Shown in pieces: positions 1-64,000 of a stretch of DNA of 64,000 nt. Every line of letters begins with the position of its first letter. The first letter of the stretch is position 1. The DNA comes from Macrostomum hystrix. Its lineage: Eukaryota; Animalia; Platyhelminthes. The stretch spans positions 31,248,001 through 31,312,000 of the forward strand of contig CATNEN010000038.1 of assembly GCA_950097015.1 (NCBI GenBank), read 5' to 3'. The position numbers were made by a program, and so were the translations under genes. A model generated the notes under the pieces. The model saw only the letters and a program-made list of their open reading frames with translations. It ran no database searches and was not told the DNA's origin.

Positions 1-513
1 AGCCTTATTTATAAAAAATGGCAAAACCAGAATGCTGTTCTCGTACGAGCGTATTTGTTGCTAAAAATAGCTTTTAGGACAGTATCTGAAAATAGTCCGC
101 GCGCACACAGAACGCAAAGCGTTTCTCTGGGTGTTTTAAACCCTCCCCTATGTACATCTGTCATCTTATTACAGGTGTTCTATGCTAGCTAAAGCACAAG
201 AAAACGCACACGCGATGAAAGCGAGAAGGAGAAGACATGCAGTGTAATTCAGCAAGCTGCCAGATTTACTTTTTTATCCGCACTGTAAATTTGTACACAA
301 CGCATAGAAGTTTCAAGGTAGACTTGACGGAAAAGCCGTGGAAATGCCGCATTTCGGCTCATTATTTAGCCGGACTAGGCAGGACAAAGTTTGTTGAAAG
401 CAATATAATTCTATCGTAAAATTTATTCTACATGCAAACACGTAATTTAAAAGAAACAATGCCAAACACAACATCGGAGCCGGATCTAGCCTCTGAATTC
501 AGCGGTCTCTCAC

Positions 514-2168
514 ATGAGCAGTGAGCACGAGTCACTTCCGACAGGCACCGGACTTGAGCTTCAAAATTCCGCTTTGTCGACTGGAAACTCGAATTCGTCA
601 ACGGCGATCAGCTTTGAAATTGGTTCGAGTTCAGCTATTGAAAGTGCCCATAGAAGTATGCCAGGTGCGAGGTTTTTATATAATTGGTCAATAAATAAAT
701 ATCTGACCGATAAATATCTGACCCATAAATATCTGACCCATTAATATCTGACCCATAAATACCTGACCCATAAATATCTGACCCATAAATATCTGACCCA
801 TAAATATCTGACCCATAAATATCTGACCCATAAATATCTGACCCATAAATATCTGACCCATAAATATCTGACCCATAAATATCTGACCCATAAATATCGG
901 ATCAATAAATATCTGATCAACAAATGTCTGACCAATAAATATCTTATCAATAAATGTCTGACCAACAAATGTCTGGTTAGTCTGGACTGATAAATGACTG
1001 ACCAATAAATTTCTGGCCGATAAATGCCTGACCGATAAATATCTGACATATTAATGTCTGATCAATAAATATCTGATCAACAAATGTCTGACTGATAAAT
1101 TTCTGACCAATAAATGTCTGACCAATAAATGTCTCAACCGATTAATTTCAGACTGATATGACTGATTAGTTTCTGAATGATCGTTGTCCGAACGATCGTG
1201 CCTAATCAATGTATGCCAGAATGTCTGGACGGATGCATGGATAGATGGAGATGGATGGTTGGATTGATGGATGGATGCATGAATAAATGGATGTATGGAT
1301 GGATGGATGGGTGGATGGATAGGTGGGTGGATGGATGGATGGATGGATGGATGGATGGATGGATGGGTGGATGGATGGGTGGATGGATAGGTGGGTGGAT
1401 GGATGGATGGATGGATGGATGGATGGATGGATGGGTGGATGGATGGATGGATGGATGGATGGATGGATGGATGGATGGATGGATGGATGGATGGATGGAT
1501 GGGTGGATGGATGGGTGGATGGATAGGTGGGTGGATGGATGGATGGATGGATGGATGGATGGATGGATGGGTGGATGGATGGATGGATGGATGGATGGGT
1601 GGATAGATGCATGGGTGGATTGATGGATAGATGGATGCATGGATGGATGGGTGGATGGATGGATGGATGGGTGGATAGATGCATGGGTGGATTGATGGAT
1701 GGATGGATGGATGGACGGTTGGATGGATGGTTGGATTGATGGATGGATAGGTATTAGGGATGGATTTGAAACAAAGTACTAAAGATCAATCTCTCTTATG
1801 TTCTTGTGTCCATTTCAGGACTTACATCGGCTAACTTATTTGGCGCCACTTCCAACAGCGAAGACAGCGGAACAATGTCTCAGTTGTCAACAGAAGATCA
1901 GAACGATAGCCGACAAAGAGTAGAGAATTTCGCCTCTCACACAATTTCATCGTCCACCGCGGCCAGAGGCCATAGAAGGTGTCACTCCATGACTACTGCA
2001 TCAGATTACTCGACTTCCCAAGCAGCTGGGCAGAGACTGCAGGACAGTGGGACTGAGGCTTCATCAAGCCAGGTGCAACTTTGCGGCGCGGAATTGATTT
2101 GGGAAGGCTTAATGCGCTCCGTGTCGAGCTTGTTTGGCAGCTTTGCTAACAATAATCTTCAGCAGTAG
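514..2168 (+). CDS. Putative two-exon Ser/Thr-rich protein, copy 1 (514-664 + 1819-2168, 166 aa)
   Basis: CAG|GTGCGA donor after 664 and pyrimidine tract + TTTCAG| acceptor at 1817-1818 are both phase 1, so the exons join in frame. No recognisable domain. Confidence 0.5.
690..1140 (+). repeat. 15-bp minisatellite (TAAATATCTGACCCA)n. Shorter arrays at ~4437-4640, 8497-8700, 12697-12900
   Basis: Tandem repeat read directly. Confidence 0.95.
1228..1765 (+). repeat. (GGAT)n microsatellite. Shorter copies at ~4727-4972, 8787-9032, 12987-13232
   Basis: Tandem repeat read directly. Confidence 0.97.
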
Positions 2169-2616
2169 CTAGCGCGATGAATCTAACGAAAAAATATTTC
2201 CAAGTGTAAAGATTTTAGGTAATTGCATAACAACTTGACGTTTTAGGCGAACCCCCAGGTCATTACATTCTGTCTCATATTTATCACCCTGCTGTGTGGT
2301 ATCAGCTTTGCTGGTGGTGCTATGAAAGCATAGATTTCAATCTAAATGTCGAATGCCGAACGCTCATCGTTTGGAAGCTTCAAGCGTTTCTCAATTTGTA
2401 TTCTCAACAATGCCGCCGCTTATTTATATTGAACCCCATTTATATTTGCCGGTACTCACTGTAAGACTTGGTTTTTCTGTCCCGTATTACATCCGTTATT
2501 TTCATTGCAAATTGAATTACCGATTATGGATTGTGTACAAAGTACAGAGATTTGATTGAATTTTTTAATAACAAAACAAAACGACTAAAACGACTGAGAG
2601 ATATAAGTACACAACT

Positions 2617-3946
2617 TCCAGTCCACTGCCTATAGTCCACTGCCTACAGTCCATTGCCTATTGTCCACTGCCTACAGTCCACTGCCTCCAGTCCACTGCC
2701 TATAGTCCACTGCCTCCAGTCCACTGCCTATTGTCCACTGCCTACAGTCCACTGCCTATTGTCCACTGCCTACAGTCCACTGCCTCCAGTACACTGCCTA
2801 CAGTCCACTGCCTATAGTCCACTGCCTATTGTCCACTGCCTCCAGTCCACTGCCTCCAGTCCACTGCCTATAGTCCACTGCCTTCAGTCCACTGCCTCCA
2901 GTCCACTGCCTATAGTCCACTGCCTCCAGTCCACTGCCTCCAGTCCACTGCCTACAGTCCACTGCCTACAGTCCGCTGCCTCCAGTCCACTGCCTATAGT
3001 CCGCTGCCTCCAGTCCACTGCCTATTGTCCACTGCCTACAGTCCACTGCCTATTGTCCACTGCCTCCAGTCCACTGCCTCCAGTCCACTGCCTCCAGTCC
3101 ACTGCCTATAGTCCGCTGCCTCCAGTCCACTGCCTATAGTCCACTGCCTACAGTCCACTGCCTACAGTCCACTGCCTCCAGTCCACTGCCTACAGTCCAC
3201 TGCCTCCAGTCCACTGCCTCCAGTACACTGCCTCCAGTCCACTGCCTACAGTCCACTGCCTACAGTCCACTGCCTATAGTCCACTGCCTATAGTCCACTG
3301 CCTACAGTCCACTGCCTCCAGTCCACTGCCTATAGTCCACTGCCTCCAGTCCACTGCCTATAGTCCACTGCCTACAGTCCACTGCCTCCAGTCCACTGCC
3401 TATAGTCCACTGCCTCCAGTCCACTGCCTTCAGTCCACTGCCTATAGTCCACTGCCTCCAGTCCACTGCCAATAGTCCACTGCCTACAGTCCACTACCTG
3501 CAGTCCACTGCCTATTGTCCACTGCCTACAGTCCACTGCCTCCAGTACACTGCCTACAGTCCACTGCCTATAGTCCACTGCCTTCAGTCCACTGCCTCCA
3601 GTCCACTGCCTCCAGTCCACTGCCTATAGTCCACTGCCTTCAGTCCACTGCCTCCAGTCCACTGCCTATAGTCCACTGCCTCCAGTTCACTGCCTCCAGT
3701 CCACTGCCTACAGTCCACTGCCTACAGTCCGCTGCCTCCAGTCCACTGCCTATAGTCCGCTGCCTCCAGTCCACTGCCTATTGTCCACTGCCTACAGTCC
3801 ACTGCCTATTGTCCACTGCCTCCAGTCCACTGCCTCCAGTACACTGCCTCCAGTCCACTGCCTATTGTCCACTGCCTACAGTCCACTGCCTATTGTCCAC
3901 TGCCTCCAGTCCACTGCCTATAGTCCACTGCCTCCAGTCCACTGCC
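2617..3946 (+). repeat. 14-bp satellite AGTCCACTGCCT(CC/AC/AT/TC), array 1
   Basis: Tandem repeat read directly. Confidence 0.97.
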
Positions 3947-4288
3947 GTAGGGTCAAAATGCCGTAGGGTCAACTGCCCTACACTACATGAGCATGCGGCT
4001 GAATCACATTGTCATGAAGCAGCCTATTTATAAAAAATGGCAAATGCAAATGTATTTGTTGCTAGAAATAGCTTTTAGGACAGTATTATCTGAAAATAGT
4101 CCGCGCGCACACACAACGCAAAGCGTTTCTCTGGGTGTTTTCCAAGCCGGAAATGCCGTGGAAATGCCGCATTTCGGCTCATTAATAAGCCGGACTATAA
4201 CTGAGTCCGCACGACAAAGTTTGTTGAAAGCCATATAATTCTATCGTAAAATTTATTCTACATGCAAACACGTAATTTAAAAGAAGCA

Positions 4289-5374
4289 ATGCCAAACACA
4301 ACATCGGAGCCGGATCTAGCCTCTGAATTCAGCGGTCTCTCACATGAGCACGAGTCACTTCCGACAGGTTCGAGTTCAGCTATTGAAAGTGCCCATAGAA
4401 GTATGCCAGGTGAGAGGTTTTTTATATAATTGGTCAATAAATAAATATCTGACCCATAAATATCTGATCAATAAATATCTGACCCGTAAATATCTGACCC
4501 ATAAATATCTGATCAATAAATATCTGCATGATCAATAAATATCTAACCAACAAATGTCTGACCAATAAATGTCTGACTGATAAATGACTGACCAATAAAT
4601 TTCTGACCAATAAATGTCTGACCAATAAATGTCTCAACCGATTAATTTCAGACTGATATGACTGATTAGTTTCTGAATGATCGATGTCCGAACGATCGTG
4701 CCTAATCAATGTATGCCTGAATGTCTGGACGGATGGATGGATAGATGGATGGTTGGATTTATGGATGGATGGATGGATGGTTGGATTGATGGATGGATGG
4801 ATGGATGGTTGGATGGACGGTTGGATGGATGGTTGGATTGATGGATAGATGGATGCATGGATGGATGGGTGGATGGATGGGTGGATAGATGGATGGTTGG
4901 ATTGATGGATGGATGGATGGACGGTTGGATGGATGGTTGGATTGATGGATGGATAGGTATTAGGGATGGATTTGAAACAAAGTACTAAAGATCAATCTCT
5001 CTTATGTTCTTGTGTCCATTTCAGGACTTACATCGGCTAACTTATTTGGCGCCACTTCCAACAGCGAAGACAGCGGAACAATGTCTCAGTTGTCAACAGA
5101 AGATCAGAACGATAGCCGACAAAGAGTAGAGAATTTCGCCTCTCACACAATTTCATCGTCCACCGCGGCCAGAGGCCATAGAAGGTGTCACTCCATGACT
5201 ACTGCATCAGATTACTCGACTTCCCAAGCAGCTGGGCAGAGACTGCAGGACAGTGGGACTGAGGCTTCATCAAGCCAGGTGCAACTTTGCGGCGCGGAAT
5301 TGATTTGGGAAGGCTTAATGCGCTCCGTGTCGAGCTTGTTTGGCAGCTTTGCTAACAATAATCTTCAGCAGTAG
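4289..5374 (+). CDS. Putative two-exon Ser/Thr-rich protein, copy 2 (4289-4409 + 5025-5374, 156 aa, [14 protein letters not shown]...SMPG|LTSANLFG...NNNLQQ)
   Basis: CAG|GTGAGA donor and TTTCAG| acceptor, both phase 1. 121+350 nt = 157 codons. Confidence 0.55.
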
Positions 5375-5822
5375 CTAGCGCGATGAATCTAACGAAAAAA
5401 TATTTCCAAGTGTAAAGATTTTAGGTAATTGCATAACAACTTGACGTTTTAGGCGAACCCCCAGGTCATTACATTCTGTCTCATATTTATCACCCTGCTG
5501 TGTGGTATCAGCTTTGCTGGTGGTGCTATGAAAGCATAGATTTCAATCTAAATGTCGAATGCCGAACGCTCATCGTTTGGAAGCTTCAAGCGTTTCTCAA
5601 TTTGTATTCTCAACAATGCCGCCGCTTATTTATATTGAACCCCATTTATATTTGCCGGTACTCACTGTAAGACTTGGTTTTTCTGTCCCGTATTACATCC
5701 GTTATTTTCATTGCAAATTGAATTACCGATTATGGATTGTGTACAAAGTACAGAGATTTGATTGAATTTTTTAATAACAAAACAAAACGACTAAAACGAC
5801 TGAGAGATATAAGTACACAACT

Positions 5823-8006
5823 TCCAGTCCACTGCCTATAGTCCACTGCCTACAGTCCATTGCCTATTGTCCACTGCCTACAGTCCACTGCCTCCAGTCC
5901 ACTGCCTCCAGTCCACTGCCTATAGTCCACTGCCTACAGTCCACTGCCTACAGTCCACTGCCTCCAGTCCACTGCCTCCAGTCCACTGCCTCCAGTCCAC
6001 TGCCTCCAGTCCACTGCCTCCAGTCCACTGCCTATAGTCCACTGCCTACAGTCCACTGCCTTCAGTCCACTGCCTCCAGTCCACTGCCTATTGTCCACTG
6101 CCTACAGTCCACTGCCTATTGTCCACTGCCTACAGTCCACTGCCTCCAGTACACTGCCTACAGTCCACTGCCTATAGTCCACTGCCTATTGTCCACTGCC
6201 TCCAGTCCACTGCCTCCAGTCCACTGCCTATAGTCCACTGCCTTCAGTCCACTGCCTCCAGTCCACTGCCTATAGTCCACTGCCTCCAGTCCACTGCCTC
6301 CAGTCCACTGCCTACAGTCCACTGCCTACAGTCCGCTGCCTCCAGTCCACTGCCTATAGTCCGCTGCCTCCAGTCCACTGCCTATTGTCCACTGCCTACA
6401 GTCCACTGCCTTTTGTCCACTGCCTCCAGTCCACTGCCTCCAGTCCACTGCCTCCAGTCCACTGCCTATAGTCCGCTGCCTCCAGTCCACTGCCTATAGT
6501 CCACTGCCTACAGTCCACTGCCTACAGTCCACTGCCTCCAGTCCACTGCCTACAGTCCACTGCCTCCAGTACACTGCCTACAGTCCACTGCCTCCAGTCC
6601 ACTGCCTACAGTCCACTGCCTCCAGTCCACTGCCTACAGTCCACTGCCTAAAGTCCACTGCCTCCAGTCCACTGCCTCCAGTCCACTGCCTCCAGTCCAC
6701 TGCCTATAGTCCACTGCCTACAGTCCACTGCCTTCAGTCCACTGCCTCCAGTCCACTGCCTATAGTCCACTGCCTCCAGTCCACTGCCTATTGTCCACTG
6801 CCTACAGTCCACTGCCTATTGTCCACTGCCTACAGTCCACTGCCTCCAGTACACTGCCTACAGTCCACTGCCTATAGTCCACTGCCTATTGTCCACTGCC
6901 TCCAGTCCACTGCCTCCAGTCCACTGCCTATAGTCCACTTCCTTCAGTCCACTGCCTCCAGTCCACTGCCTATAGTCCACTGCCTCCAGTCCACTGCCTC
7001 CAGTCCACTGCCTACAGTCCACTGCCTACAGTCCGCTGCCTCCAGTCCACTGCCTATAGTCCGCTGCCTCCAGTCCACTGCCTATTGTCCACTGCCTACA
7101 GTCCACTGCCTTTTGTCCACTGCCTCCAGTCCACTGCCTCCAGTCCACTGCCTCCAGTCCACTGCCTATAGTCCGCTGCCTCCAGTCCACTGCCTATAGT
7201 CCACTGCCTACAGTCCACTGCCTACAGTCCACTGCCTCCAGTCCACTGCCTACAGTCCACTGCCTCCAGTACACTGCCTACAGTCCACTGCCTCCAGTCC
7301 ACTGCCTCCAGTACACTGCCTCCAGTCCACTGCCTACAGTCCACTGCCTACAGTCCACTGCCTATAGTCCACTGCCTATAGTCCACTGCCTACAGTCCAC
7401 TGCCTCCAGTCCACTGCCTATAGTCCACTGCCTCCAGTCCACTGCCTATAGTCCACTGCCTACAGTCCACTGCCTCCAGTCCACTGCCTATAGTCCACTG
7501 CCTCCAGTCAACTGCCTCCAGTCCACTGCCTACAGTCCACTGCCTCCAGTCCACTGCCTATAGTCCACTGCCTCCAGTCCACTGCCAATAGTCCACTGCC
7601 TACAGTCCACTACCTGCAGTCCACTGCCTATTGTCCACTGCCTACAGTCCACTGCCTCCAGTACACTGCCTACAGTCCACTGCCTATAGTCCACTGCCTT
7701 CAGTCCACTGCCTCCAGTCCACTGCCTCCAGTCCACTGCCTATAGTCCACTGCCTTCAGTCCACTGCCTCCAGTCCACTGCCTATAGTCCACTGCCTCCA
7801 GTTCACTGCCTCCAGTCCACTGCCTACAGTCCACTGCCTACAGTCCGCTGCCTCCAGTCCACTGCCTATAGTCCGCTGCCTCCAGTCCACTGCCTATTGT
7901 CCACTGCCTACAGTCCACTGCCTATTGTCCACTGCCTCCAGTCCACTGCCTCCAGTACACTGCCCCCAGTCCACTGCCTATAGTCCACTGCCTCCAGTCC
8001 ACTGCC
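5823..8006 (+). repeat. 14-bp satellite, array 2
   Basis: Tandem repeat read directly. Confidence 0.97.
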
Positions 8007-8348
8007 GTAGGGTCAAAATGCCGTAGGGTCAACTGCCCTACACTACATGAGCATGCGGCTGAATCACATTGTCATGAAGCAGCCTATTTATAAAAAATGG
8101 CAAATGCAAATGTATTTGTTGCTAGAAATAGCTTTTAGGACAGTATTATCTGAAAATAGTCCGCGCGCACACACAACGCAAAGCGTTTCTCTGGGTGTTT
8201 TCCAAGCCGGAAATGCCGTGGAAATGCCGCATTTCGGCTCATTAATAAGCCGGACTATAACTGAGTCCGCACGACAAAGTTTGTTGAAAGCCATATAATT
8301 CTATCGTAAAATTTATTCTACATGCAAACACGTAATTTAAAAGAAGCA

Positions 8349-9434
8349 ATGCCAAACACAACATCGGAGCCGGATCTAGCCTCTGAATTCAGCGGTCTCT
8401 CACATGAGCACGAGTCACTTCCGACAGGTTCGAGTTCAGCTATTGAAAGTGCCCATAGAAGTATGCCAGGTGAGAGGTTTTTTATATAATTGGTCAATAA
8501 ATAAATATCTGACCCATAAATATCTGATCAATAAATATCTGACCCGTAAATATCTGACCCATAAATATCTGATCAATAAATATCTGCATGATCAATAAAT
8601 ATCTAACCAACAAATGTCTGACCAATAAATGTCTGACTGATAAATGACTGACCAATAAATTTCTGACCAATAAATGTCTGACCAATAAATGTCTCAACCG
8701 ATTAATTTCAGACTGATATGACTGATTAGTTTCTGAATGATCGATGTCCGAACGATCGTGCCTAATCAATGTATGCCTGAATGTCTGGACGGATGGATGG
8801 ATAGATGGATGGTTGGATTTATGGATGGATGGATGGATGGTTGGATTGATGGATGGATGGATGGATGGTTGGATGGACGGTTGGATGGATGGTTGGATTG
8901 ATGGATAGATGGATGCATGGATGGATGGGTGGATGGATGGGTGGATAGATGGATGGTTGGATTGATGGATGGATGGATGGACGGTTGGATGGATGGTTGG
9001 ATTGATGGATGGATAGGTATTAGGGATGGATTTGAAACAAAGTACTAAAGATCAATCTCTCTTATGTTCTTGTGTCCATTTCAGGACTTACATCGGCTAA
9101 CTTATTTGGCGCCACTTCCAACAGCGAAGACAGCGGAACAATGTCTCAGTTGTCAACAGAAGATCAGAACGATAGCCGACAAAGAGTAGAGAATTTCGCC
9201 TCTCACACAATTTCATCGTCCACCGCGGCCAGAGGCCATAGAAGGTGTCACTCCATGACTACTGCATCAGATTACTCGACTTCCCAAGCAGCTGGGCAGA
9301 GACTGCAGGACAGTGGGACTGAGGCTTCATCAAGCCAGGTGCAACTTTGCGGCGCGGAATTGATTTGGGAAGGCTTAATGCGCTCCGTGTCGAGCTTGTT
9401 TGGCAGCTTTGCTAACAATAATCTTCAGCAGTAG
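8349..9434 (+). CDS. Putative two-exon Ser/Thr-rich protein, copy 3 (8349-8469 + 9085-9434)
   Basis: Same as copy 2 at an offset of +4060. Confidence 0.55.
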
Positions 9435-9882
9435 CTAGCGCGATGAATCTAACGAAAAAATATTTCCAAGTGTAAAGATTTTAGGTAATTGCATAACAAC
9501 TTGACGTTTTAGGCGAACCCCCAGGTCATTACATTCTGTCTCATATTTATCACCCTGCTGTGTGGTATCAGCTTTGCTGGTGGTGCTATGAAAGCATAGA
9601 TTTCAATCTAAATGTCGAATGCCGAACGCTCATCGTTTGGAAGCTTCAAGCGTTTCTCAATTTGTATTCTCAACAATGCCGCCGCTTATTTATATTGAAC
9701 CCCATTTATATTTGCCGGTACTCACTGTAAGACTTGGTTTTTCTGTCCCGTATTACATCCGTTATTTTCATTGCAAATTGAATTACCGATTATGGATTGT
9801 GTACAAAGTACAGAGATTTGATTGAATTTTTTAATAACAAAACAAAACGACTAAAACGACTGAGAGATATAAGTACACAACT

Positions 9883-12206
9883 TCCAGTCCACTGCCTATA
9901 GTCCACTGCCTACAGTCCATTGCCTATTGTCCACTGCCTACAGTCCACTGCCTCCAGTCCACTGCCTCCAGTCCACTGCCTATAGTCCACTGCCTACAGT
10001 CCACTGCCTACAGTCCACTGCCTCCAGTCCACTGCCTCCAGTCCACTGCCTCCAGTCCACTGCCTCCAGTCCACTGCCTCCAGTCCACTGCCTATAGTCC
10101 ACTGCCTACAGTCCACTGCCTTCAGTCCACTGCCTCCAGTCCACTGCCTATAGTCCACTGCCTCCAGTCCACTGCCTATTGTCCACTGCCTACAGTCCAC
10201 TGCCTATTGTCCACTGCCTACAGTCCACTGCCTCCAGTACACTGCCTACAGTCCACTGCCTATAGTCCACTGCCTATTGTCCACTGCCTCCAGTCCACTG
10301 CCTCCAGTCCACTGCCTATAGTCCACTGCCTCCAGTCCACTGCCTCCAGTCCACTGCCTCCAGTACACTGCCTACAGTCCACTGCCTATAGTCCACTGCC
10401 TATTGTCCACTGCCTCCAGTCCACTGCCTCCAGTCCACTGCCTATAGTCCACTGCCTTCAGTCCACTGCCTCCAGTCCACTGCCTATAGTCCACTGCCTC
10501 CAGTCCACTGCCTCCAGTCCACTGCCTACAGTCCACTGCCTACAGTCCGCTGCCTCCAGTCCACTGCCTATAGTCCGCTGCCTCCAGTCCACTGCCTATT
10601 GTCCACTGCCTACAGTCCACTGCCTTTTGTCCACTGCCTCCAGTCCACTGCCTCCAGTCCACTGCCTCCAGTCCACTGCCTATAGTCCGCTGCCTCCAGT
10701 CCACTGCCTATAGTCCACTGCCTACAGTCCACTGCCTACAGTCCACTGCCTCCAGTCCACTGCCTACAGTCCACTGCCTCCAGTACACTGCCTACAGTCC
10801 ACTGCCTCCAGTCCACTGCCTACAGTCCACTGCCTCCAGTCCACTGCCTACAGTCCACTGCCTCCAGTCCACTGCCTCCAGTCCACTGCCTCCAGTCCAC
10901 TGCCTCCAGTCCACTGCCTATAGTCCACTGCCTACAGTCCACTGCCTTCAGTCCACTGCCTCCAGTCCACTGCCTATAGTCCACTGCCTCCAGTCCACTG
11001 CCTATTGTCCACTGCCTACAGTCCACTGCCTATTGTCCACTGCCTACAGTCCACTGCCTCCAGTACACTGCCTACAGTCCACTGCCTACAGTCCACTGCC
11101 TATTGTCCACTGCCTCCAGTCCACTGCCTCCAGTCCACTGCCTATAGTCCACTGCCTTCAGTCCACTGCCTCCAGTCCACTGCCTATAGTCCACTGCCTC
11201 CAGTCCACTGCCTCCAGTCCACTGCCTACAGTCCACTGCCTACAGTCCGCTGCCTCCAGTCCACTGCCTATAGTCCGCTGCCTCCAGTCCACTGCCTATT
11301 GTCCACTGCCTACAGTCCACTGCCTTTTGTCCACTGCCTCCAGTCCACTGCCTCCAGTCCACTGCCTCCAGTCCACTGCCTATAGTCCGCTGCCTCCAGT
11401 CCACTGCCTATAGTCCACTGCCTACAGTCCACTGCCTACAGTCCACTGCCTCCAGTCCACTGCCTACAGTCCACTGCCTCCAGTACACTGCCTACAGTCC
11501 ACTGCCTCCAGTCCACTGCCTCCAGTACACTGCCTCCAGTCCACTGCCTACAGTCCACTGCCTACAGTCCACTGCCTATAGTCCACTGCCTATAGTCCAC
11601 TGCCTACAGTCCACTGCCTCCAGTCCACTGCCTATAGTCCACTGCCTCCAGTCCACTGCCTATAGTCCACTGCCTACAGTCCACTGCCTCCAGTCCACTG
11701 CCTATAGTCCACTGCCTCCAGTCCACTGCCTCCAGTCCACTGCCTACAGTCCACTGCCTCCAGTCCACTGCCTATAGTCCACTGCCTCCAGTCCACTGCC
11801 TCCAGTCCACTGCCAATAGTCCACTGCCTACAGTCCACTACCTGCAGTCCACTGCCTATTGTCCACTGCCTACAGTCCACTGCCTCCAGTACACTGCCTA
11901 CAGTCCACTGCCTATAGTCCACTGCCTTCAGTCCACTGCCTCCAGTCCACTGCCTCCAGTCCACTGCCTATAGTCCACTGCCTTCAGTCCACTGCCTCCA
12001 GTCCACTGCCTATAGTCCACTGCCTCCAGTTCACTGCCTCCAGTCCACTGCCTACAGTCCACTGCCTACAGTCCGCTGCCTCCAGTCCACTGCCTATAGT
12101 CCGCTGCCTCCAGTCCACTGCCTATTGTCCACTGCCTACAGTCCACTGCCTATTGTCCACTGCCTCCAGTCCACTGCCTATAGTCCACTGCCTCCAGTCC
12201 ACTGCC
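9883..12206 (+). repeat. 14-bp satellite, array 3
   Basis: Tandem repeat read directly. Confidence 0.97.
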
Positions 12207-12548
12207 GTAGGGTCAAAATGCCGTAGGGTCAACTGCCCTACACTACATGAGCATGCGGCTGAATCACATTGTCATGAAGCAGCCTATTTATAAAAAATGG
12301 CAAATGCAAATGTATTTGTTGCTAGAAATAGCTTTTAGGACAGTATTATCTGAAAATAGTCCGCGCGCACACACAACGCAAAGCGTTTCTCTGGGTGTTT
12401 TCCAAGCCGGAAATGCCGTGGAAATGCCGCATTTCGGCTCATTAATAAGCCGGACTATAACTGAGTCCGCACGACAAAGTTTGTTGAAAGCCATATAATT
12501 CTATCGTAAAATTTATTCTACATGCAAACACGTAATTTAAAAGAAGCA

Positions 12549-13634
12549 ATGCCAAACACAACATCGGAGCCGGATCTAGCCTCTGAATTCAGCGGTCTCT
12601 CACATGAGCACGAGTCACTTCCGACAGGTTCGAGTTCAGCTATTGAAAGTGCCCATAGAAGTATGCCAGGTGAGAGGTTTTTTATATAATTGGTCAATAA
12701 ATAAATATCTGACCCATAAATATCTGATCAATAAATATCTGACCCGTAAATATCTGACCCATAAATATCTGATCAATAAATATCTGCATGATCAATAAAT
12801 ATCTAACCAACAAATGTCTGACCAATAAATGTCTGACTGATAAATGACTGACCAATAAATTTCTGACCAATAAATGTCTGACCAAAAAATGTCTCAACCG
12901 ATTAATTTCAGACTGATATGACTGATTAGTTTCTGAATGATCGATGTCCGAACGATCGTGCCTAATCAATGTATGCCTGAATGTCTGGACGGATGGATGG
13001 ATAGATGGATGGTTGGATTTATGGATGGATGGATGGATGGTTGGATTGATGGATGGATGGATGGATGGTTGGATGGACGGTTGGATGGATGGTTGGATTG
13101 ATGGATAGATGGATGCATGGATGGATGGGTGGATGGATGGGTGGATAGATGGATGGTTGGATTGATGGATGGATGGATGGACGGTTGGATGGATGGTTGG
13201 ATTGATGGATGGATAGGTATTAGGGATGGATTTGAAACAAAGTACTAAAGATCAATCTCTCTTATGTTCTTGTATCCATTTCAGGACTTACATCGGCTAA
13301 CTTATTTGGCGCCACTTCCAACAGCGAAGACAGCGGAACAATGTCTCAGTTGTCAACAGAAGATCAGAACGATAGCCGACAAAGAGTAGAGAATTTCGCC
13401 TCTCACACAACTTCATCGTCCACCGCGGCCAGAGGCCATAGAAGGTGTCACTCCATGACTACTGCATCAGATTACTCGACTTCCCAAGCAGCTGGGCAGA
13501 GACTGCAAGACAGTGGGACTGAGGCTTCATTAAGCCAGGTGCAACTTTGCGGCGCGGAATTGATTTGGGACGGCTTAATGCGCTCCGTGTCGAGCTTGTT
13601 TGGCAGCTTTGCTAACAATAATCTTCAGCAGTAG
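12549..13634 (+). CDS. Putative two-exon Ser/Thr-rich protein, copy 4 (12549-12669 + 13285-13634), with a few substitutions in exon 2
   Basis: Offset +8260 from copy 2. Splice sites and frame are kept. Confidence 0.55.
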
Positions 13635-14085
13635 CTAGCGCGATGAATCTAACGAAAAAATATTTCCAAGTGTAAAGATTTTAGGTAATTGCATAACAAC
13701 TTGGCGTTTTAGGCGAACCCCCAGGTCATTACATTCTGTCTCATATTTATCTGCACCCTGCTGTCTGGTATCAGCTTTGCTGGTGGTGCTATGAAAGCAT
13801 AGATTTCAATCTAAATGTCGAATGCCGAACGCTCATCGTTTGAAAGCTTCAAGCGTTTCTCTATTTGTATTCTCAACAATGCCGCCGCTTATTTATATTG
13901 AACCCCATTTATATTTGCCGGTACTCACTGTAAGACTTGGTTTTTCTGTCCCGTATTACATCCGTTATTTTCATTGCAAATTGAATTACCGATTATGGAT
14001 TGTGTACAAAGTACAGAGATTTGATTGAATTTTTGAATAACAAAACAAAACGACTAAAACGACTGAGAGATATAAGTACACAACT

Positions 14086-15743
14086 TCCAGTCCACTGCCT
14101 TCAGTCCACTGCCTCCAGTCCACTGCCTTCAGTCCACTGCCTCCAGTCCACTGCCTCCAGTCCACTGCCTCCAGTCCACTGCCTCCAGTCCACTGCCTCC
14201 AGTCCACTGCCTACAGTCCGCTGCCTCCAGTCCACTGCCTATAGTCCGCTGCCTACAGTCCACTGCCTCCAGTCCACTGCCTATTGTCCACTGCCTACAG
14301 TCCACTGCCTATAGTCCACTGCCTCCAGTCCACTGCCTCCAGTACACTGCCTCCAGTCCACTGCCTACAGTCCACTGCCTCCAGTCCACTGCCTCCAGTC
14401 CACTGCCTATAGTCCACTGCCTCCAGTCCACTGCCTCCAGTCCACTGCCTCCAGTCCACTGCCTATAGTCCACTGCCTATAGTCCACTGCCTCCAGTCCA
14501 CTGCCTACAGTCCACTGCCTCCAGTCCACTGCCTCCAGTCCACTGCCTCCAGTCCACTGCCTATAGTCCACTGCCTCCAGTCCACTGCCTATAGTCCACT
14601 GCCTACAGTCCACTGCCTATAGTCCACTGCCTATAGTCCACTGCCTACAGTCCACTGCCTCCAGTCCACTGCCTATAGTCCACTGCCTCCAGTCCACTGC
14701 CTATAGTCCACTGCCTACAGTCCACTGCCTACAGTCCACTGCCTTCAGTCCACTGCCTCCAGTCCACTGCCTATAGTCCACTGCCTCCAGTCCACTGCCT
14801 ATTGTCCACTGCCTACAGTCCACTGCCTATATATAGTCCACTGCCTCCAGTCCACTGCCTCCAGTACACTGCCTCCAGTCCACTGCCTACAGTCCACTGC
14901 CTACAGTCCACTGCCTATAGTCCACTGCCTATAGTCCACTGCCTACAGTCCACTGCCTACAGTCCACTGCCTCCAGTCCACTGCCTACAGTCCACTGCCT
15001 CCAGTACACTGCCTACAGTCCACTGCCTCCAGTCCACTGCCTCCAGTACACTGCCTCCAGTCCACTGCCTACAGTCCACTGCCTACAGTCCACTGCCTAT
15101 AGTCCACTGCCTATAGTCCACTGCCTCCAGTCCACTGCCTCCAGTCCACTGCCTATAGTCCACTGCCTCCAGTCCACTGCCTATTGTCCACTGCCTACAG
15201 TCCACTGCCTCCAGTCCACTGCCTACAGTCCACTGCCTCCAGTACACTGCCTACAGTCCACTGCCTATAGTCCACTGCCTTCAGTCCACTGCCTCCAGTC
15301 CACTGCCTCCAGTCCACTGCCTATAGTCTGCTGCCTACAGTCCACTGCCTCCAGTCCACTGCCTATTGTCCACTGCATACAGTCCACTGCCTATAGTCCA
15401 CTGCCTCCAGTCCACTGCCTCCAGTACACTGCCTCCAGTCCACTGCCTATAGTCCACTGCCTCCAGTCCACTGCCTCCAGTACACTGCCTCCAGTCCACT
15501 GCCTCCAGTCCACTGCCTCCAGTCCACTGCCTATAGTCCACTGCCTATAGTCCACTGCCTCCAGTCCACTGCCTCCAGTCCACTGCCTATAGTCCACTGC
15601 CTATAGTCCACTGCCTCCATTCCACTGCCTACAGTCCACTGCCTCCAGTCCACTGCCTCCAGTCCACTGCCTATAGTCCACTGCCTCCAGTCCACTGCCT
15701 CCAGTTCACTGCCTCCAGTCCACTGCCTATAGTCCACGGCCTC
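14086..15743 (+). repeat. 14-bp satellite, array 4
   Basis: Tandem repeat read directly. Confidence 0.97.
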
Positions 15744-18163
15744 TAGACTACTAATTAAGGAAACGTGTAAAGGTTCATTGGCTCTTTCGTTGGTATAACA
15801 ATTTAGATTTATCATTACGTTAGTACGTTAGTCTTTATCAAAGTTGATTTTTAACAGAAAAACAAAATCTTTTGGATTAGAAAAACTGGATGCTATTAAA
15901 CATATAGAATAGGATTATAAAAAAGCAAAAACTGATTAATCTGGACGAGCTTTTTTCTGAGTAAGTAAAACTAATAAAACCAGAGCAAAAGGTTTATGGT
16001 TTACTAAATCTCGCTGTGCTCAAACGGACTGTAGGTTATTTTTATTCAAGTTATGGAATTTTTGGCAGTGTAAGTTTTATTCCCTCTAGTATTGTCTACT
16101 TTTTTGAGAACTCAATAGGCCGATTACATAACAATCAATTTAAATGACCAATTTAAGTTTGATTTTTAGAGTGTGTGTCTGGTTTCATTATGTTATAGCA
16201 TTAATAAAAATCTGGATGTTCGGTAAAACAATGGACTCTAAATATCTCTAAGTATTGTTGGGAATAAAATCGAAATATCAACTTGTACGGTAGAGCAGCA
16301 GCTAGCCTAGCTTGTTAACAATAGAAAGACCACCAAGACGCCAGGGGAAACAGCGTGGTCTTCCTATTGCTCAGAATTCTAAAGGCGAGTAGTAGATTTG
16401 GTTATTTATTCACTGTGCAGGATAGAGTCAATTAAGATATTCTCAAAGTAGCTGACTCAAAATGTCTCAAAAGTATTACAGCTCGAAGAATGTTGAAGAA
16501 ACGGCCAGAGTCCTAAAATCACCTGAACGATGTAACAATGTACGGTCGGACGCGACTGCAGCAGAGCAACAGCTAGTATCTACAAAGAGTAGCAGGAGGC
16601 GACCATACATCAACTAACAAAAGATGTGATACATTAACAACATGATAAATAAGTTGCTTGTAAAAGTACGTTAGCTGTTTATATTTATGAGTTAAGCTCA
16701 AAGACTGCTAAATGAGTGGTGTTTAGCAGGCATTGCTTTTTATGTCACCAAGGGTCAACCGTGTTAACTAAGGGCTGCAGGTAGCTTTTGTTTGCTTGTA
16801 GGCCAACTAAAATATGCTGCTGGATATATCACCAAAAACTTAAAATAACGGGACGCTATCCGGCATGTTTTTAGAATAATGTTCCCAGGATCCTCAAAAG
16901 CCTTAGACTGTTGTACATAACTGTAGAAAAAAAAGTAATATACTTACCCGTCGCATTGGCTCATCATTGAATCATTGAACAAATGACGTATATAGCAAAG
17001 GTGATTTAGCATGACCGAATTGTGATTTTATTCTTATCGCATATTTAGCGCCAGTAGGTTTTTTACGGCAAAACATCTTCATTTAAACTTTTCCCTGAGA
17101 TTTCCTTCAAATCTTTGCTGAGGATTCAGCAGCATCGATGCACTTTTCGCTTGTATAGCAGGCGACCTCAAAAACCGGGCCAGAACTGACATTGAACGCA
17201 TCTGTTCACCTCTGAACCGCGATGAGGTGAGCGTCAATTAATCCGAGAGAACTTTGCACGTTCTCATGAAAAAACTATTTGGCAAACGTCTCGCTCGATC
17301 ATAATATAGCTCGTACATTGGCGAATTGTCTTCGGATAAGAACAACAAAGAATGATGTCCTTTTCAACGCAGGTTGAATTCCTCGAATTCTTAATTTCAT
17401 TAGACTCGAATAATGCAGTAAATTGCATGTCTTCATTTCGATTCAGAATCAAATTTGCCTCGAGAACCATGATCAATAGGCGTCACGTAGAAGTTAGGAA
17501 ATTTCCGATTTCTCTGGAGCACTCTTGAAGGATATGTTTTGTACTCGTAATGGTACAAATCAGTACCACTACCGAAATCAGTACCGGAGCAAGGTCAGCT
17601 TGCTAGTTTACCACCGTCGACCATTACTAGTTGCGGCTGAGTGATGAAATGTCTCGGAGTTCACCAAGACCGGACTAGCTGGTCTCAAATGTTTGTCTCT
17701 GGTCTCTGTAAATAGTCAGAACGTCTGTTTGTTTATGAAGCGTACTTGAGGCGAAATTTTAGGTATCACGGGCCAGGGTTATAATAGACCATTCCAGATT
17801 GGCAACCAATGAAACGCGTTTCAAAGTAAGCGATTTCTGTCAGTCATGGTTCCGGATAGAGATCAGCAACGATTGTAGCAATCAGAATTTACGAACTGAA
17901 AATCTTTCGCTTTCACAATAATGTATATCGAGTCCTACAATTTTGCAGAGAGAAGTTGTTTGAAATCATACTGTCGCACTATACTACTAGAATTTCGACG
18001 AAAAAATCCAAAAACTGCACCAAGCAAGACGAGCCAAATAAAAACGAAAAAGCTAGCGACTTAATCCAACTCTAACGTGAGATAAAAGTATTTTAGCGAA
18101 AGCTATTAGGTAAAACGTGCAGGGTGTTAAAAACGATAATGAGACTTTCTGTTTGTCTGAAAG

Positions 18164-20212
18164 CTAAATTGAAACAAGCAGAGTGCCCTTTATGAAGGCT
18201 CTGCAAATCGGGCAGGTCTTGAGGGACTTGGCGCACACTGAGCAGCAGACCACGTGACCACAGTCCAGAAGCGTGATATTCACCTCCTTGTCCATGCACA
18301 CCTTGCACGTCTTCCAGTCGTTTATATCGCGGGGTCTCGGCTGCTGATTCAGAGGCTCCTTGATCTCGGCCAGTCTGCTCTCGAAGAATGTCTCGGGATC
18401 CTGCGACTGCTGGCGCATGCGGCGGCTCTCGGTGAGCATGAAGTCGAGGAACAGCTCCGATGTGGCAAAGTCGTCGCCTCGCTGTCTGAGATGCAGCTCT
18501 GTGAACAGACGGACTTGCAGAGCAGAGAATCCGAGCTGAGTGAGCAGTCTCACAACCGGCAGATCAGCCCTCGCCTTGATGTCTCTGGCCTCGACTCTGA
18601 ACTCAACTCCACGCGTGATTGCGAGCGCCTCGTCTGTGCGACTGCTGCGGACTGCGGAGGAGCCGCCGACACTCACCGCCGAAGCTGCAGCTGACGGATC
18701 GGGTGAGTCTCTCTGCACCGATGCAGCAGCACGATGAGCAACAACTCCGACCTTCGATACGGGAGGCGACACGGGAGGCGACAGTCGGTGCACCGCCTGC
18801 ACAAAGTCGCTGCCTCGCTCCAACAACACGTGAGCACAGCGAGGTGACCACCGTGCGTGCTGCACCCACACATCATCGTCGCAGCTCCACTCACTCATGC
18901 GGAGTCCACAGCTGAAGCAGCAGGTCGCTCTCTCTTCACTCGAGAAGAAGCCCGCCTTCGCCAGCAAGTACACCGGCTGCGGAACGAGCGCCGATCGCAG
19001 AGACTTTGATCTCTCTTGGTAGCTCTCGAACTGCTCATGTTTGGCAGTCACACTCGATGGGTCCGTCTCCAGACTGTGCTGCAGAGCGGACAGGTTCGTG
19101 AGCGCTCTCTCGGAGCACGCGGATCGAGCCACCTCGCTTGACACTGCCAGCCGAGGACGCCTCGTCAGGTCGAGTGAGATGAGCTCGTCATGAGCAGCAG
19201 CACTCGGTGATCCGTACTGAGCTCGAGTCCACCTCGATCTCACTCCGTCTGTCGCCATCGCCCACTCCGAAATCTCAGTGGGCTCCATGGGAGGCAGCTC
19301 AGAGATCAGCCTCATGCTCCAGTCTCCGCTCACCATCACTGCCTCGGCATGTGCGGTGTGCTCAGTGCACTGTACTGCCTCCACCTGCACTGCCGACCTC
19401 GCCTCTCCTTCTGGCTCTCTGTGCTCTCGGGGCACGTTGCCCACATCGACGAACAGCACGAACGGACAGGTCGAGAAGTGGCGTCTGTGAGCCTCTCGCA
19501 CCTGCTCACCCGCCTCCCAGTCCTTGAGCACACCCTTGCAGAAGGCGCACTTCACTCTGTCCGACTCCTGCAGGTAGAAGAATCCGTCAGCAGCCAGATC
19601 CGTCACTGACACCAGGTGAGACGCAGTGAATGACGCATCAGGCAGGTGGAAGGACTGCCACCTGTTGTCCTCACGTCTCATGTCCCACAGGTGCTGAGGA
19701 ATGGAGGCCGGCATTCCAGTCGTGTCCCATCGCTGATTGCGGAAGTCCAGAGTCTGAGGCACGGACTGAGCTCTGCCGCCAGGTGTGCCGTTGTTGTAGT
19801 ACCTCAGCACCTTGCCTTTTGCTGTTACTTCCAGCTTTTCATGATTTTGTTGGAGAGCGCTTTTGTTTTGATTTGTTATTCGCGACATTCTTTCCTTTGA
19901 TAGTTGTGCTGTTGCTATTGACATTAGGCAAATAAATGTTGTAGTTACTAGTGCCATTCTTTCCTCAACAAGTTTGTTTATCGATTCTGGAGAGTCATTT
20001 TTAGTAAAGTTTGTGCTGGTTATTTCAGCCGCAAAGCATATCACGCTTTTGCTGTTTTGTTGTTGGATAAGAATATGAAAGTTCTCCTTCAGTTTGGGAA
20101 ATTGTCCGAAATCTTTAGGAAATGATTCTCTTCCGTATTTATTATTGCTGTTTGTATCATATTTCTCTGAAAACAATATGCCGTGAAGATTATTAGCCTG
20201 CTTCGCATCCAT
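18164..20212 (-). CDS. Inhibitor of apoptosis protein (BIR-BIR-RING E3 ligase), paralog 1, intronless
   Basis: BIR1 (LAADGFFY..DRVKCAFC..W..H..C), BIR2 (LAKAGFF..CFSC..W..HARWSPRC) and a C-terminal RING (CKVC..CGH..CCSVC..CPICR). First ATG is at 20212; the ORF track starts at TTG 20242. Confidence 0.95.
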   Translation of the reverse strand: MDAKQANNLHGILFSEKYDTNSNNKYGRESFPKDFGQFPKLKENFHILIQQQNSKSVICFAAEITSTNFTKNDSPESINKLVEERMALVTTTFICLMSIATAQLSKERMSRITNQNKSALQQNHEKLEVTAKGKVLRYYNNGTPGGRAQSVPQTLDFRNQRWDTTGMPASIPQHLWDMRREDNRWQSFHLPDASFTASHLVSVTDLAADGFFYLQESDRVKCAFCKGVLKDWEAGEQVREAHRRHFSTCPFVLFVDVGNVPREHREPEGEARSAVQVEAVQCTEHTAHAEAVMVSGDWSMRLISELPPMEPTEISEWAMATDGVRSRWTRAQYGSPSAAAHDELISLDLTRRPRLAVSSEVARSACSERALTNLSALQHSLETDPSSVTAKHEQFESYQERSKSLRSALVPQPVYLLAKAGFFSSEERATCCFSCGLRMSEWSCDDDVWVQHARWSPRCAHVLLERGSDFVQAVHRLSPPVSPPVSKVGVVAHRAAASVQRDSPDPSAAASAVSVGGSSAVRSSRTDEALAITRGVEFRVEARDIKARADLPVVRLLTQLGFSALQVRLFTELHLRQRGDDFATSELFLDFMLTESRRMRQQSQDPETFFESRLAEIKEPLNQQPRPRDINDWKTCKVCMDKEVNITLLDCGHVVCCSVCAKSLKTCPICRAFIKGTLLVSI

Positions 20213-20876
20213 TGCAACTGATTTTGGTTCTGGAATCGGCAATATGAAAAGGCTTCAAGTTAGTTACAAGTTAGTTAGCTTGTATATCTTACTTTGTCAT
20301 TCTGTGTCACGTGGCGAAATCTGATTGGTTTGGAGTTCTGATCGAGGAGTTCTGAATTTTTTTGGCTACCACAAACCGGTGTGGGTGAGGGTTTTTTGTC
20401 TTCGTGGGGCTTAAAAATCCCCTTTAGTCCGTAATGGCACAGTCAGGGACAAGAAGCGATGTCTGAATCTGGATGGCGGTCAGGTTTAGACTTTTAACGC
20501 TTTACATGTGCAGATCGAGAAAGGACGATTCAACTACCGCGTTTGTGTTCCATGTACGAGTATAATTCGTTTGAGTTTCATGTCCGTGTTTACCAATCTG
20601 AAATCAACTAAACTGATCGCTAAAGAAACCAAGCTGCCCGGCGATTTCAGTTATTAGTCTATGGTGACATGAATTCTGCTGGGCCCTTTGCAACAAACCG
20701 AATTGGATGCAGTAAAATCCAATATGCTAAACAAGGTAAACAAGAACGACTAGAGTAACGTGTTCATCTTACGTAGTCCGTGAAATATAATCGTACTAAA
20801 AATGAGAATCCAGAAATATACTGAAATAATGTGTATTACACCGTCTTGATCAATACTACAACTATATTATATTATA

Positions 20877-21125
20877 GGGATTGTAGACTAGTGGTTAGAG
20901 CGTCGGGCTCACGACTTAAAGGTCGGGGGCTCGATTCTCGTCTCCACTCAAGCAACTCGCGTGCTTTGGCATGACACTAAACTGTGCATTTTCAATTACT
21001 CGTAATCCAGTTGTTAAATGGGTACCATCAGCATCAAGGGTGGGTGTGGCGTCCCTCCAGTCTAAACGCAGCCTTCAGCCTAATTTGAGGAGGCGGTCTA
21101 AAAATATTTTGTTACCGCACATCTG
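20877..21125 (+). mobile_element. tRNA-derived CORE-like SINE (family 1), old degenerate copy
   Basis: A/B-box-like tRNA head and GTTAAATGGGTACC core. Similar to the copies at 26041 and 32681. Confidence 0.8.
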
Positions 21126-22201
21126 CCTTCACAGTAGTACGAGTACCCCCGATGCTTTTTAATTCAGATGCTTGTTTATATCGATATAGAAAGTGCACTG
21201 AGCTGCACCCTTAAATTCGTATATTCTAGACTACATCTATTCTGGCTATACTGGATCTCAAACGTACTGTTTTATTTTTTACAAAAACTCACAACGACAC
21301 AGCGATTCCTATCTTTTTGCACGAGTGCGTTTCTGTATAGCGTCTGTACGGGCTCACATGTACAATTAAAAATAACGAGAATACTGTACGTTCTAAATTG
21401 GAAACAATTGGTAACAGTTATGTTTAGAACCGGTTTATCCTCGGATTTTCCGTGGAAAGTTCTTTTCCGTTTTAACACTATATTGTTGCTATTCACAAGA
21501 TTGCAATCCATGGATTAACTCTTAGCTAAACTATCTTTATGAAGCTAAAGACAATCATTATTATAACTCGAGTCTTGACAATTAAACAAATCGGATGACG
21601 CATTTGTTAAGCCATTTTGTTAAATAATATTCGTCTGAGAAAAGGGTAAATGGGTGGACTAAAGCCGATTAAGCACAAAAAATTCTATATAATTCCCTCT
21701 TTTTCCGACTGTCTAGGGCGGAAAGGCACTCGGTTTTTACCATAGACTAGGAGTCAGTGAGAAAAAGAGCGAGAGAGGAAATAAGAGTTTATAAGTAGGA
21801 CAGAAGAGTGCAATAAAAGCTTATTGGGCCAAATATTTGTTCTCCAGTTGGTCTGGGCCATAGATAGGACAAAAGTGTTCCTCATGTGCTCGTTTGAAAG
21901 CATAGCACTCACCCCGATTTAGCTTGGGGGAATTTCCGCTCGCAAGCTGCCACTAAAAACCCTTTTGGTCATAGACTATTTTTCTGCGAGTTGTTTACCT
22001 AAGCTATCGGGTTTATATACTTTAAAACTGTTGAGTCAGTTTGAACCGTTGTGAATAGATTTAGGCGGGAAGTGATAAGCAGCTAACGTGTCTATGGCCA
22101 AACCTCATGGTTTTCGTGAGCAGAAGAATTTTGCTAGAGTGACAGCACATTTAGAGGATATATAATCTGTGGCCGAAACCGTCTTCTAACTCGCTTCTCT
22201 A

Positions 22202-22912
22202 CCCGGCCAGATAAACACATTTATCTTGTCTATGGCCCAGACCAACTGGGGAATCAATAAGAGACTTGTCTGCACTTTATCTTGCTGGGCCAAACAACTA
22301 AAAATCGTTTCGCTATTTATTCCCCAGTTGGATTGGCCCATAGACCAGATAAATTTATTTATTTGGCCGTTGAAATTAATCTGGCCGGGACAGATAAGCA
22401 ATTATCTGGTCCGGTGACATTGACATATAACCAAGTGTGCGTAAAAGTCTCAAGCTCGTGTATAGTTTATGGCCCAAAGGCCACCAAAGAAATAGATTGA
22501 AGTGTGCAGTAAATTCCGCAACTGTGCGGTAAATGTGCGGCTACTTGATCTCCGTGCCATCCCTCTTCTGAGCTACTATGCAGTAAATCCCAGACGGGTA
22601 TTGTCTATGGGCCGAAGGAGCTGGTCTTGCCCACACACACTTGGTCATAAATCAATGCACTTATGCTAGGCTTCCGAGTGCGTAAATAGTCTTGGCACGA
22701 GTGCCATAGACTATTTACGCACTAGGAAGCCTAGCATAAATCTACCAATTATCTGGCTTCAACTGTGGAATAAATACATTATCACCCACTTGTTTGACTT
22801 ATCTATGGCCGAAAACGTCTTCGGACATGGTTTCTTGGCCTCGGCTTCGCCTCGGCCAATAAACGAGTCCTCAGCCGTTCCCGGCCAAAATAAATAAAAA
22901 AGTGGGTGATAA
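22202..22912. mobile_element. Cluster of short inverted-repeat (MITE-like) elements: ~22202-22370, ~22418-22657, 22661-22739, ~22779-22912
   Basis: Terminal inverted repeats read directly, e.g. TTATCACCCACTT/AAGTGGGTGATAA, plus a 79-bp near-perfect palindrome. Confidence 0.65.
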
Positions 22913-23236
22913 CTTATACTTATCAGACTAATAGATAACTAATTTAGCAGGACAAATGAATAAATAATTATTGACTGCATTTGTGGAGAGACGGCAAAAA
23001 CAGATAACCTAAAATATTCATTTATATAGCTTACCTCGTCAGTTAGTCCACGAAAAATCCAAGGCAGCACCGTGGAAAGCCACATTGTCACCACCGTATA
23101 TATAATAGGCATTGTACTTAGCTTGCTTACGCATTGATTAAAAATGTCTGTACAAAATTTGTGCACACGATACAGAAATTGAACTGAGGTTATTTTTAAC
23201 TATACAGTAAAACACTTCTTTAGCGGACTCATTGCT

Positions 23237-26039
23237 GTGCACTATGTCAACATGGACACTAAGCCTCATACTTTTTACCCCGGAACCAAACTGGGGAGTT
23301 TCCAGCCGATGGAGACGCGGTCGCTAATGCAAGTTGAGTCAGTGAACGACCAAGAAATCGAGCATGGACCCGATGTTGTAGCGCAAGTGCATATCGATGA
23401 GAAAAATCTGACAGCCAATCAAGCCCGGAGTGTCAAGGACATGCTGCATCAGTACCGGGATGTTTTCTCAAAGAGTCGAACGACCTGGGCTGCACTACAC
23501 TGCTGGACCACAAAATCGACACGGGGTCGGCGCAGCCCACCCGAGTACTTCCTCGGCGGTTATCGCCTCCGAACCAGCGAGTGGTGTCGGAGATGGTCGA
23601 TCAGATGGTGCGTGATGACATCGTAGAGCCGTCGAGTTCTCCATGGTCGAGCCCAGTCATCCTGGTGAAGAAGAAGGACGGTTGTTTGCGTTTTGTGAGC
23701 GATTTCAGACTGCTTAACTCTGTGACGGTGAAGGACAGTCATCCACTGCCTCACACCAGCGATCTGATCGACGCCTTGGCGGGATCCACGATGTTTTCGA
23801 CACTAGATTTCACCAGCGGCTACTCTCAGGTGATGTAGGACTCGGAGAGTCGTGAAAAAACTGCATTTCCTGAGCCACAGGGATTAATTGTTCCAGTACA
23901 AGAGGCTGCCTCAAGGAGTCTGCAACGGGCCTGCCACATTCTCGAGACTGATGGAACTCGTGCTGAAGGTTCTTCGATGGGAAGTGTGTCTATCATTTCT
24001 CGATGACGTAGTCATATTTTCGAAAGGATTCGAGGAGCATCTTCGTAGACTTCAGCTTGTGCTGCAGAAATTTAGAACCGCAAATCTGAAGTTAAAGCCG
24101 ACGAAGTGCCACTTGTGCTATCAAGAAATATCTTTTCTTGGCTTTCGAATCTCCAAGGACTGTGTGACAACTGATCCGGACAAGGTAAAGGCAGTACAGG
24201 AGTAACCAACGCCTGAGGACCGTTCAGAAGTGCGGCAGTTTCTGGGGCTGTGCGGCTACTATCGGCAGTTCGTCAAAAACTACAGCGAGATTGCTGCGCC
24301 ATTGTACAAACTAACGCAGAAGGATGTGGCTTTCAACTGGTCTCCGGAGTGCTCAGCGGCATTCAATCAACTGAAGCAGTGCCTGACATCCAGCCCGGTC
24401 CTCATCATGCCGACATTCGCAGAAGACGCCAAGTTTGCGCTGGACACCGATGCCTCCGGCGTGGCTATCTCAGGAGTTCTGCAGGAGCGCCGTGGTGACA
24501 GGACGCAGGTGGTGGCGTACGGCAGTCGAATCCTGTCCAAGGCAGAACGAAATTACTGCACAACGAGACGAGAGTTGCTGGCAATTGTGCACTTCGTCGG
24601 CCACTATCGCAGCTATTTGCTGGGAAAGAAATTCACCCTGCGCAATGACCACGCATCCCTGATTCATTTGCTGCGTTTCTGAGATCCTGATGGTCAGCTG
24701 GCCCGGTGGAGCAATCGGAGCAATCGGCAGCGGCAGCTTCTGTCCGAGTTCCAGCGGCTGACGCTCGTAGGCGGTCTGCTGTGCCGCCGGTGGGAGTCAG
24801 ATGATGGCAGCGCCCTTTGTCAGCAGCTGCTGGTGCCGGAAAGTCTGCAGCACGATGTCTTCGCCGAAGCTCATGCTGGAACGAGCGGCAGCCACTGCGG
24901 TCCGCAGAAGACCATCAAAAAAATCAGGGCGCGACTCTGCTGGCCTGGAATGACACCAGACGTGACTAACTGGTGCGCCACGTGCAGCGAATGCGCGAGA
25001 CTGAAGGACTCCGGTCAGCACAGGCGGGCGCCTCTGCAGAGCATGGCGGTCGGCAGCGTTGGTCAGCGACTGGAAATGGACTTCATGGTGGGCTTGCCGA
25101 GAACTGAGCGAGAAAATTCAGTTATCCTGGTCGTCATCGACACCTTCAGCAAATGGACCGAGGCCTTCCCACTGCCATCCCAAGACGCTGAGACTACAGC
25201 CCGCACATTTTTCAACGAGTGGGTGGCTCGCTTCAGAGTTCCGGAGTCAGTGCACACGAACCAGGGCCGGAACTGGGAGTCGCAGTTGTTTAAAGAGACG
25301 ATGCAGATGTTGCAGCAATGCAGATCGACAAAACGCGGACGACAGGCTATCACCCTGAAGGAGACGGCGGCTGTGAACGGATGAACCGGACGCTGGTGCA
25401 GCTGCTGCGAGCCTGGGTGAACGAGAACCAGCGAGACTGGGACCTTCATCTGCAGATTGCACTCATGGGGTACCGCACTTCAGTGCACAAGTCAACTAGT
25501 CAGACACCCTCGGCGATGCATCTCGGCCGGGAACTGCGGCTGCCACTGGACTTGGCCTACGGAGGTCTGGCACCTGACGACCGCCGCCCGTGCGAGTGGG
25601 TGGCCAAACTGCGGACCCGCATGCAGACGTCGCACGAGAGGGCGAGGCAAAGCCTGGAGACAGCGCAGCTGCACCAGAAGGTGGAGTACGACAAGCGGTG
25701 CCTCGGCGAAGTTTCAGCGAGGGCGATCTGGTCTGGCTACACAATCCAGCACTCAAGCAAGGTGAGTGCCGCAAATTTCACCGCTGGTGGACCGAGCCAT
25801 GGCGAATTAAAAAGAAAATTTCGGAGGTCATCTACCGCATTCAGCTTGAGACCAACGCGCGGAAGAAGCGGGTCGTGCACTTCAATCGCCTGAAGTCCTG
25901 CAAGGCGGCCAGTCCAGTCGGCGCCCCAGTCGGCGCCCCAGCCGCCGCCCCAGCCAGCGCTCCTATCGTTGTCGAATTGCGTCGCAGTGAAAGGACCCGT
26001 GCTCCTCCAGAGTTTTTCGGTGAAGTTTATACCCATTGA
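23237..26039 (+). pseudogene. pol: Ty3/Gypsy pol remnant (RT-RNaseH-integrase) with stops and frameshifts
   Basis: RT motifs SPWSSPVILVKKK, LPQG and FLDD. RNaseH motifs TDASG and ERNYCTTRRELLA. Integrase HH-CC, MDF..DTFSKW and ERMNRTL. Domain order is Gypsy. Split across several ORFs. Confidence 0.95.
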
Positions 26040-26040
26040 A

Positions 26041-26382
26041 GGTTGTAGCCTAGTGGTTGTAGCCTAGCAGAGATTGTAGCCTAGTGGTTAGGGCGTCGGA
26101 CTCACGACTTGAAGGTCGGGGGTTCGATTCCCGGCTCCACTGAAACAATTTGTGTTCTTTAGCAAGACACTTAACTCTGCATTGCTTCAGTTCACCCAGC
26201 TGTTAAATGGGTACCAGCATCAGCTGGGATAATTGAAGGTGGGTGTGGTGTCCCCCCAGTCCGTGGACTGAACAGCTGTACGCAGCCTTCAGATGCGCCG
26301 CGCATTAGCTGCGGCTGTGCTGTCGGCTGCACATCTGACCCAATTGGGGCAGGTGTAATCAATTATTATTATTATTATTATT
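26041..26382 (+). mobile_element. tRNA-derived CORE-like SINE (family 1), full length, with (ATT)n tail and 14-bp TSD TTATACCCATTGAA (26027-26040 / 26381-26394)
   Basis: tRNA head (TAGCCTAGTGG..GGTTCGATTCC), MIR-CORE-like GCAAGACACTTAAC..CAGCTGTTAAATGGG, tail and TSD are all visible. Confidence 0.92.
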
Positions 26383-26588
26383 ATACCCATTGAAAATAAT
26401 GTTTGATTTTTTTGCAAACACTGCTGTCAGGTAAGTTTAAATTAATTTTTTTCATTTTATCTTTCTTTTTTATTCCATTGAGTTACTGTTGCAACAATAA
26501 TTGAAATATTTTTTTACTAAATTACTCGTACTTTTTTATTAAATAAGAAGCTCGAATATTGTAAAAGTGAGTGGAACACTTTTTTCGC

Positions 26589-26748
26589 AGAAGGAGAGCA
26601 TTGTAAGATTGTTGGCAACATTTTTGCACGCGATATGTACGTTTGCGTACAATGATGTACATTAATCGTTAAAATATAAGCGAGTGAGTTGACGCCTTAA
26701 GTGCCGAGAATTTGGTCTACGCTACAATCTCGTTTTCGGCGGCTTACA
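26589..26748 (+). mobile_element. PPT (26589-26598) and 147-bp 3' LTR (26602-26748) of the Gypsy remnant
   Basis: AGAAGGAGAG is followed by TGTAAG...CTTACA inverted ends, downstream of pol. Confidence 0.7.
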
Positions 26749-27054
26749 TATTTTATAAAGTCAAGCAGAAATTAATGACATATTTTAATTTAAAAGCAGG
26801 AATGGGAAAAAAATTCTCTAAGCGGAGAGCAGCGAGCGAATGAGTTTACACGATGTGAGAAGCTCACGTTAAAAGGCTAGCAGGTGGGGTTGGGGGCGGC
26901 TACCCACCCCACACACGTGCAAACAAAGGCATGGGGGTTGGCTGATCACTAAAGCCGGTTTGCACAGGCGCAAGCACCCATTCAAACCAAAGCAAATATA
27001 TTCGCCAAGTCACATGGCACATATAGACGATATACAAGAGAGTTTAGAATAGAA

Positions 27055-27946
27055 CTAGCAAGTTTTGCCCTCCTTCGGGGAGCACTACTGGTCAGACAAA
27101 AAATATTGTGTCCCGTCCACAGCACTCCGTCCACAGTGTGCAGCGCCTCGAAGCTGGTTGGCCCTCTAACCTGCAGGAGGAGCATTCGCATGTAGAACAG
27201 ACCCCCTGCTCTCGGACTCACCGTGTACATTCGGGCAATGTTCGTGATGTACTCGGTGTACACCAGGCCTCTAGCGAATTCATCAGTGCGGCACAGCTTG
27301 AAGAAGGCCGTCAGCGTCGAATCTCTGGGCGCCCTGGCCTTTGCGCTCGCATTTTGCTCGTTGAAATACGCGAGCTGCACGTTAGACTTGTGCACGCACA
27401 ATCGGATCACGGCCGGAAATCTGTTGTGCAACTGTTATGTTTTTGTTTAAAAACCTAATCATTATTTTTCCATTTATTGCTCCTAGCACTGCTTTGCAAA
27501 CATCTATGATTTACTTCAAAGCCCAAGATGGTATTCACGGCTTCCATTGGGCCTATGTAGCGCGCCAGCAGATACTCCTTGATCTCATTTCGCCCCTCCT
27601 TCTTGGCTTTGAGTCGGAGTCTTGCTAGCTGAACCTTCCTGTCGTTTGCCATCCGCAGCCTGCTCTCCTGGCCGGCTCGGCTTCTTGTTTGCCTCGAACT
27701 TGAACGACGCCATGTCGCCGCCTTTTAGCAAGTACTTGATCACGTACTTGACCGACTTGACGGTGGCACAAACTTCAAAGTTCATGTGGCATACGAAATA
27801 GAGCAACATGCCCGGGTTGTATGGCACAACCCACCTGTATTTGTGCCAGGAAAAGCATTGTTAATCAAAACAAACTAAAGCAAATATATTTGCCAAGTCT
27901 CATGGCACATATAGACGATTTACAAGAGAGTTTAAAATAGAGTAGA
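27055..27946 (-). mobile_element. Non-autonomous Helitron deletion derivative with RepHel fragments
   Basis: RepHel-like peptides WVVPYNP..VKYVIKYLLKGGD (Rep tyrosine motif), FPAVIRLCVH and IARMYTVSP..FYMRMLLLQVRGPTSFEAL. 5' end TCTAC; 3' GC-rich hairpin then CTAG|T at 27055. Confidence 0.85.
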
Positions 27947-28089
27947 ACGGGTTGTATCTAGCAGATTTGGTTGTGTCGAACAGTTTTGATTCTGTTTAAA
28001 ATATTAGTTTCTGTCTAACAGAAACTCTCAGACACACTCTAGTTTCTGTCTCAGAGTGTGTCTGAGAGTTTTAGTTGCGTATAAAAGAT

Positions 28090-29140
28090 TAGGTTCTGTC
28101 TAACAGACTGGGTTGTGTCTAACAGATTGGGTTGTGTCTAACAGATTGGGTTGTGTCTAACAGACTGGGTTGTGTCTAACAGATTGGGTTGTGTCTAACA
28201 GATTGGGTTGTGTCTAACAGATTGGGTTGTGTCTAACAGACTGGGTTCTGTCTAACAGACTGGGTTGTGTCTAACAGATTGGGTTGTGTCTAACAGACTG
28301 GGTTCTGTCTAACAGACTGGGTTGTGTCTAACAGATTGGGTTGTGTCTAACAGACTGGAATGTGTCTAACAGATTGGGTTGTGTCTAACAGATTGGGTTG
28401 TGTCTAACAGATTGGGTTGTGTCTAACAGATTGGGTTGTGTCTAACAGACTGGGTTGTGTCTAACAGATTGGGTTGTGTCTAACAGACTGGGTTGTGTAT
28501 AGCAGATTGGGTTGTGTCTAAAAGATTGGGTTGTGTCTAACAGACTGGAATGTGTCTATCAGACTGGGTTGTGTCTAACAGACTGGGTTGTGTGTAAAAG
28601 ATTGGGTCGTGTCTAACAGATTGGGTTGTGTCTAACAGACTGGGTTGTGTCTAAAAGATTGGGTTGTGTCTAACAGACTGGGTTGTGTCTAACAGACTGG
28701 GTTGTGTCTAACAGATTGGGTTGTGTCTAACAGACTGGGTTGTGTCTAACAGACTGGGTTGTGTCTAACAGATTGGGTTGTGTCTAACAGATTGGGTTGT
28801 GTCTAACAGATTGGGTTGTGTATAACAGATTGGGTTGTGTCTAACAGACTGGGTTCTGTCTAACAGATTGGGTTGTGTCTAACAGACTGGGTTGTGTCTA
28901 ACAGATTGGGTTGTGTCTAACAGACTGGGTTGTGTCTAACAGATTGGGTTGTGTCTAACAGATTAGGTTGTGTCTAACGGATTGGGTTGTGTCTAACATA
29001 CTGGGTTGTGTCTAACAGACTGGGTTGTGTCTAACAGACTGGGTTGTGTCTAACAGATTGGGTTGTGTCTAACAGACTGGGTTGTGTCTAACAGACTGGG
29101 TTGTGTCTAACAGATTAGGTTTTGACTAACAGGTGGGGTC
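28090..29140 (+). repeat. 20-bp satellite GGGTTGTGTCTAACAGA(T/C)T
   Basis: Tandem repeat read directly. Confidence 0.97.
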
Positions 29141-29608
29141 CTGTCTAATCCTTCAATTGAAACCATATTTTCGATTCCAGTTCTGTTTCTAACAAAAAAG
29201 ATCTAGCATTCAATTAACTTTATATATTTAGAACCAGTTTTATCCAATGAAAAATTGTGCCAGATGTATTATTATATTTCTAAAGTCTTTGAACTACTTT
29301 GGGAAAATTATTGAATAAATAATACATGAAATCTGGTTATAACCTGCAAACAACTAAGTATAAAAAATTCCACATGTTTGAACACCTACGAGCGTAAACA
29401 ATTCACTGCGAGTTCAAAGCGCTGAAAAGTAGTTTAACATTAAATAAGACGTAAAAAGTAGCATAAAACTAATGCATAAGATATAATACAATATAACGCC
29501 CTCAAAAGCAGCGTTAAAAAACTAATCTTAAAAGCAACGACAGTGACCAAAAAGCAGTCGACAAACAACGGTGGTGCATTCATTACTTCTTTTCAGACAT
29601 CAACAAAT

Positions 29609-31582
29609 TTAATGCATTATGAAAACCACAGCCCTGATAAAGGCTCTGCAAATCGGGCAGGTCTTGAGGGACTTGGCGCACACCGAGCAGCAGACCACGT
29701 GACCACAGTCCAGGAGTAAGATGTTCACCTCCTTGTCCATGCACACCCTGCACGTCTTCCAGTCGTATGTATCGCGGGGTCTCGGCTGCTGATTCAGAGG
29801 CTCCTTGATCTCGGCCAGTCTGCTCTCGAAGAATGTCTCGGGATCCTGCGACTGCTGACGCATGCGGCGGCTCTCGGTGAGCATGAAGTCGAGGAACAGC
29901 TCCGATGTGGCAAAGTCGTCGCCTCGCTGTCTGAGATGCAGCTCTGTGAACAGGCGGACTTGCAGAGCAGAGAATCCGAGCTGAGTGAGCAGTCTCACAA
30001 CCGGCAGATCAGCCCTCGCCTTGATGTTTCTGGCGTCGACTCTGAACTCAACTCCACGCGTGATTGCGAGCAACTCGTCTATGCGACTGCTGCGGACTGC
30101 GGAAGAGCCGCCGACACTCACCGCCGAAGCTGCAGCTGACGGATCAGGTGAGTCTCTCTGAACCGATGCAGCGGCACGATGAGTAACTCCGACCTTCGAC
30201 ACGGGAGGCGACAGTCGGTGCACCGCCTGCACAAAGTCGCTGCCTCGCTCCAACAACACGTAAGCACAGCGAGGTGACCACCGTGCGTGCTGCACCCACA
30301 CATCATCGTCGCAGCTCCACTCACTCATGCGGAGTCCACAGCTGAAGCAGCAGGTCGCTCTCTCCTCACTCGAGTAGAAGAAGCCCGCCTTCGCCAGCAA
30401 GTACACCGGCTGCGGAACGAGCGCCGATCGCAGAGACTTTGATCTCTCTTGGTAGCTCTGGAACTGCTCATGTTTGGCAGTCACACTCGATGGGTCCGTC
30501 TCCAGACTGTGCTGCAGAGCAGACAGGTTCGTGAGCGCTCTCTCGGAGCACGCGGATCGAGCCACCTCGCTTGACACTGCCAGCCGAGGACGCCTCGTCA
30601 GGTCGAGTGAGATGAGCTCGTCATGAGCAGCAGCACTCGGTGATCCGTACTGAGCTCTTGTCCACCTCGATCTCACTCCGTCTGTCGCCATCGCCCACTC
30701 CGACATCTCAGTGGGCTCCATGGGAGGCAGCTCAGAGATCAGCCTCATGCTCCAGTCTCCGCTCACCATCACTGCCTCGGCATGTGCGGTGTGCTCAGTG
30801 CACTGTACTGCCTCCACCTGCACTGCCGACCTCGCCTCTCCTTCTGGCTCTCTGTGCTCTCGGGGCACGTTGCCCACATCGACGAACAGCACGAACGGAC
30901 AGGTCGAGAAGTGGCGTCTGTGAGCCTCTCGCACCTGCTCACCCGCCTCCCAGTCCTTGAGCACACCCTTGCAGAAGGCGCACTTCACTCTGTCCGACTC
31001 CTGCAGGTAGAAGAATCCGTCAGCAGCCAGATCCGTCACTGACACCAGGTGAGACGCAGTGAATGACGCATCAGGCAGGTGGAAGGACTGCCACCTGTTG
31101 TCCTCACGTCTCATGTCCCACAGGTGCTGAGGAATGGAGGCCGGCATTCCAGTCGTGTCCCATCGCTGATTGCGGAAGTCCAGAGTCTGCGGCACAGACT
31201 GAGCACTGCCACCAGGAGTGCTGTTGTTGTAGTACCTCAGCACCTTGCTTGTTGCATTTTGAATCATGGTTCTGCTATCAATTAAGCCTATCGAATCTTC
31301 CTGTCTAAGGGCAGCAGCAATTAGCATTCGTCGCTTGTTCATTTCCTTGTCTGCGATGGCTATCAAATGGAGAATAGTAAGCCAAGTTTTCGAATCATGG
31401 TGTGCTGCTGCATTGTTCTGCTCTTGGTTCTCGACTTGTTGTTGGATAGCTCGAGAATTTGGTTCAGAAATTCGCGCATTTTGGTCTGCAGAAGCTCTTC
31501 TGCTAGAACTAGGCCTATAAGTTCCTTGGCGCCATGTTTCTGTTCGCTCTAAATTGTCACGAATGTTCCGTCTGCTAGACAT
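29609..31582 (-). CDS. Inhibitor of apoptosis protein (BIR-BIR-RING), paralog 2, intronless, 657 aa
   Basis: Same BIR and RING motifs as paralog 1. ATG start and an intact ORF. Confidence 0.95.
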   Translation of the reverse strand: MSSRRNIRDNLERTETWRQGTYRPSSSRRASADQNARISEPNSRAIQQQVENQEQNNAAAHHDSKTWLTILHLIAIADKEMNKRRMLIAAALRQEDSIGLIDSRTMIQNATSKVLRYYNNSTPGGSAQSVPQTLDFRNQRWDTTGMPASIPQHLWDMRREDNRWQSFHLPDASFTASHLVSVTDLAADGFFYLQESDRVKCAFCKGVLKDWEAGEQVREAHRRHFSTCPFVLFVDVGNVPREHREPEGEARSAVQVEAVQCTEHTAHAEAVMVSGDWSMRLISELPPMEPTEMSEWAMATDGVRSRWTRAQYGSPSAAAHDELISLDLTRRPRLAVSSEVARSACSERALTNLSALQHSLETDPSSVTAKHEQFQSYQERSKSLRSALVPQPVYLLAKAGFFYSSEERATCCFSCGLRMSEWSCDDDVWVQHARWSPRCAYVLLERGSDFVQAVHRLSPPVSKVGVTHRAAASVQRDSPDPSAAASAVSVGGSSAVRSSRIDELLAITRGVEFRVDARNIKARADLPVVRLLTQLGFSALQVRLFTELHLRQRGDDFATSELFLDFMLTESRRMRQQSQDPETFFESRLAEIKEPLNQQPRPRDTYDWKTCRVCMDKEVNILLLDCGHVVCCSVCAKSLKTCPICRAFIRAVVFIMH

Positions 31583-32498
31583 TTTCGCTCACTAAACCTT
31601 TATGTCAAACGTGTGTATGTGGACAGACGTATCCTGTGAATTTGAAATAAAATGGCTATATGGTTTTTTAAATGCTTGACAATATATCCTTAAGGCCTAG
31701 CTACTGAACCACTCAGACGTATAGAATGTAATGAATCGTCACATAGCGACGTGGGCTTTTTATCTCGTGTGACTTCCCTGGGTTTAAATGAACGAAGTCT
31801 GAAATATGACCTTCAATTTATAGTAACTGATTTTGGTGTGAAAATTATTCGTCGCTTACCTTCCAATAAAGGTGTAGGCGATACAAGAGAAGCTGTCTAG
31901 GACTGTAGTGTAGAGTTTTTAAACTTTAGAAACTTGCGCACGTCATTTACAGCCTATTGACATTCTTCCGGATTCGTCGAAAAACCAGTAGAAAAATATT
32001 TTACTTTGTATTTCATGAATCTGTCGCACAATGCGCTATATTTAAAAAAGAGTTAACTAATTGATAATTAACTTGATAAATTTTTTTTTGTATTTACGAG
32101 CGTATTTCACTTTTAAATAATTATATTCCAGGAAGTAAAACAATATAATTTGTCTTCATATAATGCTATAAATCTCTTCAGAATTTTCACGTAACACCGT
32201 CACATTATAAATGCGTCGGACACTGTCCGTGGAAGAAAATTTCTAAATACTCTCTCCACATCTAACGACAAAACGTTTAATTTGATATATTTTTCGTCTC
32301 TTAGTGTACTTTTTCTTTAGATGTAGACGTTGATTGAGTGTACTCGTACAAATCCAACCACATTGTTGAGCTATGGGACAATTTGAGCATAATTTGTACG
32401 CAACATTGTACGTCCAATGCACTGATGGCAGGCCGTGATCGAGAAGCAGACAGAAGAATTACCTAAAGCAGACAATGTGCACTTTGTGTCAGACAAAA

Positions 32499-32672
32499 GG
32501 GGTGAGTGGCAGAGCGGCCTCTCGCACCAAGGTCCCTTAGTTCGACTCCGCGGCGAGACCACATTCATTTGGGGCGCAGCCGCGGAGAGAAGGCTTTGCG
32601 GCTTGTCGTGCAGTTCAAGCCCACGAGGGCCAACCTCCAAGGCACAGTGAAAGTGTACATTGCTTGACAATA
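32499..32672 (+). mobile_element. tRNA-like SINE family 2, 5' part (3' part continues at 42356)
   Basis: Matches the copies at 42922 and 62055 (TGGCAGAGCGG..CTCGCACCAAGGTCCC..TCGA..CACATTCATTTGG). Confidence 0.8.
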
Positions 32673-32680
32673 TTGTCAAG

Positions 32681-32987
32681 AGAGGTTGTAGCCTAGTGGT
32701 TAGGGCGTCGGACTCACGACTTGAAGGTCGGAGGTTCGATTCCCGTCTCCACTGGAACAATTTGTGTCCTTTAGCAAGACACTTAACTCTGCATTGCTTC
32801 AGTTCACCCAGCTTTTAAATGGGTACCAGCATCAGCTGGGATAATTGAAGGTGGGCGTGGCGTCCCCCCAGTCCATGGACTGAACAGCCGTACGCAGCCT
32901 TCAGATGTGCCGCGCAATAGCTGCGGCTGTGCTGTCGGCTGCACATCTGACCCGATTAGGGCAGGTGTAATCAATTATTATTATTAT
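32681..32987 (+). mobile_element. SINE family 1 inserted into SINE family 2 (TSD TTGACAATA at 32664-32672 / 42356-42364). Its ATT tail is split by the LTR element
   Basis: Nearly the same as the 26041 copy. The tail resumes at 42350. Confidence 0.9.
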
Positions 32988-35311
32988 TGAAATAGTGCGG
33001 GTCTTTTGCAAGCCGATGACCGCCCTCATGAAAGATAGGAGTGTGGAAGACGACGATAGAGTCGGAGGTCGATCGCTGCTGCCGCGAGTTGTCGCAGAGA
33101 GGGATGACGAAGGGAGGGATGAAGGGAGAGATGAAGGGAGAGATGAGGCGGTACAAAGGATGCAAGTGAGTGGTCCTATTGGCCTCAGGCTGGCCAGTCC
33201 CACCCAACCCATAGGCCACAGGCATGACTGCCGTGCCCACCCCAAGCAGTGCTCGAAACCGGCTAAAAGTCTAAATAGATGTCGGACTACCCGCAAGCGA
33301 ATAGGACAGGGCTAGATAGCCTACTGTCATCAGTAGCATGTTCGTAACTGACTCCTAACTTTGGTAGCAGTGGTCGACTCGGCCTAGGCTCTTGTCTTAG
33401 AAATGCGGAAAGGCTATCGGCAAAGCGGATAATGATCGAAGGTAGCGCCACCACCCAATGCGCCTACGTTGCCACCGCAGACATTTGGGAACTTGGGTCC
33501 CCGGAGCTCGCGGCTCCCAGTTTGTCACACAGATCTTAGACAAGCCGAAAAATAGAGCATTCTGTAACTTCCGTTTTAGACTAGGGTGAGAACCCCAGAA
33601 TGGATCGAGTCACGCCTCACAAGGGGATTCCTGAAACTGCGCTACAGTGGTCTAGAAAGGTGGTACTCCGAACCCGAATGAGAAATCCATAGCCAGAATC
33701 CTACTCATGAGACATTAGACACATTCCTTACATTAGATTGCAGCCTACACATTGAATAACTAGCAAATCCGAATCTGTGTGAGATGAGGAAATCAGAGGC
33801 AGGAGAGATTGAGCAGAACACTGGCTGAGTGATTATGCAAGCGGTGATTATTAGATCACACCCCCTCGCTCCCATGGCGGCGGCAGCGAGAGGCGGGGAA
33901 CAGAAGGGAAACATTAATTGACAAGGGAGGTTGACACGCACTCCTTGATCTGCCAGAAAGAGAGGAAAAACCCGCCAAGGAATTCCCCCACCCCTAGCAG
34001 AGAAACACATGCTACGCTCCGCATATTACTCGCAAATCCCTAGCTCCTTATTACTCTCATGCGCGCTCACAGTTATCCTCCTGCCGCAGCTTTCAGCTAG
34101 GCATCACCAGAGCCCATCCCCCTAATAAGTTAGCCACTCATGATCGAGGGCTGTCTAACGATAAAATAAGAGAAAGTGAAATGCATAGTAAAAAGGATTT
34201 AAGTTGTTATTAAATTGCCCAATAAATTAGATAAGTTGTGAATTAATAGTTTTATTAGGCTAAATCAAATCCCTGCCCTTGCCCTTTTACCCACTAGCTA
34301 AATAGTAAATCCCTTAGGGATAGCAATAACAGTCCGCTGCGCGGGTTACTTATCTGACTACGCTGGTTGACAGGCTGCAGGTCGTCGATCTCGCGGGGGA
34401 ATGCAAATGAACGGGAGAAAAGGTGAGGGATTGCTGAGTACAGTTGGCAAGGGGCCAGACTGCAGGGAGCTCAAGGCTCAATTTGGAGCGCACCTAAGGA
34501 GGTGGCTTGCGCTTAAGGGCACTAGCAGGTAGTTGCCTGCTGCTATGCTCTGGAGCCTTAGGCTCAGGGACTAGGTGCTAGCCTAGAAGGGGGAGGGTCC
34601 ACGGACCGAGTTCCGGGACCGGACAAGGGAAAAAGGTTGTAAGGGCGGAAAAGGTAGGTTCGGGGGAAGGTTGTCCTAGGGGCAGCGCAGCGCGCTCTCT
34701 TAAATAGTCCTGCAGCTCCGCCAACCTCGCATTCATCAAAATAACCCACATGCTCGCCGGCCTGTCAGCGAGGAATCGGGTCGGCATAATGCCACCCCAA
34801 TTGCCCACTGAAGCGGCGGCGAGAATCGCCAGATGCCCCACTAGGAGCGTCTGCCGGCAGTCGGCCAATGATTGTGATCCCGCCGGGATATGGGAAGCGC
34901 AGGCGCCGACCTGCCTATAGTGTCGTTACATGTATCTAAAGGGGGAAAGGTCATAATCGAGCTTCGGCTCGGGTTACAGTAAAGAAGAGGGACATGAAGA
35001 ATTAAAGCTCACTCTAAACGCATGAGTGATCCCGACAATCTGATCGCGGTTTGGAGGGGAATTATAACCTAAACTAGTCCATACAGTATTGCTATTTCCG
35101 CGATCAGTCACTCCTACAGGGGACTAGACAGATCCGAGACAAAGGGAATCGGCGGCTACTTAATTCACCTCCGCCCCAAGTCTGGCCCTAAGATTAATGA
35201 TGGTGTTCTGCGGCCAGCTGCTATGTGGGTCGCGATTATTGACTTGCTAAAAATTGGAAAAATTCGGCTGGCTCACATTCCCACTCGATTCCCGCAGCAC
35301 ACTCCACATCA
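32988..35311 (-). repeat. 3' LTR, with TATA-like TATTTAAG at 34706-34699 and AATAAA at 34256-34251 (minus strand)
   Basis: Direct repeat of 40027-42349. Confidence 0.95.
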
Positions 35312-35330
35312 CTCCACCTTCGCTCACTTT
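35312..35330 (-). promoter_or_regulatory. Polypurine tract AAAGTGAGCGAAGGTGGAG
   Basis: Purine-rich run directly before the TG of the 3' LTR. Confidence 0.8.
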
Positions 35331-36215
35331 CACGTAAGACACTTACGTGCCTACTGACAGTAGTAGCGGGGTGTCTCGAGAATCGAGGGGAAAAATAATA
35401 AAAATTTCCTACAACATACTGTACAGAACCCTAAGAAGAATTCCGCTAGAGAAGAAATCCTAATGCGTACGTACGTACGGTTACTATAAATAGATTGGTG
35501 CGTGAGTATAAAATGGTCGGCGCCCCTAGTGATTACGGTATAGCGTCCTATGGGGGGTGGGTGCGCATTCCGTTCGCGGTAAAGTTGCCCTTGGTGACCG
35601 CGGGGTGTGCCTTGTCCCGGCCCGCCTTCTTCTCCAGGTGGTCGCAGCTGTGCCCATCTTCTCCTGCCCGGCTTGGTCTCGGTTGCGCAATCCTGGGAGG
35701 CTCTGGCCGTCTTTCCTTGAGTCCGAGGGGTCCGGCCGTGCTCTCACCAGGTGGTTCCAGATTGGCTGGCCCGTTTTGCGTCCTCACCGATCCTGTTGCC
35801 GGGCGTTGGTAGCCTCTGATTCGCCGCGCGCTCCAGGTGTTTCCGGCTGGCCGTGCCCTAGAATGCTCGCCGGGCCGGTTGCCTAGCCGTTGCGCGCGGT
35901 CCAATCGGCGCTGCAGCTGGTCGCAGCTGGGGAAACCGCTGCTCGGCCGCTTGTGGTGCTGTTGCCGACCGAGGTGTCTCCTCACCGAAAAGGTCAGAGC
36001 CCCAACAACTAAACTATTACCACGGGCCCCCTGAACTGGTTCTGCCCGGAATTCCCACTTTGCTCCCATTGGCTGGCGATTAGACCGCCACCATGACCCT
36101 TAACTAAGTGCTATAAAAACAATCACTTAACGCCCCATTAAACTCAAGCTGCTATCTTTCCCAGAGAAATAAAAAGAAAACCTCGAAATTTCCTCCGATA
36201 TCTTCTGCTGCTAAC

Positions 36216-36890
36216 ATGAGAACTACTGCCCGCCCGATGATGCCACGCTTAGAGGATCAGCCTCTGCCTGGAGAAGAAAGGTGAGTTGTTTTTGCTTCCA
36301 CTCGGCCCCCCAAGGCCGGTTATTAATGGGTTATTACAAGGTTAATTGCATAATAATAGAAACGAATGTAATTACTGCCCCCGGCACGCCGTTTTATCCC
36401 GAGAAGTTGGGATTGACCCCGACCCGGGACTGCGAAAAAGGAACCCTTCCTGAGTTAATGATTGATTAAATTGAAAGTTACTTAGTCTGCGATTGCCACC
36501 ACTATTCTTCCACTCCTAATCGGACTACACCACTCTTCGCTTTCAGCAGCTACCCGCTCGGTGCTTTCGAGCCGGAGCCTCGGCGCCGGGCCAGCTCAGG
36601 CGGTCCCATCTCTGTCTCGTTTGTGATGAGTAAGTTGGCATTGATAAAACTACACTTCCCCCCCTCCACTCTGGATGTCACCATTTGAAACTTCTGCCTG
36701 CAGAACGCCACTGCGCCTTACTAAACTACTCCTCCACCTTGTTTTCGCAGACATAGACGTGCCCGAAGGCCGGGAGGCCGACCTGGCGGCCATCGTTTCT
36801 AGCCTCATTAGAGGCCCGCTGGGCGTGGCCCTGGCTGTCGGAGTGGCCTTCACTGCTCTTGCGCTGCTGACCCTGATCTACTTGCTGTGA
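36216..36890 (+). CDS. Antisense three-exon cargo gene (36216-36280, 36547-36629, 36751-36890), 95 aa, C-terminal transmembrane helix
   Basis: Donors GTGAGT and GTAAGT, acceptors TTTCAG and TTTTCGCAG, branch-like CTAAT/CTAAA. Phases 2 and 1 match. 65+83+140 = 288 nt. Confidence 0.7.
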
Positions 36891-37402
36891 CACTGTCCTA
36901 CTATGCCTACTGACTCGCCGTGCCGGGCTTACTGACTGACCTAACTGCATGCATTTCTGCCATCTCTTATAATGCCACATAATACATTACAACATAAACG
37001 CCACCATTTGAAACGTAAAACGAAAATTTGCTATCTGTGTCCGACTTCCTTCCTAGATGAAACATTACTGCTCAAATTTTACGACTGCCTAGTAACAAAA
37101 AAAACTAACTGATAGACTGTCAATGAGTTTTTAAAACGTCTGGAACCTTAATTCCTACGATTTATTACTATTCTACCCTTCCAGGTACCTAGATTTGGGC
37201 TCCCAGCTGCTAGCTTCTGGCTCCCAGATAATGTTTCTTTTTGTCTTTTCTAACCCTAACAAAAGAAAAATTATCATTTTGAAATCTGTCGCTCATTGAA
37301 ACAGCCAGATTGTCTCCCCTAGAACTTGAATACCTGACCCTACCGGCTTCTTGATTTACAACCGCCCACTCTTTAAACAAACATTAAGAAAAACTCCCGA
37401 AA

Positions 37403-38020
37403 CATACCACCCCGCTCACTTTAGCGGGTTGGTATACCCCCTAAATAGAAACCGGTATAGCTAAACTCCCGAAACCAAGCATAGAGAACATGTAAGATAA
37501 GCAAGTTTTGCGAAAAGTAGGTGCGAACCCTAGTTTGCGGCAGTTATTACGAAAAAGTTTCATGCGAAAATTCTTACGAAGGGGAATTTCACCCCACTAA
37601 ATATGTTTTTGGATTTTGATTAGTTTATATAAGTTTTTAAGAGGTTTTGGCGCCGAGATGGCCTTTTTTTGATTTGAACCGCCTTCCCACCCTTAAAGAA
37701 AGCATAGAATTTCCCAAGGCATACCACCCCGCTCACTTTAGCGGGTTGGTGTCCCTCCTAATTTAGAAGTTGTCCTAAATTGAACTCCCACAGACCCACC
37801 AATATGAACAAGATAAGGCAGAGGTGCCATGCATGATGTGGTGCGATTAAAGTAAAATGCTCTTTAAGAAAAGGTGCATGCCCTAGATTGCTACAATTAG
37901 ATAGGCATCTCATGCGAAAAAGTACTAGGGGAATTTCACCCCACTAGGTATGTTTTTGGGTTTCTGGCTAAATTATAAGAATTTTTATGAGATTTTTGTG
38001 CCAAGGCGGCTTTGATGAAA
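37403..38020. repeat. Diverged tandem duplication (317-bp period) with conserved hairpins, inside the LTR element
   Basis: ATACCACCCCGCTCACTTTAGCGGGTTGGT at 37404 and 37721. CATGCGAAAA..GGGGAATTTCACCCCACTA is also repeated. Confidence 0.85.
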
Positions 38021-38166
38021 AAGGAAGGCGTGCACAATAGGAGAAAAGGAGCAAAAAGGGTAACAGAATGGGGGATCGCTTCCCCAACGAGGTCTCCAGT
38101 GGGGCTCGGTCGCCTAGCACGGCCGGGTGAGTGCTTCGGGGCACCCGCAGCGGGAGCTACCTTTCC

Positions 38167-38718
38167 CTAGCCTGGGTCGTGGCCGTTGGTATTTACCTGC
38201 GCAGCAGCGGACCTCAGGCGGTCGGCGAATGAGGCATATGATTCGCCTCGGTCCTGCCTCAGGTTGCGCCCGCTGAGGAGCCGGGCATAGGGGGTGCAGG
38301 CGCCGCTGAGGGCCTCGGTCAGGTCCTGCACGAACCGGAGATAGGTCACGCGGCGCGGCAGGGTCATCGCTTGGGTTAGGGGTTCACCGCCTAGGTGGGC
38401 CAGCAGGGTGAGGATTTTCTCCCCTTCTGTTTCCAAGCCCTCAGCCTCAACCTTCAGGTTAAACCGGCGCAGCCAGCGGGGAAAAGAGTCTGCTGCCGAT
38501 TCGAATGGTTCCAGGGCAACTTTCACCCTGTGAGTTCTTGCTCGACGCGGCTCTAGACGCTCCATCAGGGAGGCTAGGCGCTCGATGGGGTCCCCTTGAT
38601 TGGCGGCTGCAGCTGCTGCTGCCGCTGGGGGATCGGCGCGCGCTGCGGCAGCAGCGCGGCCTCTAGGTGGGCGGGGGGCGCCGATGGCCTCGACGACCTC
38701 ATCCTCCTGGTCGGACAT
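38167..38718 (-). CDS. gag: Short Ty3/Gypsy-type Gag (capsid only, 183 aa, no zinc knuckle)
   Basis: LEPF..FPRWLRRF, K..LLAHLGG and MHR-like LRQDRGESYASFADRLR. Lies in sense orientation, downstream of the PBS. Confidence 0.8.
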   Translation of the reverse strand: MSDQEDEVVEAIGAPRPPRGRAAAAARADPPAAAAAAAANQGDPIERLASLMERLEPRRARTHRVKVALEPFESAADSFPRWLRRFNLKVEAEGLETEGEKILTLLAHLGGEPLTQAMTLPRRVTYLRFVQDLTEALSGACTPYARLLSGRNLRQDRGESYASFADRLRSAAAQVNTNGHDPG

Positions 38719-40006
38719 TTTCGGCCAAAAGAGAAAATGAGGGTTTTGCGAATTGAAAAGGGGTGTTTGTCGCTAATGCAACAATGGGGAAGGAGAGAAA
38801 GGGGAGGCACGGATCACGACCGGGGGTCGTGCGAGAGGGAAAGAGAATGGGCCTGAGTTGTCAAATCCAGCCCTAATTAATGACGCGGGCAAATTCCCTA
38901 CTCCTAGCAAACAATCCTTCAGCAAAAATGAGATCAAAGATCAATGAGAGAGAAAAGGGCCCAGGGCCCTGGCTAGCTTTGCTTCCAGCCTTGGCTACCG
39001 ACAACTGCTTGCGCGCACTTAAGTTTGGGACATAGAAGTCTAGGTTTTAACTTAGCACTCATTCAGCAACCCTATAGCAGACTGTTACACTATAGGTACG
39101 GCGGGGCCAGTACTACTGCAAGCTTGCGCCTGCAGCAGCCTATCTCCCTACCTTGGAAAGTACGCGACTCAAAAAGTCATTCAAAGAAGGCTAATCCCCG
39201 ATTCGCTCAGAGGGCCCTTCCCGGTTGGGATGGCCGGGGGCTTCGCCTCCGCGATTTACGAGGCTGGGGATCCCAGGAATTATACATCTGAGACCTCGCT
39301 CGGTTAGGGGTCCGTGGCTTAGAGCCCGGTTTCTCCGTTTAGACCATCCCTCAGAGAGTTTCTTAGAAAGACGCGCCGACCGAATTCTAGCCCATACTTG
39401 AAGTAGGCAGTTTCGAGAGGCGGGCACGGGGGTCGCTAGACCTCCCTCAGAAGTCCCACCTCCCTAACTGTTCCCCACCAAAGTCAGACTTGGTCAAAGC
39501 TATGTGACACATTCAGAATCAGGTACACGTAAGCAGGCCCGCAAGCTGCCCAAGAGAACCAATCCCCGGTGCTCAGCGAGTCATCGATTCCCGGCTGCAT
39601 TGCCGGGGGCTCCCCTCGCTCGGTTAGAAGGCCGAACGGCGTTGCCCGGTCCCTCGTTAAGAATGGCCCCTCCCAGATCAGTCACGCGGGAAAACCCCAC
39701 AGACAGTCCCTGACTCCTGCAGCAGCCACTAACCCGAAGACACTCTAGCATGAAGTCCGCTCACACAGCCTACTCATAGTAGAAAGTCGCTAATCAGAAT
39801 TTTGGAAACTCTAACAAACGCCTAAATTAAATTGAAAACAAATCGTAACTGTTCGGAAATTAATTGACAGTCACTAGAACTGAGATAAGATTTCGGCATA
39901 CGGAAAATGAAATCTAGAAGAAGCCCTTACGGCTAACTACCCCAGAAATCTGCGGCGCTAAACTAACAATTGAAAAAAAATTCAGGTTCGTTTCGCGCCC
40001 TTTCTA

Positions 40007-40025
40007 AATCCCACCGCTGCCACCA
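40007..40025 (-). promoter_or_regulatory. Primer-binding site TGGTGGCAGCGGTGGGATT (tRNA-Leu)
   Basis: One nt after the CA of the 5' LTR. Complementary to the 3' end AATCCCACCGCTGCCA-CCA of animal tRNA-Leu(AAG/TAG). Confidence 0.9.
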
Positions 40026-40026
40026 T

Positions 40027-42349
40027 TGAAATAGTGCGGGTCTTTTGCAAGCCGATGACCGCCCTCATGAAAGATAGGAGTGTGGAAGACGACGATAGAG
40101 TCGGAGGTCGATCGCTGCTGCCGCGAGTTGTCGCAGAGAGGGATGACGAAGGGAGGGATGAAGGGAGAGATGAAGGGAGAGATGAGGCGGTACAAAGGAT
40201 GCAAGTGAGTGGTCCTATTGGCCTCAGGCTGGCCAGTCCCACCCAACCCATAGGCCACAGGCATGACTGCCGTGCCCACCCCAAGCAGTGCTCGAAACCG
40301 GCTAAAAGTCTAAATAGATGTCGGACTACCCGCAAGCGAATAGGACAGGGCTAGATAGCCTACTGTCATCAGTAGCATGTTCGTAACTGACTCCTAACTT
40401 TGGTAGCAGTGGTCGACTCGGCCTAGGCTCTTGTCTTAGAAATGCGGAAAGGCTATCGGCAAAGCGGATAATGATCGAAGGTAGCGCCACCACCCAATGC
40501 GCCTACGTTGCCACCGCAGACATTTGGGAACTTGGGTCCCCGGAGCTCGCGGCTCCCAGTTTGTCACACAGATCTTAGACAAGCCGAAAAATAGAGCATT
40601 CTGTAACTTCCGTTTTAGACTAGGGTGAGAACCCCAGAATGGATCGAGTCACGCCTCACAAGGGGATTCCTGAAACTGCGCTACAGTGGTCTAGAAAGGT
40701 GGTACTCCGAACCCGAATGAGAAATCCATAGCCAGAATCCTACTCATGAGACATTAGACACATTCCTTACATTAGATTGCAGCCTACACATTGAATAACT
40801 AGCAAATCCGAATCTGTGTGAGATGAGGAAATCAGAGGCAGGAGAGATTGAGCAGAACACTGGCTGAGTGATTATGCAAGCGGTGATTATTAGATCACAC
40901 CCCTCGCTCCCATGGCGGCGGCAGCGAGAGGCGGGGAACAGAAGGGAAACATTAATTGACAAGGGAGGTTGACACGCACTCCTTGATCTGCCAGAAAGAG
41001 AGGAAAAACCCGCCAAGGAATTCCCCCACCCCTAGCAGAGAAACACATGCTACGCTCCGCATATTACTCGCAAATCCCTAGCTCCTTATTACTCTCATGC
41101 GCGCTCACAGTTATCCTCCTGCCGCAGCTTTCAGCTAGGCATCACCAGAGCCCATCCCCCTAATAAGTTAGCCACTCATGATCGAGGGCTGTCTAACGAT
41201 AAAATAAGAGAAAGTGAAATGCATAGTAAAAAGGATTTAAGTTGTTATTAAATTGCCCAATAAATTAGATAAGTTGTGAATTAATAGTTTTATTAGGCTA
41301 AATCAAATCCCTGCCCTTGCCCTTTTACCCACTAGCTAAATAGTAAATCCCTTAGGGATAGCAATAACAGTCCGCTGCGCGGGTTACTTATCTGACTACG
41401 CTGGTTGACAGGCTGCAGGTCGTCGATCTCGCGGGGGAATGCAAATGAACGGGAGAAAAGGTGAGGGATTGCTGAGTACAGTTGGCAAGGGGCCAGACTG
41501 CAGGGAGCTCAAGGCTCAATTTGGAGCGCACCTAAGGAGGTGGCTTGCGCTTAAGGGCACTAGCAGGTAGTTGCCTGCTGCTATGCTCTGGAGCCTTAGG
41601 CTCAGGGACTAGGTGCTAGCCTAGAAGGGGGAGGGTCCACGGACCGAGTTCCGGGACCGGACAAGGGAAAAAGGTTGTAAGGGCGGAAAAGGTAGGTTCG
41701 GGGGAAGGTTGTCCTAGGGGCAGCGCAGCGCGCTCTCTTAAATAGTCCTGCAGCTCCGCCAACCTCGCATTCATCAAAATAACCCACATGCTCGCCGGCC
41801 TGTCAGCGAGGAATCGGGTCGGCATAATGCCACCCCAATTGCCCACTGAAGCGGCGGCGAGAATCGCCAGATGCCCCACTAGGAGCGTCTGCCGGCAGTC
41901 GGCCAATGATTGTGATCCCGCCGGGATATGGGAAGCGCAGGCGCCGACCTGCCTATAGTGTCGTTACATGTATCTAAAGGGGGAAAGGTCATAATCGAGC
42001 TTCGGCTCGGGTTACAGTAAAGAAGAGGGACATGAAGAATTAAAGCTCACTCTAAACGCATGAGTGATCCCGACAATCTGATCGCGGTTTGGAGGGGAAT
42101 TATAACCTAAACTAGTCCATACAGTATTGCTATTTCCGCGATCAGTCACTCCTACAGGGGACTAGACAGATCCGAGACAAAGGGAATCGGCGGCTACTTA
42201 ATTCACCTCCGCCCCAAGTCTGGCCCTAAGATTAATGATGGTGTTCTGCGGCCAGCTGCTATGTGGGTCGCGATTATTGACTTGCTAAAAATTGGAAAAA
42301 TTCGGCTGGCTCACATTCCCACTCGATTCCCGCAGCACACTCCACATCA
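40027..42349 (-). repeat. 5' LTR
   Basis: Direct repeat of 32988-35311, adjacent to the PBS. Confidence 0.95.
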
Positions 42350-42355
42350 TTATTA

Positions 42356-42590
42356 TTGACAATAAAAAATTTAGGGCAGTTGTAAACACCTGTTTGAGCG
42401 TGTGCCTGCGTACACTATCTGTGTGCCTGTGTACACTATCTGTGTGCCTGCGTACACTATCTGTGTGCCTGTGTACACTATCTGTGTGCCTGTGTGCTCA
42501 GGATTCAGCGCGCGGGTCTGGTGTCGCCAAATTATTTTCTAGTAGCCGTCCTGCTAATAATAATAATATTATTATTTTTATTATTATGTA
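42356..42590 (+). mobile_element. SINE family 2, 3' part, with an internal 21-bp tandem expansion (42400-42493)
   Basis: Continues the family 2 body (GTGTGCCTGCGTACA.TATCTG..CTCAGGA.TCAGCG). Confidence 0.75.
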
Positions 42591-42921
42591 ACCTTAAAAG
42601 ACGACACAGCCGGATCGCACTTAAAAGATCTAAATGTAAAAAACACGCTTTTTAATACTGTGAGTAGTGCATCAGCAGTTGAGTGCAGGTTCAGCTAAAA
42701 TAATTGAAGCAGGGATTGAATGGGGATGAGATGAACTTAGAAAAAGGTAGGCAGTAAAAGTTAGTAAAAATGTGAAAATTATTATCAGTATCAATAGTAC
42801 TTGCGGAAATGAATTACTTGTATCATGTATAAGAGAATGTTGATAAAATGATCTACAGTATTAGATACATGCCTTTTTCAGGATTGAAATTTTAGTTTTA
42901 GCCGTTTTGTATCGGGCGTCG

Positions 42922-43345
42922 GTGGTTGAGTGCGGTCTAACGCGTTTGTCTCTCGCACCAAGGTCCCTGAGCTCGATTCCGCGGCGAGGCCACATTCATT
43001 TGAGGCGCAGCCGCGGAGAGAAGGCTTAGAGGCTTGTCGTGCAATTGAGGCCCAACCTCCAAGGCTCAGTGAAGCTACACTGCCCGTCGATGAGAAAGTC
43101 AGGGCAGGTGTACACACCCTGTGTGAGTGTGTGCCTGCGTACAGTATCTGTCTACGTGCGTAAGTGTGTACTCAGGAGTCAGCGAAATGGGCAGAATTGC
43201 CTCTAGTATCTCAAAATCCTGCAATTATTGTTGCTGTCATTGTTATTAAAGCACTTTAGACAAAAATGTGATCATACGGTTTCTCATCGCATCGAGGTCC
43301 CCGAGCTCGATTCTGCGGTGAGGCCACATCTTCGTTTAAGGGCAC
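42922..43345 (+). mobile_element. SINE family 2 copy (to ~43240) plus a head fragment (~43280-43345)
   Basis: Similar to the copies at 32499 and 62055. Confidence 0.8.
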
Positions 43346-44235
43346 AGACGCGGAGAGAATACCTAGGCGTATGAAAATCTCATTTTTAATATTATAAGAA
43401 ATGTTATCATTACAAGCGCTATTGAATCATATTACTTCACTCGTGTTTTCTCCTAATAAAATAGTGTGCTTATAACCTATTTCTATAGTGCAGTCAAGCA
43501 GAAAAAATGTGCTTCGTTGTATAAATCAATTTTTGTTATAATTCATTTTAAACTGCCTCCCTACAGACTTGACTATTTACTAATTGCTTAGAAACTAGTA
43601 TATATACTCGTACATATTTCCGACTGCAGGCATTGTGACTTGATTGAAATTGAAATCTCATTTTTGCCTACGGGGGGAGAAATTTGTCAAAGAGCTAGCT
43701 GGAGTTCAATTTTAGTTGCTAAAGGCCCAGGTGTCATTTTATTTACTGCTGATTGGCTGCACGAACAGCTGAATTCGTGAGTGCGAACCAAGTGCAGGAT
43801 GACGGTGCACTCTTCTGCTTGCTTATTTGCCGGGGGCATGAAACCGAGATTTTGATGCATTTGTAGCATTCTTTCACGCAATTGGATTATATATTTCCAG
43901 AGACAGATGATAGCTACACGGATTAAGACTCGGTTTGAGTTGCAGCTTTGTTTACTGTTATCAGCTCAGCAAATCCGGGTGTACCCAGCCTGCTGGCGTA
44001 GAAATTCATTTCCTAGAAAACTTTACTGCGAAGAAACGACTGCACGTAATATTTATAACAAAATCGAAATCTAAGAAACAACTATCAAATGAAACTTTAA
44101 ATCCATCAGTTCCTGATCCACCCACACAAAGTAAAGCCGATTGCAGAATAAATCAGAAAAAAACACAAGAAATGCGAAATCTTCAGACTATATGATAATT
44201 TTTCCTTAAAATTATAGTCGAAATTACACATGAAT

Positions 44236-44835
44236 AAACTGTCGAAATGTCAGATGCTAAAACTGTCTAATTGTCAGATGATGAAACTGTCGAAATGTCA
44301 GATGATGAAACTGTCGAAATGTCAGATGCTGAAACTGTCGAAATGTCAGATGCTGAAACTGTCGAAATGTCAGATGCTGAAACTGTCGAAATGTCAGATG
44401 ATGAAAATGTCGAAATGTCAGATGATGAAACTGTCGAAATGTCAGATGATGAAACTGTCGAAATGTCAGATGATGAAACTGTCGAAATGTCAGATGATGA
44501 AACTGTCGAAATGTCAGATGATGAAACTGTCGAAATGTCAGATGATGAAACTGTCGAAATGTCAGATGATGAAACTGTCTAATTGTCAGATGATGAAAAT
44601 GTCGAAATGTCAGATGATGAAACTGTCGAAATGTCAGATGATGAAACTGTCGAAATGTCAGATGATGAAACTGTCGAAATTTCAGATGCTGAAACTGTTG
44701 AGATGTCAGATGATGAAACTGTCTAATTGTCAGATGATGAAACTGTCGAAATGTCAGATGATGAAAATGTCGAAATGTCAGATGATGAAACTGTCGAAAT
44801 GTCAGATGATGAAACTGTCGAAACGTCAGATGAAC
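44236..44835 (+). repeat. 21-bp satellite GATGAAACTGTCGAAATGTCA
   Basis: Tandem repeat read directly. Confidence 0.97.
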
Positions 44836-45094
44836 AAGCTGTCACAACGTCTGATTACTGAAATTGTTGGTCAGTTTTACTTTACGCGGATCGCAACGAG
44901 TTAAATAAAATTATTCAAACTTTAAGACTTTTGATTTCAAGGAAACCTAACAATGATTTTGCTTGAATTATAATAAAATATATTAATTAGTACAAAGTCA
45001 ATTATGAAAACAGATTGTTAGACAATCTATTGCAAACAACAGCAAACACCCATACAGTTAGCGAACTACATGAAGATTGCCTTCACAGTTGAAT

Positions 45095-46237
45095 TTATTG
45101 TCTTTTAAAAAGCGACAGAAATTGTTTGCGAAAAGTGCAACTGGTCAGCAGGAAGATGGCGAAGTTCAACAGCGAATCCGTGCCAATCAGCATGTTGCTG
45201 AGGTGCTCGGTGAATGCCGAGTTCTCGCCCATGAGAACGAACACGCTGCAAGGCGTCTCCATGACAACGAACAGGGCCGCCACGGTTACTATGGTGATGG
45301 TTGCCCTGACAACACGATTCGAACCTGCGCTGCGGCCGCTTTCGCCTCCGCCAACCGTGGACCGCAGCTGCTGCTGGCATCGGCCCGGAGACGCCCCGCC
45401 ACTGGTTGCCATGGAGTTGCTATGCCAACGACGAGGTAAGCGCGGATTTTTTTGACCCGGCTGCAGCTGCAGAAGCTGCTGCTGCTGCTGTTGCTGGTTG
45501 AGGTGCTCGGACCCCTGCCAACCGGTCCAGTCTGAGCCGCCGTTCCCGAAACCGCCGGCTCCGCGTTTGCAGCAGCGCAGCCTGGCTAGATCCGTTGCCA
45601 TGACAACAGAAGCCGCGAACACTAAAACGCTCGGCACTGGAGCCTGCACCACCACGGCGACCTTGAGAGCGGCGGCGCTGCCAACGACAGCCGCCCAGAT
45701 CCTCAGGGCGGTGAAGGCGATGCCCAATGAGACGCAGGCTGCATAGCAGCGCAGGTAGACGGTGCGGGTGAACACTGTCCGGGCTGTGAAAGGGCAGAGA
45801 ATCACAGCGCAGCGGGCCAGGGTGAAGCTGGTGATCCACCAGTTGCGCAAGAAAAGCCCGGCGTTGGACGGCGCGAAGAAGGCCACGCAGAGCAGCAGTC
45901 GGCTGTCGATCACTGCAGCATTGTCCTCCAACGACTCCGAGACCACCGTTGAGTTCAACAGCCAAGCGGCCGTGGAGGCATTGGTTGTTACTGGGCCGCC
46001 CTGGCAGGCGCCGGTCGCCAAGTTGACGGAGGTAAACGCCAGGTGAGAAGCGTCGAACGCGAACTCGGAGGCGGACAGCAGAAGGAGGCCGAGCAGAGAG
46101 GCGGAGCGGGAGGCCCGGTACAGTCTCAGGAACAGGTGTGTGGCGCAGCTATTTGAGAAGGTTGACGCCACGTTAATGCACAACTGGGCCAGCAGCCAAG
46201 CCTTCTCGTTGTCAATGACAACGGTGCGATTATTCAT
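45095..46237 (-). CDS. Intronless class A GPCR, peptide (FMRFamide/srw-like) receptor type, 380 aa
   Basis: About 7 hydrophobic segments. TM3 FTLARCAVILCPF, TM6 LFVVMETP and TM7/H8 DSLLNFAIFLLTSCTFRKQF. Confidence 0.85.
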   Translation of the reverse strand: MNNRTVVIDNEKAWLLAQLCINVASTFSNSCATHLFLRLYRASRSASLLGLLLLSASEFAFDASHLAFTSVNLATGACQGGPVTTNASTAAWLLNSTVVSESLEDNAAVIDSRLLLCVAFFAPSNAGLFLRNWWITSFTLARCAVILCPFTARTVFTRTVYLRCYAACVSLGIAFTALRIWAAVVGSAAALKVAVVVQAPVPSVLVFAASVVMATDLARLRCCKRGAGGFGNGGSDWTGWQGSEHLNQQQQQQQLLQLQPGQKNPRLPRRWHSNSMATSGGASPGRCQQQLRSTVGGGESGRSAGSNRVVRATITIVTVAALFVVMETPCSVFVLMGENSAFTEHLSNMLIGTDSLLNFAIFLLTSCTFRKQFLSLFKRQ

Positions 46238-46684
46238 ATTGAAATGTTATCACCGTGTTCAACGGATGTCGACAAAATCTGAAATCACTAGTGAAGCCCC
46301 AGCATCAAGCTGAAGTACTGACGAAGGGATTAGGGAATCCGAGCTTCAGCCAATCACAGTGAAGATACAGTTTCTCCCCCGCTTGAGTCTGTTAAAAAAT
46401 TAGAAGCAAAAAAACGTTGCGATTGGGAATCAAAGAAAGGGGGAAATGACGCTTTTGTGTGTTTATGCGCCATTTCGTAGGGTTATAAAACAACAAAAAT
46501 CTATTGACTCAGAATATTTATTTTCCTCTTTTTGAATTTATCTCGACTCGCAATTCATTTGAGAAAACAAATTTCCCGCTACGCCATACTTCCTCTGACT
46601 TCCTCCTCTTGGTTGCCCTTCGATCCACCAGTGCCTCGCTTTTACCAATGGATTCCCCAATCACTTTTCTTTTACAATAGCTTC

Positions 46685-47125
46685 CTCCCCCCTCTCTCCC
46701 TTCCTTTCTACCTTCCTCTCTCCCTTCCTCTCTCCCTTCCTCCCTTCCTCTCTCCCTTCCTGTCTCCCTTCCTCTCTCCCTTCCTCTCTTCCTTCCTTGC
46801 TATCTTCCTCTCTCCCTTCCTCTCACCCCTAATTTCTCCGATCCTGTCTCCCTTCCTCTCTTCCTTCCTCTCTCGCTTCCTCTATCTCTTCCTCTCTCCC
46901 TTCCTCTCTCCCTTCCTCTCTTCCTTCCTTGCTATCTTCCTCTCTCCCTTCCTCTCTCCCTTCCTCTATCCCTTCCTCTATCCCTTCCTCTCACCCTTAA
47001 TTTCTCCCATCCTCTCTCCCTTCGTCTCTCCCTTTATCTCTACCTTCCTCTCTCCCTTCCTCTCACCTAACTTTCTCCCATCCTCTCTCCCTTCGTCTCT
47101 CCCTTCCTCTCTCAATTCCTCTCAA
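46685..47125 (+). repeat. Pyrimidine-rich 12-bp repeat (CCCTTCCTCTCT)n
   Basis: Read directly. Confidence 0.9.
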
Positions 47126-47884
47126 CCCGTCTTCAATCCCTTCGCCGTGGATTCGAGTTCGTGCAGTTACGAGATATCAGTCCCGTTTGCTGTCCGCAAT
47201 AGTAATTTTAGAAGCAGCACTGAAATAAAAAATAATTGCAAGTTGAGAGCCTCAAAAGCAAGTCTGTTTGGATACATTTTTTTGGTTTAGTTTTGGGCAA
47301 AATAAAATTTAATTATGGATTTCATGAAGAAGCATCACTGTAGATGTGACTGGAATTTGATTAAAAAAAGTAGAATAGACAAGCCTCTATTGTTTGAATA
47401 CTATTGTATTTAGTTCGTTTTAAAAAACTGTTTTTGTTTTTATTTGAAGGACGCGCTTTTCATTAAAAAAACTAGATTTTTCTGAAAGCCGCAGTCGAAA
47501 AGTTCATGTAAATACGCAGACTGACAAGTAAAATCTAAAGAGTTATCATTTCTGCAACTTTCTGGGAAATACAATATTTTATTGATAACTTTTCTGCTTT
47601 TCCCGAACTTCTTCTTGTAAATGACCTATTTTAGATTTTAGGCTACATGAGTTGATTTTTTCAGCTATACGTGACTGAAATGCCGAGAAGTATTTCGCCT
47701 GCTACAAGACTGTTGCTCACATGAGCAGGAAGCGACTCACGACAGAGTCGATGGATTGGGGATTCATAATTGGGATATGGGGATTAGAGTGAGTCCAGTG
47801 GCGAGACAGGGAATCTGGCTGAATAGAGATGGCAAAATTACTGACTTGAGCTCGGGGGAGAAAGGGGAAAGCTATGTGGAAATT

Positions 47885-48420
47885 GGGAAGAGGAAGGTAG
47901 AGAGGAAGGGAGTGAGGAAAGTAGAGAAGAAAATAGAAATGAAGGGAGTGAGGAAAGTAGAGATGAAGGGAGAGAGAGAGGAAAGTTGAGATGAAGGGAG
48001 GGAGGAAGGGAGAGAGGTAGGGAGTCAGTGGTATGAAAAGAGGTAGGGAGTCAGTGGAAGGGAGAGAGGAAGGGAGAGAGGTAGGGAGTCAGTGGAAGGG
48101 AGAGAGGAAGGGAGAGAGGTAGGGAGTCAGTGGAAGGGAGAGAGGAAGGGAGAGAGGTAGGGAGTCAGTGGAAGGGAGAGAGGAAGGGAGAGAGGTAGGG
48201 AGTCAGTGGAAGGGAGAGAGGAAGGGAGAGAGGTAGGGAGTCAGTGGTATGAAAAGAGGTAGGGAGTCAGTGGAAGGGAGAGAGGAAGGGAGAGAGGTAG
48301 GGAGTCAGTGGAAGGGAGAGAGGAAGGGAGAGAGGTAGGGAGTCAGTGGAAGGGAGAGAGGAAGGGAGAGAGGTAGGGAGTCAGTAGAAGGGAGAGAGCA
48401 AGGGAGTCAGTGGAAGGGCC
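47885..48420 (+). repeat. Purine-rich repeat with GAAGGGAGAGAG core and longer units containing GTAGGGAGTCAGTG
   Basis: Read directly. Confidence 0.9.
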
Positions 48421-48743
48421 AGATAAAGAAAGAGAAGCACGTCTTAGTAAAAAAAGTTGCGAAAAAAGAATTGAATGCTGATTGATGTTAAGGAAACGAT
48501 AAGCGTGACTTAGACGAAGAATTTTGACGGTAAAAATTAATGTTTAAGCTATATCAACAGCCATGCAGGTAAGAGAGTGAAGTAAAGCTCAAAAGACTAG
48601 AATAAGACTACTGGCTCACAATGCAAGCTGTTGATTCCGTCGATTCCGTCCACAACAGGAGCCGATAAAAAAACTAAAAAAAAGTATTCATCCGTGAATT
48701 CCTCGATGGTTATTCACTGACATTCCTCAGACCTAATGAACCA

Positions 48744-51700
48744 ATGGAGGTTGCCCTACAATCCACCAGTGTCTATGGAGGTTGCCCTACAATCCACCAG
48801 TGTCTATGGAGGTTGCCCTACAATCCACAAGTGTCTATGGAGGTTGCCCTACAATCCCCCAGTGTCTATGGAGGTTGCCCTACAATCCACCAGTGTCTAT
48901 GGAGGTTGCCCTACAATCCCCCAGTGTCTATGGAGGTTGCCCTACAATCCACCAGTGTCTATGGAGGTTGCTCTACAATCCCCGATGCAGTGTCTATGGA
49001 GGTTGCCCTACAATCCACCAGTGTCTATGGAGGTTGCCCTACAATCCACCAGTGTCTATGGAGGTTGCCCTACAATCCCCCAGTGTCTATGGGGTTGCCC
49101 TACAATCCCCGATGCAGTGTCTATGGAGGTTGCCCTACAATCCCCCAGTTTCTATGGAGGTTGCCCTACAATCCCCCAGTGTCTATGGAGGTTGCCCTAC
49201 AATCCACCAGTGTCTATGGAGGTTGCCCTACAATCCCCCAGTGTCTATGGAGGTTGCCCTACAATCCACCAGTGTCTATGGAGGTTGCCCTACAATCCCC
49301 GATGCAGTGTCTATGTAGGTTGCCCTACAATCCACCAGTGTCTATGGAGGTTGCTCTACAATCCCCGATGCAGTGTCTATGTAGGTTGCCCTACAATCCA
49401 CCAGTGTCTATGGAGGTTGCCCTACAATCCACCAGTGTCTATGGAGGTTGCCCTACAATCCCCGATGCAGTGTCTATGTAGGTTGCCCTACAATCCACCA
49501 GTGTCTATGGAGGTTGCCCTACAATCCCCGATGCAGTGTCTATGTAGGTTGCCCTACAATCCACCAGTGTCTATGGAGGTTGCCCTACAATCCACCAGTG
49601 TCTATGGAGGTTGCCCTACAATCCCCGATGCAGTGTCTATGTAGGTTGCCCTACAATCCACCAGTTTCTATGGAGTTTGCCCTACAATCCACCAGTGTCT
49701 ATGGAGGTTGCCCTACAATCCACCAGTGTCTATGGAGGTTGCTCTACAATCCCCGATGCAGTGTCTATGGAGGTTGCCCTACAATCCACCAGTGTCTATG
49801 GAGGTTGCCCTACCATCCACCAGTGTCTATGGAGGTTGCCCTACAATCCCCGATGCAGTGTCTATGGGGTTGCCCTACAATCCACCAGTGTCTATGGAGG
49901 TTGCCCTACAATCCACCAGTGTCTATGGGGGTTGCCCTACAATCCCCCAGTTTCTATGGAGGTTGCCCTACAATCCCCCAGTGTCTATGGAGGTTGCCCT
50001 ACAATCCACCAGTGTCTATGGAGGTTGCCCTACAATCCCCCAGTGTCTATGGAGGTTGCCCTACAATCCACCAGTGTCTATGGAGGTTGCCCTACAATCC
50101 CCGATGCAGTGTCTATGGAGGTTGCCCTACAATCCACCAGTGTCTATGGAGGTTGCTCTACAATCCCCGATGCAGTGTCTATGGAGGTTGCCCTACAATC
50201 CACCAGTGTCTATGGAGGTTGCCCTACAATCCCCGATGCAGTGTCTATGTAGGTTGCCCTACAATCCACCAGTGTCTATGGAGGTTGCTCTACAATCCCC
50301 GATGCAGTGTCTATGGAGGTTGCCCTACAATCCACCAGTGTCTATGGAGGTTGCCCTACAATCCACCAGTGTCTATGGAGGTTGCCCTACAATCCACCAG
50401 TGTCTATGGAGGTTGCCCTACAATCCACCAGTGTCTATGGAGGTTGCCCTACAATCCCCGATGCAGTGTCTATGTAGGTTGCCCTACAATCCACCAGTGT
50501 CTATGGAGGTTGCCCTACAATCCCCGATGCAGTGTCTATGTAGGTTGCCCTACAATCCACCAGTGTCTATGGAGGTTGCCCTACAATCCACCAGTGTCTA
50601 TGGAGGTTGCCCTACAATCCCCGATGCAGTGTCTATGTAGGTTGCCCTACAATCCACCAGTTTCTACGAGTTTCTCTATGGAGGTTGCCCTACAATCCAC
50701 CAGTGTCTATGGAGGTTGCCCTACAATCCACCAGTGTCTATGGAGGTTGCCCTACAATCCCCGATGCAGTGTCTATGTAGGTTGCCCTACAATCCACCAG
50801 TGTCTATGGAGGTTGCCCTACAATCCCCGATGCAGTGTCTATGTAGGTTGCCCTACAATCCACCAGTTTCTCGTATGGAGGTTGCCCTACAATCCACCAG
50901 TGTCTATGGAGGTTGCCCTACAATCCACCAGTGTCTATGGAGGTTGCTCTACAATCCCCGATGCAGTGTCTATGGAGGTTGCCCTACAACCCACCAGTGT
51001 CTATGGAGGTTGCCCTACAATCCACCAGTGTCTATGGAGGTTGCCCTACAATCCCCGATGCAGTGTCTATGGGGTTGCCCTACAATCCACCAGTGTCTAT
51101 GGAGGTTGCCCTACAATCCACCAGTGTCTATGGGGGTTGCCCTACAATCCCCCAGTTTCTATGGAGGTTGCCCTACAATCCCCCAGTGTCTATGGAGGTT
51201 GCCCTACAATCCACCAGTGTCTATGGAGGTTGCCCTACAATCCCCCAGTGTCTATGGAGGTTGCCCTACAATCCACCAGTGTCTATGGAGGTTGCCCTAC
51301 AATCCCCGATGCAGTGTCTATGGAGGTTGCCCTACAATCCACCAGTGTCTATGGAGGTTGCTCTACAATCCCCGATGCAGTGTCTATGGAGGTTGCCCTA
51401 CAATCCACCAGTGTCTATGGAGGTTGCCCTACAATCCACCAGTGTCTATGGAGGTTGCCCTACAATCCCCGATGCAGTGTCTATGTAGGTTGCCCTACAA
51501 TCCACCAGTTTCTATGGAGGTTGCCCTACAATCCACCAGTGTCTATGGAGGTTGCCCTACAATCCACCAGTGTCTATGGAGGTTGCTCTACAATCCCCGA
51601 TGCAGTGTCTATGGAGGTTGCCCTACAATCCACCAGTGTCTATGGAGGTTGCCCTACAATCCACCAGTGTCTATGGGGGTTGCCCTACAATCCCCCAGTT

Positions 51701-52872
51701 TCTATGGAGGTTGCCCTACAATCCCCCAGTGTCTATGGAGGTTGCCCTACAATCCACCAGTGTCTATGGAGGTTGCCCTACAATCCACCAGTGTCTATGG
51801 AGGTTGCCCTACAATCCACCAGTGTCTATGGGGGTTGCCCTACAATCCCCCAGTTTCTATGGAGGTTGCCCTACAATCCCCCAGTGTCTATGGAGGTTGC
51901 CCTACAATCCACCAGTGTCTATGGAGGTTGCCCTACAATCCCCCAGTGTCTATGGAGGTTGCCCTACAATCCACCAGTGTCTATGGAGGTTGCCCTACAA
52001 TCCCCGATGCAGTGTCTATGGAGGTTGCCCTACAATCCACCAGTGTCTATGGAGGTTGCTCTACAATCCCCGATGCAGTGTCTATGGAGGTTGCCCTACA
52101 ATCCACCAGTGTCTATGGAGGTTGCCCTACAATCCCCGATGCAGTGTCTATGTAGGTTGCCCTACAATCCACCAGTTTCTATGGAGGTTGCCCTACAATC
52201 CACCAGTGTCTATGGAGGTTGCCCTACAATCCACCAGTGTCTATGGAGGTTGCTCTACAATCCCCGATGCAGTGTCTATGGAGGTTGCCCTACAATCCAC
52301 CAGTGTCTATGGAGGTTGCCCTACAATCCACCAGTGTCTATGGAGGTTGCCCTACAATCCCCGATGCAGTGTCTATGGGGTTGCCCTACAATCCACCAGT
52401 GTCTATGGAGGTTGCCCTACAATCCACCAGTGTCTATGGGGGTTGCCCTACAATCCCCCAGTTTCTATGGAGGTTGCCCTACAATCCCCCAGTGTCTATG
52501 GAGGTTGCCCTACAATCCACCAGTGTCTATGGAGGTTGCCCTACAATCCCCCAGTGTCTATGGAGGTTGCCCTACAATCCACCAGTGTCTATGGAGGTTG
52601 CCCTACAATCCCCGATGCAGTGTCTATGGAGGTTGCCCTACAATCCACCAGTGTCTATGGAGGTTGCTCTACAATCCCCGATGCAGTGTCTATGGAGGTT
52701 GCCCTACAATCCACCAGTGTCTATGGAGGTTGCCCTACAATCCACCAGTGTCTATGGAGGTTGCCCTACAATCCCCGATGCAGTGTCTATGGGGTTGCCC
52801 TACAATCCACCAGTGTCTATGGAGGTTGCCCTACAATCCACCAGTGTCTATGGGGGTTGCCCCACAATCCAG
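48744..52872 (+). repeat. 4.1-kb satellite of 31-bp units (GTCTATGGAGGTTGCCCTACAATCCACCAGT) mixed with 35-bp variants
   Basis: Tandem repeat read directly. Confidence 0.97.
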
Positions 52873-53464
52873 TAAAGCCAATGATTCGAAAAGCTAGGAA
52901 CTGATTCGGGGATTGGAAAATGATTGATTGATGCCAAATATGTCAAATATTATTGTAAGCATTGGAACGAGCGTGCAGCAATAAAGGCGAGTCGCTATGC
53001 AGCATATCTGTAGCCTTGCATCGCTAAGGTTGGAGAACTGGTAGCAGATTTGCATTAATTATTCATTCACAGGGACTTCTTCTTTGAGCACAAGCTGGTT
53101 CAGTATTTCTAACGCCGAGGGCTATTTGAGTACAAGACTAGGCTACTCTAGGCCTTGGGTAGCCTAGTAAGCTTAGCAGGCCTTTGTAAAAAATGCACGT
53201 TTTTGAATCTCTGAACTACGGTAACTCAGTGTGGCTGGAAAACATTTTTACAATACTTTTAATACGGCTTCATTCATTTGAGTCCTTTCTTGATGTTTGA
53301 GGTCCATTTTTTGTCGTTTTAATATGACCTGCCCATCCGCTACTCCAAATTGTACTAAATTCTTAAAAAATTCAGCAACAGTCATCCTAGTCATGCTCAG
53401 GACTTAATATAATTTGAGCTTAAAGTAGACTTCAATCCTGAACGCCCTTCTCTCCTCCATTATT

Positions 53465-53995
53465 TACGCCCCACTCCGCCCCTCACTCCGCCCCCACTCC
53501 GCCCCCACTCCGCCACTCACTCCGCCCCCACTCCGCCCCCACTCCGCCCCCACTCCGCCCCCACTCCGCCCCCACTCCGACCTTCTCTTCACCCTCCCCA
53601 CTCCGCCCTTCTTTCCTCCCCACTCCATCCTTCTTTCCTCCCCACTCCGCCCTTCTTTCCTCCCCACTCCGCCCTTCTTTCCTCCCCACTCCGCCCTTCT
53701 TTCCTCCCCACTCCACCCTTCTTTCCTCCCCACTCCGCCCTTCTTTCCTCCCCACTCCGCCCTTCTTTCCTCCCCACTCCACCCTTCTTTCCTCCCCACT
53801 CCGCCCTTCTTTCCTCCCCACTCCGCCCTTCTTTCCTCCCCACTCCGCCCTTCTTTCCTCCCCACTCCGCCCTTCTTTCCTCCCCACTCCGCCCTTCTTT
53901 CCTCCCCACTCCGCCTATTTTTCCTCCCCACTCCGCCCTTCTTTCCGCCTTTGTCTCTGCCCTTCTTTCCACACTCGTCTCCGCCCTCGTCTCCG
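53465..53995 (+). repeat. C-rich minisatellites (CCCCCACTCCG; CTTTCCTCCCCACTCCGCCCTT)
   Basis: Read directly. The minus strand has G-runs. Confidence 0.93.
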
Positions 53996-54477
53996 CACTT
54001 CTTTACGCCTTCTTGAGCATGATGCTCAATTCCTCGTCTCAGGGGCTGTACGCAGCCTTCAATATTCGAAGATTCGAACTCATGACTCTCTAGATGGAAT
54101 TTAAATGAAGTAAAATGTACTAATAATGCAAATGAAAACACTAACTTTAGCTCACATTTTTTACCAAGAAATAATTAAAAATGGGGATTACCATAAAAGG
54201 TTGCGGAGAGTTTTTAAGAGGTTTTTAAGGAAGAAAATAAGTTCAGGGACGGAGTTAGCAGATGCTATCCTAGCTTCTTCAGTCGGCGGAAGCAATTACA
54301 ATGACCGCTGCTTTACAGGGTGCAGAAATAATGGCAGGACAGGGAAAGGCTTGCATTTTAGGAAGTCGGATGAGATAGAGGTCTTAGTAAGGATACGAGT
54401 GTCGCGTGCTGCCACCTGCCCAATTCTTGCTAGTCTTTAATATGGAAATCAAAAATATGGACTTTCTGTAACATGCA

Positions 54478-55770
54478 ACTGTCTAACACATGTCAGTGTC
54501 TGTCTAACACATATCCGTGTCTGTCTAACACATATCACTGTCTGTCTAACAATATCAGTGTCTGTCTAACACATATCACTGTCTGTCTAACAAATATCAC
54601 TGTCTGTCTAACACATATCCGTCTCTGTCTAACACATATCCGTGTCTGTCTAACACATATCACTGTCTGTCTAACAATATCAGTGTCTGTCTAACACATA
54701 TCACTGTCTGTCTAACACATATCACTGTCTGTCTAACAATATCAGTGTCTGTCTAACACATATCACTGTCTGTCTAACACATATCAGTGTCTGTCTAACA
54801 CATATCTGTGTCTGTCTAACACATATCACTGTCTGTCTAACACATGTCAGTGTCTGTCTAACACATGTCAGTGTCTGTCTAACACATGTCAGTGTCTGTC
54901 TAACACATATCCGTGTCTGTCTAACACATATCACTGTCTGTCTAACACATGTCAGTGTCTGTCTAACACATGTCAGTGTCTGTCTAACACATGTCAGTGT
55001 CTGTCTAACACATATCAGTGTCTGTCTAACACATGTCAGTGTCTGTCTAACACATATCAGTGTCTGTCTAACACATATCAGTCTCTGTCTAACACATATC
55101 AGTGTCTGTCTAACACATGTCAGTGTCTGTCTAACACATATCTGTTTCTGTCTAACACACGTCAGTGTCTGTCTAACACATGTCAGTGTCTGTCTAACAC
55201 ACGTCAGTGTCTGTCTAACACATGTCAGTGTCTGTCTAACACATATCCGTGTCTGTCTAACACATGTCAGTGTCTGTCTAACACATGTCAGTGTCTGTCT
55301 AACACATGTAAGTGTCTGTCTAACACATGTCAGTGTCTGTCTAACACATATCAGTGTCTGTCTAACACATATCTGTGTCTGTCTAACACATATCAGTGTC
55401 TGTCTAACACATGTCAGTGTCTGTCTAACACATATCTGTGTCTGTCTAACACACGTCAGTGTCTGTCTAACACATGTCAGTGTCTGTCTAACACATATCC
55501 GTGTCTGTCTAACACATGTCAGTGTCTGTCTAACACATGTCAGTGTCTGTCTAACACATATCTGTGTCTGTCTAACACATGTCAGTGTCTGTCTAACACA
55601 TGTCAGTGTCTGTCTAACACATATCAGAGTCTGTCTAACACATATCTGTGTCTGTCTAACACACGTCAGTGTCTGTCTAACACATATCAGTGTCTGTCTA
55701 ACACATATCAGTGTCTGTCTAACACATATCAGTGTCTGTCTAACACATATCAGTGTCTGTCTATCACAAA
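54478..55770 (+). repeat. 21-bp satellite TGTCTGTCTAACACAT(A/G)TCAG
   Basis: Tandem repeat read directly. Confidence 0.97.
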
Positions 55771-56119
55771 TCAGTATATTAAACAATATATTAAAATCTC
55801 ACATGTAATTTCTAACCAAGAAAATACCATTTTTATTCAAACAAATTCAAATCTAAATTAGTCAAACCTACAACACGAATTAATAAAACAAGTACAAGAT
55901 AGAATTAGTTTTTATGTCTATGGCACAATCTCGCTAGTCGCTTCTCTTAATACAGGTGTTATTCTCGCTTAAAGTTATTCTAGCCTAAAGCAAAGAGAAG
56001 ATCTGGGCTAGCTATTAAAAACCCTGTGAAAATTAGGTTTGATTCAATTTTCGCAGTTTTAGTCAATCGTAAATCCCCATTATCACAGTAACCACATTAG
56101 CAACAAGCCAGCCAACGAA

Positions 56120-57319
56120 ATGCCCTGCTTTGAGAAGCTGAAAGTATGCTGCTGTTTCATCTGCCCAATGATCTGTCCGCCCTGGCCTCCAAGTATTGTA
56201 GCGAAGGCCTCTTTATTTCCGCCAACCGAGTTGGGGTACACAATCGAGACCGAATTGCAGCCTGACAAACGGCGGCGCAACCAATGGCTGTCTCACATGG
56301 CTGAGGAGTCTGCCAAAGGTGTCACAAAGTACGATGACGAGATCCGCATCCGACTGACATGCTTCGTAGGCTTGGACTTTATCATTGACAGCCACGTGTA
56401 CTCATACAAACTGGTTACCGATTACTCGCACGAACTGATTTGCATGTACATTCGCTACACCAAAGTGCCTAGCCGTGGCTATACAATACTGTACTCACAC
56501 TCAAACAGCTCAGACAATGGCTACATGTGTCCGTATCTGTTTATGCTGTCTAGAAATTTGCGTGTCAACGTTCTGGCCTACGACTATAGCGGCTACGGCT
56601 GGAGCACTGGCAAGCCATCGGAGCGGAACCTCTACCGCAATATTGAATCCGTGTACAGCGACATGCTAGACAGATTCCGTCTGTCCGCCAAGAATGTCAT
56701 CCTGATGGGCAGCTCGATTGGCAGCTGTCCCAGTATTCACCTGGCCTGCCAAGAGAGAGTTGCCGGCATCATCCTGGACTCGGCTGTGAGATCCGGCATG
56801 GCTACAATGACCGAATCGGATCACATCATGTGCGGCAGGATCAAGCCCTATTTAAACATCAAGAAGATTGATGGCATAGCTTCACCTTGTCTGCTAATTC
56901 ACGGCGACAATGACAAATTGATCAAACTGCAGGACGCCAAGGAGCTGTACGAGAGGATACCAGAGCATTGCAGGCGAGAGCCGCTCTGGCTGGTGGAGGG
57001 TGAACACATGGACACTCTGCGCAGACCGGAGAGCTACGCCAGAATGGAACGATTCATCAGCAAAGAACTGCGCCATCCGCAGCATCATGCGCTACTGCAG
57101 CAACAGCAGCAGCAGCATCAACAGCGGCCGGATGACGACACAATTCGCCAAGACGAGCAGCGAGATCAGCAGATGCAGCAGTCCTCGACTTTGAGGGATC
57201 ACTCAGCTGCTGCCGCATCCGCCGCTGCAGCCTCAGCAAAGCATGGCTTGAGCACACTGATCAACAGCAAAAAACACACTTCTCAACCGAGCAAATCAAA
57301 CCGTCATCAATTACACTGA
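56120..57319 (+). CDS. ABHD17: ABHD17/FAM108-like alpha/beta hydrolase (protein depalmitoylase family), intronless, 399 aa
   Basis: N-terminal Cys cluster CCCFICP..CPPWP..IVAK, YDYSGYG.S.GKPSERNLY, nucleophile GSSIG, IHGDND and EGEH. Confidence 0.9.
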   Translation: MPCFEKLKVCCCFICPMICPPWPPSIVAKASLFPPTELGYTIETELQPDKRRRNQWLSHMAEESAKGVTKYDDEIRIRLTCFVGLDFIIDSHVYSYKLVTDYSHELICMYIRYTKVPSRGYTILYSHSNSSDNGYMCPYLFMLSRNLRVNVLAYDYSGYGWSTGKPSERNLYRNIESVYSDMLDRFRLSAKNVILMGSSIGSCPSIHLACQERVAGIILDSAVRSGMATMTESDHIMCGRIKPYLNIKKIDGIASPCLLIHGDNDKLIKLQDAKELYERIPEHCRREPLWLVEGEHMDTLRRPESYARMERFISKELRHPQHHALLQQQQQQHQQRPDDDTIRQDEQRDQQMQQSSTLRDHSAAAASAAAASAKHGLSTLINSKKHTSQPSKSNRHQLH

Positions 57320-58129
57320 GCTCACGCGCTAGCTGAACGGCCTTCCAAAGCTACAACGAGTCATTTTTTTTAGTTTTTGAAGGCAGATTTTTTAAGGGCC
57401 GCCGGTTGCATCAAAAGCCGGTGGTGTGAAATGCGCCAGATGCTAACTAAACTGACCTTAAACTGACCTTAAATAGTTATCCTATGCTGTGTACAATGTA
57501 CACATTACACTTTCTTTTTGGATTAACCCAAATAATGATTTCATACCCGCTTGTCTAGTTCACATTGGTTTTTCGACAACTTTTTTAGTTTCAAATTTAG
57601 TTTTCTTAAAGTACATTAGTTTTTTTACCATCTGTCTTATTCACTCTCTTTGTTACCATTAACCACATTATTGGGCTTAACATTGTCAAATTTTGCGCAA
57701 TAATTTTTTTATTTCAATTGTCTTGCTTTAGCAATCAAGATTCAAGTATCTTTTTTTTAAAATGAGGGCGACATTTTTTATCGGGTTAAGCCGTTCCATA
57801 TGTAAACATTTTAACATGCGCTCTGCAAATCCATAATTTGTAGATTAACCAAGTACAAAAGCACTTGTTAACAAAGATGCAGTCAGTGTAATCTATCGGA
57901 CACACAAATATATAAATGCATAAATGAATAATGTATTTTTAAGCATGTGCAACTAATATCCATAATTGCATACTCGCTTTGTTTAATTTGACTACCTGGC
58001 TCAGAAATTTGATCTTTGTAACTATAGAACTTGAAATTCGTTACTCGCAAACTTAAATCACTAAGAAACCTGACTTTCCTTTGGATTTAATTTTCGTTAC
58101 TAAAAAATTAGACATTAATATTTCTAGAA

Positions 58130-58725
58130 TTTAACTTCCGTTGCTCCAGAACTTTAAATCCGTTAAATTATAATTTAACCTCCGAAAAACTTGTGCTTTT
58201 AATTCCGTTACTCTGGAATTAGACTTTCGTTACTCTCGAATTAGACATTCGTTACTCTCGAATTAGACATTCGTTGCTCCCGATTTCGAAATTCGTCACT
58301 CTATAATTCGTTTTCCGTTACTTGAGAATTATATTAACGTTACCCTAGATTTAGAAATTCGTTATTCTATAATTAATTTTCCTTTACTTGAGAATTATAT
58401 TAACGTTACCCTAGATTTAGAAATTCTTTACTCTATAATTCGTTTTCCGTTACTTGAGAATTATATTCACGTTACTCTAGATTTAGGAATTCGTTACTCT
58501 ATAATTTGTCTTCCGTTACTTAAGAAATATATATTAACGTTACTCTAGATTTAGAATTCCGTTACTCTTTAATCGGTATTCCGCTACTTGAGAATTATAT
58601 CAACGTTACTCTAGATTCAGGAATTCCGTTACTCTATAATTAGTCTTCCGTTACTTAATAAGTATATCAACGTTACTCTAGATTTAGGAATTCCGTTAGT
58701 CTATAATTGGTCTTCCGTTGCTTTA
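58130..58725 (+). repeat. Degenerate ~22-bp repeat (TTCGTTACTCTAGA..) with a ~66-bp trimeric period
   Basis: CTTGAGAATTATATT recurs at 58321, 58387 and 58453. Confidence 0.85.
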
Positions 58726-59314
58726 AAATTAAAGCTGCGGCTCTTGAAAGATTTTTCCTTTTCGAATGATATCTAGCCCTGCCTCGAGCATAAAATTATT
58801 CCTGTAATGTCTAAGGTGTATCAATGTGCTAGTCCACACAGTTGCACGTAATTAGCCTTTTTTATTCTGTAAATACTGCTAGAGGACATTGTGGGCAATA
58901 TACGCGAAAGAAGCCGGACATCTATCAGCAAAACCAAATCAACCGGAACCTTAAAAAAGACAAGGTTGACTAAATATCGTGAATAGCGAATAGCATGGCA
59001 ACAAGAAATCTCTAGTATAACTAATTGTCTTCCTCCTGTTTCCTCCCTAGTTAACAACGCAATGCGGGCAAAAAACAAAAGGCATTCTTTCAGCCCAAGA
59101 TTGGACAATATCGGCTGCTGAGAAAAATGAATACGCGTACAAGGCAATCACTTAAAATGTTTCTTTGGGTTAACAATTACAATTAAGATGACGGAACAGG
59201 TAGGATCGATGCTTAATTAAAATAATTTTTTCGCAATTAAAAAAAAATCTAAAAAACGTACACTGCTCTCAATCTAACTTCATAATTATATCCAATGCCG
59301 CCCTTCATCGATCT

Positions 59315-59700
59315 GTAACTCATGTTAGGTCTGTCACTCTTGTTTGGTCTGTCACTCTTGTTTGGTCTGTCACTCTGGTTTGGTCTGTCACTCTGGTTTG
59401 GTCTGTCACTCTTGTTTGGTCTGTCACTCATGTTAGGTCTGTCACTCATGTTAGGTCTGTCACTCTTTCTAGATCCCTGTCACTCTTTCTAGATCTCTGT
59501 CACTCTTTCTAGATCTCTGTCACTCTTTCTAGATCTCTGTCACTCTTTCTAGATCTTTGTCACTCTTTCTAGATCTCTGTCACCCTTTCTAGATCTTTGT
59601 CACTCTTTCTAGATCTCTGTCCCTCTTTCTAGATCTTTGTCACTCTTTCTAGATCTGTCACAGTTTCCGAATCTGTCACTCTTTGCAGATTTGTCACTCA
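59315..59700 (+). repeat. Compound satellite: 18-bp GGTCTGTCACTCTTGTTT, then 20-bp CACTCTTTCTAGATCTCTGT
   Basis: Read directly. Confidence 0.92.
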
Positions 59701-59747
59701 GATAAACAAGATCGTTGCTGCCTCGGGTCAGATGTTCTGGTGATAGG

Positions 59748-60100
59748 TCACATATCCACAATGTCCTCATCATCCTCGTTAAGGATCTGAAGAAGTGTGA
59801 AAATTCATTGTTTATAAAAAATTCTTTAGACTACTACTTTAAGTAGAGAACCGCAGTCAAAAAATTTTAAGAATATCTACCACTCCATCGTTGGCTACTG
59901 CCATCGCAGTCTGCGGCATTGTGAAGGCCGGCAGCAGCAGCAGCAGCTGCTGTGGCGATTGACACCGGCTGCCGTTGCACAGGTGAGCGGCAGCTTCAAC
60001 CGTGCGAGGCACCAGACTGTCCAGGCTGCTGACACTGCTGGTGCAGCCGGGCGAGACGCTGATTAGCGACGAGCGGAACAGCGCAGAGGTGCAGTTGTGC

Positions 60101-60135
<35 letters not shown>

Positions 60136-63100
60136 ATGCTGCTGATGCTGTTTTTCTGAGTCATTGCCAGCGCCGTTGTTCAGCGAGCTCACGCTGGTGT
60201 TCGCTGGCGAAGAGCAAGCGTTGCAAATCTCCCGGGTGCATTTCGGCTCACTATCGCAGCAGTTGCTGCTGCTGCTGCTGCAGTCCTTGATGCTATTGTT
60301 GCTATCATCATTGTCCTTTGTCGGCTTTTCTGCTGTTTGTTAGACACAGGTCATGACTAATACTCGTAATAACAAATTATTTCAAATATCTTATATTTGG
60401 CATAATTTTTCTAAAGGGTGGAAAATTTAGATCCATATTTAAGACGAAAATCGATCATTCATTTTGGGAGCTACCGGAAAGTGCGGTGTGTATTTGAAAT
60501 ATTTCCTTGGTCTTTCCCCAGGGGAAAAACAGAGCTCATTTTCAACTCACCGGTATCATCGCCATCGGCGTCTTTGCCCTCGACTGCGGCTGCCGCGTTG
60601 CCCCAGGCGCGCATAATCTCATCAATCAGTGACATTTCGCTGTCACCCGGTTCGCTGCCGTTGACACAGTCAGCCAGCTCCGGCTTCCAGTCGTCATCGA
60701 GGATGTCGTCGCCAACGTCCAGACAGTCGCCGTACGCGCTGGTCGAGGAGGCGGCCGCGATTGAATCCACGCCAAGGCTGAGGCTGGAGCCCAGACGGCA
60801 ATAACCTGACTGCTCTCGGAGGCTGTCAACTTGACGCGACTGCGGGGCTCGATTACGATAGGCGACAGCGGAACCGGCGTCGGACAGATCGTCGTCAGCG
60901 GATTCCGTCTGATTTGCCGGAGGCGGCTCGCAGGTTGGCGTGAGATCGAGCTCGGCAAGGCAGGCCACGTCGCCGAACACAGTGCCATCAGCGCCGACAT
61001 GACCGGCGTGTCGGAATTCGGTCCTGCGCGGCTCTGAGATCATGTCCGATGTGACGCGACGTCGGCGCGTCTGTCGGCGAAGGATTTCAGCGGAGGCATC
61101 GTTGCTGATTGCTGCTGGTTGACCAACTGGTTGATAATCAGATTCCGGCGGTGAAGTTGGTGCGTGATGCAATAGTCGTGTCTGGGCAGCTTCTGTAGAA
61201 AGTTAATTCGACGTGTGAATATGCATCAGACACGCTGTCGAATACTGTTCTGTCTACTGACTGAAGACACTCACTTTTGAAACGACTGATTCGCTCCCCG
61301 AACTCCCTGGCATAGGAGGTGCCGAGAGTGGCTCGCCTCGTTACAGGCGTTGTCGAACACGTGGTCGACGCTTCTACAATTGGCCCAGTCAATGATGTCG
61401 TGACGCTTGGATCGAATCTGCCTACGCTGATGACGTCATCAATTTTATCGGCTGACGGCAGTCGGCAGCCGAGCCAAGTGCCGCCATCAGGCAGGCGTTT
61501 ATCGTCAAGCACAATCACAATATCGCCGCGTTTTAGGCCGAAATCCAGCGGAGTTTTTTGCGTTTGGTCGCGCACAGTCAGCCGACGATCCGGTATTATC
61601 TTTGGCAGGTGAAGAGCGAGCTGCGCAAAGCTCGCGCGCTGGTGAGGCTGAACCTGCCAGCATCGCCTAATAATCACCTCGTGGTAGTGCCTGATAGGAC
61701 ATGTCAGTGGACAAGCTGGCGGGTCTCCGGCTGTGACATCGATCCGTGAAAACGGTGGCTTCTCACCGTAGGCGAACATCTCCCATAGGGTGACGCCGAA
61801 GGACCAAACATCGGCCGCGATTGTCGGACGGTCCGGCTGCTGTTCGGGAGCTGACCTGGCATTTTGTTATTTTTGTTAATCATTTTAAATAATAATGAGT
61901 GCGGAGCGCCCCGATTTTAATCCGCAACCAGCGTGGAGGTAATTTAGTCCATTTCACTGACTCCTGAGATACCGTGCGAAGGACCAGGCTTTCTTATCAT
62001 CAAGCACTGTGAACGTTCACTGTGCATTTGGGGTTTCGCCATCATGGGCGCAAGGTGGGGTGAGTGGCAGAGCGGTCCAATGCGTTTGGCTCTCGCACCA
62101 AGGTCCCTGAGCTCGATTCCACGGCGAGGCCACATTCATTTGGAGCTTGGGGGGCATGTCGGGCAATTGACGCCCTTGAGGGCCAACCTCCAAGGCACAG
62201 TGAAAGTGTACACTGCCAGACCATGAGAAAGTCAGCGCAGATGTACACACCTGTGTACCTGTGTGAGCGTATGCCTGCGTACAGTATCTGTGTGCGCGTG
62301 TGCTCATAAGTCAGCGAGATGGGCATAATTGCCTCCTCGGTGGCTGCGGGTCTAGTGTCACCGAATGATGTGCCATTGCCTGCAGCCCTCCTGCAAATGC
62401 ATTATATATATATATAATATCATTCTTATCATAGGCATAAATTCCATGACAAGCCGCCAAGCCTTCTCTCTGCGGCAGCGCCTAAAATGAATGTGGCCTC
62501 GCCGCGGAATCGAGCTTAGGGACCTTGGTGCGAGTAGAAAACGATTCAAGCCGCCATGACTCAACAATGTTTGAGCTAGCTCACAATGAAAGATCACCCT
62601 ACCAGGCACGTGACAGCTCTTTGTCGTCGCTGCCTGGTACAGTTCTACTGAGCAGTGCAGAGTGAGCAATTTTAACTCTGTCATGTGCAAACACGAGCAC
62701 ACTACGCGCTGATAGGCGGCCGTGCGGTTGGTCGCGGTTCTCCAGGTAGGACATCGCCTCAGCCACCTGTTGGGCCAGGTGACACAGGGCGCCGGGATGC
62801 AGGTGACGGCGAAGTCGAGGCTCGCGCAGACAGTCGAGCAGGGACCTGGCAGGAGTCCATGAGGGTTTATCAGGTTAGTTCGCTAGTTTGGAGTATGAAA
62901 ATTAATGTATAACAACAATTTGTTACACCTGCTCTTATGGGGCCTATCACAGCTGTTCAGTACATGGACTGGGGGGGACGCCACACCCACCTTCAATAAA
63001 CCCAGCTGATGCTGGTACCCGTTTAAGAACTGGAACAGTTGAAGTAACGCAAAGTGTCTAGCTAATGGGCACAAATCGAACCCCGACCTTTAACTCGCGT

Positions 63101-63903
63101 GTCCGACCAGGCAAAAATCCAGAAAAAACTAACCCGAACGGCGCCAGCTCCATGACGAGCATCTGTACTCCATTGCGTCCGTTCCCATCTGTACAGGCCA
63201 GTCCCAGCAGGCGGAGAACACTGCGATGTCGCAGACTAGCCAACCTATCTAGCTCAGCGTTGTCTTTGTCCGCAGTCCTAAGTGACCGGACAGCTACTGG
63301 AACAGGGACCGCCGTCGCCTGCCCGCCAGCGGCTAGCCAGGAAGCCTGGCGCAGCGTGCTGGACAGCTGACTGGCCATGCGGAGGCAGTGCATCGGTATC
63401 AATGTCGGCGAGTTGTCCTCAGTTTGGCGACTGCGTGATGATGGCAAAGTGGACGCACTGATCAGCGTCGTTGAGGAAGACGCTACTCGCGACTGGCTGA
63501 TAGGCAGCAGGCGGCGCAGCATCCGCCCCATCAGCGAGGCGGCTCTCCGACGCCGCAATGTCGCCAGTCGCTGATGCAGTCGACGAGCATCGTCGGAGCT
63601 GAAGCAGCCGTCGAGAATGCCGCTTAGTTGGCGGCCTGGGAGGTTGGCCAGCTCCGAGGGCGACGGTGTGCCACACAGGCGACGGTTCAGCTCGGCGAAA
63701 TGTCGGTCTACACCAGCATCAAGCAGGAAGTGGAACAGTTCCGATACCACACAATGACCGGCTGTGCTACAGTCATTGTCCGCATCTATGACAGCAGTAT
63801 CTGGCGATGCCACCGACGATACTGTCGAGTTGGCTTCGCTGAATGGCGTCGAACGCTTGTTGCGTCGGCCTCTTGGCAGGGTGGCAAAGTGCAGAGCAGC
63901 CAT
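59748..63903 (-). CDS. ACK/TNK2-family protein (SAM-like, pseudokinase, SH3, CRIB). Six exons: 63903-63134, 62845-62603, 61855-61275, 61192-60551, 60332-59881, 59786-59748; ~908 aa
   Basis: Kinase-fold motifs MLVMELAPFGSLLDCLR, WSAPE and DVWSFGVTLWEMFAYGEKP, SH3 LKRGDIVIVLD..W..GRF, and CRIB ISEP..FRHAGHVG. All introns are GT-AG with consistent phase. The last exon is the least certain. Confidence 0.88.
62055..62345 (+). mobile_element. SINE family 2 copy in ACK-like intron 2
   Basis: Similar to the copies at 32499 and 42922. Confidence 0.8.
62445..62550 (-). mobile_element. SINE family 2 fragment, inverted
   Basis: Reverse complement of CTCGCACCAAGGTCCC..GCTCGATTCCGCGGCGAGGCCACATTCATTT. 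Confidence 0.8.
62910..63110 (-). mobile_element. Degenerate SINE family 1 copy in ACK-like intron 1
   Basis: Reverse complement of GGGTACCAGCATCAGCTGGG..TTGAAGGTGGGTGTGGCGTCCCCCC. Confidence 0.8.
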
Positions 63904-64000
63904 AAGGCTCGCTGCGTTGACTAACTGGTTGTGTCTTCAGTCTTGTGTGTCCTGATTGTTTGTGTTAGTGATGGCCAAGCTGGTTAAAGTGTTTTGAAAC

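Follow-up and report, generated by a model that had tools for sequence, protein, structure and literature searches.

A probably expressed antisense gene for a predicted tail-anchored protein in a young, pol-less LTR retrotransposon of Macrostomum hystrix

The retroelement and its Gag

The window, i.e. the whole stretch of 64,000 nucleotides that was analysed, holds BIR-RING apoptosis-inhibitor genes, a tyrosine-kinase-type domain and an alpha/beta hydrolase as well as much tandem repeat. An LTR element of 9.4 kb without pol spans positions 32988-42349 on the minus strand, with LTRs of 2.3 kb. Besides the antisense gene described further below, it comprises the following parts:

32988..35311, minus strand: 3' LTR, 2324 bp, TG..CA (self-BLAST, LTR comparison)
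35312..35331, minus strand: polypurine tract, 17 of 20 purines, adjoining the 3' LTR (sequence)
37348..38013, no strand: two degenerate units of about 320-350 bp (self-BLAST, about 75%; repeats D2, D3 and D9)
38167..38718, minus strand: gag, 183 aa, with a complete capsid lobe (64-140) and one further helix (161-177), no zinc knuckle (atlas, phmmer, fold comparison)
40008..40025, minus strand: primer binding site, 1 base beyond the 5' LTR (sequence)
40027..42349, minus strand: 5' LTR, 2323 bp, with a TATA-like site at 41744 and AATAAA at 41294 (self-BLAST, sequence)

Self-BLAST returned a single long direct repeat in the element (32988-35311 and 40027-42349, 99.96% identity). The two LTRs differ by one 1-bp indel and by no substitution, which sets an upper bound of 0.13% (95%) on their divergence. 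This near-identity is indicative of a very young insertion. The target duplication TTAT has 4 bp and lies inside an (ATT)n run, such that its length is ambiguous. Paired TG..CA LTRs, a primer binding site (which we take to be of the tRNA-Leu type), a polypurine tract and a target duplication are all present, as is characteristic of LTR retrotransposons. Pol was absent between the LTRs, the longest stop-free frame in the 4.7-kb interior being at most 201 aa. Judged by sequence, the element is a non-autonomous one of the Ty3/gypsy type, where the gypsy label is taken from the Retrotrans_gag matches of Gag and its relatives. Pol, and likely also a full Gag, would come from a helper element that presumably mobilises it.

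Further repeats and fragments were seen in the window. Two intronless BIR-BIR-RING apoptosis-inhibitor genes, 18164-19822 and 29609-31582 (minus strand), are 96.6% alike over 1.6 kb and differ at their 5' ends. The remains of another gypsy-order element, an RNase H and integrase piece with a broken frame, lie at 24206-26039 on the plus strand; no link between this pol fragment and the element carrying the antisense gene was seen. Copies of one short interspersed repeat occupy 32499-32671, 42929-43359 and 62057-62554, two of them being inverted at 62083-62543, and large arrays of a 14-bp unit are nested in a higher-order repeat of about 4 kb at 2480-15900. Rfam gave a single sub-threshold tmRNA match, outside the element. 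Inside it, an exact 13-nt repeat (36679-36691 in intron 2 of the antisense gene and 37002-37014 in its 3' flank, the only two matches in the window) resembles the junction of primer binding site and LTR at 40020-40031.

The atlas neighbours of Gag are Retrotrans_gag clusters (0.92). Among 1.84 billion representatives HMMER/phmmer found one match, a 340-aa Gag with a CCHC knuckle (E 3.4e-8), via which one further relative was reached. The alignment to the 340-aa protein extends to residue 173, which leaves the Gag of the element with a single helix of the second lobe and without the knuckle. In a model based on the three sequences (pLDDT 63) residues 64-140 align to the capsid lobes of Arc, PEG10, Copia and retroviruses with Z 8-9, and for the dArc1 capsid a fold Z of 9.3 and an rmsd of 2.2 over 74 residues were obtained; the capsid fold thus extends over one complete lobe only. 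A Foldseek search with Gag gave nothing at E 0.001, with Arc and PNMA2 capsids ranked first. No Gag match was contained in the 7999 candidates of a word-indexed search, none of 540 and 348 pattern matches in metagenome contigs was confirmed as a related locus, and viral contigs (19 pattern matches) yielded none. The earlier note on this DNA, made from the letters alone, had spoken of a capsid-only element. This description is not supported, since Gag ends after the first helix of the second lobe and, unlike its relatives, has no zinc knuckle. Without a whole capsid of its own, the element needs a helper.

The stretch is present in four public runs of one study, for which the library type is not on record. 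High-depth contigs span the gag stop, one over 904 nt with 12 changes and 4 gaps and one over 621 nt with 6 changes, the latter being the same count as in pieces starting at 38296. That contigs of high depth cross the stop with few changes suggests that the short Gag form is common to related copies. In run X4, a relative about 81% alike in gag (window 37817-38481) continues for 1922 nt after the gag match compared to 208 nt in the window; this stretch may perhaps hold a fuller gag or another gene. A donor-like site, CAG|GTAAAT, was seen directly before the gag stop. By analogy, the truncated Gag, which is open and near-identical in the contigs, could modify or inhibit the capsids of a helper: Ty1 p22, half of Gag, acts as an inhibitor according to the accessible part of its description (PMC4599808).

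Structure and expression of the antisense gene

The antisense gene consists of three plus-strand exons that join in frame to 288 nt, i.e. 95 codons and a stop:

35761..36118, plus strand: likely promoter with CCAAT boxes at 35761, 35901 and 36068 and a TATA box at 36112 (motif scan)
36216..36280, plus strand: coding exon 1, 65 nt, ATG at 36216, codons 1-22, donor GTGAGT (sequence; donor, phase and ATG kept in relatives)
36281..36546, plus strand: intron 1, 266 nt, GT..AG, branch-like CTAAT at 36516 (sequence)
36547..36629, plus strand: coding exon 2, 83 nt, codons 22-50, donor GTAAGT, RRAS motif, in-frame ATG at 36626 (sequence)
36630..36750, plus strand: intron 2, 121 nt, GT..AG (precise removal in one contig of run X2)
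36751..36890, plus strand: coding exon 3, 140 nt, ending in TGA; amphipathic helix, Gly-Pro and C-terminal TM helix (hydropathy, moment, model, variants)
36981..36998, plus strand: candidate weak polyadenylation signals AATACA at 36981 and CATAAA at 36993 (motif scan)

The exons and splice signals were read in the earlier note at exactly these coordinates and with the same 95-codon protein. Its remark that an ORF scan sees the last exon only is also correct, as exon 3 with 45 codons is the sole continuous part. The LTR pair, primer binding site, polypurine tract and gag were found at the places it had implied, with the gene between minus-strand gag and the polypurine tract and antisense to gag. 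This is the arrangement of the antisense ORFs called aORF-3R, with the difference that no pol lies upstream here. Both donors read GTRAGT and both acceptors come with a pyrimidine tract and a branch-like motif. For exon 2 a second in-frame acceptor lies 3 nt downstream, at 36550. The GC3 of the antisense gene equals that of gag (0.69 for both), while the GC content of the introns is 0.46-0.49. From the motifs, a TATA promoter of its own near 36112 appears likely. A TATA box is likewise present in a diverged relative, directly behind 36091, and one relative has a canonical polyadenylation signal before 37060, both observed on single-contig loose ends.

Splicing was observed in run X2, in which a 125-nt contig (depth 8.7) consists of 36535-36629 (95 nt, 0 differences) followed by 30 nt from 36751. 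All 125 nt are accounted for, and intron 2, with its GT..AG ends, is excised to the base. Of the two junctions that had been put forward for checking, 36629/36751 was thus recovered exactly, in one contig from one of the four runs and with a short side of 30 nt compared to 31 in the bridging rule, while 36280/36547 was found in none of the four runs, the contigs of which drop rare forms. The junction contig starts 12 nt inside intron 1. Retention of this intron would cause a stop at codon 23 and leave a 47-aa product from Met49 as a possible form. Exon 1 is supported by conservation rather than by a junction.

On the genomic RNA, introns in antisense orientation read CT..AC and are not lost during retrotransposition. 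Since this holds for intron 2, its removal needs a plus-strand transcript, either now or at the time when an intron-less copy arose. The junction thus implies such a transcript; the evidence for an own promoter, another trait of aORF-3R, consists of motifs. Altogether, the antisense gene is probably real and expressed.

The opposite reading is that splice-like signals and a hydrophobic frame came together by chance. With strict splice rules, which were chosen with the target already known, a single two-intron chain was found on either strand of 35312-42349. Chains appeared in 1 of 1000 whole shuffles and 3 of 7636 block shuffles, and none in the 54.6 kb outside the element. Looser rules gave chains in 64/300 and 178/300 shuffles and in 1811/7636, and 30 false chains over the IAP genes; chains that also contained a hydrophobic helix occurred in 4/300, 7/300 and 51/7636 shuffles, and hydrophobic false chains arose antisense to the IAP genes as well. 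The sequence argument for the gene is therefore rule-dependent and suggestive rather than proof, and the read data decide. The many false chains under loose rules, some of them hydrophobic, favour the chance reading. Against it stand the exact junction contig, the constraint in relatives (see below) and the mere 3 of 7636 cases under strict rules. We regard it as largely refuted and as extremely unlikely.

Using loose splice rules only, a second plus-strand two-intron chain was seen inside the LTR at 40055-41163 (and also in the left LTR). It has donors at 40205 and 40625, an acceptor before 40995, 111-123 aa and a weak hydrophobic segment (KD 1.81). With comparable chains in 178/300 shuffles it is a lead only.

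Constraint in diverged relatives

Relatives of the element are represented by contig fragments from the same four runs, with 12 of 16 indels and 40 of 61 substitutions among those listed. All 12 listed indels are intronic, 11 of them in intron 1. They correspond to perhaps 4-8 events, which yields P values from 0.13 to 0.02. Diverged, mostly exonic pieces contain 0 gaps per 28 substitutions compared to 6 per 30 in the intron piece (Fisher P 0.026). None of the 40 listed substitutions touches a splice dinucleotide. Seven are exonic, of which four are synonymous and three (D52N, L68F, L95M) mild; the two listed in exon 2 are both synonymous. The synonymous fraction of 4/7 is not significant alone (expected 0.32, P 0.16).

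The membrane anchor is covered in two related variants, seen as single-contig continuations after 36847 and 36851. Across the anchor 14 of 30 bases are changed, yet the frame is kept and the residues of both variants are small or aliphatic plus Phe only. A null for anchor hydrophobicity gave 2.5e-4 and 1.3e-3 for the A/V/I/L/M/F set and 0.008 and 0.016 for a broad set; this null is simple and ignores transition bias, the counts were made by eye, and the two variants are related and not independent. At the other end of the gene, the exon-1 donor and its phase are kept in a diverged relative in 4/4 runs, and in another relative an in-frame ATG lies two codons ahead of the aligned sequence in 3/4 runs (both single-contig loose ends). 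Among the relatives whose ends are visible, contigs over 36773-36920 differ solely at 36885 in all four runs. In the form of contig fragments the gene is hence present in diverged copies, as for aORF-3R.

The variants also bear on the origin of the gene. A host gene could have been captured in reverse together with its promoter and introns and be carried along as a passenger, the constraint then reflecting the protein fold or a host benefit. Introns can persist only in this orientation, the anatomy of the gene is host-like and its GC3 resembles that of three neighbouring host genes (0.64-0.75). However, the contigs of the variants run on into element sequence (joints 36847/36851 to 36996/37030), and a search of a protein collection (5.8 billion), in which three neighbouring host proteins are not represented, with residues 36-80 of the exon-3 frame found no homologue among 11 candidates. 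We consider capture improbable.

No exon is covered by nearly as many relatives as the intron-1 stretch 36290-36326. This stretch could be a cis element of the genomic RNA; its folding was no better than that of shuffles (z -0.12). Such a stretch could also point to a role of the antisense transcript as RNA, by self-limiting double-stranded RNA or transcriptional interference, with the protein being incidental. In line with this, it is the piece most common to the relatives, intron 1 may be retained, and the available text of a review that allows for an RNA role mentions non-coding antisense transcripts of micropia, TART and IAP (PMC7264820). Frame, phase and hydrophobicity are kept despite base changes and the stretch folds no better than shuffles, both of which speak against an RNA role, such that we hold it to be quite improbable.

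With all evidence combined, the gene is very probably real and constrained at the protein level, and selection on the antisense protein is in itself highly probable. The claim of a maintained, spliced antisense gene in a young pol-less LTR element is thus upheld by the junction contig, the constraint in relatives and the identity of the LTRs.

The encoded protein, its possible role and known counterparts

Residues 1-42 of the protein are polar and rich in proline and include an RRAS motif. They are followed by residues 43-53 with a short alternating pattern, by an amphipathic helix at about 57-70 (hydrophobic moment 0.57 at 60-70) and by a Gly-Pro kink. The predicted TM helix (72-95) runs to the last residue, leaving no tail. 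Hydropathy peaks in the 19-residue window 77-95 (Kyte-Doolittle 2.44); all windows exceeding 1.6 start at residue 61 or later, and an N-terminal hydrophobic segment is lacking. A single-sequence AlphaFold2 model contains two helices (pLDDT 90). Hydropathy scan and model thus agree on one helix at the extreme C-terminus and on the lack of a signal peptide, as in tail-anchored proteins. This layout, together with Arg70 preceding the TM helix, makes an N-in tail-anchored topology with post-translational insertion rather likely.

The terminal helix expected in the earlier note was found by hydropathy and AlphaFold2. Searches by exon gave no Pfam family for any of the three at E up to 10, where the short exons provide low power. 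Exon queries had no match among PDB sequences, and in the atlas they matched at 0.83 or lower with recognition below threshold. Homology to the TRP28, SMC or DUF3716 of known antisense genes was not detected by Pfam searches per exon, again at low power, and a separate origin is likely from these comparisons. We class the gene as an antisense accessory gene on account of its position and conservation rather than of homology.

By analogy, we tentatively read the product as a tail-anchored, cytosol-facing adaptor for capsids or RNA-protein particles at an internal membrane, a role that is plausible though short of probable. The 95-residue protein would be made from the spliced antisense mRNA under its own TATA promoter near 36112 and would be inserted post-translationally by its C-terminal helix, with its body facing the cytosol. 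As a guess, its partner would be a capsid or particle, for which it would provide a site of assembly or traffic on membranes of the ER or nuclear envelope. The adaptor is favoured by the position at the env locus and by the retention of the gene along with gag after pol was gone. Against it, no observation links the antisense protein to Gag, and a separately transcribed mRNA has no cis preference for its carrier element, which is non-autonomous. Furthermore, the antisense accessory proteins characterised in the available text are nuclear, e.g. Grande GENE23 (PMC7264820).

The env position is shared by another proposal, the cell-to-cell transfer by fusion that the earlier note had considered: a small fusogen of the sORF2/FAST type would substitute for env and move particles between cells. 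With 95 aa the protein falls within the sORF2 range (63-107), and it has one TM and one amphipathic helix. The ectodomain-TM-tail layout, the myristoylation motif and the polybasic tail of sORF2/FAST (PMC11952523) are however lacking. Residue 2 is Arg instead of an MGxxxS/T start (some true members are also without this motif), the TM helix is terminal rather than central, with 71 residues before it compared to about 30 and none after it, and the stop follows the helix directly, leaving neither a polybasic patch nor a C-terminal tail. The gene is antisense, whereas 105 of 105 insect candidates are sense. Since no part is predicted to reach beyond the membrane, a fusogen is very unlikely and action is expected at the cytosolic face of a membrane.

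Such action could also be directed at the host. Located at the ER or mitochondria, the protein would then act on a host membrane protein and never on Gag, either as a micropeptide with a regulatory role or as a factor against host defence. Divergence seems to be faster in the gene region than in gag: over gag, contigs of high depth are about 99% alike, and contigs in 2/4 runs skip 36326-37061 at 85% likeness (separate pieces). A trans-acting product would fit a cell-wide job, and the RRAS kinase motif with the terminal helix is, as we presume, reminiscent of phospholamban. Planarian Burro elements with apoptosis-regulator domains, as described in the accessible part of the source (PMC6431247), point in the same direction. 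Against a host target speaks that no Pfam family (E up to 10), no PDB sequence and no atlas match above the threshold (at most 0.83) was found. We consider such a target possible but somewhat unlikely. It comes close to the adaptor; capture, an RNA-only role, a fusogen and chance follow in this order.

If the adaptor reading is extended, the gene would stand for a third type of membrane gene in animal LTR elements, located where env is otherwise found: antisense, intron-bearing, with its own promoter and a cytosol-facing tail anchor that docks and routes particles, possibly in vesicles between stem and germ cells, and kept under selection even by pol-less, capsid-truncated satellites. As a whole this is an unlikely, speculative proposal.

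Antisense accessory genes of LTR retrotransposons have no settled function, the characterised ones being nuclear and from plants or fungi. The present case is animal, very young, apparently spliced in vivo and putatively membrane-bound, and it hints at a membrane step of env-less elements other than those involving env or sORF2. Consensus ORF scans miss such genes, given that the 45-codon last exon alone is continuous, and RT-anchored surveys miss them for want of pol; they may therefore be under-counted. The RT-anchored survey of LTR families in M. lignano (PMC12801592) does not mention antisense, ORF, transmembrane or splicing in its available text. Its separate strand and own putative promoter make the gene separately targetable by strand-specific assays.

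Zebrafish BHIKHARI is a gag-only non-autonomous LTR element, and HTLV-1 HBZ is a spliced antisense accessory gene for a nuclear regulator. With plant TR-GAG, as far as described in the available text, the present element shares long LTRs, PBS, PPT and a gag ORF without pol; unlike such gag-only elements, it carries an additional, antisense gene, and its Gag lacks the knuckle and the greater part of the second lobe. HBZ has an antisense promoter in the 3' LTR (PMC7264820, available part) and starts in the LTR, whereas the putative promoter is internal here. CERV of Cer1 (PMC10309623, in part) is also a spliced accessory gene; its product is a nuclear regulator instead of a membrane protein.

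Among small membrane proteins, the sORF2/FAST-like proteins of the MDG1 group and other insect Metaviridae, in the accessible part of their description (PMC11952523), are similar in being single-pass, in having an amphipathic helix beside the TM helix and in belonging to env-less LTR elements. They are sense, unspliced, N-out/C-in and often myristoylated with a central TM helix and a polybasic tail, in contrast to the antisense, spliced gene with a terminal TM helix and no tail. Bdelloid rotifer ORF3s such as Vesta4 (PMC5408684) likewise are extra TM genes at the env position of an invertebrate element without env homology. They have 220-230 aa, two TM regions, cysteines and a furin site, and the accessible text describes neither antisense orientation nor introns.

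The closest arrangement is that of aORF-3R, the antisense ORFs between pol and the 3' LTR, which include maize Grande gene23, rice RIRE2, Silene Retand, bean PvRetro13 and Botrytis Boty brtn (PMC7264820, PMC11963269, PMC8365987; each in part). According to the available text their functions are unknown, and Grande gene23 has its own internal promoter and a nuclear product (PMC7264820). Position, antisense strand, presence in diverged copies and the lack of an outside homologue are shared with the gene described here, as is, for Grande, the internal promoter. Different are the animal element, the missing pol, the truncated Gag and the 95-aa membrane-anchored product, compared to products that are nuclear or bear TRP28 or SMC. 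The literature searched contained no animal LTR element with a spliced antisense gene for a membrane protein; Repbase reports and subscription journals, outside its coverage, may describe one. Antisense accessory genes at this position are thus known already from plants and fungi, and what sets the present case apart is the membrane anchor, the animal host and the pol-less, capsid-truncated carrier.
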